Origin: Dehalococcoidia bacterium
GTDB lineage: Bacteria > Chloroflexota > Dehalococcoidia > SHYB01
Direction of reading: 5' to 3'
Length of the DNA: 64,000 bases
Assembly (NCBI GenBank): GCA_964291475.2
Contig: OZ220075.1
Location: forward strand, 118,312 to 182,311
Shown here: positions 1 to 64,000 of the stretch, in pieces
Numbering within the stretch: position 1 is the first letter of the stretch
Layout: every line of letters starts with the position of its first letter
The notes under the pieces: model-generated
The model's input: only the letters and a program-made list of their open reading frames with translations
Told to the model about the DNA's origin: nothing
Databases searched by the model: none
Made by a program: the position numbers and the translations under genes

Positions 1-347
1 GTTCATCGATGCTCGAGGTCCTCCGCCAGGACTACATGCGGACGGCTCATGCCAAGGGCCTTGCCCCTCGTATGGCGGTCGTGCGGCACGGGCTCCGCAA
101 CGCGCTCCTCCCGGTGGTAACCCTAGCGGGGCTGCAGCTGGCCAACCTGTTGGCGGGATCCGTCATCGCGGAAACCATCTTTGTGCTTCCGGGGGTTGGC
201 TCACAGCTGCTCAATGGGATACGGGACAGAGACTGGGTAGTCGTGCAGACAATCGTCTTCCTCATCGCGGCGGGAGTCTTGCTGCTCAACCTGGCCCTCG
301 ATTTGATCTACGGGTTCCTCGATCCGAGGATTCGATACCAATCATGA
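1..347 (+). CDS. ABC transporter permease, DppB/OppB-type (3' fragment; start lies upstream of window)
   Basis: The frame is open to the window edge. RTAHAKGL...RHGLRNALLPV and C-terminal LDPRIRY match the conserved C-terminal half of peptide/nickel-family permeases. Paralogous to 9740..10723 and 21531..22490. Confidence 0.85.
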   Translation, partial: SSMLEVLRQDYMRTAHAKGLAPRMAVVRHGLRNALLPVVTLAGLQLANLLAGSVIAETIFVLPGVGSQLLNGIRDRDWVVVQTIVFLIAAGVLLLNLALDLIYGFLDPRIRYQS

Positions 348-364
348 AGACGCGGGTAACGTAG

Positions 365-1297
365 ATGCGTTGGCAGGGCTCCATGGTCGAGAAGATCCCG
401 CCGGCCCTCGGCTGGACTAGCCGCGCCATCCCCTATTGCGGAGCCAGGGCCTGGTGGCTGGCGAAGGCGAAACCGCTGGGCGCGGTCGGCGCCTTCGTCG
501 TCTTCGCGTTGATCGTAATAGCCATCTTCGAGTCCCAGATCGCCACGCACCCACCGGTACAAACCAACGTCGCCCTGAGACTGGAGTCGCCCAACTCTAC
601 GTTTCTGCTCGGGACCGACGAGGTCGGGCGTGATCAGTTCAGCCGGCTAGTCCACGCTACCCGGCCTGCCCTCTTCGTCGCGTTCGGCTCCGTCGTGGCG
701 GGAGTCGTCTTGGGAGGCCTCGTGGGTCTGGCGAGCGGGTTCTGGGGCGGGCCCTTCGACCTCACCGTGCAACGCTTCATGGACGGCGTGATGGCTATGC
801 CTGCGCTGATCATGGCGCTCGCGCTGGTTGCCTCTCTCGGTCCTAGCAACCTGAACGTCGCGATCGCTATTGGGTTCATCAACGTTCCGTACGCGAATCG
901 CTTGGTTCGTGCAACCGTGCTCAGCCTCAAAGAGGAAGTCTATGTCGAGGCGGCGAGGGCAATTGGGGCCTCCGACTTGCGCATCATGGGTAGGCATATC
1001 ACGCCCAACACGATGGCCCCGGTGCTCGTCTTGATGACAAATCAGTTCGCATCCGCGCTAGTCATCGCAGCCTCGTTGAGCTTCTTGGGCGTCGGCGCCC
1101 CACCCCCGGCTCCTTCGTGGGGCGGCATGCTCAACGTCGGGGTGACCCAGTTCGCCACGCTAGCACCGTGGTTGGGGGTCTCTACCGGTGTCATCATCTT
1201 CGTGACGATCTTGAGCTTCATCATGGTTGGCGACGCAATGCGGGACCTTCTTGATCCCCGCCTCCGTGGGGCCGGGATTGGCCCCGCGGCAACGTGA
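365..1297 (+). CDS. ABC transporter permease, DppC/OppC-type
   Basis: 310-aa ORF 17 nt after the preceding permease. It has the N-terminal LGTDEVGRDQFSR motif, several hydrophobic spans and C-terminal GDAMRDLLDPR. Paralogs at 8806..9726 and 20625..21518. Confidence 0.85.
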   Translation: MRWQGSMVEKIPPALGWTSRAIPYCGARAWWLAKAKPLGAVGAFVVFALIVIAIFESQIATHPPVQTNVALRLESPNSTFLLGTDEVGRDQFSRLVHATRPALFVAFGSVVAGVVLGGLVGLASGFWGGPFDLTVQRFMDGVMAMPALIMALALVASLGPSNLNVAIAIGFINVPYANRLVRATVLSLKEEVYVEAARAIGASDLRIMGRHITPNTMAPVLVLMTNQFASALVIAASLSFLGVGAPPPAPSWGGMLNVGVTQFATLAPWLGVSTGVIIFVTILSFIMVGDAMRDLLDPRLRGAGIGPAAT

Positions 1298-1332
1298 TCG
1301 CCGTCTTCGATGCTGCGTAGGAAAGAAGGTAC

Positions 1333-2499
1333 ATGAGCGCACAGGCTGGAACTGCACCAACCGGAACACTCGTAGAGCGTTGTCCGCTTGTCTCGTCGGA
1401 TTCCCACATCCTCGAGACGGGGGAGATGTGGCCGATGCGGGTGGACAAGGCGTTCCGAGACCGCGCGCCGAGAGTGGTCCGCGTCGGCGAGTATGACGAG
1501 TGGCATGCCGATGGGGTCAGAATCCACAGCGTTCGAGCCACCGGATATCAGGCCGGAGTCAGGTTCACCAACCCGCAGGAGCTGTCGCTCGACGGCCGCA
1601 TCGAGGACATCCGTCCCGGCGCGCTCGACCCTCATCCGCACGTGCAGGACATGGACATCGACGGGGTGGCCGCCGCAATCCTCTACCCCACCGTCGGTCT
1701 GCAGCTCTACCGTATCGCAGACACGGACCTCTGCTCGGCGTGCATGCGCGCGTATAACGACCACGTGGCCGACTTCTGCTCCCCCTACCCGGACCGGCTC
1801 AAGGGAATCGCCATGCTCAACGTGGACAGCATGCAGGAATGCGTGAGCGAGCTCGAGCGGGTGGCCAAGATGGGTTTAGCCGGCGCGATGATTCCGGTGC
1901 GCCCCTACGTTCGGTACGACCACGCCAACTACGAGCCCTTGTGGGCGGCGGCGCAGGAACTCGACCTCCCGCTGACCCTCCACGTCGGCACCGAGCGGTG
2001 GCGTCCCGATATTGGGATCCCGGGGGCGCCTCTCGACCCCGTGGTCTTCTCGGCTTCAGCGCAAGACCTGCGCATCTCGCTGGCGGCCCTGATCTTCGGC
2101 GGCGTATTCGAGCGCTTTCCCCGCCTGAAGATCGTCGCGGCGGAGTTTGAAATCTGCTGGGCGCTCTACCTCTTGAATCGAATGGACGATACGTACAAGA
2201 ACCGCGTTGCCGGCCTGAAGGGGCGGCGCTTTAAGGGCGAAGCGATCCCCAGCGACTTCTTCCGCCGCAACGTTCATATCAGCTTCCAAGAGGACGCGAT
2301 GGGAGTCGAGGCGCGCCATCACGTCGGTGTCGACCACCTGATGTGGGGCGCCGACTACCCGCACGCGGAGTCGACGTTCCCGAGGTCCCGCGAGATCGTC
2401 GACGAGATTTTCGAAGGCATCCCCGCCGAGGACAAAACCAAGATCACGCGGGACAATGCCGTGCGGTTGTACGGCTTCTCGATCGACGGAGTCAACTAG
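1333..2499 (+). CDS. amidohydrolase-2 family protein (ACMSD/LigW-like metal-dependent hydrolase/decarboxylase)
   Basis: 388-aa ORF with N-terminal SSDSHILE...W, central HVG and C-terminal WGADYPHAES motifs typical of the amidohydrolase-2 fold. Clear paralog of 2568..3725 and 57037..58131. Confidence 0.8.
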   Translation: MSAQAGTAPTGTLVERCPLVSSDSHILETGEMWPMRVDKAFRDRAPRVVRVGEYDEWHADGVRIHSVRATGYQAGVRFTNPQELSLDGRIEDIRPGALDPHPHVQDMDIDGVAAAILYPTVGLQLYRIADTDLCSACMRAYNDHVADFCSPYPDRLKGIAMLNVDSMQECVSELERVAKMGLAGAMIPVRPYVRYDHANYEPLWAAAQELDLPLTLHVGTERWRPDIGIPGAPLDPVVFSASAQDLRISLAALIFGGVFERFPRLKIVAAEFEICWALYLLNRMDDTYKNRVAGLKGRRFKGEAIPSDFFRRNVHISFQEDAMGVEARHHVGVDHLMWGADYPHAESTFPRSREIVDEIFEGIPAEDKTKITRDNAVRLYGFSIDGVN

Positions 2500-2567
2500 A
2501 GTCCGCGGGCCAGTTGGCTGATTTTCAAAGCGACGCGACGGACGAGTCCAAGGGTGGAGGAAGTTTT

Positions 2568-3725
2568 ATGGAGCAGGATACGCTGCGACTGCTATCCGCC
2601 GACAATCACATCGTCGAGCCGCCGGACCTCTGGACGAGTCGAATCGACGCACAATACCGGGACCGCGCGCCCCGGCTGATCAGCGGCGATACCGCCGATT
2701 GGTACGTCGTCGAAGACAACCGGTCGATAGGATCGCTCGGAACCGCCACCCACGCGGGCGACCGCTACCGGACGGACCGGCCCTATGAGATATCGCTCGA
2801 GGACCGCTGGGAGAACGTGCGCCCAGGCGGATATGACCCCGACGAGGCAGTCAAGGATATGGACCTCGACGGGGTGGAAGGCGCCGTCATCTTTCCTACG
2901 CGGGGCGTGGGCGGCATTTGGCGATTGGAGGATTCAGGTCTCCTCTCCGCGATCTGCCACACCTACAACGACTGGATTGCCGACTTCTGTCGTCCTTACC
3001 CGGATCAGCTCAAGGGAGCCGCCATGATCAACCTGGACGATATCCAGGAGGGCGTGGACGAGCTGCGCCGGGCCCGGGCGCTGGGTCTACAGGCCGCCAT
3101 CATCAGCGTCCATCCCGCACACGGCCGCGGCTATCATCGCGACGAATACGAACCCTTCTGGTCGACCGCGGCCGAATTGGATATGCCCCTCTGCCTGCAC
3201 TCCGGATCGAACCGCTCCGTGCGCGACGGCATCCCCATGTACCACCACGATCCGACCATGGACCCCGACGAGCCGCTGGAACTCGTCTACATCAATGGCG
3301 ACCATTGGATCAAGCGGTCGCTCACGTCCATGATTATGTCGGGCGTATTCGAGCGGCACCCAGACCTAAAGGTCGTCAGCGTCGAGAACCAGGGCGGCTG
3401 GGTGGCGCACTGGCTCTTCCGCATGGACCTGCGCTACAAGGAACGCAAGGGGATCTGGGGCCGGTTCAGCAGCGACATGACGCCAAGCGACTTCTTCCAC
3501 CGGAACATCTCCGTGAGCTTCCAGGACGACTGGACCGCCGTGGCCATGCGGTCGCTGATCGGAGTGGACAACCTGCTCTGGGGCTCGGACTACCCGCATA
3601 CCGAATGTACCTGGCCCGAGTCGCGCCGCGTGATCCGCGAGATATTCGACGGCGTCTCCGATGAGGACCTTGGCAAGATCACCTTTTCCAACACCGCGCG
3701 GGTATTCGGCTTCAGCCTCTCATAG
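2568..3725 (+). CDS. amidohydrolase-2 family protein (paralog)
   Basis: The track ORF starts at 2343 but overlaps the upstream gene. ATG 2568 is preceded by GGTGGAGG and opens with MEQDTLRLLSADNHIVEPPDLW. WGSDYPHTE lies near the C-terminus. Confidence 0.8.
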   Translation: MEQDTLRLLSADNHIVEPPDLWTSRIDAQYRDRAPRLISGDTADWYVVEDNRSIGSLGTATHAGDRYRTDRPYEISLEDRWENVRPGGYDPDEAVKDMDLDGVEGAVIFPTRGVGGIWRLEDSGLLSAICHTYNDWIADFCRPYPDQLKGAAMINLDDIQEGVDELRRARALGLQAAIISVHPAHGRGYHRDEYEPFWSTAAELDMPLCLHSGSNRSVRDGIPMYHHDPTMDPDEPLELVYINGDHWIKRSLTSMIMSGVFERHPDLKVVSVENQGGWVAHWLFRMDLRYKERKGIWGRFSSDMTPSDFFHRNISVSFQDDWTAVAMRSLIGVDNLLWGSDYPHTECTWPESRRVIREIFDGVSDEDLGKITFSNTARVFGFSLS

Positions 3726-3797
3726 CCCTCGCGGCGGCAGGCCGGGCCGGCGGGACCTGCGCAGGCCGGAGCCCTCAAGAACCGCGCCGGCGGGCGC

Positions 3798-4169
3798 TTA
3801 GTACTTGTGCCCGGCGTGCCCCTGCAGGATGTAGATCTGGGTACCGTCCGGGCCGGTGGCGTAGCACGACATCTTCCCGTCGGGGTCGCGCTGTTCCGTG
3901 AATGGCAGGCCCTGGGCCTTCAGCGCCTCGATCACGCCCGGTAGATCGTCGGTGTCCAGTGAGATGTGCTCCAGCCCGTGGGCCTGCTCGGTGGGCGACT
4001 GCGCGTGGAACGTCGTGATCCGTATGCGAACGCCGCACAGATCGACGTCGATCATCCAGTCCTCCTTCCGGCCGGTCTCCTTCGCGCCGAGGCAATCGAC
4101 GTAGAACCGCGCCGCCGCCTCAACGTCCGTTGCCTTGTGGTGGAGGTGGTGAAGGTCGAAGTTAGCCAT
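3798..4169 (-). CDS. VOC/glyoxalase-bleomycin resistance-dioxygenase family protein
   Basis: 123-aa ORF. The HHLHHKATDVEAAARFY start, GLEHISL and small size fit a single-module vicinal-oxygen-chelate protein. Confidence 0.7.
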   Translation of the reverse strand: MANFDLHHLHHKATDVEAAARFYVDCLGAKETGRKEDWMIDVDLCGVRIRITTFHAQSPTEQAHGLEHISLDTDDLPGVIEALKAQGLPFTEQRDPDGKMSCYATGPDGTQIYILQGHAGHKY

Positions 4170-4372
4170 GCGAGGCCTCCATTACCGACTTTGCGTCGTG
4201 GCAATTATAGGTGGACACGTTGGGGGAGGTCGCCCCTGCCCCCTAAACGGCCGAGCGGAGCGCGGCTCGGGCTGATAGGATTCCTGGTATCGGCGTGCCG
4301 CGGTATCCGGTGCAAGCGACAACCCGCCCGAGGCAGCGCCCGTACCGAAGGAACAGGTCGAAGGAGGCCCTA

Positions 4373-4762
4373 GTGGAAAAGCTGCGCCGCGACTATCCCG
4401 GCATCTCACCCTCCGGCCCCAACTACGCCAGAGCGGTGCGGGCCGGCAACCAACTCTTCATCTCCGGCTGCACCGCAATGAAGACCCCCGCCGATGGCGG
4501 ACCGGCCATCGAACAGTTGAAAGTAGTCCTCGACAAGCTGGTCAGGATCGTGGCCGCCGAGGGCGGGACGCCGACGGACATTGTGAAGATCACCACGTTC
4601 GTGACCGACATCGGTGACTGGTGGCCCCTCCCCGACGAGCAGCTCGCGCTCTACGACGAGTATTTCGACGGTCAACACCCGGCGAACTCGCTGGTGGAAG
4701 TCTCCGCGCTCGCCGAGCCCGGCCTGAACCTGGAGATCGAAGCCATCGCCGTGATCGGCTGA
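4373..4762 (+). CDS. RidA/YjgF/TdcF-family (reactive intermediate deaminase-like) protein
   Basis: GTG 4373 lies 6 nt after AAGGAGG. YARAVRAGNQLFISG...TTFVTD...PANSLVEVSAL...LEIEAIA matches the RidA fold signature. The track ORF from 4295 has an Arg-rich, implausible N-terminus. Confidence 0.8.
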   Translation: MEKLRRDYPGISPSGPNYARAVRAGNQLFISGCTAMKTPADGGPAIEQLKVVLDKLVRIVAAEGGTPTDIVKITTFVTDIGDWWPLPDEQLALYDEYFDGQHPANSLVEVSALAEPGLNLEIEAIAVIG

Positions 4763-4790
4763 GCAAGAAGTCGGAAGAGGGAGGCGCTCC

Positions 4791-5312
4791 ATGGCGAAGT
4801 CGTGGGTGGAGCAGTACGAGAAGGAGCCATATCTTCCGATGGACGACGCGGATGTCTGGGCGTTTCTCGAATCACCCTCGGTGCGGACCATGGCCATGGC
4901 CACAGTCGGCAAGGACGGCATGCCCAGCAACAGCATCATCTGGTTCTTCAGCCGCGATCGGAAGGTCTACTTCAAGGCGTACCGGAAGCCGATGCGAAAG
5001 AAGACCCGCGACATCCTCAACTTCCCGTGGGTCTCCTGCACGGTCGACAATCAGATGGACGGATTCGACCAGTTCGGCGTCACTATCCTGGGTAAGGCGC
5101 GGATGATCGAGAGCCAGGACGAAATCGACGAGTTCCAGCGGCACTTCTACGCGAAGTACATGGCGTCGGGAGACGAAGAACGGCACGCCAAGGCCCGCGC
5201 CAAGTTCCGTACCGAGCACGTAAAGGCGGAGCACGCCTTTTTCGAGATCATCCCTGAGAAGATCTTCTCGTGGGACCGCCGAAAGTGGCTCACGCTGCTG
5301 GGCGAAGCGTAA
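4791..5312 (+). CDS. pyridoxamine 5'-phosphate oxidase-like (split-barrel FMN/F420-binding) protein, type c
   Basis: 173-aa ORF. MDDADVWAFLES...MAMATVGKDGMPSNSIIWF is typical of PPOX-class split-barrel proteins. Paralog of 7733..8278. Confidence 0.7.
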   Translation: MAKSWVEQYEKEPYLPMDDADVWAFLESPSVRTMAMATVGKDGMPSNSIIWFFSRDRKVYFKAYRKPMRKKTRDILNFPWVSCTVDNQMDGFDQFGVTILGKARMIESQDEIDEFQRHFYAKYMASGDEERHAKARAKFRTEHVKAEHAFFEIIPEKIFSWDRRKWLTLLGEA

Positions 5313-5326
5313 CCTCGGAAGGCCGG

Positions 5327-7714
5327 CTACGATGCACCCTTGGCGGCGGTGTTCAGACCCAGCAGGCCGGTGAGCACGTCGTCATTGTGCCCGCCGACGG
5401 CCGGCATGCCTCTGAGCGGCGCCGTCTCCCCGGAAAACACGGCAGGAAGACGGGGATGCTCCATGCGACCCCAGGGCTGGGCATGCTCGATCTTGGCGAT
5501 GAATCCGCGGGAGCGGAGGTGCCGGTCGTGGTAGAGCTGCTCCCCGGACTGGACCACGCCTGAGGGCACGCCTGCCTCCTGCAGCAACTCCATGACTTCA
5601 TATGGCATGTAGCCGCTCGTCCACTCGCCGATGCGCTCGTCCAAGGCGTCCTGGTGAAGCCGCCGGGACTCCAACGAGGCGAAGCGGACGTCTGCGGCCC
5701 AGCTCGGGTCTCCGGCTGCGGCGCAAAGGGCAGCCCAATGGGCATCGGTGAAACAGGCGATGACGCACCACTGGTCGTCACCCCGGCAGGGGTAGCAGCC
5801 GTGCGGTGCGGCGGTGAAGTTCCGGTTGCCCATGGGACCGATCTGTACCCCGTTGACCAGGAAGTGGAGCAGTCCCACCCCGGTGTTGGCCGTCGCGGCC
5901 TCCGAGCCGTCCACCTCGACGTGCTGCCCGGCACCGGTCCGCGCTCGGTATTCGAGGGCCGTCATGACCGCGCACGCGGCAGCGGCCGCCGCGTCGAAGT
6001 CCGTGTAGTACACCTTCGCTCTGCACTCTAGGGGTGAGTCGGGATAGCCCCACAGGGCGGCGAGGCCGGAGTCGGACATCATCTCTTGGCCGAAGGCTAC
6101 GTACCTCTTGTACGGGCCGTCCGACCCGAAGCCGGGCATGCCCACCGCGATGATGTCCGGCTTCACCCGCCTCAGGGCTTGGTAGCCGAGGCCGTGACGC
6201 TCGAGGACCCCAGGCGGGGAGTTGTCGATCACCACGTCGCTGAGACGGACCAGCTCCTTCAACACCTCGACTCCCGCGCCGGTCTTGAAGTCCACGGTGA
6301 CACTTCTTTTGCCGCGGTTGAGCTCGCCTACCATGGGCGTCAGCCGCTCCCCGCTGCGTCCTTCGTCTGGGGCGTGCTCAACCTCGACCTTGATGACGTC
6401 GGCGCCGAGGTCGGCGAGGTAGCGGGTGGCCAGGGGGCCCGCCCACATGCGGGTGAAGTCCACCACGCGCACGTCATGCAGCGGGGCGCACTCCGGCGTC
6501 GTGGCCGCCGGCGTCGCCGGCCTGCCCGTAGGCTGTGCCTCCGACGCTGTAAGGACCTCTTCGGTGTGCTGTCCGAGAGACGGCGCCGGACGGTACACCC
6601 GCCAGGGGGTCTTCCCCATCCGGTAGGGCGCTCCGGGGAATCGGAGCGCCCCCAGGCGCGGATGCGCCACCTCGGCGAACCATCCCCGGGCACGGTTCTT
6701 CGGACTCTCCACAACGTCCCGCAGCGTGTTGATCGGGATGGCGGACAGTCCCCGCTCCTGCGCGGCGGCGACGAACTCCTCCAACCCAAACCCGCTGACG
6801 AACTCCTGCATGCCGTCGATGACGAGGTCCTGGTTGGCGTAGCGGAAGTCGCGGTCTTCCCACAGAGGCTCTTTGAGCACCTCGTTCCCCATCCACTGCG
6901 CCAGTACCTGCCAGTGGCGCAGAAAGATCACCGAGACGCTGACCCACCGCCCGTCCTTGCAGCGGTAGTAGCCGCTCGGCGGCGGGGCGTTGGTGATGAG
7001 CCGTCCCGCCCTCCGCACGATTTGGCCGTCGAACGCGTACTTCGCCACGGTGAAGAGCAGATGCCCCACGACTTCCTGAAGGGACACGTCGACGTGGCGC
7101 CCCCAGCCCGTGCTCCGCCGGCCGTTGAGGGCCGCCAGGGTGGCGAAGGCGGCGTGCCGGGAGGCGAGCTGGTAGGCCAGGTCGAAGGGAGCCGCGCACG
7201 GCGGCTTGGCATCGTCGCCTTGGACGTACATCAGCCCGCCCATCGCCTGCGCCACCAGATCCGACCCCGAGAAGTCCCGATAGGGACCAGTAAGACCGAA
7301 CGGGGTGATCGACGTCATCACCAGCGCCGGGTTCGCCCGCGAGAGGTCGCCATAGCCCAAACCCCGTTCATCCAGAACCCCCGCCGGGAAGCTGTCGAGC
7401 ACGACGTCTGCCGTAGCCGCGAGGCGGCGCAGCCGCGTCCGGTCGCCGGCGGAGGCGAGGTCGAGGACAAGGCTGCGCTTGTTGGTGTTGAAGTAGAGGA
7501 AGTAGAGACTGCCTTCAGGTTGCTCGACGCCTTGGGCGAACGGGCCGGTTCCACGGGCGGGGCCTCCGTCCGGGGGCTCAATCTTGACGACGTCCGCGCC
7601 CATGTCGGCGAAGAGCTTGCCGCAGTGTTGGCCCATCGAGCCGCCAAGCTCCAGCACCCGGAGGTGCCCCAAAGCCGACGGCGGCCGGGCTTCAGACGGG
7701 GTCGAAGTCGTCAT
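5327..7714 (-). CDS. tandem-fused double family III CoA-transferase (CaiB/BaiF/Frc-like x2)
   Basis: 795-aa ORF with two complete domains. Domain 1 starts LRVLELGG...FADMGADVVKIEPPDGG. Domain 2 starts VRVVDFTRMWAGP...LADLGADVIKVE and carries VVIDNSPPGVLERHGLGY and TGAGQHVEV. Confidence 0.85.
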   Translation of the reverse strand: MTTSTPSEARPPSALGHLRVLELGGSMGQHCGKLFADMGADVVKIEPPDGGPARGTGPFAQGVEQPEGSLYFLYFNTNKRSLVLDLASAGDRTRLRRLAATADVVLDSFPAGVLDERGLGYGDLSRANPALVMTSITPFGLTGPYRDFSGSDLVAQAMGGLMYVQGDDAKPPCAAPFDLAYQLASRHAAFATLAALNGRRSTGWGRHVDVSLQEVVGHLLFTVAKYAFDGQIVRRAGRLITNAPPPSGYYRCKDGRWVSVSVIFLRHWQVLAQWMGNEVLKEPLWEDRDFRYANQDLVIDGMQEFVSGFGLEEFVAAAQERGLSAIPINTLRDVVESPKNRARGWFAEVAHPRLGALRFPGAPYRMGKTPWRVYRPAPSLGQHTEEVLTASEAQPTGRPATPAATTPECAPLHDVRVVDFTRMWAGPLATRYLADLGADVIKVEVEHAPDEGRSGERLTPMVGELNRGKRSVTVDFKTGAGVEVLKELVRLSDVVIDNSPPGVLERHGLGYQALRRVKPDIIAVGMPGFGSDGPYKRYVAFGQEMMSDSGLAALWGYPDSPLECRAKVYYTDFDAAAAAACAVMTALEYRARTGAGQHVEVDGSEAATANTGVGLLHFLVNGVQIGPMGNRNFTAAPHGCYPCRGDDQWCVIACFTDAHWAALCAAAGDPSWAADVRFASLESRRLHQDALDERIGEWTSGYMPYEVMELLQEAGVPSGVVQSGEQLYHDRHLRSRGFIAKIEHAQPWGRMEHPRLPAVFSGETAPLRGMPAVGGHNDDVLTGLLGLNTAAKGAS

Positions 7715-7732
7715 GCGTGAGAGACCGGGCCC

Positions 7733-8278
7733 TCACTTGGCGGACTGGCCGGCGGCTTCCAGGACCTGAGGCCGCTTTCGCTTGTCCCAGGACAGGATCT
7801 TTGTCGGGGTTATTTCGACCCAAAGGTGTTCGAGGTCCCGCATGATGTTGGCCCACGAGGACGTCGGCCTTGGGCGAGCACCTTCCGCCTGCGCGGCCTC
7901 GGCTCGCTGCCTGATGTGCGCCTGGACCGCCGCGATGAGGTCCTGATCGTCGACGACCTTCGCCACGCCGGTAATGGCCGCCCCATAGACTTGGTTGCCG
8001 TCGCCGTTGGGCGTGACCGCCGCGGTGAGGCACACGTTCGGGTTCTCCATGATGTTGCGCACCTTCTTCTTCAACGGCTTCGCGAAGCAGTTGAAGTAGA
8101 TCTTGCCTTCATAAATGTAGACCCAGATCGTCGTGCAGTGCGGTATCTGGTCGTTCCCGCAGGTGGCGAGGTAGACGTCCTGCGCCTCGGGTGTCTCGAG
8201 GAACGCCCAGACCTCCTCGTCGGTCATTCTCGGATATTGAAATTTGTAGGTGCCGTAGATGCCCGCATCGGTCGTCAT
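7733..8278 (-). CDS. PPOX-like split-barrel protein, type c
   Basis: Only the last 181 codons of track ORF 7733..9490 look real (start ATG 8278, MTTDAGIYGTYKFQYPRMTDEEVWAFLE...). The upstream part is Arg/Gly-rich antisense of the permease and RidA genes. Paralog of 4791..5312. Confidence 0.75.
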   Translation of the reverse strand: MTTDAGIYGTYKFQYPRMTDEEVWAFLETPEAQDVYLATCGNDQIPHCTTIWVYIYEGKIYFNCFAKPLKKKVRNIMENPNVCLTAAVTPNGDGNQVYGAAITGVAKVVDDQDLIAAVQAHIRQRAEAAQAEGARPRPTSSWANIMRDLEHLWVEITPTKILSWDKRKRPQVLEAAGQSAK

Positions 8279-8322
8279 AGCGTGTTCACTCCTTGTTTGG
8301 GCTGCTAGCCCCCTCTTGGCGG

Positions 8323-8799
8323 TCAGGCGACCTCGGCCACGAGCTCGATTTCGCAGCAGGCCCCGAACGGCAGAGCGGCGACGCCAACCGCCGCCCGGGC
8401 GTGCCGCCCCGACTCGCCAAAAGCCTGGACCAAGAGATCGGAAGCGCCGTTCGCGACCTTGTGCTGCTCGGCGAACTCGGGAGTCGAGTTCACCACGCAG
8501 AACAGCCGAACGATGCGGACCACTCTGTCCAGGCTTCCCAGATGCTGTTTCAGGCTCGCCAATGTGGCCAGGGCCGCGTGGCGCGCCGCGTCGTAACCCT
8601 CTTCTACGGTCAGCTCCGCCCCCAACCTTCCCGGCACCCTGGCTCCCTCCGCGTCTCTGCCGAGGTGTCCCGACACAAATGCCAGATTCCCCGAGACCAC
8701 AACCTCGACGTAGTTGGCGGCGGGTTGAGGCGCCGGCGGCAGGCGTGCGCCGTGGCGTTCGAGTCTGGCCTCGATGGCGGATAGTGTCGCGTCGCTCAT
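8323..8799 (-). CDS. RidA/YjgF-family protein
   Basis: 158-aa ORF. NYVEVVVSGNLAFVSGHL...VRLFCVVNS...ARAAVGVAALPFGACCEIELV fits the RidA-like fold. Confidence 0.75.
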   Translation of the reverse strand: MSDATLSAIEARLERHGARLPPAPQPAANYVEVVVSGNLAFVSGHLGRDAEGARVPGRLGAELTVEEGYDAARHAALATLASLKQHLGSLDRVVRIVRLFCVVNSTPEFAEQHKVANGASDLLVQAFGESGRHARAAVGVAALPFGACCEIELVAEVA

Positions 8800-8805
8800 G
8801 GCCCG

Positions 8806-9726
8806 TCAGACCTCCCGCCTCCCCCGTCCCAGGCGCGGGTCCCAGATGTCGCGCAGCGCATCGCCGAACAGGTTGAATCCGATCACCAACCAGGAGATGC
8901 CCAGGCCCGGGAAGATTACCATCCACGGCGCGGTCACGGCGAAGTCGCTGGCGGAGCCGGAGAGCATGCGTCCCCAAGAGGAATGGGGCGGCGGCACGCC
9001 GAGGCCCAGGAAACTCAGAGTCGCCTCGATCAACACCGCGGCGCCGAGGAAGCTGCTGGCGAGCACGAGATAGGTCGCGGTCACATTCGGCAGGATGTGG
9101 CGGAACATGATGCGCAACTGGGAAGCTCCCAGCGCTCGCGCCGCCTCCACGTACATATTCTCCTTGGCCGAGAGGACGGTGCCCCGAACCACGCGCACGG
9201 TGCTGGGAATGAAGATGATGGCTAGGGCGAGGACGACTTTGTCGGGGCCGCTTCCCAACGTCGCCACCAGCACCAGGGCCATGAGCAAATCGGGCAGAGA
9301 GAGCATGATCTCGACAATCCGCTGGCTCACGGTGTCGAGCCGGCCGCCCAGATACCCCGCGGAAACCCCCAACGCGAGCCCGATGAGCGATCCGAAACCC
9401 ACCGACGCAAAGCCCACGAAGACCGATATCCGCGCCCCGTGCACCATCCTGGACCACTGGTCTCTGCCCAGATCGTCGGTGCCGAACCAATGGTCTAGAC
9501 CAGGGCCTTGGAGCCGCACCCGGAAGTTCCCCTCATTGGGGTCGGCGAAACTGAACACGTCGGCGCCGATGGCCAGGACCACAATGACCGAAACCATAAA
9601 GAGGCCGATGAAGCCTATGGGGTGGAGACGCATCAGCCGCCAGGTCCGGGCAACGCGGTCGAGCGCCCACGAGGCCACGGCCGCCACGGGTCCGCTGGTC
9701 GAACGCTCTCTTGAGATTCGCATCAT
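8806..9726 (-). CDS. ABC transporter permease, DppC/OppC-type
   Basis: 306-aa ORF with FGTDDLGRDQWSR, multiple TM spans and C-terminal GDALRDIWDPR. Confidence 0.85.
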   Translation of the reverse strand: MMRISRERSTSGPVAAVASWALDRVARTWRLMRLHPIGFIGLFMVSVIVVLAIGADVFSFADPNEGNFRVRLQGPGLDHWFGTDDLGRDQWSRMVHGARISVFVGFASVGFGSLIGLALGVSAGYLGGRLDTVSQRIVEIMLSLPDLLMALVLVATLGSGPDKVVLALAIIFIPSTVRVVRGTVLSAKENMYVEAARALGASQLRIMFRHILPNVTATYLVLASSFLGAAVLIEATLSFLGLGVPPPHSSWGRMLSGSASDFAVTAPWMVIFPGLGISWLVIGFNLFGDALRDIWDPRLGRGRREV

Positions 9727-9739
9727 TACGGACCAATCA

Positions 9740-10723
9740 CTAGGACTGGACGCTCACCCTTGGATCAAGCCAGCCGTACAACAAGTCCACCACCAGGTTG
9801 ATCAAGATGAACGCGCCGGCCAGACAGAAGACGATTCCCTGCACAACGGGATAGTTCCGCACTTCGATGGAATCGAGCAGCAGCTTGCCAAGTCCGGGCA
9901 CGGCGAAGATGTTCTCCATCACGACGGTGCCGCCGAGGAGGTTGCCGAAGCTAACGCTCATGACCGTCACTACTGGTATCAGGGCGTTCCTCAGCCCGTG
10001 GCGAACGACGACCGTTGGGTTCGAAAGTCCCTTTGCCCTCGCGGTCCGGATGTAGTCTTCGCCGAGGACTTCGAGTAGCGACGACCGCGAGATTCGCGCC
10101 ACGATCGCCATGAGCGCGGTGCCGATGATGAGGGCGGGGAAGACCAGTTGGGAGAGGTTGTCCGATGGGTTGTCCCACAGAAGGTTCCGCCCGAATGGAG
10201 GCGACCAGTCGAAAAACCGCTGCGCTATGAGCAAGACCAGAAGCCCCAGCCAGAAGTTCGGCACGGCAAGGAAGGTGATGCTCCAGAGGCGCGATATCAG
10301 GTCGATGATGCTGTTCGGTCTGAGGGCCGAGGCGATGCCCAATGGGATGCCCATGAGGAGGCCGAAGGCTACCGACATGATGGCCAGCTGAACAGAGAGC
10401 AGCATTCCCTTGCCGATTTCACTGGCCACGGGTCTCCCCGTCGCAATGGACTCTCCGAAGCTGGCCCTCCCGACATCACCCAGCCAGTCGAGATACTGCA
10501 CGATGATGTGGCGGTTGAGCCCGAGCTGCTCCCGGAGCCTTTCTAGATCTTCGGGATCAACCCGCACGTTGGAGACATCGGCTCCGGGGCCGAGCAGGAT
10601 CAGGTACGCGACGTCCCCCGGCACGACACGCATGAGCAAGAAGACGAGGAACGTCGCCCCCAGGAGCGTGGGGACCACCAGCAGGAGTCTGCGTAAGAAG
10701 AATGCAGTCCGTGGGTTGCTCAT
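9740..10723 (-). CDS. ABC transporter permease, DppB/OppB-type
   Basis: 327-aa ORF with N-terminal FFLRRLLLVVPTLLG, then YIRTARAKGL...RHGLRNALIPV and C-terminal LDPRV. Confidence 0.85.
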   Translation of the reverse strand: MSNPRTAFFLRRLLLVVPTLLGATFLVFLLMRVVPGDVAYLILLGPGADVSNVRVDPEDLERLREQLGLNRHIIVQYLDWLGDVGRASFGESIATGRPVASEIGKGMLLSVQLAIMSVAFGLLMGIPLGIASALRPNSIIDLISRLWSITFLAVPNFWLGLLVLLIAQRFFDWSPPFGRNLLWDNPSDNLSQLVFPALIIGTALMAIVARISRSSLLEVLGEDYIRTARAKGLSNPTVVVRHGLRNALIPVVTVMSVSFGNLLGGTVVMENIFAVPGLGKLLLDSIEVRNYPVVQGIVFCLAGAFILINLVVDLLYGWLDPRVSVQS

Positions 10724-10742
10724 CGCGGGCCGAGGTTAAGCA

Positions 10743-10769
10743 AATGGCCCCCCTTTTCGGGGGGCCATT
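10743..10769 (-). promoter_or_regulatory. intercistronic stem-loop between SBP gene and first permease gene
   Basis: Perfect 11-bp inverted repeat aatggcccccc / ggggggccatt around a 5-nt loop. It is not followed by a U-run on the coding (-) strand, so it is not a canonical terminator. Confidence 0.6.
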
Positions 10770-10811
10770 CTAAGGGGTCGTCCTGCTAAAACGCCTGTCT
10801 GCGGGCGGGTG

Positions 10812-12665
10812 CTACTGCACCCTCCCATCGTAGAGCCACTCCGCCCGGTCGTGGTAGAACTCTCCATTGGCGTTGTCATAGCCCATGAAGTGGTTCCACA
10901 TGATGAAGTTCGAGAAGCTATCCGAGCCTGGGGCGATGGGCATCTGCTCCAGGATCCTGTCCTCGATCTGGTTTACCAGCTCGATCCTCTTCTGCGGATC
11001 GAGCGTCGCGCTCTGCTCGAGGAACAACTCGTCGACGACCGGATCGCTGAAGCCGGTGACGTTAGAACTCCCATTCGTTCTGAAGAACTGGCCGATCCAC
11101 ACATCCGGCTCGGGGAATCCCGTCACCCACGCCCAGTACACAAGCTCGAAGCCGAAGTTGTTGAGCTGCTCGAAGAAGCCTGCCCGGTCGGGGTAGGTGT
11201 CCGCGGTGACTCTGATTCCGACCCTAGGCAACTGAGTGGAGACCCACTCGACCCATCGCGTGATCGAGCGTGAGTAGTCGCTGTGCAGGATCTTGACATC
11301 GATGCCGTCGGGATAGCCCGCTTCGGCGACAAGTTGCCTCGCCTGCTCCAGCTCCGCCTCCTTCGCATCTCCGGTCGCCCATCCCGGAATCTTGTTCCAT
11401 ATCTCGTCGGGCTTCCGGGCCCCGGGCCACAGGCCGGGCTGGTAGAGGCCTACGGACGCTTGCCCATTGCGCACGATTGCGTCGTGGCTTTCGCGGTCGA
11501 GCGCGAGGTTCACCGCCTGTCTCAGTTTGACGTTGTCGAACGGGGGGCTCGTCGTGTTCATGGCGACGCCCCAGATGCAGTTGCATGGCTCGAGCTGCCA
11601 CTCCCCTTTACCATCGGCGACGAACCTCTCGTACTCAGCGCGTTGGTCCGCCGCACTGCTCACCCGTGCTCGGTCGAGCCGCCCGGTGAGCACCGCCGCC
11701 GTCGCGGCGAGCGTGTCGGAGATGATTGGAATGACGAAGGCGTCCAGGTAGGGGAAGCCTTCCTTCCAGAAATCGGCGCGGGCCTCCATCTCGACGACGG
11801 AGCCGGTGTCCCACCGCCCGATCACGAAGGCGCCGCTCCCCATCGCGTCCGTCTGGAGAGCGTCCCTGGGGGTGCCGTCCTGCACGACGGCGCAGTAGTT
11901 CATCCCGATGAACTTCGGGAAGGCGGCGGCCGAGTAGGCCAGGTTAATCACCACCGTCCGGCTGTCCGGGGCCTCAAAGGGATTGTCATCCGCGAGGTAG
12001 ACGCTCATCGCCCCGCACTTGGTGGACTTTGCCTCGTCGGGCACGAGGCCGACCATCTTCCTGAGGCTATAGACGACGTCCTGCGCTTCTACGGGCGAAC
12101 CGTCGGCAAAGGTGGGGTCGTCCCTGAGATTGAAGACGGCAGTGGTCCCGTCGCCTGTGTACTCCCAAGACTCACAGAGGTCGCACACGAATTCCGTCCC
12201 CACGGGGTTCATGAGCAGGGTGCTGTAGAGCTGCGAGATGAAGAAGAGGTCGATGGCGGCGACCGCGGCGTGCGGGTCGAGGTGCGGCGGGTCCCTCCGC
12301 TCGTTGCGGATCAGTGTCCCGCCGCGCTTGATGCTGGGGCCCTCCGTCGGCGTGGGTGGAGGCGGGGTAGCCGTCGGCTGCGGCGTCGCCGTTGGCGCCG
12401 GCATGGCCGTGGCCGTCGGCTCCGGCATGGCCGTGGGAGCCGGAGCCTCACCCGCCGCCGGTGCTTTAGCGCCTTCCGGCCCTTCGGGGCCCGCCGGCCC
12501 TGCTGGACCCGCCGGCCCTGCCGGTCCCGCCGGCCCTTGCGGACCCGCCGGCCCTGCCGGCCCTGCCGGCCCTTGCGCCCCGCCGCATGCCGACGCAACG
12601 AGCGCGATGACGATGCCTAAGGCAAGAATCACCATCAGTTTTCGGGAAAAAGCGGGAGCGATCAT
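10812..12665 (-). CDS. ABC transporter substrate-binding lipoprotein, family 5 (peptide/nickel/opine type) with collagen-like and Pro/Thr-rich stalk
   Basis: Start set at ATG 12665 ([29 protein letters not shown], signal peptide plus Cys). The globular part (RGGTLIR..., [15 protein letters not shown]) is typical of SBP family 5. The track ORF start at 12785 adds an implausible leader. Confidence 0.85.
12465..12572 (-). repeat. in-frame Gly-X-Y (collagen-like) triplet repeat, 12 triplets
   Basis: It translates to [36 protein letters not shown] immediately after the lipobox Cys. The 9-nt unit ggcccgccg/ggccctgcc is visibly reiterated. Confidence 0.9.
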
Positions 12666-12926
12666 GCGGCCTCCTGAGTGCGGGCGCTGCGCGGGCGTGC
12701 GCGTCGTCTCCGGGGTTAAGCCCCTCGCAACAGATCCATTCGAGGGCGGGGCGCTATTGCTCGTATCTAGTAACATGGCCCCCAACCGTTGTCAAGCAAA
12801 ATTGACGCAACTTGACCATAGACTGCCCCACGATGACCGTTTTCGCAGCTTGGGAAGGAATTCACAAACAGTCTTCGTCGTTTCGCTGCCGGCCGGCCCG
12901 CCGCCGGCATAAAGGAAGAGTGAACC

Positions 12927-14342
12927 ATGGCCCCGGAATTCGCATTCGTGTCCGCGGTGCGGTTGGCGAGGATGATCGCCGACCGGGATGTGTCGCCCGT
13001 CGAGGTGGTGCGGGCTCTCCTCGACCGCATCGACCGGCTGAACCCCAAGCTGAACGCCTACCTCACCGTCTGCGGCGACGAGGCCTTGGCCGCGGCGCAG
13101 GCCGCCGAAGACGCCCTCATGCGGGAGGTGCCGACCGGCCTCCTGCACGGCGTCCCCCTCTCGTTCAAAGACCTGACGGCCACCAAGGGGATCCGCACGA
13201 CGATGGGTTCCCTCCTGTTCAAAGAAAACGTCCCGCAGCAGGACGCCATCGTCGTGGAGCGCGTGAAGCAGGCCGGTGCAATCATCCTAGGGAAGACCAA
13301 CACCCCCGAGTTCGCGGCGTGGAGCACGACGGAGAACCGCCTAGGCGACCCTTGCAACAACCCGTGGGGCCTAGGCCGGACCGTAGGGGGCTCCAGCGGT
13401 GGCGCCGCCGCGGCGGTGGCCGCCGGGCTCGGCCCCGTAGCGCTTGGCGGTGACATGGCCGGTTCCATCCGCAACCCCGCCGCCTTCTGCGGCGTTGTCG
13501 GCTACAAGCCGTCCCGCGGGCTTGTGCCCATGGCGTCGGGCCCCCGTCCCGTATTCAGCGCCTTCGGCCAGCAGGGGCCGCTCTCCCGCACCGTCGAGGA
13601 CTCGGCGCTCCTGTTGCGGGTCATCGCCGGGTACGACCGCCGTTACCCCATCGCGCGGCGCGAGCGCCCACCCAACTTCCAGGCAGGCCTGCACGACCGC
13701 ATTGACGGGCTTTTTGTGGCTTGGTCACCCGACTTCGGATATGCCGCCGTGGACCCGGAGGTCGCGCGCATTGCCGAGGACGCCGCGCGTGCGTTCGAGG
13801 GCTTGGGAGCCGTGATCGAGGCGCCGACGATCGCCTTCGACGACCCCTGGGACATCTACGAGCCCATCGGCATATCGGCCCTCTTCTCCATGTACGAGAC
13901 AGTCCTGGAGACCAAGGGAGACCTGCTGACGGATTACGTCAAGGACCGCGTCAGCGCCGGCAAGACCATCACCGGCGCGGACTATGCGCTGGCCATGGGC
14001 CGGCTTGAAGTCTTCACCGCCCGGATAGACGACTGGTTCGAGCGCTACGACATTCTTCTGACTCCGACCCTCGCCGCCGCCGCCTTCCCGCACGGCCAAT
14101 TCCCAGAAGAGCTCGGCGGCACGACCGTGGAGCACCCTTGGCGCGGCTTCACGCCGTTCACCTATCCCTTCAACCTCGCCGGCAACCCGGCTGCCACCGT
14201 GCCCTGCGGATTCACGTCGGAAGGGCTGCCCGTTGGGCTGCAGATCGTGGGAGCAAGAGGCGCCGACGCTCTCGTGCTACAGGTTTCCGCCGCGTTCGAA
14301 CGGGCCAAGCCTTGGGCGGCCGCGCGTCCCAATCTCGACTAG
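12927..14342 (+). CDS. amidase (amidase-signature family, GatA-like)
   Basis: 471-aa ORF with GVPLSFKDL, GGSSGGAAAAVAAG and the Ser-cisSer-Lys signature context. Confidence 0.9.
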   Translation: MAPEFAFVSAVRLARMIADRDVSPVEVVRALLDRIDRLNPKLNAYLTVCGDEALAAAQAAEDALMREVPTGLLHGVPLSFKDLTATKGIRTTMGSLLFKENVPQQDAIVVERVKQAGAIILGKTNTPEFAAWSTTENRLGDPCNNPWGLGRTVGGSSGGAAAAVAAGLGPVALGGDMAGSIRNPAAFCGVVGYKPSRGLVPMASGPRPVFSAFGQQGPLSRTVEDSALLLRVIAGYDRRYPIARRERPPNFQAGLHDRIDGLFVAWSPDFGYAAVDPEVARIAEDAARAFEGLGAVIEAPTIAFDDPWDIYEPIGISALFSMYETVLETKGDLLTDYVKDRVSAGKTITGADYALAMGRLEVFTARIDDWFERYDILLTPTLAAAAFPHGQFPEELGGTTVEHPWRGFTPFTYPFNLAGNPAATVPCGFTSEGLPVGLQIVGARGADALVLQVSAAFERAKPWAAARPNLD

Positions 14343-14344
14343 AC

Positions 14345-16066
14345 ATGGGCGACGCGTACATCGTCCAGGCGATCACCCTCTGGAACAGCCGGGAGGCCGT
14401 TCCCACGGCGCGCCTGTTCCCGATCGCCAACGCCCTGCTCTACCTGCCGCGCGGGCAGAGCCGCGGACACGGCGGCCCGGCGTTCCTTTTCGCCCATCGA
14501 TGGGCAGGCTACCACTCCGACCCGTTGCCCCGGGAGCTGGGTCCGGCCCTCGCCGCGGAAGGGTACGGCTTTCTCAGCTTCGCGCTGCGGCGTCGCGGCA
14601 TCGAGGGACAAGCGGTGGCGACTCCGGAAGACGACAGCGCCGATCTCGCCCTCGCCCTGGACCACATGGTGGCGCTGGGCTTCACCGACGTCTTTCTCGT
14701 GGGGGAAGAGGTTGGCGCGCTTAGCGTGGCGCGGTTCGCCGCCAGGCGCCCCGATCTCCGCGTCAAGGGAGTCGCGCTAGTGCGGCCGGCCCGCGACCTC
14801 AGCGACTGGCTTTCCGACGCCATCGGCGCGGCAGGCTACGGGGAACGCATCGAGGCGGCGACGCGGGCGCTTCGCTATGGCGCTGGTCTCCACGAGTACG
14901 TCGACCTCGAACCTACTGGACCCGACGGCGTCACGATGAAGATCTTCCAGCCTTCAAGCCTCTTCCTTGCTTGGTGGGGAAGGGCCGCGGATACCAGACT
15001 CACCCGCGCCGTCGAGACCACCATGGCCCCGCTTCTGTTGATCGGGGACGACGCGTCGTGGGCCGAGACGCTCGCTCGGAAGGCGGTGGTTTCTCGTACC
15101 GTCCATTCAGTCCAAGCGGAGACGGCGGAGGATACCGCCGGGGCACTCGCGGCGTGGGCACGCGGGCTTGTGCCGCCGCCCGCGGGACCGCCCCCGGAAA
15201 CCGATCTCGTCACCGTCACGGCCAGGGACGGACGGGACCTCGTGGGCCTTCTCTGGACGCCGGAGGCGTCCCGCGCCACGGACAGCGCCGTGATCTACGT
15301 GCACGGTATCGGGTCGGTGCCCTTCCGCAACGTCGCGGGCATGCTGGCGCCGGTGTACGCGGAGCACGGCCTGGCGACGCTTAGCGTGGGGCTGCGGCGG
15401 AGCGGCGCCGAAGGCCGCATGACCGCCCCGCCGCGAATGGATGCCGAGGATATCGACACGTGGGTGGGCTTCCTCGCCGAGCGAGGCTACCGGCGTATCG
15501 TCACCACTGGGCACAGTAACGGGAGCATCTCCGTCACGCTGCACCAAGCCCTCTTCCACAACCCGCTCGTGGTCGCCAACGTCCACATGGCGCCCACCGC
15601 CGAACACGCCGACTGGATGCGCCGCGGCCTCGGCGACGAGAAATACGCGGCGACGGTGAAGCGGGCGCGGGAATTGGTCGCGGCGGGCAAAGGCGATCAG
15701 GTCATCGCCGAGTGGTCGGAGCGGCCCCACCCCGATCCCTACAACGCGCTGATGCAGATCGTGATGCGGGCCGACTGTTGGCTGGAAATGTGGGCGCCCG
15801 AGACCATCGCCGCACACTCCAAACGGATCGCAGAGGTTGACGTGCCGATCATGATGCTGTCCGGCTCCGAGGACAACTTCAACGACCGCGCCCGCATGCA
15901 CGAGCTGGAGGCCGCGGCCGTTCGCTCGCCTGCCGTCGCCCAACGCTGGTACGAGCATTGCAATCACGCCTTCGACGGCTTCGAGCGCAGGGTCGCCGCC
16001 GATGTCGTGGAATGGCTAGCCGCCCAGGGCGCGATCGCAACAACACCGCCCGCCGAAAGGGGCTGA
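14345..16066 (+). CDS. tandem alpha/beta-hydrolase-fold protein (degenerate N-half, Ser-nucleophile C-half)
   Basis: ATG 14345 lies 3 nt after the amidase stop; the track ORF from 14138 overlaps the amidase. The N-half has GEEVG where the G-x-S-x-G elbow is expected. The C-half has VTTGHSNGS, a later SGSEDNF and CNHAF. Confidence 0.6.
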   Translation: MGDAYIVQAITLWNSREAVPTARLFPIANALLYLPRGQSRGHGGPAFLFAHRWAGYHSDPLPRELGPALAAEGYGFLSFALRRRGIEGQAVATPEDDSADLALALDHMVALGFTDVFLVGEEVGALSVARFAARRPDLRVKGVALVRPARDLSDWLSDAIGAAGYGERIEAATRALRYGAGLHEYVDLEPTGPDGVTMKIFQPSSLFLAWWGRAADTRLTRAVETTMAPLLLIGDDASWAETLARKAVVSRTVHSVQAETAEDTAGALAAWARGLVPPPAGPPPETDLVTVTARDGRDLVGLLWTPEASRATDSAVIYVHGIGSVPFRNVAGMLAPVYAEHGLATLSVGLRRSGAEGRMTAPPRMDAEDIDTWVGFLAERGYRRIVTTGHSNGSISVTLHQALFHNPLVVANVHMAPTAEHADWMRRGLGDEKYAATVKRARELVAAGKGDQVIAEWSERPHPDPYNALMQIVMRADCWLEMWAPETIAAHSKRIAEVDVPIMMLSGSEDNFNDRARMHELEAAAVRSPAVAQRWYEHCNHAFDGFERRVAADVVEWLAAQGAIATTPPAERG

Positions 16067-16071
16067 CGCGC

Positions 16072-16491
16072 TCAGGCGGGGGCGAACTTGACCAGCGTCC
16101 ACTCGGGCGTGACGTCGTCGAACCTCACCTGCACCGGCATGTCGATCTCAATGGCCTCCAAGGGACACTCGACGATGCCGGTCACCATTCGGGGCCCCTC
16201 GTCAAGCTCGACGACGGCATAGGCATAGGGAACGTCATCCATAAAGGACGGATTGGCGGGCCGCCTGACGAGGGTGAAGCTATAGACGCGGCCCCTACCG
16301 CTCACTGGCCTCCACGCCCAGTCCGACGACAGGCAGTGCGGGCAGGTGTGCCGGGGGTAGAAGAAGAAGCGGTCGCAGGCGCCGCAGCGCGGGATGACCA
16401 GCTCGTGACGCTTGGCCGCCTCCCAGAAAGGCTTGGTCAGTTCGGGGTCCGCGGGTATCGGGACGGGCTTGGAATAGCCGTCGTCGCTCAT
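16072..16491 (-). CDS. Zn-ribbon/OB-fold protein (DUF35 family, thiolase-partner type)
   Basis: 139-aa ORF. CGACDRFFFYPRHTCPHC zinc ribbon followed by GRVYSFTLV...YAVVELDEGPRM OB-fold signature. Confidence 0.85.
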   Translation of the reverse strand: MSDDGYSKPVPIPADPELTKPFWEAAKRHELVIPRCGACDRFFFYPRHTCPHCLSSDWAWRPVSGRGRVYSFTLVRRPANPSFMDDVPYAYAVVELDEGPRMVTGIVECPLEAIEIDMPVQVRFDDVTPEWTLVKFAPA

Positions 16492-16555
16492 GGGCGCCTT
16501 ATTCCGCTGCTTCCGATCCGAGCAGGAGCGTGAACATCACGCTCGCGTCGCCCCC

Positions 16556-17661
16556 TCAGCCGTTTATCGTGCAGAGGTCGGCTTTCGGTACCTGACGCTC
16601 CCCGCCCCGGCGCATGATCTGGCGTGCCCCTTCGACCACCTGCCGGAAGCCCCCACCCATGCCGGTGATTTGGCCACCGGATAGCTGGCCGCCGTCCGTA
16701 TTGACGGGGAACTTCCCCTTGTACGTCGTGTCGGTCGATTCGTAGAAGGCCCCGCCCTCACCCTTCTCGCAGAACCCGGCATCTTCGAGGCTCACGGCCG
16801 CGAGGACCGTGTATCAGTCATAGAGTTCAGCGAACTGGACGTCCCCCGGACCGTAGCCGGCCATCTCGAACGCCTTCCGCGCCGACACCTCGACGGGCGT
16901 CGTAGTGATGTCGGGACTCTGCCAGATGAGGTCGTGCGTCGAGTGCGACCCCACCCCAAGGACGAAGGCCGGAGGATGAGGCAGGTCCTTGGCCCGTTCC
17001 GCCGACGTCACCACACAGGCGAAGCCCCCCGCGCAGGGCATGACGCATTCCAGGAGATGCAAGGGGTCGCAGACCATTGGAGAGTTCAACACCTCAGCGG
17101 TGGTAATGGGCTTGCCGTGGAAGACCGCATTCTCGTTCGTGAGCGCGTTGAACCGCTGGTCCGCGGCGACCTTGGCGAACTGCTCGTCCGTCGAGCCGAA
17201 CTTGTTCATGTGCCGCTGCTTGATCAGCGCGTAGATGCCGTTGGCCGCGACCACCGGCCCGTAGGGACTCTCGAACTCCGTCTTGATGCTCGCGCCCGAT
17301 CCATGTCCGCCCTGTCCAAAGGCGGGGTCCCTGCTCCCCCGAAGGCGCAAAGCACGTAGTTGGCGAGGCCCGCGTTGACGGCCATGGCCGCCAGCCCGAT
17401 CGACTGCGCCCCGCTGGCCCCCATGAGGTGACTGCCTTCCAGGAAGGTAGGCCGGAGCCCCAATCGCTCCGCAAGCGTAATCGGGCTGAAGTCCTCGGCG
17501 GCGGTAATGAGGCCGTCGATGTCGTCGCTGCGCAGGCCGGCGTCGTCGATGGCCAGCGTCGCGGCCTCGATGCAAAGAGAATAAGCCGACCGCCCGGGAT
17601 AGTTCCGCTTGGTTGGAAGCTCGCCGATACCGACGATTGCGGCCGCGCCCCGTAGGCTCAT
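16556..17661 (-). pseudogene. thiolase-like (SCP2/Ltp2-type) protein, disrupted by one 1-nt frameshift and one in-frame TGA
   Basis: Three track ORFs (17224..17811, 16814..17728, 16556..16795) together spell one thiolase-like protein from ATG 17661 (MSLRGAAAIVGIGELP...). The frame changes at C-run 17336-17340. TGA at 16814-16816 lies in frame between ...FAELYD and YTVLAAVSLEDAGFCEKGEGG. Confidence 0.8.
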
Positions 17662-17777
17662 CTTGCCTCGCTCCCCTGCCGTTACGCTGGGTCGAGTATA
17701 GCCCGCGTCCTGGGGCGGCACAACGCAAAGTCCATGCCGGGGTGTAGAATCACCACGACCCCTTCGCCGAAACGACC

Positions 17778-18950
17778 ATGGAGTTCCGCTTCTCCCCCGA
17801 GGACGAAACATTCCGAGAGGAACTCGCGGACTTCATCGACCGCGAGCTTCCGTGGGACTGGCGGGCCTTGGATGTCGACGCCGAGGAGCCCGACCACGCC
17901 CCGCTCATCCAGCAGTTCCGGAGGAAGTTGGCACACAGAGGCTGGCTCACGATGGCCTGGCCCCGTGAGTACGGAGGTAGCGCAGCGCCACACCTGCGCC
18001 AGCTCGTTTTCAACGAGGAGACCGCCTACCGCCGCGTGCCCGCCACGGGAATGGGCGTGAACATTCTGGCCCCGGTTCTGATGATCCATGGGACCTCCGA
18101 ACAGAAGCGTTTCTTCTTGAACAAGATTGCCCAAGCGGACATCGACTGGGCTCAAGGCTACTCCGAGGCGGACGCCGGCTCCGACCTTGCCTCCCTCCAG
18201 ACCACCGCCGTCGAGGACGGAGATGACTTCGTGGTCAGCGGGGCCAAGCTCTGGAATGGGGCGCACAACGGCGCCGGCTGGATGTTCATGTTGGTCCGGA
18301 CCGACCCCGACGCGCCGAAGCACCGCGGCATCAGCTTCCTCCTCGCGGAAATGGACAGCCCCGGCATCTCCGTCAGCACCTTTCCCATGATGTACGACGG
18401 CTCCCGGAGTTTGGTCACGTTCGACGACGTACGCGTGCCGAAGCACAATCTTGTCGGAGAGAAGAACCAGGGTTGGTACGTGGGAGCCGCCTCACTTGAC
18501 TTTGAACGGTCCGGTGTCGGCGTTCCCGCCAGGGCGAAGCGTTTCTTGGAAGAGATGACCGCCCGCTACCGCGCAACGGGGAGCCCGAACAGCGGGCCCT
18601 GGGACGACACGATTATTCGGCATCGCATCGCGGACATGGCGGTCGAAATCCAGGCCTGCCGGCTTATGTGCTACAACGTGGCGTGGAAGCAGAGCCAGGG
18701 CTTGGTCCCCAACCAGGAGGCCTCGGTTGTCAAGCTGCTGGGCACCGAGATGGAGCAGCGCCTCTTCCTGCTGGGCATGCGGCTGCTCGGCTTATGGGGC
18801 CAGATAGGAAGCAGCGAGTCACGGGCCCCACTTGAGGGCAGGATCGAGAACGGATACCGGCGGTCCTTGTATTTGACGGTCTATGGCGGCACGTCCGAAA
18901 TCCAGCGGAATATCATAGCGACGCGGGGCCTGGGTCTTCCCAGAAACTGA
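17778..18950 (+). CDS. acyl-CoA dehydrogenase
   Basis: 390-aa ORF with AQGYSEADAGSDLASL, FLLAEMDSPGISV and C-terminal YGGTSEIQRNIIA (catalytic Glu context). Confidence 0.9.
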   Translation: MEFRFSPEDETFREELADFIDRELPWDWRALDVDAEEPDHAPLIQQFRRKLAHRGWLTMAWPREYGGSAAPHLRQLVFNEETAYRRVPATGMGVNILAPVLMIHGTSEQKRFFLNKIAQADIDWAQGYSEADAGSDLASLQTTAVEDGDDFVVSGAKLWNGAHNGAGWMFMLVRTDPDAPKHRGISFLLAEMDSPGISVSTFPMMYDGSRSLVTFDDVRVPKHNLVGEKNQGWYVGAASLDFERSGVGVPARAKRFLEEMTARYRATGSPNSGPWDDTIIRHRIADMAVEIQACRLMCYNVAWKQSQGLVPNQEASVVKLLGTEMEQRLFLLGMRLLGLWGQIGSSESRAPLEGRIENGYRRSLYLTVYGGTSEIQRNIIATRGLGLPRN

Positions 18951-18981
18951 TCCTCGCGCCGGTGCACGAGGGAGGCACATC

Positions 18982-19692
18982 ATGCAGCACGGCGAAGCGG
19001 CGGGATTCATCGAACGGACACTTTCCCTGGAGAAGCCCATAATCGGCCTGGCCTTCGTCGAAGCGCAGCCGGAAGGCATCTCCCGAATCGGCAAGGCCAT
19101 CCCGTCCACCTGCGCGTTTTGGCGCGAGGCCGAGACCGGCGTCTTCTACGCCGACGCGTCCGATCACCTCAACTGCGCCTTAGGGGCGATGGTCATGGGC
19201 TTTCCCCTACCCGACGAGACGATGGGGCGGCTGATGGAGGACGTCGGGATGATGTGCGGAACATCCTACGTGCGTGAAGAGGAAGTGGAGAAGGTCCCCA
19301 AGAACGACCGGGCATCCGCCGGTATCGTCTACGGTCCCCTGAGCCGGTTCCCCGTGGACCCCGACCTCGCACTGGTCTGGGCCACGCCGCGGCAGGCGAT
19401 GGTCGTCGCCGAAAGCTCCGGCCTGATCAATTGGGCCGCCGAGCCTGCCGGCGTCTACGGCCGACCGGGATGCGCCGCGATTCCAGTAGCTCTAACAGAG
19501 GGTAGGGCAGCGCAGTCCTTCGGTTGCGTCGGCATGCGGATCAACGCAGCCGTTGAGGATGACCTGATGCTGATGGCCATCCCAGGCGGCAAGCTCGACT
19601 CGCTGGTCACCGAGCTCGGCCGGATGAGCCAGGTCCACGGTCAGTTGGATACGCACTACCGCGAGCGGGCCGCGGGCCTTCAGCCTCAATAG
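18982..19692 (+). CDS. DUF169-family protein (uncharacterised)
   Basis: 236-aa ORF. The pattern IGLAF...C.FW......F......H..C..G, its length and its Cys spacing resemble DUF169/COG2043. Recognition is from memory only. Confidence 0.5.
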   Translation: MQHGEAAGFIERTLSLEKPIIGLAFVEAQPEGISRIGKAIPSTCAFWREAETGVFYADASDHLNCALGAMVMGFPLPDETMGRLMEDVGMMCGTSYVREEEVEKVPKNDRASAGIVYGPLSRFPVDPDLALVWATPRQAMVVAESSGLINWAAEPAGVYGRPGCAAIPVALTEGRAAQSFGCVGMRINAAVEDDLMLMAIPGGKLDSLVTELGRMSQVHGQLDTHYRERAAGLQPQ

Positions 19693-19711
19693 CCCGCAAG
19701 GGAGCGTCCCG

Positions 19712-20506
19712 ATGCCCTACTGGACGTACGAGAAGCACGACGACGAACACTACGCGGTTTTCACCATGAACCGGCCCGACCGCCTTAACGCCTTCGGCCG
19801 GCAGATGATCGCAGAGCGCCGGGAGGCCATGGCCGACTTCAACGCCGACCCCAACATGTGGGTGGCCATCGTGACCGGCACGGGCCGCGCCTTTTCCGCG
19901 GGGGCCGACTTGAAAGAGATGGCCCAGCGCAACGAAGACGGCGATGGGGACTCGCCCGCTGAACGCGCCGACGCAGCAGACCAGCCCAGAGGGCCGGGCA
20001 TCTTGTCACGAAGCCCCAAGCCCATCATCGCGGCGGTGAACGGGCTCGCGCTCGGCGGCGGCATGGAGGAGGCGATGGACTGCGACATCCGCATCGCCTC
20101 GACGGAGGCGACCTTCGGTCTGCCGGAAGTGAAGCGCGGCATTCTCGCCATCTATGGCAACCATCACTTCGCCCGAGTGACGCATTTCGGCGAGGCCATG
20201 TACTACGCCCTAACCGGCGAGACCATGTCGGCGGAGGAAGCGCTCCGCATCGGCTTCATCCATGAGATCGTTCCTCCGGAGCGGCTGATGCCACGGGCCA
20301 TCGAGATTGCCCAGGCCATCGCCGCCAACGCGCCGCTCGCGGTGCAGGCCACTCGGAAGATGATGCACTTCTGGCGCCGCCTGGCGATGGAAGAGTCGCA
20401 GAAGTTCGGCGATGTCATCTACGCCCAGATCAACCAATCGGAGGACGCCAAGGAAGGGCCGCTAGCCTTCACGGAAAAACGCCCGCCCCAGTGGAAGGGG
20501 CGGTAA
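19712..20506 (+). CDS. enoyl-CoA hydratase/isomerase (crotonase) family protein
   Basis: 264-aa ORF with VTGTGRAFSAGADLKE, AAVNGLALGGGMEEAMDCD, GLPEVKRGI and C-terminal EGPLAFTEKRPP. Confidence 0.9.
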   Translation: MPYWTYEKHDDEHYAVFTMNRPDRLNAFGRQMIAERREAMADFNADPNMWVAIVTGTGRAFSAGADLKEMAQRNEDGDGDSPAERADAADQPRGPGILSRSPKPIIAAVNGLALGGGMEEAMDCDIRIASTEATFGLPEVKRGILAIYGNHHFARVTHFGEAMYYALTGETMSAEEALRIGFIHEIVPPERLMPRAIEIAQAIAANAPLAVQATRKMMHFWRRLAMEESQKFGDVIYAQINQSEDAKEGPLAFTEKRPPQWKGR

Positions 20507-20624
20507 CGCCGGCATCCTTCCCCACCTCGTCCGGCTCTGCTCCAAGCCTTTGGCGCCGCCCGGTCCGGCCCCACTACCCCACTGCCCATCATGCGGGCAC
20601 GGCCCGCGCAACCGCGGTGCGGAG

Positions 20625-21518
20625 CTACGGCCCTGACACGCGAACGTCCGCTCCTCTGAGTCTGGGGTCGAGCAGGTCCCGCGCCGCGTCGCCCATGGCG
20701 GCGAAGCCGAAAACGGCGAAGGTGATGAACAGGGCGGACGATATGGTGAGCCAGGGCGCCGTGTTGGCGTGCTGGCGGACCCCTTCGGAGAGCATCCGGC
20801 CCCACGAGGGCTCAGGTGGCGGCGAGGCAACCCCCAGGAAACTCAGGGCCGCGACGACGACGATCGCCCATCCGATCTGGTTCGTGACAAGCACCATCAG
20901 GGAAGCCAGGGTGTTCGGCGCAATGTGCCGGAACATGATCCTTGTGTCCGAGGCCCCCAGCGATCGGGCTGCTTCCACGTAGACCTCTTCCTTGGCGCTT
21001 AGCGTCACCGAACGCACCACCCGGCTCGCTATCGGCACGATGACGACCGCGAGGGCGATGACGACGTTGATGTCGCTAGGCCCCAGGAGGGACACGATGG
21101 ACAGTGCCAAGATCAGCGTTGGCAACGAGAGGAGCCCGTCGACGATCCGCTGTATTCCCAGGTCGACCCACCCTCCGCGAAAGCCGCTCACCAGCCCCAA
21201 GACCGCCCCGATGAGGCTGCCCACCACCACGGAGACCACCGCCACGAAAAGCACGGGCCGGGCGCCGACGATGAGCCGGCTGAGTTGATCGCGGCCAAAG
21301 TTGTCCGTGCCGAGCAAAAACGTCCCGCCGGGCTCCTCGAACAGATTGTCGTAGTGCGGCTCTAGGGGATCGAAGGGAGCGATCAGGGGCCCAAAGACCG
21401 CAAGCACCGCAGCGACGAACACCACGACCGCGCCGACCGCCCCCAGCGGCTTCGCGCGGGCCGTGCGGAGCATGCTGAGCGTCGCGCGGCCCAAGCCTCT
21501 CATCCTGCGGCTAGACAC
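20625..21518 (-). CDS. ABC transporter permease, DppC/OppC-type
   Basis: 297-aa ORF with LGTDNFGRDQLSR, TM spans and C-terminal GDAARDLLDPR. Confidence 0.85.
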   Translation of the reverse strand: MSSRRMRGLGRATLSMLRTARAKPLGAVGAVVVFVAAVLAVFGPLIAPFDPLEPHYDNLFEEPGGTFLLGTDNFGRDQLSRLIVGARPVLFVAVVSVVVGSLIGAVLGLVSGFRGGWVDLGIQRIVDGLLSLPTLILALSIVSLLGPSDINVVIALAVVIVPIASRVVRSVTLSAKEEVYVEAARSLGASDTRIMFRHIAPNTLASLMVLVTNQIGWAIVVVAALSFLGVASPPPEPSWGRMLSEGVRQHANTAPWLTISSALFITFAVFGFAAMGDAARDLLDPRLRGADVRVSGP

Positions 21519-21530
21519 CAGATTGCTCCG

Positions 21531-22490
21531 TCATGTCTCGTACCGAATCCTCGGGTCCAACCAGCTATACAGGGCATCGATCACAACGTTCAGGGTCAAG
21601 ATCATCACGGCAAACAGCGTGACGATCGTTTGGACCGTAATCCACTCCCGGCCAAAGATGGCGTCGACCATGCGCGAACCGATGCCTGGGAGTACGAATA
21701 TCTCCTCCACGATCACTGCTCCGGCCAACAGCGTTCCGGCCTGCACGCCGGCCACCGTGAGAATCGGGAGCAAGGCATTACGGAGCGAGTGCCGTCCGAT
21801 GACCACGTGCGAAGGCAGCCCCTTTGCCCGCGCGGTGCGCACGTAGTCCTGACGCAGTACTTCCAACATGGCAGAGCGCGTCATCCTCGCCAGAGCGGCC
21901 GAATTGCTATGCCCCAGCACCAACGCGGGGAAGATCAGTTGCGTCAGATTCTCCAGCGGATCTTTGGTAAGCGGCACGAATTCCAATGGGGGAATCCACT
22001 GGAAGTACTTCACCAACACGAGGAAGACGAGCGCTCCGACCAGAAAATTCGGCATCGCCAGGCCGGAGATGGCGAACGTCCTGCCGAGGTAGTCCCACAC
22101 GGAGTCTTGCTTGATCGCTCCAATCACGCCTACGGGGATCGCTATCGCGAAGCTGATCAGCAGCGAGAGCGCGGCCAATTCAGCCGTGACGGGGAGTTTC
22201 CTGGCGATGTCGTTGAACACCGGCTCGCCGGTGACCAGAGACGTCCCTCCGTTGAGGCGCACCATGTCCCAAAGCCAGTTCAGGTATTGAGCGAAGAGCG
22301 GCCGGTCCAGCCCGAGTTGCGCGCGGAGCGCGTCGTATTGCTCCCGGTCCAACGTCAGCCTGCCGCCGTCGGTCAGGAAGTTCAGGGCGACGTCCCCCGG
22401 CAGGAGCCTGAACATGTAGAAGATCACCAACGAGACCACGAGGACCGTGGGGATCATCAGAAGCAGGCGCCGGGTCAGATAGGTCTGCAT
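21531..22490 (-). CDS. ABC transporter permease, DppB/OppB-type
   Basis: 319-aa ORF with MQTYLTRRLLLMIPTVLV, YVRTARAKGL...RHSLRNALLPI and C-terminal LDPRIRY. Confidence 0.85.
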   Translation of the reverse strand: MQTYLTRRLLLMIPTVLVVSLVIFYMFRLLPGDVALNFLTDGGRLTLDREQYDALRAQLGLDRPLFAQYLNWLWDMVRLNGGTSLVTGEPVFNDIARKLPVTAELAALSLLISFAIAIPVGVIGAIKQDSVWDYLGRTFAISGLAMPNFLVGALVFLVLVKYFQWIPPLEFVPLTKDPLENLTQLIFPALVLGHSNSAALARMTRSAMLEVLRQDYVRTARAKGLPSHVVIGRHSLRNALLPILTVAGVQAGTLLAGAVIVEEIFVLPGIGSRMVDAIFGREWITVQTIVTLFAVMILTLNVVIDALYSWLDPRIRYET

Positions 22491-22746
22491 GGGGCTGGCC
22501 CTGGATTCTCCCTATCGGGTCCTCGGTCGGCCTTGTGGGGCGGCAGTCCGGCCCTGGGGAGAGATCCAAGCCCCGCAGCCCGCTGAGCTAGGCGGGGCGC
22601 AACGGCCATTGCGGCCGCTCACATGCGCGCCCCTCATGCTTCTCCCGGCGGACATCGGCGCCCATTCCCGGCACCCATGGAGTGGTCTAGGGGCCGGTGG
22701 AGCGGAGAACTCAGCCGTGGAGTTCGTGCGGATTTGGGCCCCTCCG

Positions 22747-24192
22747 CTAGATGTTCAACTCGAGACGCGGCGTCTGCAGGTTGGGTGCGACGTTGGTATC
22801 CCGCATGAACTTGACGAGATACTGATGCAGTTCTCTGGCCACCTCCGGCCGGGCGGAGATGACGTTCTGGTCCTGCCGCGGGTCCGATTGCAGGTTGTAC
22901 AACGAGGACAACCCTGGCTCCGGGTTGTAGAGCAGCGCCCAATCGCCGGCGTTGATGGTAATCGTGGAGTACGGCCCTTTCCGCCGGAGCACGTTGTCGA
23001 CGTAGCGGACTGGGTCCCCGGGGTTGGTCAAAGGCTCGCTGCTAATGGTGAAGTCCCGGCCCGGCGCCGAGAGGTCCTGCATCTTCGGCAAAAGCGAGAT
23101 GCCTTCAACGAAATCGGGGAGGTCCTCCCCCAAGACATCCAGCACCGTCGGCATGACATCCACGGCGGAGGTGAGTTGGTTGTAGCTCCCGGGCCCGACT
23201 CCCGGAACGTGGATGATCAACGGAAGCAGGATGTTCTCCTCGTAGAGCGGGTTGGGGCCCCACGTCGCGTCCGGGGCCAGCCAGTCCATGGCGCCGCCGT
23301 CGGCTTGGAACATCTTCCCGAAGAGGCCTCCGTGCTCGCCGAAATAGAACCCGTGGTCGGTGGTGAAGATGACGACGGTTCTTTCCATTAGCCCGAGGTT
23401 CTCGACCTTCCGGAGCAGGTGGCCTATCCAAGTGTCGACCATGGAGACCGACCCGCAATAGGTGGCGTGGGACTTCTTCAACCTCTCCTCTGAGAAGCCG
23501 GGCTCGTTCTGCCAATAGCCGTAGATGGGGTAGATGATCTCCCCGTCGTAGCCGGGATAGTACAGTTCCGTGTAGTAGGGGGGAGCATCCCACGGCTCGT
23601 GGGGGTCCCACGTGTCCACGTAGAGGAAGAAGTCCTCCTTGTAGTGCCGCTCCAGCCATCGCATGGCCATCGTGAAGGTTCGAGGCGAGCAGTGGTCCTC
23701 CTCATACCGCCAGGCGGCACGCAGGTCCCAGGACTCGTGCTGGCTGTTCATCCGGGTGGCATGGCCCACGAGGGCCGGTTGGCCCGGCCGGGGAGGCGGC
23801 GGGTCGAGGTCTTCCTCCCAGTGGGTGCCGCTCATCAAGTGGCCTTGGTTCATGAAGAAGGCCCCGAACCCCTGGTCGTAGTTCATCCCCGCGCGGACGT
23901 AGAAGGGCGTATCGACCACGGCGGCCGTCGTAAAACCCTTTCGGCCTAGGACTTGCGCCAACGTCACCGCCTCGTCCGGCAGCGGGCCCCACCCCATGTA
24001 TGAGAGAGTCCAGCGGCCCGTGTGGTGGTCCGCCCGCCCCGGCATCGTGGGGAAGGCGCCGGCGTAGTGCCTATCGAAGCGGATCGATTTGCTCGCTAGC
24101 CAGTCGAGCGCCGGCGTGTGCATGGCCCGCTTCCCGTACGCCCCGACATGGTCCTGGCGAACGGTATCCGCAACGATCCAGATGACATTCAT
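22747..24192 (-). CDS. sulfatase-fold (alkaline-phosphatase superfamily) hydrolase, Thr at the formylglycine position, no signal peptide
   Basis: Start set at ATG 24192 (MNVIWIVADTVRQDHVGAYG). FPTMPGRADHHTGRW aligns with the sulfatase C/S-x-P-x-R-x4-TG signature but has Thr first. A later TTDHGF motif is present. Confidence 0.75.
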   Translation of the reverse strand: MNVIWIVADTVRQDHVGAYGKRAMHTPALDWLASKSIRFDRHYAGAFPTMPGRADHHTGRWTLSYMGWGPLPDEAVTLAQVLGRKGFTTAAVVDTPFYVRAGMNYDQGFGAFFMNQGHLMSGTHWEEDLDPPPPRPGQPALVGHATRMNSQHESWDLRAAWRYEEDHCSPRTFTMAMRWLERHYKEDFFLYVDTWDPHEPWDAPPYYTELYYPGYDGEIIYPIYGYWQNEPGFSEERLKKSHATYCGSVSMVDTWIGHLLRKVENLGLMERTVVIFTTDHGFYFGEHGGLFGKMFQADGGAMDWLAPDATWGPNPLYEENILLPLIIHVPGVGPGSYNQLTSAVDVMPTVLDVLGEDLPDFVEGISLLPKMQDLSAPGRDFTISSEPLTNPGDPVRYVDNVLRRKGPYSTITINAGDWALLYNPEPGLSSLYNLQSDPRQDQNVISARPEVARELHQYLVKFMRDTNVAPNLQTPRLELNI

Positions 24193-24248
24193 GACCGTCT
24201 CCCTGCCGAGAAGTCTGGCGGGCCGGAGGCCGTGCAGCGGTTGGCCCC

Positions 24249-25705
24249 CTAGAGGCGCAATTCGGAACGCGCCTCGAACAAGTGGGGCGCCACGTTCGTA
24301 TCCCGCATGAACTGCACGAGCCTTTGGTGATGTTCCTTGGCCACGTCCGGGTGCTGTGCGATGACGTTGTTGAGCTGTTTCGGGTCCGAGGGCAGGTGAT
24401 ACAGCTCGGACTGCTGAGGCTCGGCCCCGTAGAGGAAGGACCACTCATCCGTCGTTACCGTAGTCATCGATATCCCTGCCCTCCGCCGAAGAAGATTGTC
24501 GACGTAGCGGACGGGGTCGCCCGGGTTGGTGAAGGGCTCGCTGCTCACCACGAACTCTCGGCCCGGCAGCGACGTATCGCGCATCTGCGGCAGCAGCGAC
24601 CTGCCCTGCACGAATGCCGGAATATCCTGGTTTAGGAAGTCCAGTACGGTCGGCATGATGTCCACCGCCGAAGTGAGTCCTTGATAGACCGCCGGCGCGA
24701 TTCCGGGGACATAGATCAGGAGCGGCACAAAGACGTTTTCCTTGTAAAGGGGGTTGGGGCCCCAGCTCGCGCCCCGGTCCGACCAATTCACGCGCGTGCC
24801 GTCGGCTCGCACCGGCGGCGACATCTTGCCGAAGATCCCCCGCTCGCCGAATTGGAAGCCGTGGTCGGCGGTGAAGACGATGGCCGTCTTCTCCATGAGG
24901 CCCATGTTCTCGACGGTTCTGAGCAGGCGCCCGATCCAGGTGTCGACCATCGTAAGCTCGCCACAGTAGGCAGCGTGGGCCTTGTCGACCACCTCCTGCG
25001 TAACGCCCGGCGTGTCCTTCCAGCGCCCGTAGATCGGATAGATCGTTTCGCCGTCGAAGTCGGGCCAATACAGCTCCGTGTAGTAGTTGGGGGCGTCCCA
25101 CGGCTCGTGGGGTCCCACGTGTCGACGTAGAGGAAGAAGTCATCCTTGTAGTGGCGCTCCAGCCAGTGCATGGCCAGCTTCATGGTCTGAGGGGCGCAAC
25201 GGTCCTCCTCGTGCCGCCACGCGGCCCGCGCGTCCCAGGACTCGTGGTTCCGCGCCACGTAGGTGCCCCACGTCTGGACGCCTTTCTCCTCGTCCCGGGA
25301 GAAGCTGGCCGGAAACTTGTCGGGGTCGGTCCAGTAATAACCGCCCATCAATTGGCCCGGATAGGTGAAGAACCCCTGGAATCCCCGGTCATAGTTCATC
25401 TCCGACCGCTGGTAGAAGGGCGTATCGACGCACGCAGCCGTGGTGAAGCCTTCCTGCACCAGCAGTTGGGCCAGGGTCTCCTGACCCGGCGGGAGCGGAC
25501 CCCAAGTCATGAAAGACAAGCTCCAGCGGCCCGTGTGGTAGTCGGCCCGGGCCGGCATGGTGGGGAACGACGCGGCGTAGTGGTTGGCGAATCGGACGGA
25601 CTTGGCCGCCAGAGCATCGAGCGATGGCGTGTGCATCTCCTTGTTGCCATACGCCCCGATATGGTCCTGGCGGACGGTATCCGCGACGATCCAAATGATG
25701 TTCAT
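24249..25705 (-). pseudogene. sulfatase-fold hydrolase paralog, 1-nt frameshift
   Basis: N-part (24788..25705: MNIIWIVADTVRQDHIGAYG...FPTMPARADYHTGRW...YVDTWDP) and C-part (24249..25118: HEPWDAPNYY...TADHGF...) are in different frames. The junction is a G4 run at 25109-25112, where the paralog has G5 (23601-23605). Confidence 0.8.
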
Positions 25706-25856
25706 TGTTTGTTCGCTCCCGAAAGCTCAAACCCTAGGAACGGCGCCGTTCGGGGCAAATCCGCTTGGCCCGGTCTTTGTCATGGAACCGACCTTGCCGC
25801 CGTCCGACCGCGATGTTTCGACCCACGGCCGCGCCGGTCTCGCGGAGGCGGCGATT

Positions 25857-25902
25857 TCCCAACCGCCTTGACCCGTGCATCCACGAATCAAGGCGGTTGG
25901 GA
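25857..25902 (-). promoter_or_regulatory. intercistronic stem-loop downstream of SBP gene
   Basis: Perfect 15-bp inverted repeat tcccaaccgccttga / tcaaggcggttggga with a 16-nt loop, with no U-run after it on the (-) strand. Confidence 0.6.
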
Positions 25903-25937
25903 GTTGTTTCGATTTGCCCGAAACCCTGGCGCGCCGC

Positions 25938-27749
25938 CTATTCTTGGAGCCAGACGTGGTCCCAGCGCTGATAGCTCCAGTGCCCAACCGGCGGCGTGAA
26001 GCCCTTCACCTCGCCTTGGACCGGCCAGAACTGGCCTCTCCAGGTGAGCGGGATTCCCGGCACCACTTCGATCATCCGTTGTTGGAGCTGCATTACCAGG
26101 TCACGGCGCTTGGCCGGGTCGGTCTCGGCGCTCTGTTGGCGGTAGAGGTCCTGCATCATCTCGTCGTCGAGAAGGTTCTTGCCGCCGACCAAGACACAAC
26201 TGGAGCCATCCGGGTCGGGGAAGGCAACGTTGCAGCCATCGGGGCTGACCTCGAAGTCGCCGTCGGTCCTGCGGGCCGTCGCGTCGGCGGCCGGAAGCAC
26301 GAGCAACTCCGAGCTGATCCCGATGCGTTGGAGTTGGTCCTTGACAAACTCTCCTTCGGCGACGATGTACTCCACGCTGGTGGTGAGGAGCTCGGTCTCA
26401 AACCCGTCAGGGTAGCCCGCCTCCGCCAACAGCCGCCTAGCCTCCGCGCGGTCTTGCTCCAGTTCATCGCCTGACCGATAGCCAGGAATCTTGGCAAGCT
26501 CTTCGTCAGACAGACCCCACCCCGGCGGGCCCACCAGCGGCCCCGCCACTCTGGTGGAGCCTGGCAGGACCTTCAGTGCGGCCGACCGGTCCATGGCCAA
26601 GAACGCGGCCCGCCGGACCCGCACGTCGTCCCACGGGCTTACGTTGGTGTTGATGACCACGAGGTTAATGGCCAAGGGGTCATGCGGCCAGGGGACCAGG
26701 TCCACTACGGTGCTCCGCAGATCGTCGATATCGCTCTGGTTGACGACGTAGGTGGCGGCGGCGCCGAGCATGTCGAGCCTGCCCGCCTTGAAACCCGCCA
26801 AGCGTGTGTTGAAGTCCCTGATGAAGATGAACTTCACCGCGTCGAGGTAAGGCAGACCCTCCTTGAAGTAGCTATCGTTGCGCAGGAACTCCACGGAGAC
26901 CCCTTTGTTGTAGTCTCCCTCGGTGAATGGACCGGTGCCGACCGACGGGCCGCTGTCCAAGTTCCCGCCTGCGGCCTCGCGGACGTGCTTGGCGTAGATC
27001 GGGTTCATGAGGATGCCCAAAGCAGCGAGGAACGACGCGCGCGGCTGCTCAAGGGTCACTGCCAGCGTCCTATCATCAGGGACACTCATGGACACGATGT
27101 CTTTGAGATGGGGCGCGACCCGTCCCGTCTGGTTCTCGAGGGAGTACATGGCGTCGCCGGCGGTGAAGGGTTGGCCGTCGTGCCACGACACGTCATCCCG
27201 GAAGTGGAACGTGAAGGTCGCCCCGTCCGCCTCCCACCGCTCGGCCAAGTCGGGGATGAGGTCGCCCATGGGCGGTTCCCAGTTGAAGGTGATGATGTTG
27301 TTATAGACGTGGGGAGCCCAGACGCCCAGGAAGGTGATGGACCTCGCCGTTGCCGGGTCCACCCTGCCGGGATCGCCGAGTGAGGGGAGGACCAACGTGC
27401 CGCCTCGCCTGGCGTCCGGCGTCGGTATTGGCGTCGCCGTTGGCTGGGGCGTTGGTGTCGGCTGCGCCGTTGGTTCCGTCACCGATATCGGGGTTGCCGT
27501 AGGCTGTGGCGTCGGTTGCTCAACCGATATTGGGGTCGCCGTGGGCTGCGGCGTCGGCTGTGCTACCGATATCGGGGTCGCTGTCGGCTGCGGTGTCGGC
27601 TGCTCTACCGATATCGGGGTCGCCGTCGGCTGCGGCGTCGCTGTCGGGACGGGTGTCGGTGTAGCGGCATCTCCCCCGCAGGCCGCCACGATCAGCGTGA
27701 GGACCGCGGCCACCGCAACGACAGTGAACAACTGCGTTCTTCGTAGCAT
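25938..27749 (-). CDS. ABC transporter substrate-binding lipoprotein, family 5, with tandem-repeat Pro/Thr stalk
   Basis: Start set at ATG 27749 (MLRRTQLFTVVAVAAVLTLIVAAC-GG, lipobox). The globular part (RRGGTLVLPS..., WHDGQPFTAGD, FKEGLPYLD) is typical of SBP family 5. Confidence 0.85.
   Translation of the reverse strand: MLRRTQLFTVVAVAAVLTLIVAACGGDAATPTPVPTATPQPTATPISVEQPTPQPTATPISVAQPTPQPTATPISVEQPTPQPTATPISVTEPTAQPTPTPQPTATPIPTPDARRGGTLVLPSLGDPGRVDPATARSITFLGVWAPHVYNNIITFNWEPPMGDLIPDLAERWEADGATFTFHFRDDVSWHDGQPFTAGDAMYSLENQTGRVAPHLKDIVSMSVPDDRTLAVTLEQPRASFLAALGILMNPIYAKHVREAAGGNLDSGPSVGTGPFTEGDYNKGVSVEFLRNDSYFKEGLPYLDAVKFIFIRDFNTRLAGFKAGRLDMLGAAATYVVNQSDIDDLRSTVVDLVPWPHDPLAINLVVINTNVSPWDDVRVRRAAFLAMDRSAALKVLPGSTRVAGPLVGPPGWGLSDEELAKIPGYRSGDELEQDRAEARRLLAEAGYPDGFETELLTTSVEYIVAEGEFVKDQLQRIGISSELLVLPAADATARRTDGDFEVSPDGCNVAFPDPDGSSCVLVGGKNLLDDEMMQDLYRQQSAETDPAKRRDLVMQLQQRMIEVVPGIPLTWRGQFWPVQGEVKGFTPPVGHWSYQRWDHVWLQE
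27465..27632 (-). repeat. in-frame 42-nt tandem repeat (4 copies) encoding QPTATPISV(E/A/T)(Q/E)PT(P/A)
   Basis: Read directly from the sequence: ccgatatcggggt[ct]gcc... units recur every 42 nt. They lie within the longer Pro/Thr linker at 27417..27671. Confidence 0.9.
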
Positions 27750-27991
27750 GGGATGCACCTTCCTCAAGTTGGTTTCCTGAGTGGGTCTTCGCCGACTGCC
27801 ATCGGCCCGCCGTACCGCCCGCGCTTCAAATGTCGTACCCGGCAGTGGCGCCTTGCCGCGGCACGGTATCACGGCGCCAAAAGGGGAGCAACATTGCGCA
27901 ATCCGTCACAAGCGGATGTTTCTGTGCACGCCCACCACCGCGGGCCAACGGCCAAGCCCGCCGCGGTCAGAAACAGCGCGGGGAGAAAGCA

Positions 27992-28068
27992 TGGTAGCGC
28001 ATGCGGGATTCGAACCCGCGACCTCCGCCTTGAGAGGGCGGCGTCCTGGGCCGCTAGACCAATGCGCC
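27992..28068 (-). tRNA. tRNA-Glu (anticodon CUC), CCA encoded
   Basis: The reverse complement GGCGCATTGGTCTAGCGGCCCAGGACGCCGCCCTCTCAAGGCGGAGGTCGCGGGTTCGAATCCCGCATGCGCTACCA folds as a cloverleaf: 7-bp acceptor, GTCTAG..AGGAC D-arm, CCGCC/GGCGG anticodon stem with loop CTCTCAA, and a GTTCGAATC T-loop. Confidence 0.95.
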
Positions 28069-28073
28069 ACAGT

Positions 28074-28147
28074 TGGCTGGGGATCCTGGATTCGAACCAG
28101 GGCCTACAGATCCAGAGTCTGCTGTCCTACCACTAGACGAATCCCCA
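28074..28147 (-). tRNA. tRNA-Gln (anticodon CUG), CCA encoded
   Basis: The reverse complement TGGGGATTCGTCTAGTGGTAGGACAGCAGACTCTGGATCTGTAGGCCCTGGTTCGAATCCAGGATCCCCAGCCA has a U1-A72 acceptor, anticodon loop CTCTGGA and a GTTCGAATC T-loop. Its 3' end CCCCAGCCA resembles known tRNA-Gln. Confidence 0.95.
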
Positions 28148-28157
28148 ACCTAAGCCA

Positions 28158-28187
28158 ATTTTATGCCACCCCGCCACGTTATAGCAA
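28158..28187 (-). promoter_or_regulatory. candidate promoter for the tRNA-Gln/tRNA-Glu pair
   Basis: On the (-) strand, TTGCTA-N18-TAAAAT ends about 10 nt upstream of the tRNA-Gln 5' end. Hexamer matches only, no experimental support. Confidence 0.3.
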
Positions 28188-28307
28188 GTCGGCAACCCTG
28201 ACCGCCCCCCTTGCTGACTATCACGATGCGTCGCGAGGAGGACGCCAGGATCGCTCGCGGCTAAGCAGCGTCCGAGGCCATTCTAGACGAGGCCCGGGAG
28301 ACCGGGA

Positions 28308-28951
28308 CTACGGACCGAGCACGCGCCCCAAGGCCTTGCGGCCCCATTCCAGTCCCTGCCCGGGAAGCTCCGCCGTCGGGCGCTCCTTCAGCGCAAACCG
28401 CACCGTCGCCTCCATCGTGTCGTCGGGGCGCAGGTCGTACCACACGTCGAAGGCGTCGCCCTCGGGCGTCTTGATCGCCACGTGCGCGCCCCGGTACTCG
28501 ACCGCAAGGCCGCTGTTGATGCTCGCGCTGTAGGGAAAGAGCCGCAGCAGCCGGCCCGACGACGCCGGCCCCAAGTCGAAGCGCAGCGTGAACGCGGCCT
28601 CGATCCGGCCGTCCAGCGATTCGAGCGCGCCGAACAGGTGCGAGAGCGTGAAGTCCGTCTGGTGAAGCTCGGTCTGGTCGTCGAGCTCGCTCTCCACCAG
28701 GTACTCGATGGCGACTTCGCTCTCGCCGTCGGCCACGATCTGCACCTCGCCCCAGCTGTGGACCTTCTGCGTCTCGCGACGGTAGTCCTCGTGGAAGAAG
28801 ATGCGGTCTTCGACGTCTTCCGCCTCCCGCGCTCCGAGTGCCGCCAACTCCTGGCGCACCGGCTCGGGCAGCGAGATGAAGAAGTGCATCTCCAGGCTCG
28901 CGCACTGCGCGCCGACCAGGTCAAGCCGCAGGGGCGACGAAGGTTGCATGC

Positions 28952-28955
<4 letters not shown>
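28308..28955 (-). CDS. hypothetical acidic protein (no family recognised)
   Basis: The ORF is in frame from ATG 28955, which overlaps the secA stop (ATGA, 28952-28955). It has non-repetitive, coding-like composition and I recognise no motifs. Confidence 0.5.
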
Positions 28956-31564
<2,609 letters not shown>

Positions 31565-31641
31565 TAGAAGTACAGCCTTGGATTCGGGCGCCGGACTAGC
31601 GGCCTGCGCGCACCTCGCGCGGCGGAGCGCCCTTCTGTTCC

Positions 31642-31647
31642 ATTATA
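31642..31647 (-). promoter_or_regulatory. candidate -10 box (TATAAT) upstream of secA
   Basis: A perfect TATAAT on the (-) strand in a locally A/T-rich patch about 75 nt upstream of the secA start. No convincing -35. Confidence 0.3.
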
Positions 31648-31711
31648 CGCATACGGCAGCGGCATTGGACGCCTCGGCTGACGCCTCCTGAAGGGGAGGA
31701 GAACTGCGCTG

Positions 31712-32668
31712 TTACTCGAACAGCGCGCCCACGGACTCGCCGCGGTGGATACGGGCGATCGCCTCGCCGAACAACGGCGCAACGGACAGCATCTTCACCT
31801 TGCCGTTGCGCTTCTCCGGCGGCACCGGTGCCGTATCGGTGAGGGCGATCTCCGTGATCGGGGCTTCGAGGATACGCTCCGGAGCGGGGCCGGAGAGGAT
31901 GCCGTGCGTGGCGCAGGAGTAGATTTCTCTCGCCCCGGCATCCTGAAGAGTCTTCGCGGCGGAGAGCAGCGACCCCGCCGTGTCGATCTCGTCGTCGAAG
32001 GTGAGCGCCGTCTTCCCCTTCACGTCGCCGATCACGTTCATGCTCTCGGGTTTCCCGAGCACGCGGCGCTTCTCGATAATCGCGAGGGGAACGTTCATGC
32101 GCTCGGCGAGGTCGCGGGCCCGCTTCGATATGCCCACGTCGGTGGCGACCACCACGAGGTCGTCGAGCTTCTTCTGCTCGAAGTGCCGGCGCAGAATGTT
32201 CAACGCGGTCAGCTCATCGACCGGCACGCTGAAGAAGCCCTGGATCTGGCCGGCGTGGAGGTCCATCGTGATGACGCGGTCGGCGCCCGCCGTCGAGATC
32301 AGGTCCGCCAGCAGTCGTGCCGTGATCGGCACCCGCGGCTGGTCCTTCTTGTCGGTGCGGCCGTAGGCGTAGTACGGCAGTACCGCCGTGATCCGGCCCG
32401 CCGAAGCGCGCTTCGCCGCGTCGATCATGATCAGCAGTTCCATGATGCTGCGGTTGACCGGCGACACCAGCGACTGGACGATGAACACGTCCCGCTGGCG
32501 GATGTTCTCCTGGTACTGGACGAAGATGTTCTCGTTGCTGAACTCGAACAGGTCGCTCTTGCCCAGGGGAGTCTCCAGGTAGTCGCAAATGCTCTGGGCC
32601 AACTGCGGGTTGGCCCTCCCCGAAAAGACGCGCGGACCCCCGATGAACGCCTGATAGTTGTGATTCAC
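31712..32668 (-). CDS. prs: ribose-phosphate pyrophosphokinase
   Basis: 318-aa ORF with a GTG start. It has VFIVQS, DAAKRASAGRITAVLPYYAYGRTDKK, DLHAGQIQGFF and DDEIDTAGSL (PRPP-binding loop). Confidence 0.95.
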   Translation of the reverse strand: MNHNYQAFIGGPRVFSGRANPQLAQSICDYLETPLGKSDLFEFSNENIFVQYQENIRQRDVFIVQSLVSPVNRSIMELLIMIDAAKRASAGRITAVLPYYAYGRTDKKDQPRVPITARLLADLISTAGADRVITMDLHAGQIQGFFSVPVDELTALNILRRHFEQKKLDDLVVVATDVGISKRARDLAERMNVPLAIIEKRRVLGKPESMNVIGDVKGKTALTFDDEIDTAGSLLSAAKTLQDAGAREIYSCATHGILSGPAPERILEAPITEIALTDTAPVPPEKRNGKVKMLSVAPLFGEAIARIHRGESVGALFE

Positions 32669-32769
32669 GGAATGGTACCCTCGCGTGCTTTGGGTTTGGT
32701 TCCGTTAGGCCCGCGCTACCCGTTCCCGCTTCAGTTGGAAGCATGCCAGCAGGCTCTCGGCGGGGCCTG

Positions 32770-32775
32770 ATTATA
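32770..32775 (-). promoter_or_regulatory. candidate -10 box (TATAAT) upstream of prs
   Basis: A perfect TATAAT on the (-) strand about 100 nt upstream of the prs GTG. The -35 is weak. Confidence 0.3.
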
Positions 32776-32820
32776 ACGTAACCGCCCGCGTTAAACCACG
32801 CCCACGGCCGCCATTCTCCG

Positions 32821-32883
32821 CTATCCAAGAACCTCCAAAAGATATCCAAAGACCTCCAAAGATATCCAAGGACCTCCAAGATA
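32821..32883. repeat. three-and-a-bit direct repeats of about 20 nt (GATATCCAARGACCTCCAAA) in the prs-valS divergent intergenic region
   Basis: Read directly: ctatccaagaacctccaaaa / gatatccaaagacctccaaa / gatatccaaggacctccaa / gata. Confidence 0.9.
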
Positions 32884-32918
32884 GCTGAGTGGCGCTATGC
32901 AGGCGCGTCCCGACGCCT

Positions 32919-32927
32919 TGCTACAAT
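32919..32927 (+). promoter_or_regulatory. candidate extended -10 promoter (TGcTACAAT) for valS
   Basis: A TGnTAnAAT match 21 nt upstream of the valS ATG. This implies a very short leader. Confidence 0.3.
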
Positions 32928-32947
32928 GGAACGCGGCGAGTAGACGC

Positions 32948-35636
32948 ATGACCACGACTCCGCAGCCCATCCCCAAGACCTACGACCCCCACGCCGTCGA
33001 GGAACGCCTCTACCGCTTCTGGGAGGAGTCCGGCCTCTTCCACGCCGAGGCCGACCCCTCGAAAGAGCCGTTCACCATCATCCTGCCGCCGCCCAACGTG
33101 ACCGGCGTCCTCCACATCGGCCACGCGCTTACGGCGGCCGTCGAGGACGCCCTCATCCGCCGGCGCAGGATGCAGGGCTACTCCGCCCTCTGGCTGCCGG
33201 GAACGGACCACGCCGCGACGGCCACCCAGGTCGTCGTCGAGCGCGAGATCGCCAAGGAGGGCCTTACCAAGGAAGGCCTCGGCCGCGAGCGTTTCCTTGA
33301 GAAGGTCTGGGAGTGGGTCGAGCTCTCGAAGAACCGGATCACCCAACAGCACAAGGCACTCGGCGTCTCCTTCGATTGGTCCCGCGAGTGCTTCACCATG
33401 GACCCCGGCCCCAGCCGCGCCGTCCGCGCCACCTTCGTCAACCTCTATAACAAGGGCCTCATCTATCGCGGCGAGAGCCTCGTCAACTGGTCGCCGGGAC
33501 TGCTGAGCGCCATCTCCGACCTCGAAGTCGAGCACCGCGAGGTCGAAGGGCATCTCTGGCGCATGCGCTACCCCCTCGAGGACGGCTCGGGGCACGTGAC
33601 GATCGCCACGACGCGCCCCGAGACCTATCTCGGCGACACCGCCGTCGCCGTGCACCCCGACGACGCCCGCTTCACCGGGCTGATCGGCAAGAACGTCGTG
33701 CTTCCCATCATCGACCGGCCCATTCCCATCGTCGCCGACGAGGCCGTCGAGTCCGAGTTCGGCGCCGGCGCCCTCAAGGTCACGCCCGCCCACGACCCCA
33801 CCGACTTCGAGATCGGCGCGCGCCACGGTCTCCCCTCTGATCAACATCATGAACCCCGACGGGACGATCAACGAGCACGGCGGCCCCTTCGCGGGCCAAG
33901 ACCGCTTCGAGGCCCGCGACAACATCGTCGCCGAGTTCGAGCGCCTCGGCCTGCTCGACGGCATCGAGCCCCACACCCACTCCATCGGCCACTGCCAGCG
34001 CAGCGGCGCCGTCGTCGAGCCGCTCATCAGCAAGCAGTGGTTCGTGAAGGTCGGCTCGCACGACGACCCCGATTCCATCGCGGGCCGCGCCTACCGCGCC
34101 GTCGTCGACGGCGACATCCAGATCGTCCCCGAGCGCTTCACCAAGGTCTACACCAACTGGATGGAGAACATCCGCGATTGGACCATCAGCCGCCAGCTCT
34201 GGTTCGGCCACCGCATCCCCGTCTGGCATTGCGGCGCCTGCGACGGCATGACGGTGGGGATGGACGACCCCACGGCCTGCTCCACCTGCGGCAGCGCCGA
34301 AATCGAGCAGGACCCCGACGTCCTCGACACCTGGTTCAGCTCCGGCCTCTGGCCGCACTCGACGCTGGGATGGCCCGACGACACCGACGACTTCCGCCAC
34401 TTCTACCCCACCAGCGTCCTCGAGACGGGCTATGACATCCTCTTCTTCTGGGTCGCCCGCATGATCATGCTGGGCATCGAAAACACGGGCGACGTCCCCT
34501 TCCGCACCGTCTACCTCCACGGCATCATCCGCGACGCCTCCGGCGAGAAGATGAGCAAGATGAAGGGGAACATCGTCGACCCGCTGGACACGATCCAGGA
34601 ATACGGCGCCGACGCCCTGCGTTTCGCCCTGACCACCGGCTCGTCGCCCGGCAACGACTCCCGCCTGACGCAGCAAAAGCTCGAATCGAGCCGCAACTTC
34701 GCCAACAAGATGTGGAACGCGTCGCGGTTCCTTCTCGGCGCCGTCGACGCCGCCGGCGGCGTTGACCCTGCCATCCCGGCCGACCTGCCGCCCGAGGACC
34801 GCTGGGTCCTGAGCCGCCTCCAGCGGACGGTCGAGAACGTCGGGCGCATGATGGACGACTTCCAGATCGGCGAGGCCCAGCGCGAAATCCACGAGTTCCT
34901 CTGGAGCGAGTACGCCGACTGGTACATCGAGCTCGCCAAGATCCGCCTGCGCCGGGAAGACGACACGGTCGTCTCGCCACTGCCCGTCCTTGTCCACGTC
35001 CTCGAAACGACGATGCGTCTCCTCCACCCATTCATGCCCTTCGTCACCGAGGAAATCTGGCAGAACGTCGTCCGCCGGCTCCCCGACGATCCCGCGCGTC
35101 CGCCCTCGATCGTCACCGCCGCCTATCCCCAACCCGATCCCACCCTCATCGACGAGGCCGCGGAAGCCGAAATCGGCCTCGTCATACAGGTCGTCCAAGC
35201 GGTCCGCAACGCGCGTGCCGAGCTCAAGGCCGACCCCCGACGCGGCGTCGAGGCCATCGTCGACGCACCCAGCCAGCACGACGTCGTCGAGCGCAACCGA
35301 ACCGCCATCGAGCTACTAGCGGGTGCCGAACCGCTCCGGGTCTACGGGGACGGTGAACAGGTCCCCGCGGCCGACCAGGCGCGCGTCGCCGTGCTCGGCG
35401 AAACCCGCGTCATCGTGCCCATGGCAGGTTTCGTCGACCTCGACGCGGAGCGCGAGCGGCTAGGCAAGGAGCGCACCGACCTAGCGAAGCTCATCGCCAA
35501 CCTCGAAAAGCGCCTCGCCAACGAGAACTTCACCTCGAAGGCCCCCGCCGCCGTCGTCGAGAAGGAGCGCGGCCGCCTCACCGAATACGAGACCCGCGTC
35601 GCCGGCCTCGACGAACGCCTCCGCGAGCTAGGTTAG
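32948..35636 (+). pseudogene. valS: valine--tRNA ligase, reading frame interrupted by a +1 insertion near 33836 (probably an assembly artefact)
   Basis: ATG 32948 (MTTTPQPIPKTYDPHAVEERLYRFWE), with PPNVTGVLHIGHA (HIGH) and GEKMSKMKGN (KMSKS). Frame 1 reads ...FEIGARHGLP then nonsense. Frame 2 continues LINIMNPDGTINE... at 33837 onward. Removing T33836 restores GLPLINIMNPDG. Confidence 0.9.
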
Positions 35637-35818
35637 CGACACCCGCCGGTATCACGCCGCAGGACGTATTGTTATAGTGGGTCAAGAAACAGCGCCGTGT
35701 AGGATCTGATCATGAGGAAACCCAAGAACGACAAGCAAGGGACCGGGAATCCCGTCCGCAAGCCAACTCCGCCGCCCCCGCCGACCGGTCGGGACCCCGG
35801 TGTGGTCATCAAGGGAGC

Positions 35819-36358
35819 CTAGTCAAGGGCTCCGGCCTCACCCAGACCCCAGACGAGGATGAACGCGGCCTCCAGGATGAAGGCAAGGGTCATGGCAGCA
35901 ACGGCTTTGCTCTTCCAATTGACAAGATTGCTATTCCACTCGAAGTGCCGGCCTGCCCAGTAAACGGCACTCCTCCTGAACTCCCAGTCGTCACGCTCCA
36001 ACCACTCATCGTAGATCCGGTGCACCCCCAAGAGCTTTAGCCCGCCGTAGGCGCGTGCGACCGCTCCGATCAACAGATTCACCAAGGCCAGCGCAACCGC
36101 GGCGACGAACCAGCCGGACCTCAAACTGGCCTCTTCCGCAAGCAAGGCAACGAGAACGGGTCCCGTCACCGTGAAGCTCGCGGAGAACATCATCAACGTC
36201 TGAATGCGGCTCTCGACGGCGTTCAGGCGGTGCATCATCCAGTCGTAAGACAGTCGAACGAAGTCGTACGCTAGGATTACGCCCGGCCATCGTTCCTCCG
36301 GGCTGAAGTCGCCGTTCGGCACGCACACGCTCCAAGAGTGGCTTGCGGCCCGGAGCAT
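35819..36358 (-). CDS. hypothetical membrane protein (about 3 TM segments)
   Basis: ORF in a visibly A/T-richer patch. Hydrophobic spans are LMMFSASFTVTGPVLVALLA, WFVAAVALALVNLLIGAVA and AVAAMTLAFILEAAFILVWGL. The start is uncertain (ATG 36358 chosen; alternatives 36406 and about 36240). Confidence 0.45.
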   Translation of the reverse strand: MLRAASHSWSVCVPNGDFSPEERWPGVILAYDFVRLSYDWMMHRLNAVESRIQTLMMFSASFTVTGPVLVALLAEEASLRSGWFVAAVALALVNLLIGAVARAYGGLKLLGVHRIYDEWLERDDWEFRRSAVYWAGRHFEWNSNLVNWKSKAVAAMTLAFILEAAFILVWGLGEAGALD

Positions 36359-36459
36359 GACCGGCAACCATCGACTCGGGCAAGGCGCAGTTGTCACGAG
36401 CCCCACGGCCCCCAGGCACCCGTGCGCACCCTATCCGGCGGGGCTACAATCACCCGCGC

Positions 36460-38503
36460 ATGGGCTATCGCATCGGCATCGACGTCGGGGGCACCTTCAC
36501 GGACTTCGTGCTGGCGAGGCCCGACGGCTCCATCGCCTTCACCAAGACCGCCTCCACGCCCGCTGACCAGTCGGACGGCGTCATGTCGGGCATCGCCGAC
36601 CTCGCCGAGGCCGAGGGGCTCGACACCGAGGGCCTGCTCGGACGCACCGAGCAGATCGTCCACGGCACCACCACCGGCGACAACATCCTCATCGAGATGA
36701 ACGGCGCGGCGACCGGCCTCATCACCACGATGGGCAACCGCGACCAGATCGAGTTCCGCCGCGGCTGGAAGGAGAACATCTGGGACCCGGCCTACCCGCC
36801 CCCGGTCCCCATCGCCCCCCGCCGGCGGCGCATCGACGTCCCCGAGCGCCTCGACTTCGACGGGACGGCGCTCACGCCGCTCGGCGAAGAGTCCGTGCGC
36901 GCCGCGGCGCGGAAGCTCAAGCTCAAGGGCGCCGAGTCCATCGCCGTCACCTTCCTCTTCTCTTATGTCAACCCAACGCACGAATTGCGCGCCCGCGAGC
37001 TCATTCTCGAAGAACATCCCAAGGCGCACGTTTCCCTCTCTCACGAGGTGATGCCCTCGGCGCCCGAGTTCGAGCGCACGAGCACCACCTTGGTCAACGC
37101 CTACATCGAGCCCCGCATTCGCGGCTACCTTGAGACGCTGACGGCCAAGCTCCGCGACGCCGGCTTCGCCCGCGAGCTCCTCGTCATGCTCTCCAACGGC
37201 GGTGTCATGACCACCGAATACGTGGCGCGCAAGGCCGTCTCGATCATCGGCAGCGGGCCCGCCGGCGGGGTGACCGGCGCCTGCTACGTCGCGGACGCCG
37301 CCGGCATCGAGGACTTCATCGCCGTCGACATGGGCGGCACCAGCTACGACGTCTGCCTGGTGCGCGGAGGCCGGCCCGCCGTCAAGTCGTTCTGGAACTG
37401 GCGCCACCGCTACCTCATCGGCCTGCCCTCAATCGACGTGCAGGCAATCGGCGCGGGCGGCGGCTCCATCGCCCGTGTCGTCGCGGGCGCCCTCCAGGTC
37501 GGCCCCGAGAGCGCCGGCGCCGAGCCAGGCCCCATCTGCTACGGACGCGGCGGGAGCAGCCCCACGGTAACCGACGCGAACCTTGTCCTCGGCTTCCTCA
37601 ACCCCGACGCTCTCGCCGGCGGCAAGCTCAAGCTGCGGGCCGAAGGCGTGGGTGAGGCAATCGAGGAGCAAATCGGGCGTCCCCTCGGCTTGGACGCCAC
37701 GGCGGCGGCCTACGGCATCTTCCGCATCGTCAACGCCAACATGACCCACGCGATCCGCCGCGCCTCGTCGGAGCAGGGCTACGACCCCAAAGACTTCACC
37801 CTCGTCGCCTACGGCGGCAACGGCGCGGTGCACGCCGGCGTCCAGGCCCGCGAGATGGGCATCGCCAAGGTCATTGTGCCCAAGGCCGCGCCCGCCTTCT
37901 CCGCGCTCGGCGTGCTGATCTCCGACCGGCTCGTCGAAGACACCCGCTCGTACATCGTCGGCGTCCCGAAGCCGACCTCGACCGGGTCAACGCCCTCTTG
38001 GCGATATGGAGGCTGCGGCGGGCGCGGAGCTAGCGCGCCCTCGGCGGCGGCGACGTATAGAGTTCTCCCGCTTCGCCAACATGCGCTACCCCGGCCAACA
38101 GTTCGACCTCAGCGTGCCGCTCCCATCGGGCACGGTCGTCCGCGCCGACCTCGAAGCGGCGGCCGAGTCCTTTCACCGCCTGCACGAGGAGTCCCACACC
38201 TACGCGCAGCGCGACCAGGCGCCCATCATCAGCTCGCTCCGCCTACGCGCCGCGCTCCCCGGGACCAAGATCCTTCTTCCTGAAACAAGCCCCGCTGAAG
38301 GCCCGCCCACTCCCAAACTGCATCGCCGCGCTTACTTCGACGGCTACGTCGACACCCCCGTCTTCGACGGCCCCTCGCTGGGCGCGGGAGCCCGAGTCGA
38401 AGGGCCCGCCATCATCGAGGAGCCCTTCACCACCATCGTCGTCTGGCCCCAGGACGCCGCCGAGGTCGACCGCTGGGGCAACTACGTCATGACCATCGGC
38501 TGA
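36460..38503 (+). pseudogene. hydantoinase/oxoprolinase A-family (HyuA-like) protein, frame disrupted between about 37966 and 38006
   Basis: ATG 36460 (MGYRIGIDVGGTFTDFVL) with AVDMGGTSYDV. The C-terminal part (EFSRFANMRYPGQQFDL...EEPFTTIVV) is in another frame (track ORF 38006..38503). A third frame reads EADLDRVNALLA in between, so there are one or two indels. Confidence 0.8.
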
Positions 38504-38510
38504 CTGCGCT

Positions 38511-40919
38511 ATGTCCTTCCTTACCGGAATCAACGTGCTCGAATGGGGCGAGGCCCTCACCGCCCCATTCTGCGGCAAGGTGCTCGCCGACTTGGGGGCC
38601 GACGTCGTCAAGATCGAGCCGCCCGGCGGCGAGCCCGGCCGCGCCCTGCCGCCGTTCAAGACCGGCCCCGACGGCGAGCGGCACAGCCTCCTCTTCGAGC
38701 ACCTCAACGCGGGCAAGCGCAGCGTGACGATCGAGGGAGACGGCCCCGCCCTCGACCGGCTCGCGGCGTGGGCCGACGTCATCGTCGAAGGCCACCTCGA
38801 CTACGACCCCGCCGTTGCGGCCGCCCTCGAGCGCCTGCGCAAGGACCACCCGCGCCTCATCGTCACGTCGGTCAGCGCCTTCGGGCGCTCCGGCCCGCTG
38901 GCCCAGGCGCCGGGCTACCCATCCGTCGCCTTCCATATGAGCGGGGCCGGCTTCGTGACGCCGCCCCAGGTCGACAGCGTGGCGCAGCCGCCCCTCTCCC
39001 TGCCCGGACGCCCCGCCGCGATCATCGGCGGCTACTGCGCGGCGGCGGCGACGGTGTTGTCGCTCCTGGCACGCGACGCCGACGGACGCGGGCGCTACGC
39101 CGACATCGCCGAGGTCGAGGGGCTGATCGCCATGCTGGCGACCCCGCTGAACCAGTACTCCGGCCTGGGCACGATCGCCGCCCGCGACGAGCGTATCCAC
39201 GGCATGGCCCCCTTCGACTTCTACCGCGTCAAGGACGGCTGGGCGAGCATCTTCCTCGTGCAGGAGGCGCACTGGCAGCGGCTCGTCGAGCTCATGGGTT
39301 CGCCGGATTGGACCACGGCGCCAATGTTCGCCGACCGCCGCGTCCGGGGGCAGTACAAGGAAGACCTCAACAACATCATGCAGCCTTGGCTCGACGAGCA
39401 GGCCAAGGAAGACCTCTACCTACGCGCCCAGGCCAGGGACATACCCATCGGCCCCGCGCGGACGATGCAAGAGGTGCTGGCCGACCCGCACTTCGAGGCG
39501 CGCGAGGTCTTCGTCCGCTCGCCCCACCCGCGGCTCGGCGAGATGCTGCATCTCCGTCCGCCCTTCCGTTGGCGCGGCCAGAGCTGGACACCGCCGGGGC
39601 CCGCGCCCGGACCCGGCGAGCACACCGGGCGCGTCGAGGAGACTCCGCCGCCCTCGGCCGTGAGCAAAGAAGGCGGTGCTGAAGTCGCAGCGGCCTCTCC
39701 CCTTCCCCTCACCAACCTGCGCGTCATCGAGTTGGGCGCGGCCATCGCCTCGCCCTTCGGCGCGGCGACCCTCGCCGACGCCGGCGCCGAGGTCATCAAG
39801 ATCGAGACCGCGAAGCGTCCCGACAACCTCCGCAGCAACTGGCCGATGGCGGGCGGCGAGGCCGGCCCCGAGCGCAGCTACTACTACAACCAGGTCAACC
39901 GCCACGCCAAGAGCCTCACGCTCGACCTGACCACCGGCGAGGGGCGCGACGCCTTCCTGCGCCTCGTGGCCCTCAGCGACGTCGTCGTCGAGAACTTCGC
40001 CGCCGGAACCATGGAGCGTCTCGGCGTTCCCTACGACGTGCTTCGGCGGGCCAACCCCAGCATGGTCATGCTTTCGCTCAACGGCTTCGGCGACACGGGC
40101 CCCGCCAAGGACTTCATCGCCTACGGCCCGCTGCTCGAAGCGGTGACCGGCATGGCCGCACTCGCCGGCTTCGAGGACGGCCCGCCCGCCGCCTCCACCT
40201 TCGTCTACACCGACTACGTCTCGGCCATGGTGGGTGTGACGCTCATGCTCGCCGGCCTTCGACGGCGCGCCGAGACCGGCGAAGGGGCCTACTTCAACGT
40301 GGCCCAAGCCGAGGTCGCCTTGAACACGATGCCGGAGGCCATCCTCGATAGCGCCGTGAACGGCGTCCTCCCCACCAAGCCCGAGGACCGCGACCCCTTC
40401 GTCGCCATCCACGGCTCGTTCCGCTGCCTCGGCGAGGACGACGCGGACGACGACTGGGTTGCCATCGCCGTGCGCACCAATACCCATTTTCTCGGCCTGA
40501 AGGAGGCAATGGGAAATCCGGCCTGGGCAGATGATCCTCGCTTCGCAACCGACGAGGGACGGCGCGCCCACGCCGCCGAAATCAAGGCCCACGTCGGCCA
40601 ATGGACGCGGCGTTTACGAAAGCACGAGGCGGCAGACGTTCTTCGCAAACACGGTGTGCCCGCCGCCGCCGTCAACGACGTCCGCGACGCCCTCGACGAG
40701 CCCCACCTGCAGGCCCGCGGCTCGTTCCAGGTCGTCCGCCATCCCGTCATCGGCGAGGCGTGGACCTACCCCTCGCCGCTCAACCTGGAAGGGGTTCCCC
40801 GCGAAATTCGGCGCGGCGCCCCCCTCTGGGGCGAACACAACGACTACGTCTGCCGTGACCTTCTCGGCATGCCCCCCGGCGACGTCGAGCACCTCGTCGA
40901 GCGACGCGCGCTAATCTGA
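38511..40919 (+). CDS. tandem-fused double family III CoA-transferase
   Basis: 802-aa ORF. Domain 1 is INVLEWGEALTAPFCGKVLADLGADVVKIEPPGG. Domain 2 is LRVIELGAAIASPFGAATLADAGAEVIKIE with VVVENFAAGTMERLGVPY. Confidence 0.85.
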   Translation: MSFLTGINVLEWGEALTAPFCGKVLADLGADVVKIEPPGGEPGRALPPFKTGPDGERHSLLFEHLNAGKRSVTIEGDGPALDRLAAWADVIVEGHLDYDPAVAAALERLRKDHPRLIVTSVSAFGRSGPLAQAPGYPSVAFHMSGAGFVTPPQVDSVAQPPLSLPGRPAAIIGGYCAAAATVLSLLARDADGRGRYADIAEVEGLIAMLATPLNQYSGLGTIAARDERIHGMAPFDFYRVKDGWASIFLVQEAHWQRLVELMGSPDWTTAPMFADRRVRGQYKEDLNNIMQPWLDEQAKEDLYLRAQARDIPIGPARTMQEVLADPHFEAREVFVRSPHPRLGEMLHLRPPFRWRGQSWTPPGPAPGPGEHTGRVEETPPPSAVSKEGGAEVAAASPLPLTNLRVIELGAAIASPFGAATLADAGAEVIKIETAKRPDNLRSNWPMAGGEAGPERSYYYNQVNRHAKSLTLDLTTGEGRDAFLRLVALSDVVVENFAAGTMERLGVPYDVLRRANPSMVMLSLNGFGDTGPAKDFIAYGPLLEAVTGMAALAGFEDGPPAASTFVYTDYVSAMVGVTLMLAGLRRRAETGEGAYFNVAQAEVALNTMPEAILDSAVNGVLPTKPEDRDPFVAIHGSFRCLGEDDADDDWVAIAVRTNTHFLGLKEAMGNPAWADDPRFATDEGRRAHAAEIKAHVGQWTRRLRKHEAADVLRKHGVPAAAVNDVRDALDEPHLQARGSFQVVRHPVIGEAWTYPSPLNLEGVPREIRRGAPLWGEHNDYVCRDLLGMPPGDVEHLVERRALI

Positions 40920-40932
40920 CGCCCCGCCTTCG

Positions 40933-42056
40933 CTAGGCGCCGGACTCCTTCGACGGCAGCCCCACCACCGCCTGGCCCGGCGAGACCAGCGTCCCGTCCT
41001 GGTTGATCGCTTCGAGATCGAGCGTCACCAGCGGTTCTCCGTCTTCGTTTGCCTTCCCGGTGACTTTGCCGTGAACGCGGTAGATGTCACCGACGAAGGT
41101 GGGCTGGCGAAGGCGCGCGTTAAAGCTTTTGAGGAAGCCGTCGTCGCCCATCCAGTTCGTTACCGCGTGCGCCATGTTCGCCACGCGGTGCGGCCCGACC
41201 TCGAAGCAATAGGGCATCCCGCGGGCCTGGGCCATGCTGTCCTTGACGTGGTGCATCTGCCGCTCTTCGGGCAGGCCCGTTTCAGGGTCGATGATGATGC
41301 GGTCGGGATGCGTGCGCCGGAGCTCGATCCAGAAGCCCTTGTGCGCGACGTGCGACCGCGAGCCGATCCCCATGTAGTAGGCGATCGAGTCGCGGGGCGT
41401 GAACGGGCCTTTGACGATCATCGGAATCTCGTCGCCGACCTCCACGTCCTCCCAATAGCGCGGCGCCGCCCCCTGCCGCGTCTCCCGGTGTATTCCTCGG
41501 TGATGCGGCGCAGCTCGTCCTCGCTATAGGTCGCGCGTGACTGAGTCATGTAATGCTCTTGAGAGATGTCCTCCGGGAGGAACCGCAGCTCCTTCAACAG
41601 ACGTTCCGCCACGACCTCGCCGCGTTGGTTCGTATAGCGGTTAAGCGTCGCCTGATAGAGAGCCCGCTTGGCATGCCGCACCGGCTTCGGACTCAGCTCG
41701 GTCCGGATGTGCACGCCGCGAATCTCATCCCCCGCCTTGACGACGTGGTTGAAGACCCATTCGGTGCCGATGTGGAGCCCGGTGAAGCTGGGCAGGCCGA
41801 GACCGCCGGCCTGGTAGCAGCTATAGATCCACATCGGCGGCGCGACGAGAGCGCCGTACTGAGTCTTGGCGCCGTAGTCCTCGTCGTTCCAGAGCGGATT
41901 GTCGTCACCGATGCCCCAGGCGAAGTGGCGGATGGCGTCGGCGGTCGCCGCGCGATTGAAGGCGTAGCCGTCGGTCAGCTCCTGACCCAGCAGGCTGCAA
42001 TAGTCGTCGATCTCAGCCTGGATGGCGGGTGGGTAGTCGAGCGGTGCGGTGGTCAT
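40933..42056 (-). pseudogene. MaoC-like dehydratase (N-terminal MaoC_N-like plus C-terminal hot-dog domain), 1-nt frameshift between halves
   Basis: Track ORF 41418..42056 ends in an Arg-rich tail. In the other frame the text reads ETRQGAAPRYWEDVEVGDEIPMIVKGPFT and continues into ORF 40933..41445, which has only a GTG start. Adding one C to run 41484-41486 joins them. Two separate overlapping genes cannot be excluded. Confidence 0.7.
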
Positions 42057-42068
42057 CTCGGCCCTAGA

Positions 42069-43769
42069 CTACCCCACCATGTCGTAGCTGCGGAGCAGCT
42101 TGCCGGGCAGCGCGCCGGTGCACTCGGTGTCCTCGAACGTGACCGTCCCGTTGACGATGGTGTAGCGCAGGCCGGTGGGCTTCTGGATGATGCGGCGTTC
42201 CTCTCCGGGGAAGTCGTAGCCGAACACCGGCTTCGGGTGCAGGAAGCCCAGCGCGTCGAGGTCATAGACGATGATGTCCGCCCAGGCCCCAAGCTGCAGC
42301 GTACCCCGGTCCTTGAAGTCGGCGAACCACGCGGGATAGGCACTGATCTTCACGTGGGCCTGCTCGAGCGTCATGATCTCCTTGTCTCGAATCCAGGTCG
42401 AGAGGAAGTTCACCGGCCACGTGCTCACCGTCAGGAACCGGGTGTGCGCCCCGCCGTCCGAGAGCGAGATGTGGCTGAAGGGGTTCATGATGAGCCGCGC
42501 GAGCTCATCGTCGTCCCGGTCGCCGGCCCCGGCATTCGCCACGAACTCGGTCTCGAGGTCCTCGTCCAAGGCCAGGTCGATGAAGACGTCGACCGGATGC
42601 TTACCTAGCTCGACCGCGAGGTCGGCGATCGTTTTGCCCTCGTACTTGCGGTTCCGCTCGTGGGCCGCCTCCATGACGTAGAACCGGTTCCAGTCCGTCC
42701 GGTTCGTGAGGCTCCCCTGCACGTCGAGGTCGCCCTTCATCGCGGCGCGGGTCTCGGGGTCCCGCAGCTTCACGATGCGCTCCTCGCGGCTGCCGACCAA
42801 CGGCTGAATCCAGTTGGGATAGACGTCGAACAGGTTGTACTCGGTCAGCTTGAAGACCGCGTCGGGGAAGATCGTCGGCTGCTGAATGACCAGCGGAAGA
42901 CCGTCGGCGCGCGCCGACGCCACCCATGCCTCGTCCTCCGGCGTTGGTGAAATGCAGTTGATGTGCGCCGGCCTGCCGCTCCGCCGCACCATCTCGTTCA
43001 CAAGCTCATACTGCGCCGGACGGTCGTCGAAGATCGGATAGCCGATCGTCCAGCCAATATGCCCCACGCCGAATTCGCCCAGCACCTCGGCCAGCGCGAG
43101 GAACTCCGCATCGGACTGGATGTGGGTCGGGAGGTAGCCGCCGTCGTCCGGACGGTCCTCGGCGCTCTTGTTCGCCGAGAAGCCGAACGCCCCCGCCTTC
43201 ATGGCGTCGTGGAATAGGCGCTTCATCAGATTGATCTCTTCGTCGGTCGCCGACGTCCGCTCGCGGGCGGGCAGCATGCCCATGATGTAGGCCCGTAGCG
43301 GCGAGCACGGGAACAGCGCGCCGATGTTGAGGCCGAGCCCCTGCCGGTCCAGGCTGTCGAGATACTCCGGGAAGGTCTCCCAGTCCCACCGCATGCCGAG
43401 GCGCATCGACTCCAGCGGGATCGCCTCGACGCGGTTCATCATCCGCATGTTGAGCTCGCGGTCTTCCGGCCTCGTCGGAGCGAAGCCGAAGCCGCACTGC
43501 CCGATGGTGAGAGAGGTCACCCCAAACCAACCCGACAGCGAGCAGTAGGGGTCCCAGTTCAGTTGCGCGTCGTAGTGGGTGTGGAGGTCGACGGCCCCCG
43601 GCGCGACGATGCAGCCGCTCGCATCGATCTCCCGGGCGCCGCCGGCGGGGATCCTGCCGCTGATCTTCGCGATGCGGCCGTCCTTGACCGCCAGGTCAGC
43701 CTTGTACCGCGGGAGACCCCTCCCATCGACGATGGTGCCGCCGCGAATAACGAGGTCGTATTCCGCCAT
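42069..43769 (-). CDS. N-acyl-D-amino-acid deacylase (D-aminoacylase)-like amidohydrolase
   Basis: Start ATG 43769 (MAEYDLVIRGGTIVDGRG...GRIAKIS...IDASGCIVAPGAVDLHTHYD), about 566 aa, typical of the amidohydrolase-3 D-aminoacylase group. Confidence 0.8.
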   Translation of the reverse strand: MAEYDLVIRGGTIVDGRGLPRYKADLAVKDGRIAKISGRIPAGGAREIDASGCIVAPGAVDLHTHYDAQLNWDPYCSLSGWFGVTSLTIGQCGFGFAPTRPEDRELNMRMMNRVEAIPLESMRLGMRWDWETFPEYLDSLDRQGLGLNIGALFPCSPLRAYIMGMLPARERTSATDEEINLMKRLFHDAMKAGAFGFSANKSAEDRPDDGGYLPTHIQSDAEFLALAEVLGEFGVGHIGWTIGYPIFDDRPAQYELVNEMVRRSGRPAHINCISPTPEDEAWVASARADGLPLVIQQPTIFPDAVFKLTEYNLFDVYPNWIQPLVGSREERIVKLRDPETRAAMKGDLDVQGSLTNRTDWNRFYVMEAAHERNRKYEGKTIADLAVELGKHPVDVFIDLALDEDLETEFVANAGAGDRDDDELARLIMNPFSHISLSDGGAHTRFLTVSTWPVNFLSTWIRDKEIMTLEQAHVKISAYPAWFADFKDRGTLQLGAWADIIVYDLDALGFLHPKPVFGYDFPGEERRIIQKPTGLRYTIVNGTVTFEDTECTGALPGKLLRSYDMVG

Positions 43770-43957
43770 GGCCTGCCCCTTTACCAATCGTCCCCACGGC
43801 ACCGCGGCATGGCGATGCCCTCTCCGCGCTCGACCGCCCCGAGAGGCCCAGTCAAGCATGCCCTGGCTTCAGTTGCGGCAATCCTACCATGAACCGCCCC
43901 CATCCCACCCGCACCACGTGCTACCATCGGCCCGGCCATAGATCAAGGAGGCAGCGT

Positions 43958-44392
43958 ATGAGCGACGATCCCGTGGGCGTGCCCATTCCACCGGAGCTAG
44001 AGGCATTCCTCAAGGCCCACACCCGCACCTTCATCCTCACGCTGCGCAAGGACGGCTCGCCGACCGGCCATCCCATGACGGGCTGGTACGACGAGGGCCG
44101 CATGCGTGTGACCACCTACCGCAAGAGCCACAAGACCCGCAACGCCCAGCGCGACGAGCGCACCTCGTGGGTCGTACTCAACGGCTACGACTCCGACGAC
44201 GACGTGCGCGCCGTGCAGTTCAAGGGCGTCAACCGCGTCGTCGAGGCCACCCAGATGCCCTCACAGGCGGGCGTCCGCCAAGGCGTGAGTACCGGCCTCT
44301 CGTCACGGACCGAGGAGCGGCTGAAGTCGGGCAAGCGCATCGTGCTCGAAGTCACCCCGAACGAGACCGGCTTCCTCGAGGAGGTGCGCTAG
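43958..44392 (+). CDS. PPOX-like split-barrel protein, type a
   Basis: ATG 43958 follows AGGAGG. RTFILTLRKDGSPTGHPMTGWY matches the F420/FMN split-barrel type. Paralog of 58306..58793. Confidence 0.7.
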   Translation: MSDDPVGVPIPPELEAFLKAHTRTFILTLRKDGSPTGHPMTGWYDEGRMRVTTYRKSHKTRNAQRDERTSWVVLNGYDSDDDVRAVQFKGVNRVVEATQMPSQAGVRQGVSTGLSSRTEERLKSGKRIVLEVTPNETGFLEEVR

Positions 44393-44394
44393 CC

Positions 44395-44805
44395 ATGCCC
44401 CGCGAGTCCATCGCCATGTCCAACGAGGAGCTCAGCGCCTTCATCGGCGCCAAACCCTGGGTCGTCGTGGGCACGCTCGACGAAGACGGCTCCCCTTGGG
44501 GCGACGTCTTCGCCTCCCTAATCGAGGGCGGACGGCTCATCTTCGCCGTCCCCAACGGAACGCGGGCCGCCTCGAACATCGAGCGCGACCCCCGCGTCGT
44601 CTGCATGAACGACCAATACCCCACCTACTACGAAATCAAGGGCGTCACCATCCACGGGCATGCCGAGCGCCTCGGCGACCCGGCCCTCGCCGCCCGCCTC
44701 CCATCCGACCCCATCGACCGCAACGCCGCCGACCGTGCGGTCTACGCTGTCCCCCTCGACGACGTCACGAGCTTCGACTTCACCAAGATCAAGGCGAAGG
44801 TCTAG
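44395..44805 (+). CDS. PPOX-like split-barrel protein, type b
   Basis: ATG 44395 lies 3 nt after the previous stop. VVVGTLDEDGSPWGDVF...YYEIKGVTIHGHAE...FDFTKIKAKV. Paralog of 58796..59237. Confidence 0.7.
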   Translation: MPRESIAMSNEELSAFIGAKPWVVVGTLDEDGSPWGDVFASLIEGGRLIFAVPNGTRAASNIERDPRVVCMNDQYPTYYEIKGVTIHGHAERLGDPALAARLPSDPIDRNAADRAVYAVPLDDVTSFDFTKIKAKV

Positions 44806-44814
44806 CTGCTACCG

Positions 44815-45609
44815 GTGCAGGACGGCTACGCGGGCGATGTCGGGGACTTCGGAAAGTATGGTCTCTTGCGCCGGCTCTGTCGCGCGGATGAGCATGGTCC
44901 GGCGCTCCACCTCGGCGTGCTCTGGTACCTCTTTGATGGGAAGGAGACTTCGACCGACGGGGGACACACACAGTATCTCGACCTCGGCTGCGGCGTCGGG
45001 CCATCGCCCCAAGAACGGCTCCTCGCCGAATGCGACCCCGACCTGTTCAAGAAAATGCGAGAGGTCGTGAGAGGCGATAAACGTTCAGTGGATGCAGTGG
45101 AGAAGAGTGGCGCGCTGCCCAAGGGCACAACCTTTTACAACACTCCTCTCAACTTCGACCAACCTTCGCCGAGAACACGATCACAGAAGCGGCGTGAATG
45201 GTTTGACGCCGGACTAGACAAGATCAAAGACGCAGACCTGGTCTTCTTCGACCCTGACAACGGTCTCGAGATTCAGAGTTGCAGCCCTTTCAGCCGGAAG
45301 GGCCCCAAATACGTCTACTACGACGACCTGCGACGGTGCTGGGACCTCGGCAAGAGTCTCGTTGCCTACCACCACCTTGGGCGCATAGGGGACGCTCAGG
45401 AGCAAATCGCGAGGCGAGGTGGGGAGTTGCGTCATCGGCTCCGGGGTGCCAAGCCCATCGCCCTTCGTTTCAGGCGCCGCTCGCCGCGCGTTTACTTCGT
45501 ACTACCGCAGCCCAAACACGCTAGTAGGCTCACCCGGCGCATAGAGACCTTCCTAGCCTCTCCTTGGGGCAGGGCCGATCCTCCGCATTTCGACCACGTG
45601 GGTAGCTAA
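44815..45609 (+). CDS. hypothetical protein (no family recognised; motifs GDVGDFGKYGLLRRL, FFDPDNGLE, VAYHHLGR)
   Basis: 264-aa ORF with a GTG start, visibly A/T-richer than its flanks, with coding-like non-repetitive composition. Confidence 0.55.
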   Translation: MQDGYAGDVGDFGKYGLLRRLCRADEHGPALHLGVLWYLFDGKETSTDGGHTQYLDLGCGVGPSPQERLLAECDPDLFKKMREVVRGDKRSVDAVEKSGALPKGTTFYNTPLNFDQPSPRTRSQKRREWFDAGLDKIKDADLVFFDPDNGLEIQSCSPFSRKGPKYVYYDDLRRCWDLGKSLVAYHHLGRIGDAQEQIARRGGELRHRLRGAKPIALRFRRRSPRVYFVLPQPKHASRLTRRIETFLASPWGRADPPHFDHVGS

Positions 45610-45612
45610 GCC

Positions 45613-47301
45613 CTACCGCCCGCCGAACAGGTCGTCGACGTCGCGGGCGAGCGCGGCTTGGCGCTCCTCCGGCTCCAGGTAGCCGACGCTCTTGTAGAAG
45701 TCGGGGCCGTAGGTGCGGGTGCGGACGACCACCGGCATCGGCACGGCGTGCCCGAAGATGAGCGCCTGCTGCTTCGTCTCCAGCTTGGCGAGGACGGCGC
45801 GTAGCTCGCCGCGTCCAGAGACCCCCGCCAGGACGGCGTCGATGTCGCGTTCGTCCTCAAGCAGGCAGGTCAGCTTTGTGCCGATCTGCGACAGCACCTC
45901 GTGGTCGATCCCGCTGGGGCGCTGGTCGATGATGAGCAGCGTGACGTTGTACTTCCGCAGCTCCCGCGCGATGGTGCCGAAGCTCGTGTAGCCGGCGACG
46001 CCCGGACTCAGGAACTTGTGCGCCTCCTCGACGGCGATCACCAGGTGCGGCGGCGGCTTGCCGCTCCCCGCCAGCGACGCCTCGACGCGGTCGACGTAGG
46101 CCTCGTGGATGCGCCGCGTCAGCAGGTTGGCCACGAGGATGTAGGCGGCGAGGTTGTTGCGGTGGCGTCCAAACTCCAGGACGACGTGCTTCCCCGCCTC
46201 CAGGTACTCCATGATGCGCCGCACCGAGTCCTCGGGCCGCTCCTCGGTCAGGAAGTCGAGCGAACCCAGGCGCTGCACGCGCCGGTGGACCGCCGCCAGC
46301 GTCGCCTCGTGCTCGACCCCGCCGGCGAGGTCGGTCAGATCCTCCACACCGTCCGCGGCGAGCAGAGCCCGCAACCACTTCCGACCATGGCGCTTCTCCA
46401 GCCGCTCGATCGCCTGCACCTGCGTCTCGTTCAGTCCAAGAACGCCCGCCGCCGAGGCCACGTCGGCGGCCTCGATGTCGTCGTAGCCGATGCGCACCAC
46501 GTAGTCGGCGCTGGCCCCCTTGCGGCGCGTCGATTCGTCATCGAGCGTGAAGACGCCGACCCGGCCGGGGAAGAGCTGCTTCAGCCCCTTCACCTGTGCC
46601 CCCGACTCACTGGGGGAGGCCCAGCCGTACTCGCTGTGCATGTCGAAGACGAGGCTCACCGCCTGCCCCTTCATCACGATCTCGGCGAGCAGCACCCGCG
46701 TGAGGAACGACTTGCCCGTGCCCGTCTTCCCGAACACCCCCGTGCTGCGCTCGGTGAGCCGGTCGGCGTCGAGGCAGATCGGGGCCTCCTCCATATCCAG
46801 CGGACTGCCCACCCAGAGGTGGTCGTCGTCGTTCTCGCCGAAGATCGCCTCGATCTCCTGCGCCGCGCTGTAGCGGGCCGGGGCGAAGTGCGGCGGCACC
46901 GTCTTGGCGGGGAGCGGACCGTCGTCGAGGCCCACCGCGCCCGTCTGGGTGAGGTAGGGGACGACGTGGACGAGGCCGAAGGCGTTGGCGCCGCTGACCA
47001 CGGCGCGGATGAACTCGTCGTCCACGTCGGGCGGGGTCAGGGCCATCGCAGGGTCGGTCTGCCCCAGCGAGATGTCGGTGACGACGCCGAAGAAGCGGCG
47101 GCGCTCGGCCTGGATGGTGACGAAGCGTCCTACCGAGACCTCTTCGATAGGGACTCCGCCTTCCAACCTAACCTCGACACCCTTGGTCAGCGACCCGCTG
47201 ACGACCATGCCGAGGTGCTCGCCGCCGGACGAAGGGGCTGCAATGGCGGGGTCGGCGCCGTTGGCCGGCGTGAGGGGGTCGTCGGTCGGCATGGGGCGCA
47301 T
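45613..47301 (-). CDS. HerA-like / DUF87 P-loop ATPase (FtsK-HerA superfamily)
   Basis: Start set at ATG 47301 (or 47292). The upstream 420 codons of the track ORF are antisense to the CoA-transferase gene. It has an N-terminal barrel-like segment GMVVSGSLTKGVEVRLE...GRFVTIQ, Walker A GVFGKTGTGKSF, Walker B HLVIAVEEAHKF and LLIIDQRPS. Confidence 0.75.
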   Translation of the reverse strand: MRPMPTDDPLTPANGADPAIAAPSSGGEHLGMVVSGSLTKGVEVRLEGGVPIEEVSVGRFVTIQAERRRFFGVVTDISLGQTDPAMALTPPDVDDEFIRAVVSGANAFGLVHVVPYLTQTGAVGLDDGPLPAKTVPPHFAPARYSAAQEIEAIFGENDDDHLWVGSPLDMEEAPICLDADRLTERSTGVFGKTGTGKSFLTRVLLAEIVMKGQAVSLVFDMHSEYGWASPSESGAQVKGLKQLFPGRVGVFTLDDESTRRKGASADYVVRIGYDDIEAADVASAAGVLGLNETQVQAIERLEKRHGRKWLRALLAADGVEDLTDLAGGVEHEATLAAVHRRVQRLGSLDFLTEERPEDSVRRIMEYLEAGKHVVLEFGRHRNNLAAYILVANLLTRRIHEAYVDRVEASLAGSGKPPPHLVIAVEEAHKFLSPGVAGYTSFGTIARELRKYNVTLLIIDQRPSGIDHEVLSQIGTKLTCLLEDERDIDAVLAGVSGRGELRAVLAKLETKQQALIFGHAVPMPVVVRTRTYGPDFYKSVGYLEPEERQAALARDVDDLFGGR

Positions 47302-47400
47302 TGTACGCGCGCGGTGCGCCCCGCGGAACACGCCGGTGTCGTTTGACAAAAGCCGCCGGCGCGGCTCAAATCCGAACGGAGGGGAGGAGCCGTCCGCACC

Positions 47401-48642
47401 GTGCGCCCGCTGGAAAACGTCCGCGTCATCGAATACGGCCCGTGGCTGAACGCGGCCTACGGCGGACGCCTGCTCGCCGACATGGGCGCCGAGGTCATCA
47501 AGGTCGAGTCGCCCGACGGCGGCGACCCGGGGCGCATACACGGCCCGTTCCCCGGCGACGCTCCCGACGCCGAGGCCGGCGCGCAGCACCTCTTCAACAA
47601 CGCCAACAAGCTCGGCGTCACCCTCGACCCCTCGTCCGCGACCGGACGTCGGCTCTTCCGGCAACTCACCGCAACCGCCGACGTGCTCATCGACGGCAGG
47701 CAGGCCGGCGACCTCGACGCCCTGGGCCTCGGCCACGAGTCGCTGGCGGACGACAACCCCCGTCTCATCACCGTCGCAGTGAGCAGCCTGGGGCGCTCCG
47801 GCCCCTACGCCGGCTACCGGGGCTACGACCTGACGAGTTGGCACGGCAGCGGCTCGTCCCACATCTACATGGGCGCGCCCGACCGGGAGCCGCTGCGTGG
47901 GGCGTACTACCACGCCAACCACTGGGGCGCGGTCTCGGTGGCGGCAGCCGCGATGATCGCCCTGCACGCGAGGGAGAAGACGGGGCGCGGCCAGGCGATC
48001 GACATCGCCGAGGCAGAAACGCTCGCCATGCTCTACATCGCCGTCGAGGTCAGCGACTACCTGATGAACGGCGCTGAAAAGGCCCGCGTCGGCCTGCGCA
48101 TGGACGGCAACGCCCCCACCGCGCTCCTCCCCTGCAAGGACGGCTACGTCTACCTCATGGCGCTCACCGACGAGCAGTGGGCGGGCCTGGTCGACGCGAT
48201 GGACAACCCCGACTGGGCGACGACGGACCTCTTCCTCGGCGGAGGACGGCAGCGCGCCGTCTACGCCCGCGAAATCTACGACCTGCTCCGGCCTTGGCTG
48301 CAGGAGAACACCGCCCAGGAAATCTTCGACCGGTGCCAGGCGCGCAGCGCCCCCGCCGCTCCGCTCTACACCGTCGCCGACCTCATGGCGAATGAGCACC
48401 TGACCGAGCGCGGCTTCTTCGTCGACCTGCCCGGCGAACGTTCCGGGCCCCTGCGCATCCCGGGGCCGCCCTTCCGTTTCGGCCGCGACCAGAGCGAGAC
48501 GCCGGCGTCGAAGACGCTGGCGCCGTGGGACGTCAAGCGCCGCGCCCCGCGCCTCGGCGAGCACAACCAGGCGGTCTACTGCGGCATGCTCGGCCTCGAC
48601 CGCGCCGAGCTGCCCGCGCTGCGGCGGGCGGGAGTCATCTAA
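47401..48642 (+). CDS. family III CoA-transferase, class-1 (divergent) subunit
   Basis: 413-aa ORF with a GTG start. VRVIEYGPWLNAAYGGRLLADMGAEVIKVESPDGGDPGR and TGRGQAIDI. Confidence 0.85.
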   Translation: MRPLENVRVIEYGPWLNAAYGGRLLADMGAEVIKVESPDGGDPGRIHGPFPGDAPDAEAGAQHLFNNANKLGVTLDPSSATGRRLFRQLTATADVLIDGRQAGDLDALGLGHESLADDNPRLITVAVSSLGRSGPYAGYRGYDLTSWHGSGSSHIYMGAPDREPLRGAYYHANHWGAVSVAAAAMIALHAREKTGRGQAIDIAEAETLAMLYIAVEVSDYLMNGAEKARVGLRMDGNAPTALLPCKDGYVYLMALTDEQWAGLVDAMDNPDWATTDLFLGGGRQRAVYAREIYDLLRPWLQENTAQEIFDRCQARSAPAAPLYTVADLMANEHLTERGFFVDLPGERSGPLRIPGPPFRFGRDQSETPASKTLAPWDVKRRAPRLGEHNQAVYCGMLGLDRAELPALRRAGVI

Positions 48643-49877
48643 TGGCCGGCGCGGCGTCCACCGGCAACCGCGACCTTCCCCTCGCCGGGCTGCGCGTGCT
48701 GAATCTGGGTTGGTACTGGGTCTGCGCCACGATGTCGCACCTCCTGGCTGATATGGGCGCCGAGGTCATCAAGGTCGACTCGCGCCAGCGGCTGGAGACG
48801 CTGCGCGGCATACCGCCGTTCATGGACGGCATCGAGGACCCCGACCACAACCTCTGGCTCCACAACCTCCTGCGCAACACCCAGAGCATCACCGTCAATC
48901 TGGAGACCGACGAGGGGCGGGAGCGGTTGCGCGACCTCGTCCGCACCGCGGACGTGGTGACGGAGAACTGGACGCCGGGCACGGTGGCGAAGCTCGGCAT
49001 CGACTACGCCTCGCTGCGCCCCTACCGGCCCGACCTCATCATGGTCTCTCCTTCGGCGGCGGGACAGTGGGGGCCCTACCGGCGCATCAACACCTACGGG
49101 CAGGTGATCAGCACGCTCGCAGGGCTCGACGCGGTCCAAGGCTACGCCGGGGAGCGGCCCTCGAACTTCGGTATGTCGATCATCGACCCGTTCGCGGGCC
49201 TGATGGCCTGCTACGCCGTGCTCGCCGCACTCCGCCGCCGCAACGAGACCGGCCAAGGCTGCCACGTCGACTTCTCGCAGTGGGAGATGTCGACGGCGAC
49301 GATGGGGCCGCTCTTCCTCGACTACCAGTGGAACGGCCGGCTGCACGGCCCCGACGGCAACCACGACCTGCTCTGCGTCCCCAACAACGTCTACCCCTCC
49401 GCCGGCGACGACCGCTGGGTGTCGATCTCGGTCTACGAGGAGAACGAGTGGCGGGGGCTGCTCCGCGCTTTGGGACGGCCCCGTTGGGGGCGCGACCCGC
49501 GCTTCGCCGACAAGTACCGGCGCAAGCGCAACGAGGATGTCCTCGACGAGCGCATCGCTGCGTGGACCAAGCGCCGCACGCACTACGAAGCGGTGGAGCT
49601 TCTGCAGGCCGAGGGCGTGGCCGCCTTCCCCGTCATGGGCTCCCGTGAGCTCTACAGCGACCCCCACTGGAAGGCCCGCGACTCCTGGCTCCAAGTCGAC
49701 CACACCCTCGGCCCCGAGTGGATCTACGGCGTGCACTGGAAATTCAGCGATACGCCGGCATCGGTACGGACGACGACGCCCCTCCTCGGCGAGCACAACC
49801 GCCGCGTCTTCGCCGACCTCATGGGTGCGGACGACGCGGAGTTCCGCCGCCTCGAAGCGGAGCGGGTCATCTACTAG
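48642..49877 (+). CDS. family III CoA-transferase, class-2 (canonical-looking) subunit
   Basis: ATG 48642 overlaps the upstream TAA by 1 nt (TAATG). LRVLNLGWYWVCATMSHLLADMGAEVIKVDS, VVTENWTPGTVAKLGIDY and TGQGCHVDF. Confidence 0.85.
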   Translation: MAGAASTGNRDLPLAGLRVLNLGWYWVCATMSHLLADMGAEVIKVDSRQRLETLRGIPPFMDGIEDPDHNLWLHNLLRNTQSITVNLETDEGRERLRDLVRTADVVTENWTPGTVAKLGIDYASLRPYRPDLIMVSPSAAGQWGPYRRINTYGQVISTLAGLDAVQGYAGERPSNFGMSIIDPFAGLMACYAVLAALRRRNETGQGCHVDFSQWEMSTATMGPLFLDYQWNGRLHGPDGNHDLLCVPNNVYPSAGDDRWVSISVYEENEWRGLLRALGRPRWGRDPRFADKYRRKRNEDVLDERIAAWTKRRTHYEAVELLQAEGVAAFPVMGSRELYSDPHWKARDSWLQVDHTLGPEWIYGVHWKFSDTPASVRTTTPLLGEHNRRVFADLMGADDAEFRRLEAERVIY

Positions 49878-49892
49878 GGCGCATCCCGGCGC

Positions 49893-49901
49893 TGGTATAC
49901 T
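49893..49901 (+). promoter_or_regulatory. candidate extended -10 promoter (TGgTATACT) for sat
   Basis: A TGnTATAnT match 64 nt upstream of the sat ATG in an otherwise G+C-rich spacer. Confidence 0.3.
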
Positions 49902-49964
49902 CTCCGGTGGCGCTCGCCAAGCCGGGCGCCTCCGCATCCCCGCTTCAGGAGACCGCGCCCCGAC

Positions 49965-51158
49965 ATGTCCACGACCATGACTCCCCACGCCACCATCGCG
50001 CCCCACGGCGGCGCGCTCGTCGACCGCATCGCGAGCTCGGCCAAGGCCGCCGAGCTGCGGTCGATCGCCGCGGACCTGCCCGCGATCACGCTCAGCTTCA
50101 AGCAGTTCTGCGACCTCGAAATGATCGCCGTCGGCGCGTTCAGTCCCCTGACCGGCTACGTCGGCCAGGCCGACTTCGAGTCCATCTGCCGCCGGGCCCG
50201 GCTGGCCGACGGCACGGTGTGGCCGATCCCAATCACCCTCGCCGTCGACGACGCGGTCAAGCAGACGCTGGACGTCGGCGGCAAGGCCGCGCTGAAGCAC
50301 CACGACGGCACCCTGCTCGCCGTGATCGACGTCGAGGAGGTCTACCCTCACGACAAGGCGCTGGAGATACCCAACGTCTTCCGTACCGACGACGCGGCGC
50401 ATCCGGGCGTCGAGGCGGTGCTGGCCGAGGGCGATTGGCTCGTCGGCGGCCCCATCGAGGTCGTCACGGTGACGCCGGAGCGCGAGCCCGGCGAGCAGTT
50501 CACCGAGCACCGCAAGCGCCCGGCCGAGACCCGTGCCGCCTTCGCCGAGCGCGGCTGGAGCACTGTCGCCGCCTTCCAGACGCGGAACCCTATCCACCGC
50601 GCCCACGAATATCTGACGAAGTGCGCCCTGGAGATCACCGACGGGCTGCTGATCCACCCCCTCGTGGGCGAGACCAAGCCCGGCGACATCCCCGCCGACG
50701 TCCGTATGGACTGCTACCGGACGCTCATCGAGAAGTATTACGTCGCCGAGCGCACCCTGCTCACCGTCATGCCGGCGGCGATGCGTTACGCCGGGCCGCG
50801 GGAGGCCATCCTCCACGCGCTGGTGCGGCAGAACTACGGCTGCACGCACTTCATCGTGGGCCGCGACCACGCCGGCGTCGGCGACTACTACGGCACCTAC
50901 GAGGCGCAGGAGATCTTCGACGAGTTCGAGCCGGGCGAGATCGCGATCACTCCCCTCAAGTTCGAGCACGCCGCCTACAGCATCCAGGCGCAGGGCATGG
51001 TGACCGCGAAGACCTTCCCCCGCATCGAGGGCGACCAGATTTTCCTTTCGGGAACGAAGGTGCGGGAGCTGCTGGTCGCGGGAGAACGGCCGCCGGGCGA
51101 GTTCACCCGCCCCGAGGTCGCCGACATCCTGATCGAGTGGGCGCGGTCGGAGAGCTAG
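49965..51158 (+). CDS. sat: sulfate adenylyltransferase (ATP sulfurylase)
   Basis: 397-aa ORF with FQTRNPIHRAHEYL, GRDHAGVGDYYGTYEAQ and an N-terminal PUA-like region. Confidence 0.9.
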   Translation: MSTTMTPHATIAPHGGALVDRIASSAKAAELRSIAADLPAITLSFKQFCDLEMIAVGAFSPLTGYVGQADFESICRRARLADGTVWPIPITLAVDDAVKQTLDVGGKAALKHHDGTLLAVIDVEEVYPHDKALEIPNVFRTDDAAHPGVEAVLAEGDWLVGGPIEVVTVTPEREPGEQFTEHRKRPAETRAAFAERGWSTVAAFQTRNPIHRAHEYLTKCALEITDGLLIHPLVGETKPGDIPADVRMDCYRTLIEKYYVAERTLLTVMPAAMRYAGPREAILHALVRQNYGCTHFIVGRDHAGVGDYYGTYEAQEIFDEFEPGEIAITPLKFEHAAYSIQAQGMVTAKTFPRIEGDQIFLSGTKVRELLVAGERPPGEFTRPEVADILIEWARSES

Positions 51159-51211
51159 CCGCCATCCCGTAGAATGCACGGGGCGGGCCTGGGCCGCCGA
51201 AAGGGAGCCGC

Positions 51212-51997
51212 GTGGAGTACATCTTCGAGGTCGGGAACTTCGGCCTCCGCTGGTACAGCGTCCTCGTCGCCGTCGGCCTCGGCATGGGCGCGTGGATCGC
51301 CGCCATCGAGGCCAAGCGGCGCGGCGAAGACCCCAACCACGTCTTCAACGCCCTCCTCATCTGCCTCCCGATGGCGCTGATTTGCGCCCGCGCCTACCAC
51401 GTAATCGATGAGTGGAATGAGACCTATTCGGACAACGTAATCAGCGTCCTCTACCTCCATAAGGGTGGCATCGGCATCTACGGCGCGGCCATCGGCTCCA
51501 TCCTAGGTCTAGCCATCTACACCCGCTGGCAACGCCTGCCCCTCATGCACTGGCTCGACATCGGTGCGCCGGGCTTCATTCTCGGCCAAGCCATCGGCCG
51601 CTGGGGCAACTTCTTCAACCAGGAGCTCTACGGCACGCCTACCGACCTCCCGTGGGCCATCAACATCGACGCCTCGAAGCGGGCGTCGGGCTACGAGACC
51701 TTCTCCCAGTTCCACCCGCTCTTCCTCTACGAATCGCTCCTCAACCTTGCCGGCCTCGGCGTCATGCTCTACGTCGCCCGGCGCTATGCCGACCGGCTGA
51801 AGGAAGGCGACATCGTCCTCATCTACGGCGTCTGGTACGGCGGGGTACGCCTGGGCCTCGAATGGCTGCGCATCGACAACTGGGTGGCGGGCGGCTTCCC
51901 GGTAGCGGCGGCCATCTCCATCGCGGCCATCGTCATCTGCGGCGGCGTGCTGCTCTACCGCCACTGGTACACGCCCCGGTTCCGGGAAGCGCCTTAA
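51212..51997 (+). CDS. lgt: prolipoprotein diacylglyceryl transferase
   Basis: GTG 51212 follows AAGGGAG. GGIGIYGAAIG, GQAIGRWGNFFNQELYGTPTDLPWAI and multiple TM spans. Confidence 0.9.
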   Translation: MEYIFEVGNFGLRWYSVLVAVGLGMGAWIAAIEAKRRGEDPNHVFNALLICLPMALICARAYHVIDEWNETYSDNVISVLYLHKGGIGIYGAAIGSILGLAIYTRWQRLPLMHWLDIGAPGFILGQAIGRWGNFFNQELYGTPTDLPWAINIDASKRASGYETFSQFHPLFLYESLLNLAGLGVMLYVARRYADRLKEGDIVLIYGVWYGGVRLGLEWLRIDNWVAGGFPVAAAISIAAIVICGGVLLYRHWYTPRFREAP

Positions 51998-52080
51998 ACC
52001 TCCCTCCGGCAGGAGCACCTTAAACCTCCCTCCCTCCGGGAGGGACTGAGGGCGGGCACGCGCGGCCCGCCCCCGTAGGG
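51988..52080. repeat. mosaic palindromic intergenic repeat (module ...gagcaccttaaacctccctccctccgggagggactgagggcgggcacgcgc...)
   Basis: It shares long identical strings with 53205..53262 and 61835..61897. The first copy of the ccttaaacc module overlaps the lgt TAA stop. Confidence 0.85.
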
Positions 52081-52144
52081 CCTAGCGTCCTCGAATGACG
52101 CTCGGTATAGTCTCCCCAGCCATATCCGGCGACGGAGGACATCC

Positions 52145-53068
52145 GTGAGCGACGTATACGACCTCGCCATCATCGGCTCCGGCTTCACCGGCCTCAGCGC
52201 CGGCGTGCAGGCCACGAGGATGGGCATGAAGACCGTCCTGATCGAGCAGGTGATCATGGGCGGTCAGATCCTGAACACCGACTTGGTGGAGAACTACCCC
52301 GGCTTCCCCAAAGGCGTCTCCGGCATGGACCTCATCACCGGCGCCGAGGAGCAGGCGAGCAGCGCCGGCCTCGAATACGGCTTCGGCATGGTCACCGGCA
52401 TCGACACCTCCAAGCAGCCCATCGAGGTGCTCGGCGACGGCGAATCATGGCTCGCCAAGACCGTGATCATCGCCGCCGGTGGTGAGCACCGGAAGCTCGG
52501 CGTCCCCGGCGAGGCCGAGCTCGAGGGCCGCGGCGTCTCCCACTGCGCCACCTGCGACGGCATGTTCTTCCAAGACCAAGCCGTCGCCGTCATCGGCGGC
52601 GGCGACTCCGCCATGGACGAGGGCCTCTATCTCACCAACATGTGCAGCAAGGTCTACTTCATCGTCCGCGGCGAGGAGTTGACCGGCCTCAAGGTCCTCC
52701 AAGACCGCGTCGCCGAGAACCCGAAGATCGACGTGCTCTACGACACCGTCGTAGACGCCATCAACGGCGACGACTCGGTGAAGGGCCTCACGCTGCGCAA
52801 CGTGAAGACCGAGGAGAAGCGCGAGCTCGAGGTTACCGGCATCTTCGCCTACATCGGCTCCGACCCCGCCACCGCGCCCTTCGCCGCCTCCGTGCCCACC
52901 GACGGCGGCGGCCACGTCAAGGTCGACCTGCGCATGGCCACCGAGATCCCCGGCGTCTTCGCCGCCGGCGAATGCCGCTGGCAATCGACCCGCCAGCTCG
53001 CCAACTCCGCCGGCGACGGCGTCACCGCCGCCATCGCCGCCTACGAGTGGCTCCAAGCCAACGCCTAG
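52145..53068 (+). CDS. trxB: thioredoxin-disulfide reductase
   Basis: 307-aa ORF with a GTG start. YDLAIIGSGFTGLSAG, the redox-active CATCDG, VIGGGDSAMDEG and GVFAAGE. Confidence 0.95.
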   Translation: MSDVYDLAIIGSGFTGLSAGVQATRMGMKTVLIEQVIMGGQILNTDLVENYPGFPKGVSGMDLITGAEEQASSAGLEYGFGMVTGIDTSKQPIEVLGDGESWLAKTVIIAAGGEHRKLGVPGEAELEGRGVSHCATCDGMFFQDQAVAVIGGGDSAMDEGLYLTNMCSKVYFIVRGEELTGLKVLQDRVAENPKIDVLYDTVVDAINGDDSVKGLTLRNVKTEEKRELEVTGIFAYIGSDPATAPFAASVPTDGGGHVKVDLRMATEIPGVFAAGECRWQSTRQLANSAGDGVTAAIAAYEWLQANA

Positions 53069-53089
53069 CCGCCGCCACACCGTCTCGCA

Positions 53090-53345
53090 GCCCCTCATCC
53101 CTGTAGGGGCGACCCTTGTGGTCGCCCATCCCCTCACAACCACCAACCGCCATCGAAACCCGTCGATCTTTCCCGCGGGAGCTCCCCTTAACCCTCTCCC
53201 CCTCTGGGCGAGCACCTTGAACCTCCCTCCCTCTGGGAGGGACTGAGGGCGGGCACGCGCCGCCAGGCGCGTCGGTGGGGTCGGGTTAGGAGGTCTTTCC
53301 TCTTCTCCCCCCGGGAGAAGATTGAGATGAGGGGCCCCCTCACAC
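53090..53345. repeat. mosaic palindromic intergenic repeats (several hairpin modules)
   Basis: It contains ctgtaggggcgacc-cttgt-ggtcgccc...cccctcacaaccaccaac, the gggagggactgagggcgggcacgcgccgccaggcgcgtcgg module and cctcttctccccccgggagaagattgagatgagggg. Each recurs in 61810..62830. Confidence 0.85.
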
Positions 53346-53411
53346 CACCACCGGTGACCAAAACCCGCCTCCCGCACGCCCCCACCTCGGCAACGTAAAC
53401 TGGCAAACGGC

Positions 53412-54020
53412 ATGGACATCATCCTCCTCACCGGCTTCCTCCCCTTCCGTGGCCGCGCCGCCAATGTCTCCGGCGACGTCGCCGCCGCCCTCGACGGAGC
53501 CGTAATCGGCGCCGCCGCCGTCCACGCCCTGCTCATGCCGGTGCACTGGGATGCCCCTCATTCGGCCATCGCCGACGCGCTCGCCGCCATTGAGGCCGAG
53601 GGCGATCACGCCGTCGCCGTCGTCGGCCTCGGAGAATGCGGCGCGAACGGGAGTGTCCGCGTGGAGACCCGGGCCCGCAACCACCGGGGCCGCCGATCCG
53701 ACGAGCGCGGCCTACGGCCCGGGGCCGGTACGCCGTCGGAGTCGGAACCGGGAGGTCCGCCCACGCGTTCGTCGAGTCTGGCAGCAACACTCCAGCGCGC
53801 CCTAGATGAGGCAGGCGTCGAGCGCATCATCAGCCGCGGCGCCGGACGGTTCCTCTGCGAAGAGGCGCTCTACGTCAGCCTGGGGCTGGCGCCTCCCGCC
53901 GGCTTCGTCCACCTGCCCGCCTACCCCAACGTCCGCGCCGACAAATCGGACCCACGGAACCGCGCCCACTTCCTCGCCATGAAGGGCGCCGTCGAGGCAG
54001 CCCTCGCGGGCCTAGCCTGA
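53412..54020 (+). CDS. pcp: pyroglutamyl-peptidase I (peptidase C15)-like protein
   Basis: 202-aa ORF with MDIILLTGFLPF, VVGLGE, GRFLCEEALY (Cys nucleophile context) and FVHLP (His). It carries an unusual Arg/Ser/Pro-rich insertion. Confidence 0.65.
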   Translation: MDIILLTGFLPFRGRAANVSGDVAAALDGAVIGAAAVHALLMPVHWDAPHSAIADALAAIEAEGDHAVAVVGLGECGANGSVRVETRARNHRGRRSDERGLRPGAGTPSESEPGGPPTRSSSLAATLQRALDEAGVERIISRGAGRFLCEEALYVSLGLAPPAGFVHLPAYPNVRADKSDPRNRAHFLAMKGAVEAALAGLA

Positions 54021-55541
54021 CTTGCCCGCCGCCCCGGCGACGGGAACGGCCGTCCGCTCCTCTTGCTCCGCGGCCACGGCGGCCCCAACGTCGGGCGCGG
54101 GACGGTCGCCCTTGAAGAAGGAGAAGACAACGCCGAGCGCGACGAGCCCGCCCATCACGAAGAAGGCGCGGTGCATGCCGGCGAGGAATGCCGTCGCGAT
54201 TGCGTCGCCGCCGGTCTCGGCGACGGCGTCGAGGCGCGGCTCGAAGCCGAACGAGGCCATCGTCACCACGATCACGGCGGTGGCCAGGGCAATGCTGGTG
54301 ACGTTGGCCGAGTTGCGCATCAACTGGGTCAGCGCCGTGATGACGCCGTAGCGCGACCGCGGGACGGCGCTCAGGATCGAGCTATTGTTGGGGGAGCTGA
54401 ACATCCCAACGCCGGCACTGTTCAGGATCATGAGGGGAATGATCAGTCCGAGCGAAGTGTCCGAATCGAGGACGAACCCGAAGGTGAAGAGCCCCGCCGC
54501 GGACATGCTCAAACCGCCCATGTTGAGTAGCCGCCAGCCGAAGCGGTCGGAGAGCCGCCCGCTCACCGATCCCATGACCGCCAGCGTCGCCGCGCCGGGG
54601 ATCAGCATCAGTCCCGCCTCCCGCGCGCTGTAGCCCAGGATGTTCTGCAGGTAGAAGGGCATGACGAAGATCATGGAGGCCGACCCCATGAACGAAAGCC
54701 AGCCGGCACTCACGCCGAAGGCGACCAGCCGCCGCTTGAAAAGGCGCAGGTCGAGCATGGGGTCCTCGGTCCGCAGCTCCCACCAAATGAAGGTGGCGAT
54801 GGCCGCGCCTACCGCGACGAATCCCGTGATGACGGCGGGCGACAGCCAGCCGGCACGGTGGCCGTTCGTCATGACCATCAGGAAGACGAGGAGCACCGCG
54901 CCCGACAGCGCCGCGCCGACCCAGTCGAAGCGCGCGCTCTGGCCCACCGGCTTGTCGCGGGCGAGCACGGCGGAGCTGAGCACGACCGCCGACGCCAGCA
55001 GCGCCACGAGCGCGAAAGGCGCGTTGAAGAAGAACACCGAGCGCCAGCCTAGGCCGGTCACCAGCGCCCCGCCGAGCGCGGGGCCGACGATCATGCCCGT
55101 GCCGACGACGCTCAGGTGGGAGCCCAGGGCCTTGCCGCGCTCCGCGCCGGGAAAGACGGACAGCACCGCCGCCATGGCGTTCGCCTGGATCATTGCCGAG
55201 CCGATCCCCTGGAACAGCTTCGCCCCGATGAGCATGCCCATGCTCTGCGCGGAGCCCGCGGCCAGGGCGCCGAGGCAGAAGATCGCCAGGCCGGCCATAT
55301 AGACCCGCTTGCGGTCCGTCGTGTCGCCGAGCCGCGCCATGGGGAGCAGCAGGATGCTGATCATCAGCGCATGGCCGATGGTGACCCACTGCACGGTCGG
55401 GAGGTCGCTTTCGAAGTGATCGGCGATGCTCGGCAGCGCGACGTTGACGCTCCCCATGTCCATGACCGACATGAAGGTGCCGATGGCGATCGTCCCGAAG
55501 ACGAGCCACTTCCGCGTTCCGGCGTCCTGGAAGGCCCTCAT
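54012..55541 (-). CDS. MFS transporter, DHA2 (14-TMS, EmrB/QacA-like) family
   Basis: 509-aa ORF. WLVFGTIAIGTFMSVMDMGSVNVALPSI, LGDTTDRKRVY and about 14 hydrophobic spans. Confidence 0.85.
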   Translation of the reverse strand: MRAFQDAGTRKWLVFGTIAIGTFMSVMDMGSVNVALPSIADHFESDLPTVQWVTIGHALMISILLLPMARLGDTTDRKRVYMAGLAIFCLGALAAGSAQSMGMLIGAKLFQGIGSAMIQANAMAAVLSVFPGAERGKALGSHLSVVGTGMIVGPALGGALVTGLGWRSVFFFNAPFALVALLASAVVLSSAVLARDKPVGQSARFDWVGAALSGAVLLVFLMVMTNGHRAGWLSPAVITGFVAVGAAIATFIWWELRTEDPMLDLRLFKRRLVAFGVSAGWLSFMGSASMIFVMPFYLQNILGYSAREAGLMLIPGAATLAVMGSVSGRLSDRFGWRLLNMGGLSMSAAGLFTFGFVLDSDTSLGLIIPLMILNSAGVGMFSSPNNSSILSAVPRSRYGVITALTQLMRNSANVTSIALATAVIVVTMASFGFEPRLDAVAETGGDAIATAFLAGMHRAFFVMGGLVALGVVFSFFKGDRPAPDVGAAVAAEQEERTAVPVAGAAGKSG

Positions 55542-55571
55542 TTCGCGCGCGTCAGCCTCGGGCCGTTCCGT

Positions 55572-55817
55572 TCATGCCTTGCGGATCAGCGCCCGGTAGA
55601 CGCCGCCCTCGTGGGTGAGCGCCAGCAGCGTGTTCCCCGTCCTTGCGCACCACGCCGGGAAGTCTTCCTCGACACCCTCGTCGTCGGACAGCACCTCGAT
55701 GACCCCGCCCGGCGCCATTGACCGGATGCGCTTCGCCGTCTCCCACACGGGCACGGGACAACAGAGGCCGATCGTGTCCAGGGTCTCGTCCGGCGCGGCC
55801 GGTTCAAGGCTTGTCAT
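55572..55817 (-). CDS. TusA/SirA-like sulfurtransferase
   Basis: Start ATG 55817. 81 aa with LDTIGLCCPVPV (CPxP motif) and EVLSDDEG. Confidence 0.8.
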   Translation of the reverse strand: MTSLEPAAPDETLDTIGLCCPVPVWETAKRIRSMAPGGVIEVLSDDEGVEEDFPAWCARTGNTLLALTHEGGVYRALIRKA

Positions 55818-55836
55818 GTCCGTATCCGTCTCGAGG

Positions 55837-57006
55837 TCACGCGAACGGCGAGAGCGACCGCAGCCGCTCGATGGCCCGCGGCAGCTCCGCGAGGAAGTAG
55901 TCGACCTCGGCTTCCGTCGTCTCCGCGCCCACGCTGGCAACGAGCGAGCCGGAGCGCATCTCCGTGCCCAGGCCGATGGCTTCGAGGACGTGCGAAGCCG
56001 TCTCCGTCCTCCCGGAGCACGCCGTGCCGCTGGCGGCGTAGACGTTCGCGTTCATCGACAACTCCAGCAGCAGGCTCTCCGCCTCGACGCGGTCGACAAC
56101 GCAGCTGGCGTGATGAGGAAGGCGGCGCTCGGGATGCCCCGTCACGCGGACGCCGTCCCACGCCCGAAAGGCGTCGATCATCTTGTGGCGCAGCCTTCGC
56201 GCGGCCTCCACTCGTTCGGACATATGGGCGCGGGCCAAGTCGGCGGCGGCGCCGAAGCCCACGATGGCGGGGACGTTCTCCGTGCCGGCCCGCCGGCCCG
56301 ACTCCTGGGTGCCGCCTTCCAGGAGCGCCGGCCAGCGCAGCCCGCGTCTACTATACAGCGCCCCCGCGCCCTTCGGCCCGCCGAACATGTGCGCCGACAG
56401 CGTCATCAGCGACGCGCCCAGCGCCTCGGCGTCGACGGGGATGATGCCGGCCGCGTTGGTGGCGTCGACGTGCAGCGGCGCGCCCCGCTCGCGGCAGATG
56501 ATCCCGACCTCGCCGATCGGCTCGATGGTGCCGATTTCGTTGCTCGCCAGGGTCATGGTGACCAGCGCGGTGTCCTCGTTCACCGCGGCGCGGACCGCGT
56601 CCAAGTCGATGACCCCGTCGGAATCGACGCCGACGGTGACCACCTCGAACCCCGCCCGCTCCAGCGTCCGGCACGGCGCGAGGACGGAAACGTGCTCGAC
56701 CGCCGACGTCACCACCCGCCGCCCCCGGACCGGCGCGCCGGGCATGAGCAGGCCCTTGACGGCCCAGTTGTTGCTCTCCGTGGCCCCGGAGGTAAAGGTG
56801 ACCTCCTCCGGCGCCGCCCCGACGAGCGCGGCCACCGGCGCGCGCGCCGCCTCCACCGCGTCGAGCGCCTCCTCGGCGGGCGGATAGGCGCTCTGCGGGT
56901 TGTGAAAGCGGGGACCGGACAGATACGGCCGCATCGCCTCCACGACCTCAGGCGCGCAGGGCGTCGTGGCAATGTGGTCGAGGTAGACCGGAGGTCGCGC
57001 CGTCAT
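55837..57006 (-). CDS. cysteine desulfurase-like (NifS/IscS class V aminotransferase fold); PLP-lysine position reads Met
   Basis: 389-aa ORF with VYLDHIATTP, TSGATESNN and SGTACSG (active-site Cys loop). The conserved S-x-H-K-x-x-G-P-K-G reads LSAHMFGGPKGAGALY here. Confidence 0.8.
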   Translation of the reverse strand: MTARPPVYLDHIATTPCAPEVVEAMRPYLSGPRFHNPQSAYPPAEEALDAVEAARAPVAALVGAAPEEVTFTSGATESNNWAVKGLLMPGAPVRGRRVVTSAVEHVSVLAPCRTLERAGFEVVTVGVDSDGVIDLDAVRAAVNEDTALVTMTLASNEIGTIEPIGEVGIICRERGAPLHVDATNAAGIIPVDAEALGASLMTLSAHMFGGPKGAGALYSRRGLRWPALLEGGTQESGRRAGTENVPAIVGFGAAADLARAHMSERVEAARRLRHKMIDAFRAWDGVRVTGHPERRLPHHASCVVDRVEAESLLLELSMNANVYAASGTACSGRTETASHVLEAIGLGTEMRSGSLVASVGAETTEAEVDYFLAELPRAIERLRSLSPFA

Positions 57007-57036
57007 GCGGCTATTGTAGCCCTTGGGCGCGGCCCG

Positions 57037-58131
57037 CTAGTTGATGCGGTAGACCGCCTTGGCCGTGTCCCAGGTGGCCTTGCGCACGACGTCGTCGCTC
57101 GCGCCGGCGAAGATGTGCCGGACGGCCTCTTCGGTGTGGGGGAAGGTGCCGTCGGCGTGGGGGTAGTCGGCGGCCCACATGACGTTGTCGACGCCGATCT
57201 CCGGAATCAGCTTCACGCCGATGGCTTCCTCCTGGAAGGTTGCGTACATCTGCCGCTTGAACAGCTCGCGGGGGTCCATAGAGAGCGGGATGTCGATCAT
57301 CGAGCCGTAGGTCTTGCGCTCGAAGGCCAGCCGTTCCAGCACGTAGGGGATCCAGCCGATGCCCGACTCGCCCAGCACGAGCTTGAAGTTCGGGTTGCGC
57401 TCCAACATGCCGGAAAAGATCGCCTGGGCCAGTATCTCGGTCATCTGCAGTTGCACTAGCGCCGTCCGCATTGGTGCGGTCCAGTCCCTCTTTATGCCTC
57501 CGATGCCCCCGCCGCCGCCGCCAATGTGGACGCTGATCACCAGGCCCGCCTCCGCGGCGGCGGTCCAGACCGGGTCCCATGCCGGCTCATAGATCGGCGC
57601 CGTCGCGCTGTGTACCTCGAAGATGGCGCCGCGCAGACCAAGCCGGTTGACGTGTTCGACCTCCGCCAGGGTCTCCCTCGGGTCGGTCGAGGGCAGGGTC
57701 GCCAGCGACACGAGGCGGTCCGGCGCCGCCGCGACGAACTCGGCGAGCCAATCGTTCATGGCGTGCATACAGGCAGCCTGGAGGGCGCCGTCGTCAAAAC
57801 TCCAGTCGAGGAAGTTGTAGATGACCTGGGCATAGATGCCGTCGCGGTCCATGTCTTCCAGCCGGTACCTTGCGGTCGACGGGCGCCAGACGTCGGGCTC
57901 CGGCTCCTCGGCAAGGCCGATCTCGTCGAAGACGACCTTGCGGCCGTCGGCGCGCTTCGTCCCGTAGATGCCCCAGCGCCTTCCCTCACGGAACCAGACC
58001 GGCCCCGTCTCGGTCTGGACTACCTGGGGCGCGGCCTCCTTGAACTTGGCAGGGACGCGCTCCTGCCACATGTTCGGGGGAACGTAGCAGAGGTCCATGT
58101 GGTCGTCGCTGGAGATGTACTTGTATTCCAT
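57037..58131 (-). CDS. amidohydrolase-2 family protein (third paralog)
   Basis: 364-aa ORF with ISSDDHMDLCYVPPNMW, ISVHIGGG and WAADYPHADGTFP. Confidence 0.8.
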   Translation of the reverse strand: MEYKYISSDDHMDLCYVPPNMWQERVPAKFKEAAPQVVQTETGPVWFREGRRWGIYGTKRADGRKVVFDEIGLAEEPEPDVWRPSTARYRLEDMDRDGIYAQVIYNFLDWSFDDGALQAACMHAMNDWLAEFVAAAPDRLVSLATLPSTDPRETLAEVEHVNRLGLRGAIFEVHSATAPIYEPAWDPVWTAAAEAGLVISVHIGGGGGGIGGIKRDWTAPMRTALVQLQMTEILAQAIFSGMLERNPNFKLVLGESGIGWIPYVLERLAFERKTYGSMIDIPLSMDPRELFKRQMYATFQEEAIGVKLIPEIGVDNVMWAADYPHADGTFPHTEEAVRHIFAGASDDVVRKATWDTAKAVYRIN

Positions 58132-58305
58132 CGAGTGCTCCTCGGCTCGGGGCGCCGCTCATTCTAGGCGAGCCGCCGCGGCGACGCCAAGCGCGTCCTA
58201 GTAGGAAGCGCGCGCCGTTTGTGGCATAGTGGCGGGCGCGCCGGCGGCCCATCGTCCGGCGCGCAACCGCGCCCGCTCCGTAAGACGGAAACGAGGAGGC
58301 AGCCC

Positions 58306-58793
58306 ATGAGCCACCACGACCACGACCCTGTCCCTGAAGATGCCCAGGACTTCATGAAGAACAACGGCCGCACCTTCATGATCACCAAGCGCAAGGACGG
58401 CTCGCCGACGGCCCACCCATGGCGAGCTGGTACGGCGGCTTCCTCTACCTGAACATGTACAAGGCCAGCATCAAGTCGAAGAACCTCGACCGCGACCCCC
58501 GAATCTGCTGCGTCGTCACCAACCGCTCCGACGACGTCGACCTCGAGGCCGCCGTCTACCGGGCCACGGGCAGGAAGCTCACCGTCGACGAGGTATTCGC
58601 CGAGCGAGTCACCGATGGCCTGGCGTGGGCCCGCAACCCTCGGTCGGAGGGCTCCCAGGAGCAGCCCGACATTCCCGACGAGGACAAGCGCAAGATCGGC
58701 GACACGGCGGGCCGGATCAAGCGGGGCGTGCGCGTGATCTGGGAGCTCACCGCGAACAAAGCCGGCCTGATCCAGAACGTGCGGGAGGGCTAA
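58306..58793 (+). pseudogene. PPOX-like split-barrel protein, type a, 1-nt frameshift
   Basis: ATG 58306 follows GGAGG. ...RTFMITKRKDGSPTAHP is in one frame and MASWYGGFLYLNMYK... in the next. The junction is C-run 58416-58418. The paralog reads GSPTGHPMTGWY. Confidence 0.75.
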
Positions 58794-58795
58794 CC

Positions 58796-59237
58796 ATGCC
58801 GCGAGAACATCCCACCATCAAGATGACCCCGGACGAGATCGCTGCGTTCGTCTCGACGCAGACGCGCTGCATTCTCGGGACCCTCGACGCCGAGGGCGGC
58901 CCCTGGGGCGACGCCGCCGCCACCGTCCTCAGCAACGGCGCGCTGCACTTCCGCGTGCCCGCCTCCTCGGCCTCCGCCGCCAACATCGCGGGCGACGACC
59001 GCGTCGTCTGCGTCTTCGAGGAGCACCCCGAGGACACCGGCTACTACACCATCAAGGGCGCAATCATCCACGGTCACGCCGCGCCCTCCGACGACGCGGA
59101 GGCCAAGGCGGCGCTCGACGGCATCCCCGACCCGGTGACCCGCGCCCCCGAACCCGGCGGCGCGACCTTCACCGTCGGCCTCCGACGACACCGCGAGTTT
59201 CGACTTCGCCAAGATCAAGCGCCGCTTCGAACAGTAG
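58796..59237 (+). pseudogene. PPOX-like split-barrel protein, type b, 1-nt frameshift near its 3' end
   Basis: ATG 58796 lies 3 nt after the previous stop. After ...ATFTVGL the frame gives RRHREF.... Removing one C at 59182-59183 gives DDTASFDFAKIKRRFEQ-stop (TAG 59235-59237), matching paralog ...DDVTSFDFTKIKAKV. Confidence 0.75.
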
Positions 59238-59256
59238 CCGCCCCACGGAGGACGTT

Positions 59257-61806
59257 ATGGGAGAGGGCTTCCTCTTCGACATCAAGGCGATCGAGCTCGC
59301 CGACGAGAAGGCCGAGTTCTGCGGCCGGCTCCTCGCGGGCGCCGGCGCCGACGTGCTCAAGGTCGAGCCGCCCGAAGGAAGCCCCACCCGCAAGATCGGA
59401 CCCTTCGTCGACGACGTCCCCGATCCCGAACGCAGCCTCCACTTCTGGCACTACAACTTCGGAAAGCAGAGCCTCGCCCTCGACGTCGCCACCCCGGCGG
59501 GAGCTGAACGCCTGAAGGAGCTCGCCGCCGGCGCCGACGTCCTGTTGGAAAGCCACCCGCCGGGCTATCTGGCGAGTCTCGGCCTCGGCTACGACACGCT
59601 CAGCGCCATCAACCCGCGCCTGGTCATGGCCTCGATCACGCCCTTCGGGCAGACCGGGCCGTGGAAGGACTGGAAGGGCGCCGACATCGTGCACCTCGCC
59701 CTCGGCGGGGTCATGATGGTCACCGGCTACGACCCCACGCCCGAGGGCTTCTACGACACGCCGCCCATCGCGCCGCAGATGTGGCACGCGAACCACATCG
59801 TCGGCAGCCAGACCCTCGACGCCATCCTCGGCGCGCTCCTCTACCGCGAGCGCACCGGCCGCGGCCAGCACATCGACGCTTCCATCCACCGCGCCGTCAG
59901 CTGCAACACCGGCACCGACACCACCGCCTGGGTCTTCGGACGCCAGGGTGTGCTGCGCCAGACCGCCCGCTACGGCTCCTCCCGCATGGTCCCCGAGACC
60001 CTCGCCACGACCAAGGACGGCCGTCACATTCTCGCCTTCGTCTCCGCCGAGTTCATGATCGGCCGCGAGCACAAGAAGTGGGTCGAGATGCTGGAGAAGT
60101 ACGGCTGCGCCGACGACCTCACCGACCCCAAGTACGAGAACCTCGAATATGTCATGACCCCCGAGGTAATCCGCCACTTCCACGCCGTCGCCCGCACCTG
60201 GGTCGGCAAGTTCAAGTTCGACCGCGACATCTGGAAAGAAGGCCAGGAGCGGCGGCTCCACTGGGCCCCCATCCGCAAGCCGGAGGAGAACCTTCTCGAT
60301 CCCCACTGGCGCGAGCGGACGACCTTCACCGAGGTCGAGCACGAAGAGCTGGACCGCAGCGTCTCCTACGTCAACGCCCCCTGGCTCTCCGAGGAATGCC
60401 CCTGGCGCACCGGGCCGCGCGCCCCGCGCCTAGGCGAGCACAACGCCGCCCTGGTCACCGACCTCGAACAGGCCGGCGCCGTGCCCAAAGACGCGCCGGA
60501 GTTCCCCGGCCCGCGCGCCAACGGCGACCCGCCCTTCGCCATCGAGGACGTGCGCATCCTCGACCTGGCCTGGGTCGTGGCCGGTGCCGCCGGGCCTCGC
60601 ATCCTCGCCGCAATGGGCGCGCAGGACATCCGCGTCGAGTGGAAGGGCCGCTACGACACGATGCGCAGCTTCGGCGGCATCCCCGTCGGCGAGGAGCGCG
60701 ACCGCGTCCTCCGCGGCGAATCGCTCATCCCCACCCGCGTCGGCGTGAACGCCGGAGCCGGCTTCGCCGAGGTCAACCCCGGCAAGATGAGCATCGGCCT
60801 CAACCTCAACGACCCCAAAGGCGCGGAGATCCTGCTGGAGCTGGTGAAGGTCTGCGACGTCGTCGTCGAGAACTTCACCGCGCGCATGCTGGAGCGCTTC
60901 GGCGTCACCTACGAGGACATGCGCAAGGTCAACCCCTCGATCATCTACGTCCAGCAGCCCGGCTTCGGCAAGCGGGGCAAGTACATCGAGTTCCTCTCCT
61001 CGGCCCCGGTCGGCGAGGCGTTCAGCGGCCTCACTGAAATGGCCGGCATGCCCACGCCCTACCCGCCCTCCGGCTGGGGCTACCTCTACCTCGACTGGAG
61101 CGCCTCCTACTACTGCGCCATGGCGATGCTCAACGCGCTCTACTACCGAGCCCGCACCGGCAAGGGGCAGTACATCGACGGCTCGCTCGGCGAGCCCGGC
61201 CTCCTCCTCACCGGCACCGCCATGCTCGACTCCCAGGTCAACGGACGGCAGTGGCAGCGCATCGGCAACGCCTCCCCCTGGAAGCCCGCCGCGCCCCACG
61301 GCGCCTACCGCTGCAAGGGCGACGACCGCTGGATCGCCATCGCCGCCTTCACCGAAGAGGAGTGGCAGGCCGCCGCCGCCGTGCTCGGGCTCGGCGCGGT
61401 CGCCGGAGAGGCCCGCTTCGCCACGCTGGAGGCTCGCCTGAAGAACGCCGCCGCGCTCGACGCCGCCGTCGACGCCGCCGCCCAAGCCTGGGACCCCTTC
61501 GACCTCATGGAGCGCCTGCAGAACGCGGGCGTCGCCGCCGGCGTCTGCCAGAACGCCCCCGACCGCATCGAGCGCGACCCGCAGCTCCGCCACGACCAGT
61601 GGATGGTCCCCGTCACCAACACCGAGGTCGGGGAGTGGCCCATCCGCCAGTTCCCCATCAAGCTCTCCGAGACGCCCACGCGCCCCCAGGGCACCGTCGG
61701 CCGCGGCCACCCCAACTACGCCGAAGACAGCGACTTCGTCTACGGCGAACTCCTCGGCATGCCCGAAAGCCACCGCCAAGCCCTCGCCGACCAGAACGTC
61801 ATCTAG
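59257..61806 (+). CDS. tandem-fused double family III CoA-transferase
   Basis: 849-aa ORF. Domain 1 is IKAIELADEKAEFCGRLLAGAGADVLKVEPPEGSP. Domain 2 is VRILDLAWVVAGAAGPRILAAMGAQDIRVE with VVVENFTARMLERFGVTY and TGKGQYIDG. Confidence 0.85.
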   Translation: MGEGFLFDIKAIELADEKAEFCGRLLAGAGADVLKVEPPEGSPTRKIGPFVDDVPDPERSLHFWHYNFGKQSLALDVATPAGAERLKELAAGADVLLESHPPGYLASLGLGYDTLSAINPRLVMASITPFGQTGPWKDWKGADIVHLALGGVMMVTGYDPTPEGFYDTPPIAPQMWHANHIVGSQTLDAILGALLYRERTGRGQHIDASIHRAVSCNTGTDTTAWVFGRQGVLRQTARYGSSRMVPETLATTKDGRHILAFVSAEFMIGREHKKWVEMLEKYGCADDLTDPKYENLEYVMTPEVIRHFHAVARTWVGKFKFDRDIWKEGQERRLHWAPIRKPEENLLDPHWRERTTFTEVEHEELDRSVSYVNAPWLSEECPWRTGPRAPRLGEHNAALVTDLEQAGAVPKDAPEFPGPRANGDPPFAIEDVRILDLAWVVAGAAGPRILAAMGAQDIRVEWKGRYDTMRSFGGIPVGEERDRVLRGESLIPTRVGVNAGAGFAEVNPGKMSIGLNLNDPKGAEILLELVKVCDVVVENFTARMLERFGVTYEDMRKVNPSIIYVQQPGFGKRGKYIEFLSSAPVGEAFSGLTEMAGMPTPYPPSGWGYLYLDWSASYYCAMAMLNALYYRARTGKGQYIDGSLGEPGLLLTGTAMLDSQVNGRQWQRIGNASPWKPAAPHGAYRCKGDDRWIAIAAFTEEEWQAAAAVLGLGAVAGEARFATLEARLKNAAALDAAVDAAAQAWDPFDLMERLQNAGVAAGVCQNAPDRIERDPQLRHDQWMVPVTNTEVGEWPIRQFPIKLSETPTRPQGTVGRGHPNYAEDSDFVYGELLGMPESHRQALADQNVI

Positions 61807-61809
61807 CCA

Positions 61810-62830
61810 CCCCTCTGCGAGAGCACCTCCCTCCCTCTGGGAGGAGCGCCTTAAACCTCAGTCCCTCCCTCTGGGAGGGACTGAGGGCGGGCACGCGCGG
61901 GGCGGCGTGGTCCCCTCCGGACCTCTTCTCCCGTGGGAGACCTTTGCGCAACTCCCGCCGATGGTTGGGAAACGGGCGGAGCTGGGCGGTCTTCCCTCTC
62001 CCCCTCTGGGGGAGATTTGAGAGAGGGCACGCGCCGCCAGGCGCGTCGGCGGGCGGGGCCGGGAGGTCCTACCTCTTCTCCCGTGGGAGACCTTTGCACA
62101 ACTCCCGCCGATGGTTGGGAAACGGACGGAGCTGGGCGGTCTTCCCTCTCCCCCTCTGGGGGAGATTTGAGAGAGGGCACGCGCCGCCAGGCGCGTCGGC
62201 GGGGCGGGGCCGGGAGGTCCTACCTCTTCTCCCGTGGGAGACCTTTGCACAACTCCCGCCGATGGTTGGGAAACGGGCGGAGCTGGGCGGTCTTCCCTCT
62301 CCCCCTCTGGGGGAGATTTGAGAGAGGGCACGCGCCGCCAGGCGCGTCGGTGGGCGGGGCCGGGAGGTCCTACCTCTTCTCCCGTGGGAGACCTTTGCAC
62401 AACTCCCGCCGATGGTTGGGAAACGGGCGGAGCTGGGCGGTCTTCCCTCTCCCCCTCTGGGGGAGATTGAGAGAGGGCCGTCGGGGCGGGGCCGGGAGGT
62501 CCTACCTCTTCTCCCGTGGGAGACCTTTGCACAACTCCCGCCGATGGTGGGGAAACGGGCGGAGCCGGGCGGTCTTCCCTCTCTCCCTCTGGGGGAGATT
62601 TGAGAGAGGGCACGCGCCGCCAGGCGCGTCGGTGGCGCGGGTCCGGGTGGTCTTGCCTCTTCTCCCCACGGGAGAAGATTGAGATGAGGGGCCTCCTCAT
62701 CACCACCACAGGCCACCTGACGCCGGCCCACCCCTCCCCTGTAGGGGCGCGTCGCGACGCGCCCGTCCCCTCATCGCCACCACACGCAACCGGCGCCGGC
62801 CACCTCCCCTCCCAACCCCCAATTCTCGCG
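61810..62830. repeat. about 1-kb block of mosaic palindromic intergenic repeats
   Basis: It includes a perfect 14-bp hairpin cctcagtccctccc-tct-gggagggactgagg (61856..61886), repeated acgcgcc-gcca-ggcgcgt hairpins and a 20-bp perfect palindrome gggcgcgtcgcgacgcgccc near 62745. Modules are shared with 51988..52080 and 53090..53345. Confidence 0.9.
61921..62650. repeat. tandem array, about 5 units of about 150 nt (150/151/150/132/about 147)
   Basis: Unit starts acctcttctcccgtgggagacctttgc recur at 61921, 62071, 62222, 62372 and 62504. Unit 4 lacks the cacgcgccgccaggcgcg hairpin. Confidence 0.9.
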
Positions 62831-62878
62831 CCGCATGACACTTGACAGCCCTCGTCAAGGGGCCTTACCTTTTGATTA

Positions 62879-62983
62879 CGAACATATGTACTGCCCGTGG
62901 AGCATTGGGCAGCCTATGTTCGGCGCCTCCCGTGAGGGAGCGTGCGACCCGCGCCGGGAGGCCCTCCGGGGCCTCGCCGGCGC
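62879..62983. other. strongly structured non-coding segment downstream of the HNH gene
   Basis: Nested inverted repeats cgaacata...tatgttcg (62879-86 / 62915-22) and ctgccc...gggcag, then gcgccgg-gaggccc-tccg-gggcctc-g-ccggcgc (62951..62983). No U-run on either strand in terminator position. Confidence 0.5.
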
Positions 62984-63049
62984 AAAAAACACAAAGGTAG
63001 AGCTGCGCCCAAAACGCATCGCGACAGCCCGCGCCGGTCGCCGCCGGCG

Positions 63050-63667
63050 CTAGTCGGACTCTACGAGCTTGCCTGTATAGCCTGCCCTGAGGAATACGCC
63101 CCCACCGACCAATGCTGCTGCGATGGCGGGAAGCAGAAGTAGGGCGGCGTCGGTGAGCCCTACCGAAGAGAGGAGGATGAGAAGAACCACGAACACAGCA
63201 ACCGCCGTGCCAATCGATCCTCCTCTAATCCGATCCCTGGGACTCCAGTACTTCGTCTTCCTGAAGGCTTTGACCCTTTCGCTCTCCGTCGTCTTGCGAG
63301 TAACAGCCTTGAACCGCTCTTGGGGGATTACCGACGGCGGAATTCTCTTTCTAGTCGGAAGCAAAGACTTGTACCGCTGCCTGAACTCCGCATCGCTCTG
63401 AATCCCCTTTCGCTGATTGCAAGGGGGGCAGAGAAGCTGAAGATTCTCGTAGTCGTTGCTTCCGCCCATAACGACTGGGTCTATGTGGTCGATCTGAAAG
63501 TTGGCCTTCCTCTTTGGAGCTCCACAATACCTACACTTCCCATCTTGGTCCTTGAATAGCCTCGACCTGTACTTGTCAAGGCTCACCCGTTGCGTTGGCT
63601 TTATCTTCCTATCCCCCTGTCCGATGAAGAGAAGGAGTTCGATGTACAGATCGACGATCTTCAGCAT
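63050..63667 (-). CDS. HNH endonuclease-domain protein with C-terminal double transmembrane anchor
   Basis: ATG 63667 lies 5 nt after GGAGG (alternative ATG 63679). It has CRYCGAPKRKANFQIDHIDPVVMGGSNDYENLQLLCPPCNQRKG (HNH/His-Me finger with CxxC...CxxC). The C-terminus has GGSIGTAVAVFVVLLILLSSVGL and ALLLLPAIAAALVGGGVFL. The gene is visibly A/T-richer than its flanks. Confidence 0.8.
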   Translation of the reverse strand: MLKIVDLYIELLLFIGQGDRKIKPTQRVSLDKYRSRLFKDQDGKCRYCGAPKRKANFQIDHIDPVVMGGSNDYENLQLLCPPCNQRKGIQSDAEFRQRYKSLLPTRKRIPPSVIPQERFKAVTRKTTESERVKAFRKTKYWSPRDRIRGGSIGTAVAVFVVLLILLSSVGLTDAALLLLPAIAAALVGGGVFLRAGYTGKLVESD

Positions 63668-63725
63668 GGGCGCCTCCATTACTCAGACGGTGCCAGAGCC
63701 TCCGCCGGGCCGAACCTTACCGCCC

Positions 63726-64000
63726 CTAGAACTTCAGGCAGGTGCTGACCGCGTAGGCGTAGACCTTCCCCGCCTCATCCACGATCCGGGCCTCGGTGAC
63801 GCCCATGCGTTTGCCCGCGGAGACCACCTCGCCCTCGCAGCGGAGCGTCGTCATGCCGGCCAAGAGCGGCCGGATGTACTTGATCGTCAGGTCGGCGGTC
63901 GTCGAGCGCTCCCCCGGCTCGTGCGTCGAGAGGAAACAGAGCGCCGCCGCCGTGTCGAGCACCGAGGCCGTGTATCCGCCGTGCACCGTCCCCACCCGGT
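63726..64000 (-). CDS. PaaI/hot-dog-fold thioesterase-like protein (3' part; start beyond window end)
   Basis: The frame is open to the window edge. GTVHGGYTASVLDTAAA...LTIKYIRP...GEVVSAGKRMGVTEARI is typical of PaaI-type thioesterases. Confidence 0.7.
   Translation of the reverse strand, partial: RVGTVHGGYTASVLDTAAALCFLSTHEPGERSTTADLTIKYIRPLLAGMTTLRCEGEVVSAGKRMGVTEARIVDEAGKVYAYAVSTCLKF

Follow-up and report, generated by a model that had tools for sequence, protein, structure and literature searches.

Three two-domain family III CoA-transferases of a Dehalococcoidia bacterium as probable single-chain forms of a heterodimeric enzyme

Family III CoA-transferase genes and their neighbours

The stretch of DNA analysed here, called the window below, comprises 64,000 nucleotides of contig OZ220075.1 from a Dehalococcoidia bacterium (assembly GCA_964291475.2). 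It encodes three two-domain family III CoA-transferases, F1, F2 and F3, each in an uninterrupted ORF. F1 lies on the reverse strand (5327..7714, 795 aa); by HMM domain coordinates, its N-terminal A-type half covers residues 12-401 (6512..7681) and its C-terminal B-type half residues 409-794 (5333..6490), the latter carrying the predicted nucleophile Asp572 (codon 5999-6001). F2 (38511..40919, 802 aa) and F3 (59257..61806, 849 aa) are both on the forward strand. The A-type half of F2 spans approximately 38511-39635 and its B-type half approximately 39699-40898, with Asp568 as the corresponding nucleophile (codon 40212-40214); the halves of F3 span approximately 59269-60498 and 60532-61788, and its nucleophile is Asp613 (codon 61093-61095).

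A scan with the Pfam profile CoA_transf_3 (PF02515) found two stretches in each of the three proteins, confirming the two domains per ORF proposed in the preliminary description of this DNA. The whole-protein E-values were 1.7e-195 for F1, 2.7e-177 for F2 and 1.8e-151 for F3, with scores of 505-650 bits over a cut-off of 23.3 bits, and the second halves span profile positions 1-366, 1-366 and 2-356, respectively. The earlier count of eight family III domains in the 64-kb window also holds, as a domain HMM run on all six frames found these eight and none further. The linkers, previously called Pro/Ala/Thr-rich, are of Pro/Ala/Thr/Ser/Gly-rich composition, in agreement with that claim. The opening motif ascribed to every domain holds only roughly: six of the eight have the R-V pair, but the N-half of F2 has N-V and that of F3 has K-A, and the LAD element reads LAG in the N-half of F3 and LAA in its C-half.

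Two stand-alone genes on the forward strand carry one CoA_transf_3 match each: S1 (47401..48642, 413 aa) is an A-type subunit with Asn173 at the nucleophile column, and S2 (48642..49877, 411 aa) is a B-type subunit with the nucleophile Asp182 (codon 49185-49187). A split pair at 47401..49877 had been recognized before and does exist, with one domain in each gene, but S2 starts at 48642 and not at 48525, where a longer ORF of 450 aa begins. The ATG of S2 overlaps the TAA stop codon of S1 by one base (TAATG), and the same S1/S2 arrangement is found in the syntenic relative L001, located on a 2.79-Mb contig.

Directly upstream of F2 is a gene for a HyuA/caprolactamase-alpha-like ATPase (36391..38503, forward strand), which is frameshifted here such that the Pfam domains Hydant_A_N and Hydantoinase_A fall in one frame and Hydant_A_C in another; in L001 the gene is intact and encodes 680 aa. 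Its best NCBIfam match is CapA, at 629 bits and below the 1000-bit cut-off. This gene and F2 stay adjacent, 8-25 nt apart, in orthologues that are 90% and 70% identical, and no Hydantoinase_B gene was found by Pfam near F2 among the ORFs of the window or in L001. F3 is directly preceded by two tandem PNPOx-like (PPOX-class) genes (58419..59250, forward strand; Pfam PNPOx_N), the second of which switches frame near 59215; the order PNPOx-PNPOx-F3 is kept in orthologues of at least 72% identity. PNPOx-like genes also flank F1, at 4791..5312 on the forward strand and 7733-8278 on the reverse strand (PNPOx_N, E-values of 4.8e-16 and 3.9e-10), and show weak, sub-threshold matches to F420-dependent PPOX models. 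Other genes in the window code for an acyl-CoA dehydrogenase, an enoyl-CoA hydratase, MaoC-like hydratases, a thiolase/DUF35 pair and a thioesterase. Compared with the syntenic genome, frameshifts are present in the genes for ValRS, HyuA, a MaoC-like protein and a PNPOx protein. An Rfam scan of the window revealed two tRNAs only.

Asymmetry of the two halves and predicted structure

The best sequence and structure match of both halves of the fused proteins is BbsEF, the heteromeric succinyl-CoA:(R)-benzylsuccinate CoA-transferase (PDB 9FN0, 9FOL, 9FUN), at 33-36% identity. In the PDB, residues 17-390 of F1 match 9fn0 chain A best, and residues 412-787 match chain B best. Within each fused protein, the N- and C-halves are 24-31% identical. 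When bit scores were compared all against all, the C-halves, S2 and chain B consistently scored highest among themselves and the N-halves, S1 and chain A mostly did so, with some overlap of cross-type scores, such as 153 between the N-half of F1 and the C-half of F2. In each of F1, F2 and F3, two distinct CoA-transferase subunits are genuinely fused head to tail.

The two types also differ at the nucleophile, as do the BbsEF chains, of which chain B has the nucleophile Asp and chain A lacks it. The title of entry 9FOL names a 'D178-CoA adduct'; at this position chain B has the Asp of 'NYTD' and chain A has Ala. Asp572 of F1, Asp568 of F2, Asp613 of F3 and Asp182 of S2 align with this D178, and the canonical enzymes have an Asp aligned to Asp572 of F1 (the nucleophile references were D169 of Frc and CaiB, D175 of Rv3272 and D178 of BbsEF chain B). 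In the N-halves, the column is occupied by Tyr181 (F1), Ala170 (F2) and Asn179 (F3). Asp572 is invariant in 69 homologues. Of 237 two-domain homologues, 236 have Asp at this position of the C-half, and the corresponding residue of the N-half varies. Since only the C-half carries the nucleophile Asp, each of F1, F2 and F3 is, as read from its sequence, a single-chain pseudo-heterodimer with one predicted canonical active site per polypeptide. One active site per chain does not hold for every member of the two-domain class, since about 50 of the 237 homologues carry an acidic residue (Asp or Glu) at the nucleophile position of the N-half.

Apart from F2, the N-halves keep a conserved acid at a 'GxD' site, which in F1 is Asp152, and all of them keep an N-terminal motif of the CoA-binding type, so that the N-halves may retain some part in catalysis. 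In the N-half of F2 the acid is replaced by Pro137, and Pro is present in all six full-length orthologues that cover the site. Homodimeric family III enzymes have Asp at both the 'GxD' and the nucleophile sites, whereas each half of the fused proteins keeps only one of them, the Pro-bearing N-half of F2 apart. The 'GxD' Asp was itself considered as the catalytic residue, which would make the N-half active and F2 devoid of a nucleophile; we rejected this reading because the 9FOL title, the residue count in chain B and the D169 and D175 mutant entries place the nucleophile some 30 residues downstream.

AF2 predicted F1 with a pLDDT of 93 and a pTM of 0.94, and F2 with a pLDDT of 93 and a pTM of 0.95; in both models low confidence was confined to the linker. 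The top Foldseek matches of the F1 model were the BbsEF chains, with a TMt (the target-normalised TM-score of a half against a whole BbsEF subunit) of 0.86-0.90 and an rmsd of 1.7-2.3 Å. According to the models, each fused protein very probably folds as a covalent pseudo-dimer, and the pTM values together with the superposition of the F1 halves suggest that the topology may be interlocked. The covalent pseudo-dimer of the preliminary description is thus retained as to its two complete domains and its very probable fold, but its halves are not equivalent.

Distribution and origin of the fused architecture

An orthologue of F1, P0001, has 795 aa and 91% identity, and the orthologue of F2 at L001 has 802 aa and 90% identity. 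Residues 1-849 of F3 align in one frame to proteins of other Dehalococcoidia MAGs at 98%, 97% and 92% identity, and full-length relatives of about 46% identity occur in cultured Actinomycetota and Alphaproteobacteria. For F1 there are over 100 full-length homologues of about 800 aa, and more than 230 two-domain homologues are of this length. Full-length two-domain relatives are present in Streptomyces, Rhodococcus, Amycolatopsis, Reyranella and Paraburkholderia, and an architecture specific to this lineage, as suggested earlier, is not borne out in view of these relatives in Actinomycetota and Proteobacteria. Likewise, it was wrong to take all characterised family III enzymes for single-domain proteins, as DddD and PtmU4 are characterised two-domain members; 2,401 two-domain homologues had been counted in 2017. 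The fused architecture is already described and common, and F1, F2 and F3 are fairly ordinary representatives of it. The value of the present analysis lies mainly in annotation and interpretation, and it opens no new class of system. For genes of about 800 aa annotated as 'CoA transferase' in Chloroflexota, Actinomycetota and Proteobacteria, a single-chain heterodimer with one active site is the best reading, and it alters the estimates of paralogue number and catalytic capacity for SAR202/Dehalococcoidia genomes.

Split and fused forms interconvert among the relatives of F3. In one of them (L047) the protein is encoded by two genes in different frames, and in another (L057) by two ORFs of the same frame parted by a single TAG. 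The ancestor of the fusion was probably a pair of adjacent, translationally coupled subunit genes such as S1/S2, in which the stop codon and the C-terminal tail of the first subunit would have been lost, the Pro/Ala-rich linker being what remains. S1 retains this tail, and the fused N-halves have lost it. The coexisting split, stop-separated and fused relatives of F3 are a clear natural case of the fusion of the subunit genes of an obligate heterodimer, and could be taken as a template for engineering single-chain BbsEF-type enzymes.

Alternative readings and proposed function

In our judgement it is likely that F1, F2 and F3 are single-chain versions of a BbsEF-type heterodimer with one active site. 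The N-half resembles chain A and the C-half chain B; the difference is that BbsEF consists of two separate polypeptides, whereas the fused proteins are one chain and S1/S2 are coupled genes. The picture first drawn from this DNA was that of a symmetric covalent pseudo-homodimer, with two equivalent catalytic domains and two active sites per chain, much as in Frc, YfdW, CaiB, SUGCT and Rv3272, which share the fold and the nucleophile position of the C-halves but are single-domain, symmetric, interlocked homodimers with two active sites. The strong, near full-length CoA_transf_3 matches of both halves and their N-terminal motifs of the 'LADxGAxVIKxE' type are in line with it; however, the low identity of the halves, each of them nearer to a different BbsEF subunit, and the nucleophile Asp found in three of three C-halves and in none of the three N-halves make it highly improbable. 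That the fusions are assembly artefacts, with neighbouring subunit genes merged through an indel or the loss of a stop codon, is extremely unlikely. The frameshifted ValRS, HyuA, MaoC-like and PNPOx genes of the window and the existence of split F3 relatives would suit an artefact, but orthologues of equal length and architecture are found for all three proteins in independent assemblies, homologues of about 800 aa number more than 230, and full-length versions occur in the genomes of cultured strains. In addition, the junction appears to have evolved and not to result from simple read-through, because the fused N-halves lack the C-terminal tail of stand-alone A-type subunits.

The two characterised members of the architecture offer other functions. 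DddD, a DMSP CoA-transferase/lyase (Todd 2007; Alcolombri 2014), was the first of them and has two tandem CaiB-like domains in some 820-840 aa (PMC7174347), and some SAR202 CoA-transferases are reported to have DddD as their best Swiss-Prot match. That match weighs little, because for a long time DddD was the sole two-domain entry that a search could return as its top match. DddD did not appear among the PDB matches, and a tblastn search of plasmids gave hits with generic 'CoA transferase' annotations only. The comparison with DddD being one of architecture and gene context, F1, F2 and F3 differ from it in their surroundings: DddD is accompanied by ddd transporter, dehydrogenase and regulator genes, and no BCCT-type transporter (DddT), DddB/DddC-type dehydrogenase or regulator was found among the Pfam-scanned ORFs of the window. 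Moreover, in the work of Dong et al. DddD falls outside the remaining two-domain proteins as an outgroup, and we regard the release of dimethyl sulfide by DddD-type DMSP CoA-transferase/lyases as very improbable here. Thioacid formation of the PtmU4 type, with sulfur transfer onto an acyl-CoA, seems very improbable too. PtmU4 and its homologues share the tandem family III domains, a poorly conserved linker and a conserved Asp in the C-terminal domain (Asp430 of PtmU4, compared by its description, beside the 236 of 237 homologues given above), but their cassette for thiocarboxylic acids is defined by an adjacent acyl-CoA synthetase (a PtmA3 homologue), whereas no AMP-binding or ligase gene was present among the Pfam-scanned ORFs; besides, the thioacid group has been reported from Actinobacteria and from Beta- and Gammaproteobacteria only, and F1, F2 and F3 belong to Chloroflexota. 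For F2 alone, a reaction that depends on ATP and differs from simple CoA transfer, carried out together with the CapA-like ATPase, can be envisaged from the conserved adjacency of the two genes, the missing beta subunit gene nearby and the Pro at the 'GxD' site, which is unique to the F2 clade. We find this unlikely, as F2 keeps Asp568 as its nucleophile and is confidently predicted to have the canonical fold, adjacency alone does not prove a physical or mechanistic link, and the clade is small. Equally speculative, and in our opinion unlikely, is a scheme in which the two halves degenerated complementarily, the N-half keeping only the 'GxD' acid and the C-half only the nucleophile, to leave one composite and one dead site; the F2 clade, with Pro in the N-half and always 3' of a CapA-like ATPase without beta subunit, could then belong to an undescribed ATP-dependent system of ring opening or carboxylate activation coupled to CoA thioester formation in Dehalococcoidia.

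Returning to the single-chain BbsEF-type heterodimer, we infer a catalytic course in which the A-type half, devoid of the nucleophile Asp, most likely serves as an obligatory partner, needed to complete both the intertwined dimer fold and the substrate pocket, while the Asp of the B-type half would form the acyl-anhydride and CoA-thioester intermediates. CoA would be transferred independently of ATP from a donor thioester to organic acids. The identity to BbsEF is only about 35%. The acid is very probably not benzylsuccinate, because the Pfam scan of window ORFs revealed no benzylsuccinate synthase (bss, glycyl-radical) genes. The NCBIfam equivalogs for succinate-glutarate CoA-transferase, succinyl-CoA:mesaconate CoA-transferase, Frc, YfdE, CaiB and mesaconyl-CoA isomerase gave best scores of 265-362 bits for the whole two-domain proteins, and none reached its cut-off (413-750 bits); as all these scores are far below the cut-offs, a substrate is not assignable to F1, F2 or F3.

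The products of transfer would feed the enzymes of acyl-CoA catabolism, likewise multiplied in this Dehalococcoidia genome. An expansion of CaiB/BaiF genes has been reported for SAR202-type Chloroflexota, with many family III CoA-transferase genes per genome in marine members (Landry et al. 2017); families of hydrolases, oxidoreductases and transporters are multiplied there too, as they are in the window; the portion of that report considered here gives gene counts, without discussion of the two-domain architecture or its asymmetry. The domain density per 64 kb at the loci of relatives is a biased measure, every locus being centred on a two-domain gene. The density of five genes and eight domains in the 64-kb window is high, yet it fits the known SAR202-type CaiB/BaiF expansion.

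Two-domain genes and the integrity of their reading frames

Three long ORFs in the window, F1 (5327..7714, reverse strand, 795 aa), F2 (38511..40919, forward strand, 802 aa) and F3 (59257..61806, forward strand, 849 aa), are uninterrupted, and each contains two CoA_transf_3 stretches according to Pfam (1.7e-195, 2.7e-177 and 1.8e-151, respectively), which is the number the preliminary description had expected for each protein. The Pro/Ala-rich linkers that it placed between the domains are seen in the fused proteins, and its opening motif is right approximately but not exactly. The split pair S1/S2 (47401..49877, forward strand) consists of two neighboring genes for stand-alone subunits, A-type and B-type, with one CoA_transf_3 stretch each; the true start of S2 is the ATG at 48642, which has one base in common with the TAA of S1. 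A domain HMM applied to all six reading frames of the window (G+C 66.5%) yielded exactly eight family III domains, as had been counted before.

The alternative to genuine fusion is an assembly error, and the sequence does show signs of such errors. Apparent frameshifts occur in the genes for ValRS (32897-35636), HyuA (36391-38503), a MaoC-like protein (40933-42056) and a PNPOx-like protein upstream of F3 (58796-59250), and possible ones in a sulfatase gene (22747-25118) and a thiolase fragment (16556-16795). The first three genes are each split over two frames, unlike their counterparts in the syntenic relative L001 (a 2.79-Mb contig of a related genome), where they are intact (895, 680 and 374 aa); therefore, the split genes, including that of the essential valyl-tRNA synthetase, point to indel errors of the assembly, and pseudogenes are the unlikely reading. 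Errors of the frameshift type disrupt reading frames and do not fuse genes. Orthologues of F1 (795 aa, 91% identical) and F2 (802 aa, 90% identical, in L001) come from independent assemblies, and residues 1-849 of F3 aligned at 98%, 97% and 92% in independent assemblies. The best 120 matches to F1 and to F2 were all CoA_transf_3 proteins, nearly all of ~780-870 aa and covering the whole query.

Unequal halves and the position of the nucleophile

The best PDB match of the N-terminal half of F1 (residues 17-390) was chain A of BbsEF (9FN0), the heteromeric succinyl-CoA:(R)-benzylsuccinate CoA-transferase, and that of the C-terminal half (412-787) was chain B. When all eight domains of the window were compared with one another and with both chains of BbsEF, the N-halves of F1, F2 and F3 grouped with S1 and chain A (type A), and the C-halves with S2 and chain B (type B), a grouping that is not perfectly clean in that a few cross-type scores overlap.

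The Asp of the 'GxD' site in the A-type halves was considered as the catalytic residue and discarded on the title of entry 9FOL, 'D178-CoA adduct'. Position 178 of BbsEF is the Asp of 'NYTD' in chain B and Ala in chain A. The mutant entries Frc/CaiB D169 and Rv3272 D175 are numbered in keeping with this nucleophile column, which is occupied by Asp in the canonical enzymes aligned (4ED9, Brucella Frc and human SUGCT). The nucleophile is found in every B-type domain (F1 D572, F2 D568, F3 D613 and S2 D182) and missing in every A-type domain (F1 Y181, F2 A170, F3 N179 and S1 N173).

The same holds for the C-half column across two-domain homologues, Asp in 236 of 237, and the N-half column holds various residues (Y 86, S 30, D 26, E 24, others; n = 237). 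As ~50 of the 237 have Asp or Glu in the N-half column, some members may possess two active sites. Conversely, the 'GxD' site is Asp or Glu in the N-half of 205/237 and Gly or Ala in the C-half of 233/237; Glu replaces Asp at the N-half site in 91/237. In canonical homodimeric enzymes both sites are Asp, whereas the fused halves mostly carry one each, such that the N- and C-halves look like complementary degenerate copies. The earlier term "covalent pseudo-dimer" is essentially right, but is better refined to a heterodimer on a single chain, whose one active site lies in the C-half.

AlphaFold2 models of F1 and F2 (alignments of 69 and 78 sequences) reached a mean pLDDT of 93.0 for both, with pTM 0.94 and 0.95, low confidence being confined to the linkers (F1 ~391-410, F2 ~380-399). 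The best Foldseek matches of the F1 model were BbsEF chains B/D (target-normalised TM-score 0.89-0.90, rmsd 1.7-1.8 Å), followed by chains A/C (0.86) and then by SUGCT, YfdW, Frc and others. The models predict two monomer-like halves with a confidently fixed mutual arrangement, compatible with the intertwined dimer of the family, and we infer that the halves of F1 and F2 would interlock.

Gene neighborhoods and possible function

None of F1, F2 and F3 reached an NCBIfam equivalog cut-off. F1 is flanked on both sides by PNPOx-like genes, with RidA-like, glyoxalase, Amidohydro_2 and ABC transporter genes nearby; F2 has the CapA-like HyuA gene directly upstream, and MaoC-like, Amidohydro_3 and PNPOx genes after it; F3 is preceded by two PNPOx-like genes, a pair kept in orthologues of at least 72% identity. 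Genes of the F3 type repeatedly have an Amidohydro_2 gene as a neighbor, also as far afield as Streptomyces and Amycolatopsis. The five PNPOx-fold (PPOX-class) genes of the 64 kb, 4791-5312(+), 7733-8278(-), 43889-44392(+), 58419-58793(+) and 58796-59250(+), adjoin or lie near each fused CoA-transferase and give only weak, sub-threshold matches to F420-dependent models; F2 orthologues, too, have a PNPOx gene downstream. A HerA/DUF87 ATPase gene, 45613-47304(-), separates the PNPOx genes from the S1/S2 pair and is conserved in this position in relatives (L001 14306-15985; L060 4699-6453).

The HyuA/caprolactamase-alpha-like ATPase gene (36391-38503, with F2 starting at 38511; L001 5950-7992; L061 281-2344) always stands directly upstream of genes of the F2 clade, the adjacency being kept in F2 orthologues of 90% and 70% identity. 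Its product scores 629 bits against CapA, under the NCBIfam cut-off, and no Hydantoinase_B or CapB partner was found near this gene; it is an unusual solo alpha subunit.

Acyl-CoA dehydrogenase, enoyl-CoA hydratase, thioesterase and a DUF35/thiolase pair are also encoded in the window. The bbs-like set of beta-oxidation genes at 16072-20506 (ChsH2/DUF35 OB-fold zinc-ribbon, thiolase fragment, acyl-CoA dehydrogenase, DUF169 and enoyl-CoA hydratase) is reminiscent of BbsAB/BbsG/BbsH, but lies away from the fused genes. As no ddd partner genes, PtmA3-type acyl-CoA synthetase or benzylsuccinate synthase were found among the window ORFs scanned, placing F1-F3 in the DddD, PtmU4 or BbsEF functional groups is not supported. 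An Rfam scan of the window matched nothing but two adjacent tRNA genes, 27995-28147(-).

Distribution, fusion and fission

The preliminary description took characterised family III enzymes to be single-domain, a premise that is incorrect given DddD, with two tandem CaiB-like domains (PMC7174347), and the two-domain proteins of Dong et al., whose linker is poorly conserved and whose C-terminal domain carries a conserved Asp (2,401 two-domain homologues as of 2017). Landry et al. 2017 (PMC5395668) report a CaiB/BaiF expansion in SAR202 Chloroflexota (62 in five partial genomes), with DddD as best hit for some. Both the architecture and the paralogue expansion of the lineage are already in the literature, and some novelty resides only in the pairing of F2 with the CapA-like gene and in the way the halves have degenerated complementarily.

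Nor is the architecture lineage-specific, contrary to what had been suggested. The nearest relatives are Dehalococcoidia MAGs, which places the window in this class. The database search also returned full-length F3-type proteins at ~46% identity from cultured Amycolatopsis, Rhodococcus, Streptomyces, Nocardia, Reyranella and Vineibacter, and others encoded by Paraburkholderia, Rhodococcus and Mycolicibacterium megaplasmids, where the annotation is just 'CoA transferase'; other matches carry the names Binatia, Desulfobacteraceae and Acidimicrobiia. By a rough count, locus flanks hold nine extra family III genes within ~190 kb in Dehalococcoidia and three within ~400 kb in other phyla, a several-fold excess that fits the known expansion.

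S1 retains a C-terminal tail ('...LGLDRAELPALRRAGVI'), in place of which the fused N-halves have the linker. Two relatives of F3 at 55-59% identity are split: in L047 the halves are two genes in different frames, and in L057 both parts share one frame with a single TAG between them and a Met nine codons on. On certain Rhodococcus plasmids, too, two adjacent genes take the place of a single fused one. Coupled subunit genes have therefore fused and separated repeatedly.

In other Dehalococcoidia (L009 8652-11093 and 12313-13509, L013, L016, L041 and L057), F3-type genes have more family III genes, two-domain or single, after them, which shows local tandem amplification; in L009, two fused genes stand back to back. 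Just downstream of F3 (61921-62666) there are about five tandem copies of a ~150-bp unit (87-100% identity), with an HNH endonuclease gene, 63050-63679(-), beyond the array. With partial copies at 53222-53279 of the window and in L012 (8565-8633 and 12411-12500), L005 and L006, the unit looks like an intergenic repeat that is dispersed in this Dehalococcoidia lineage.
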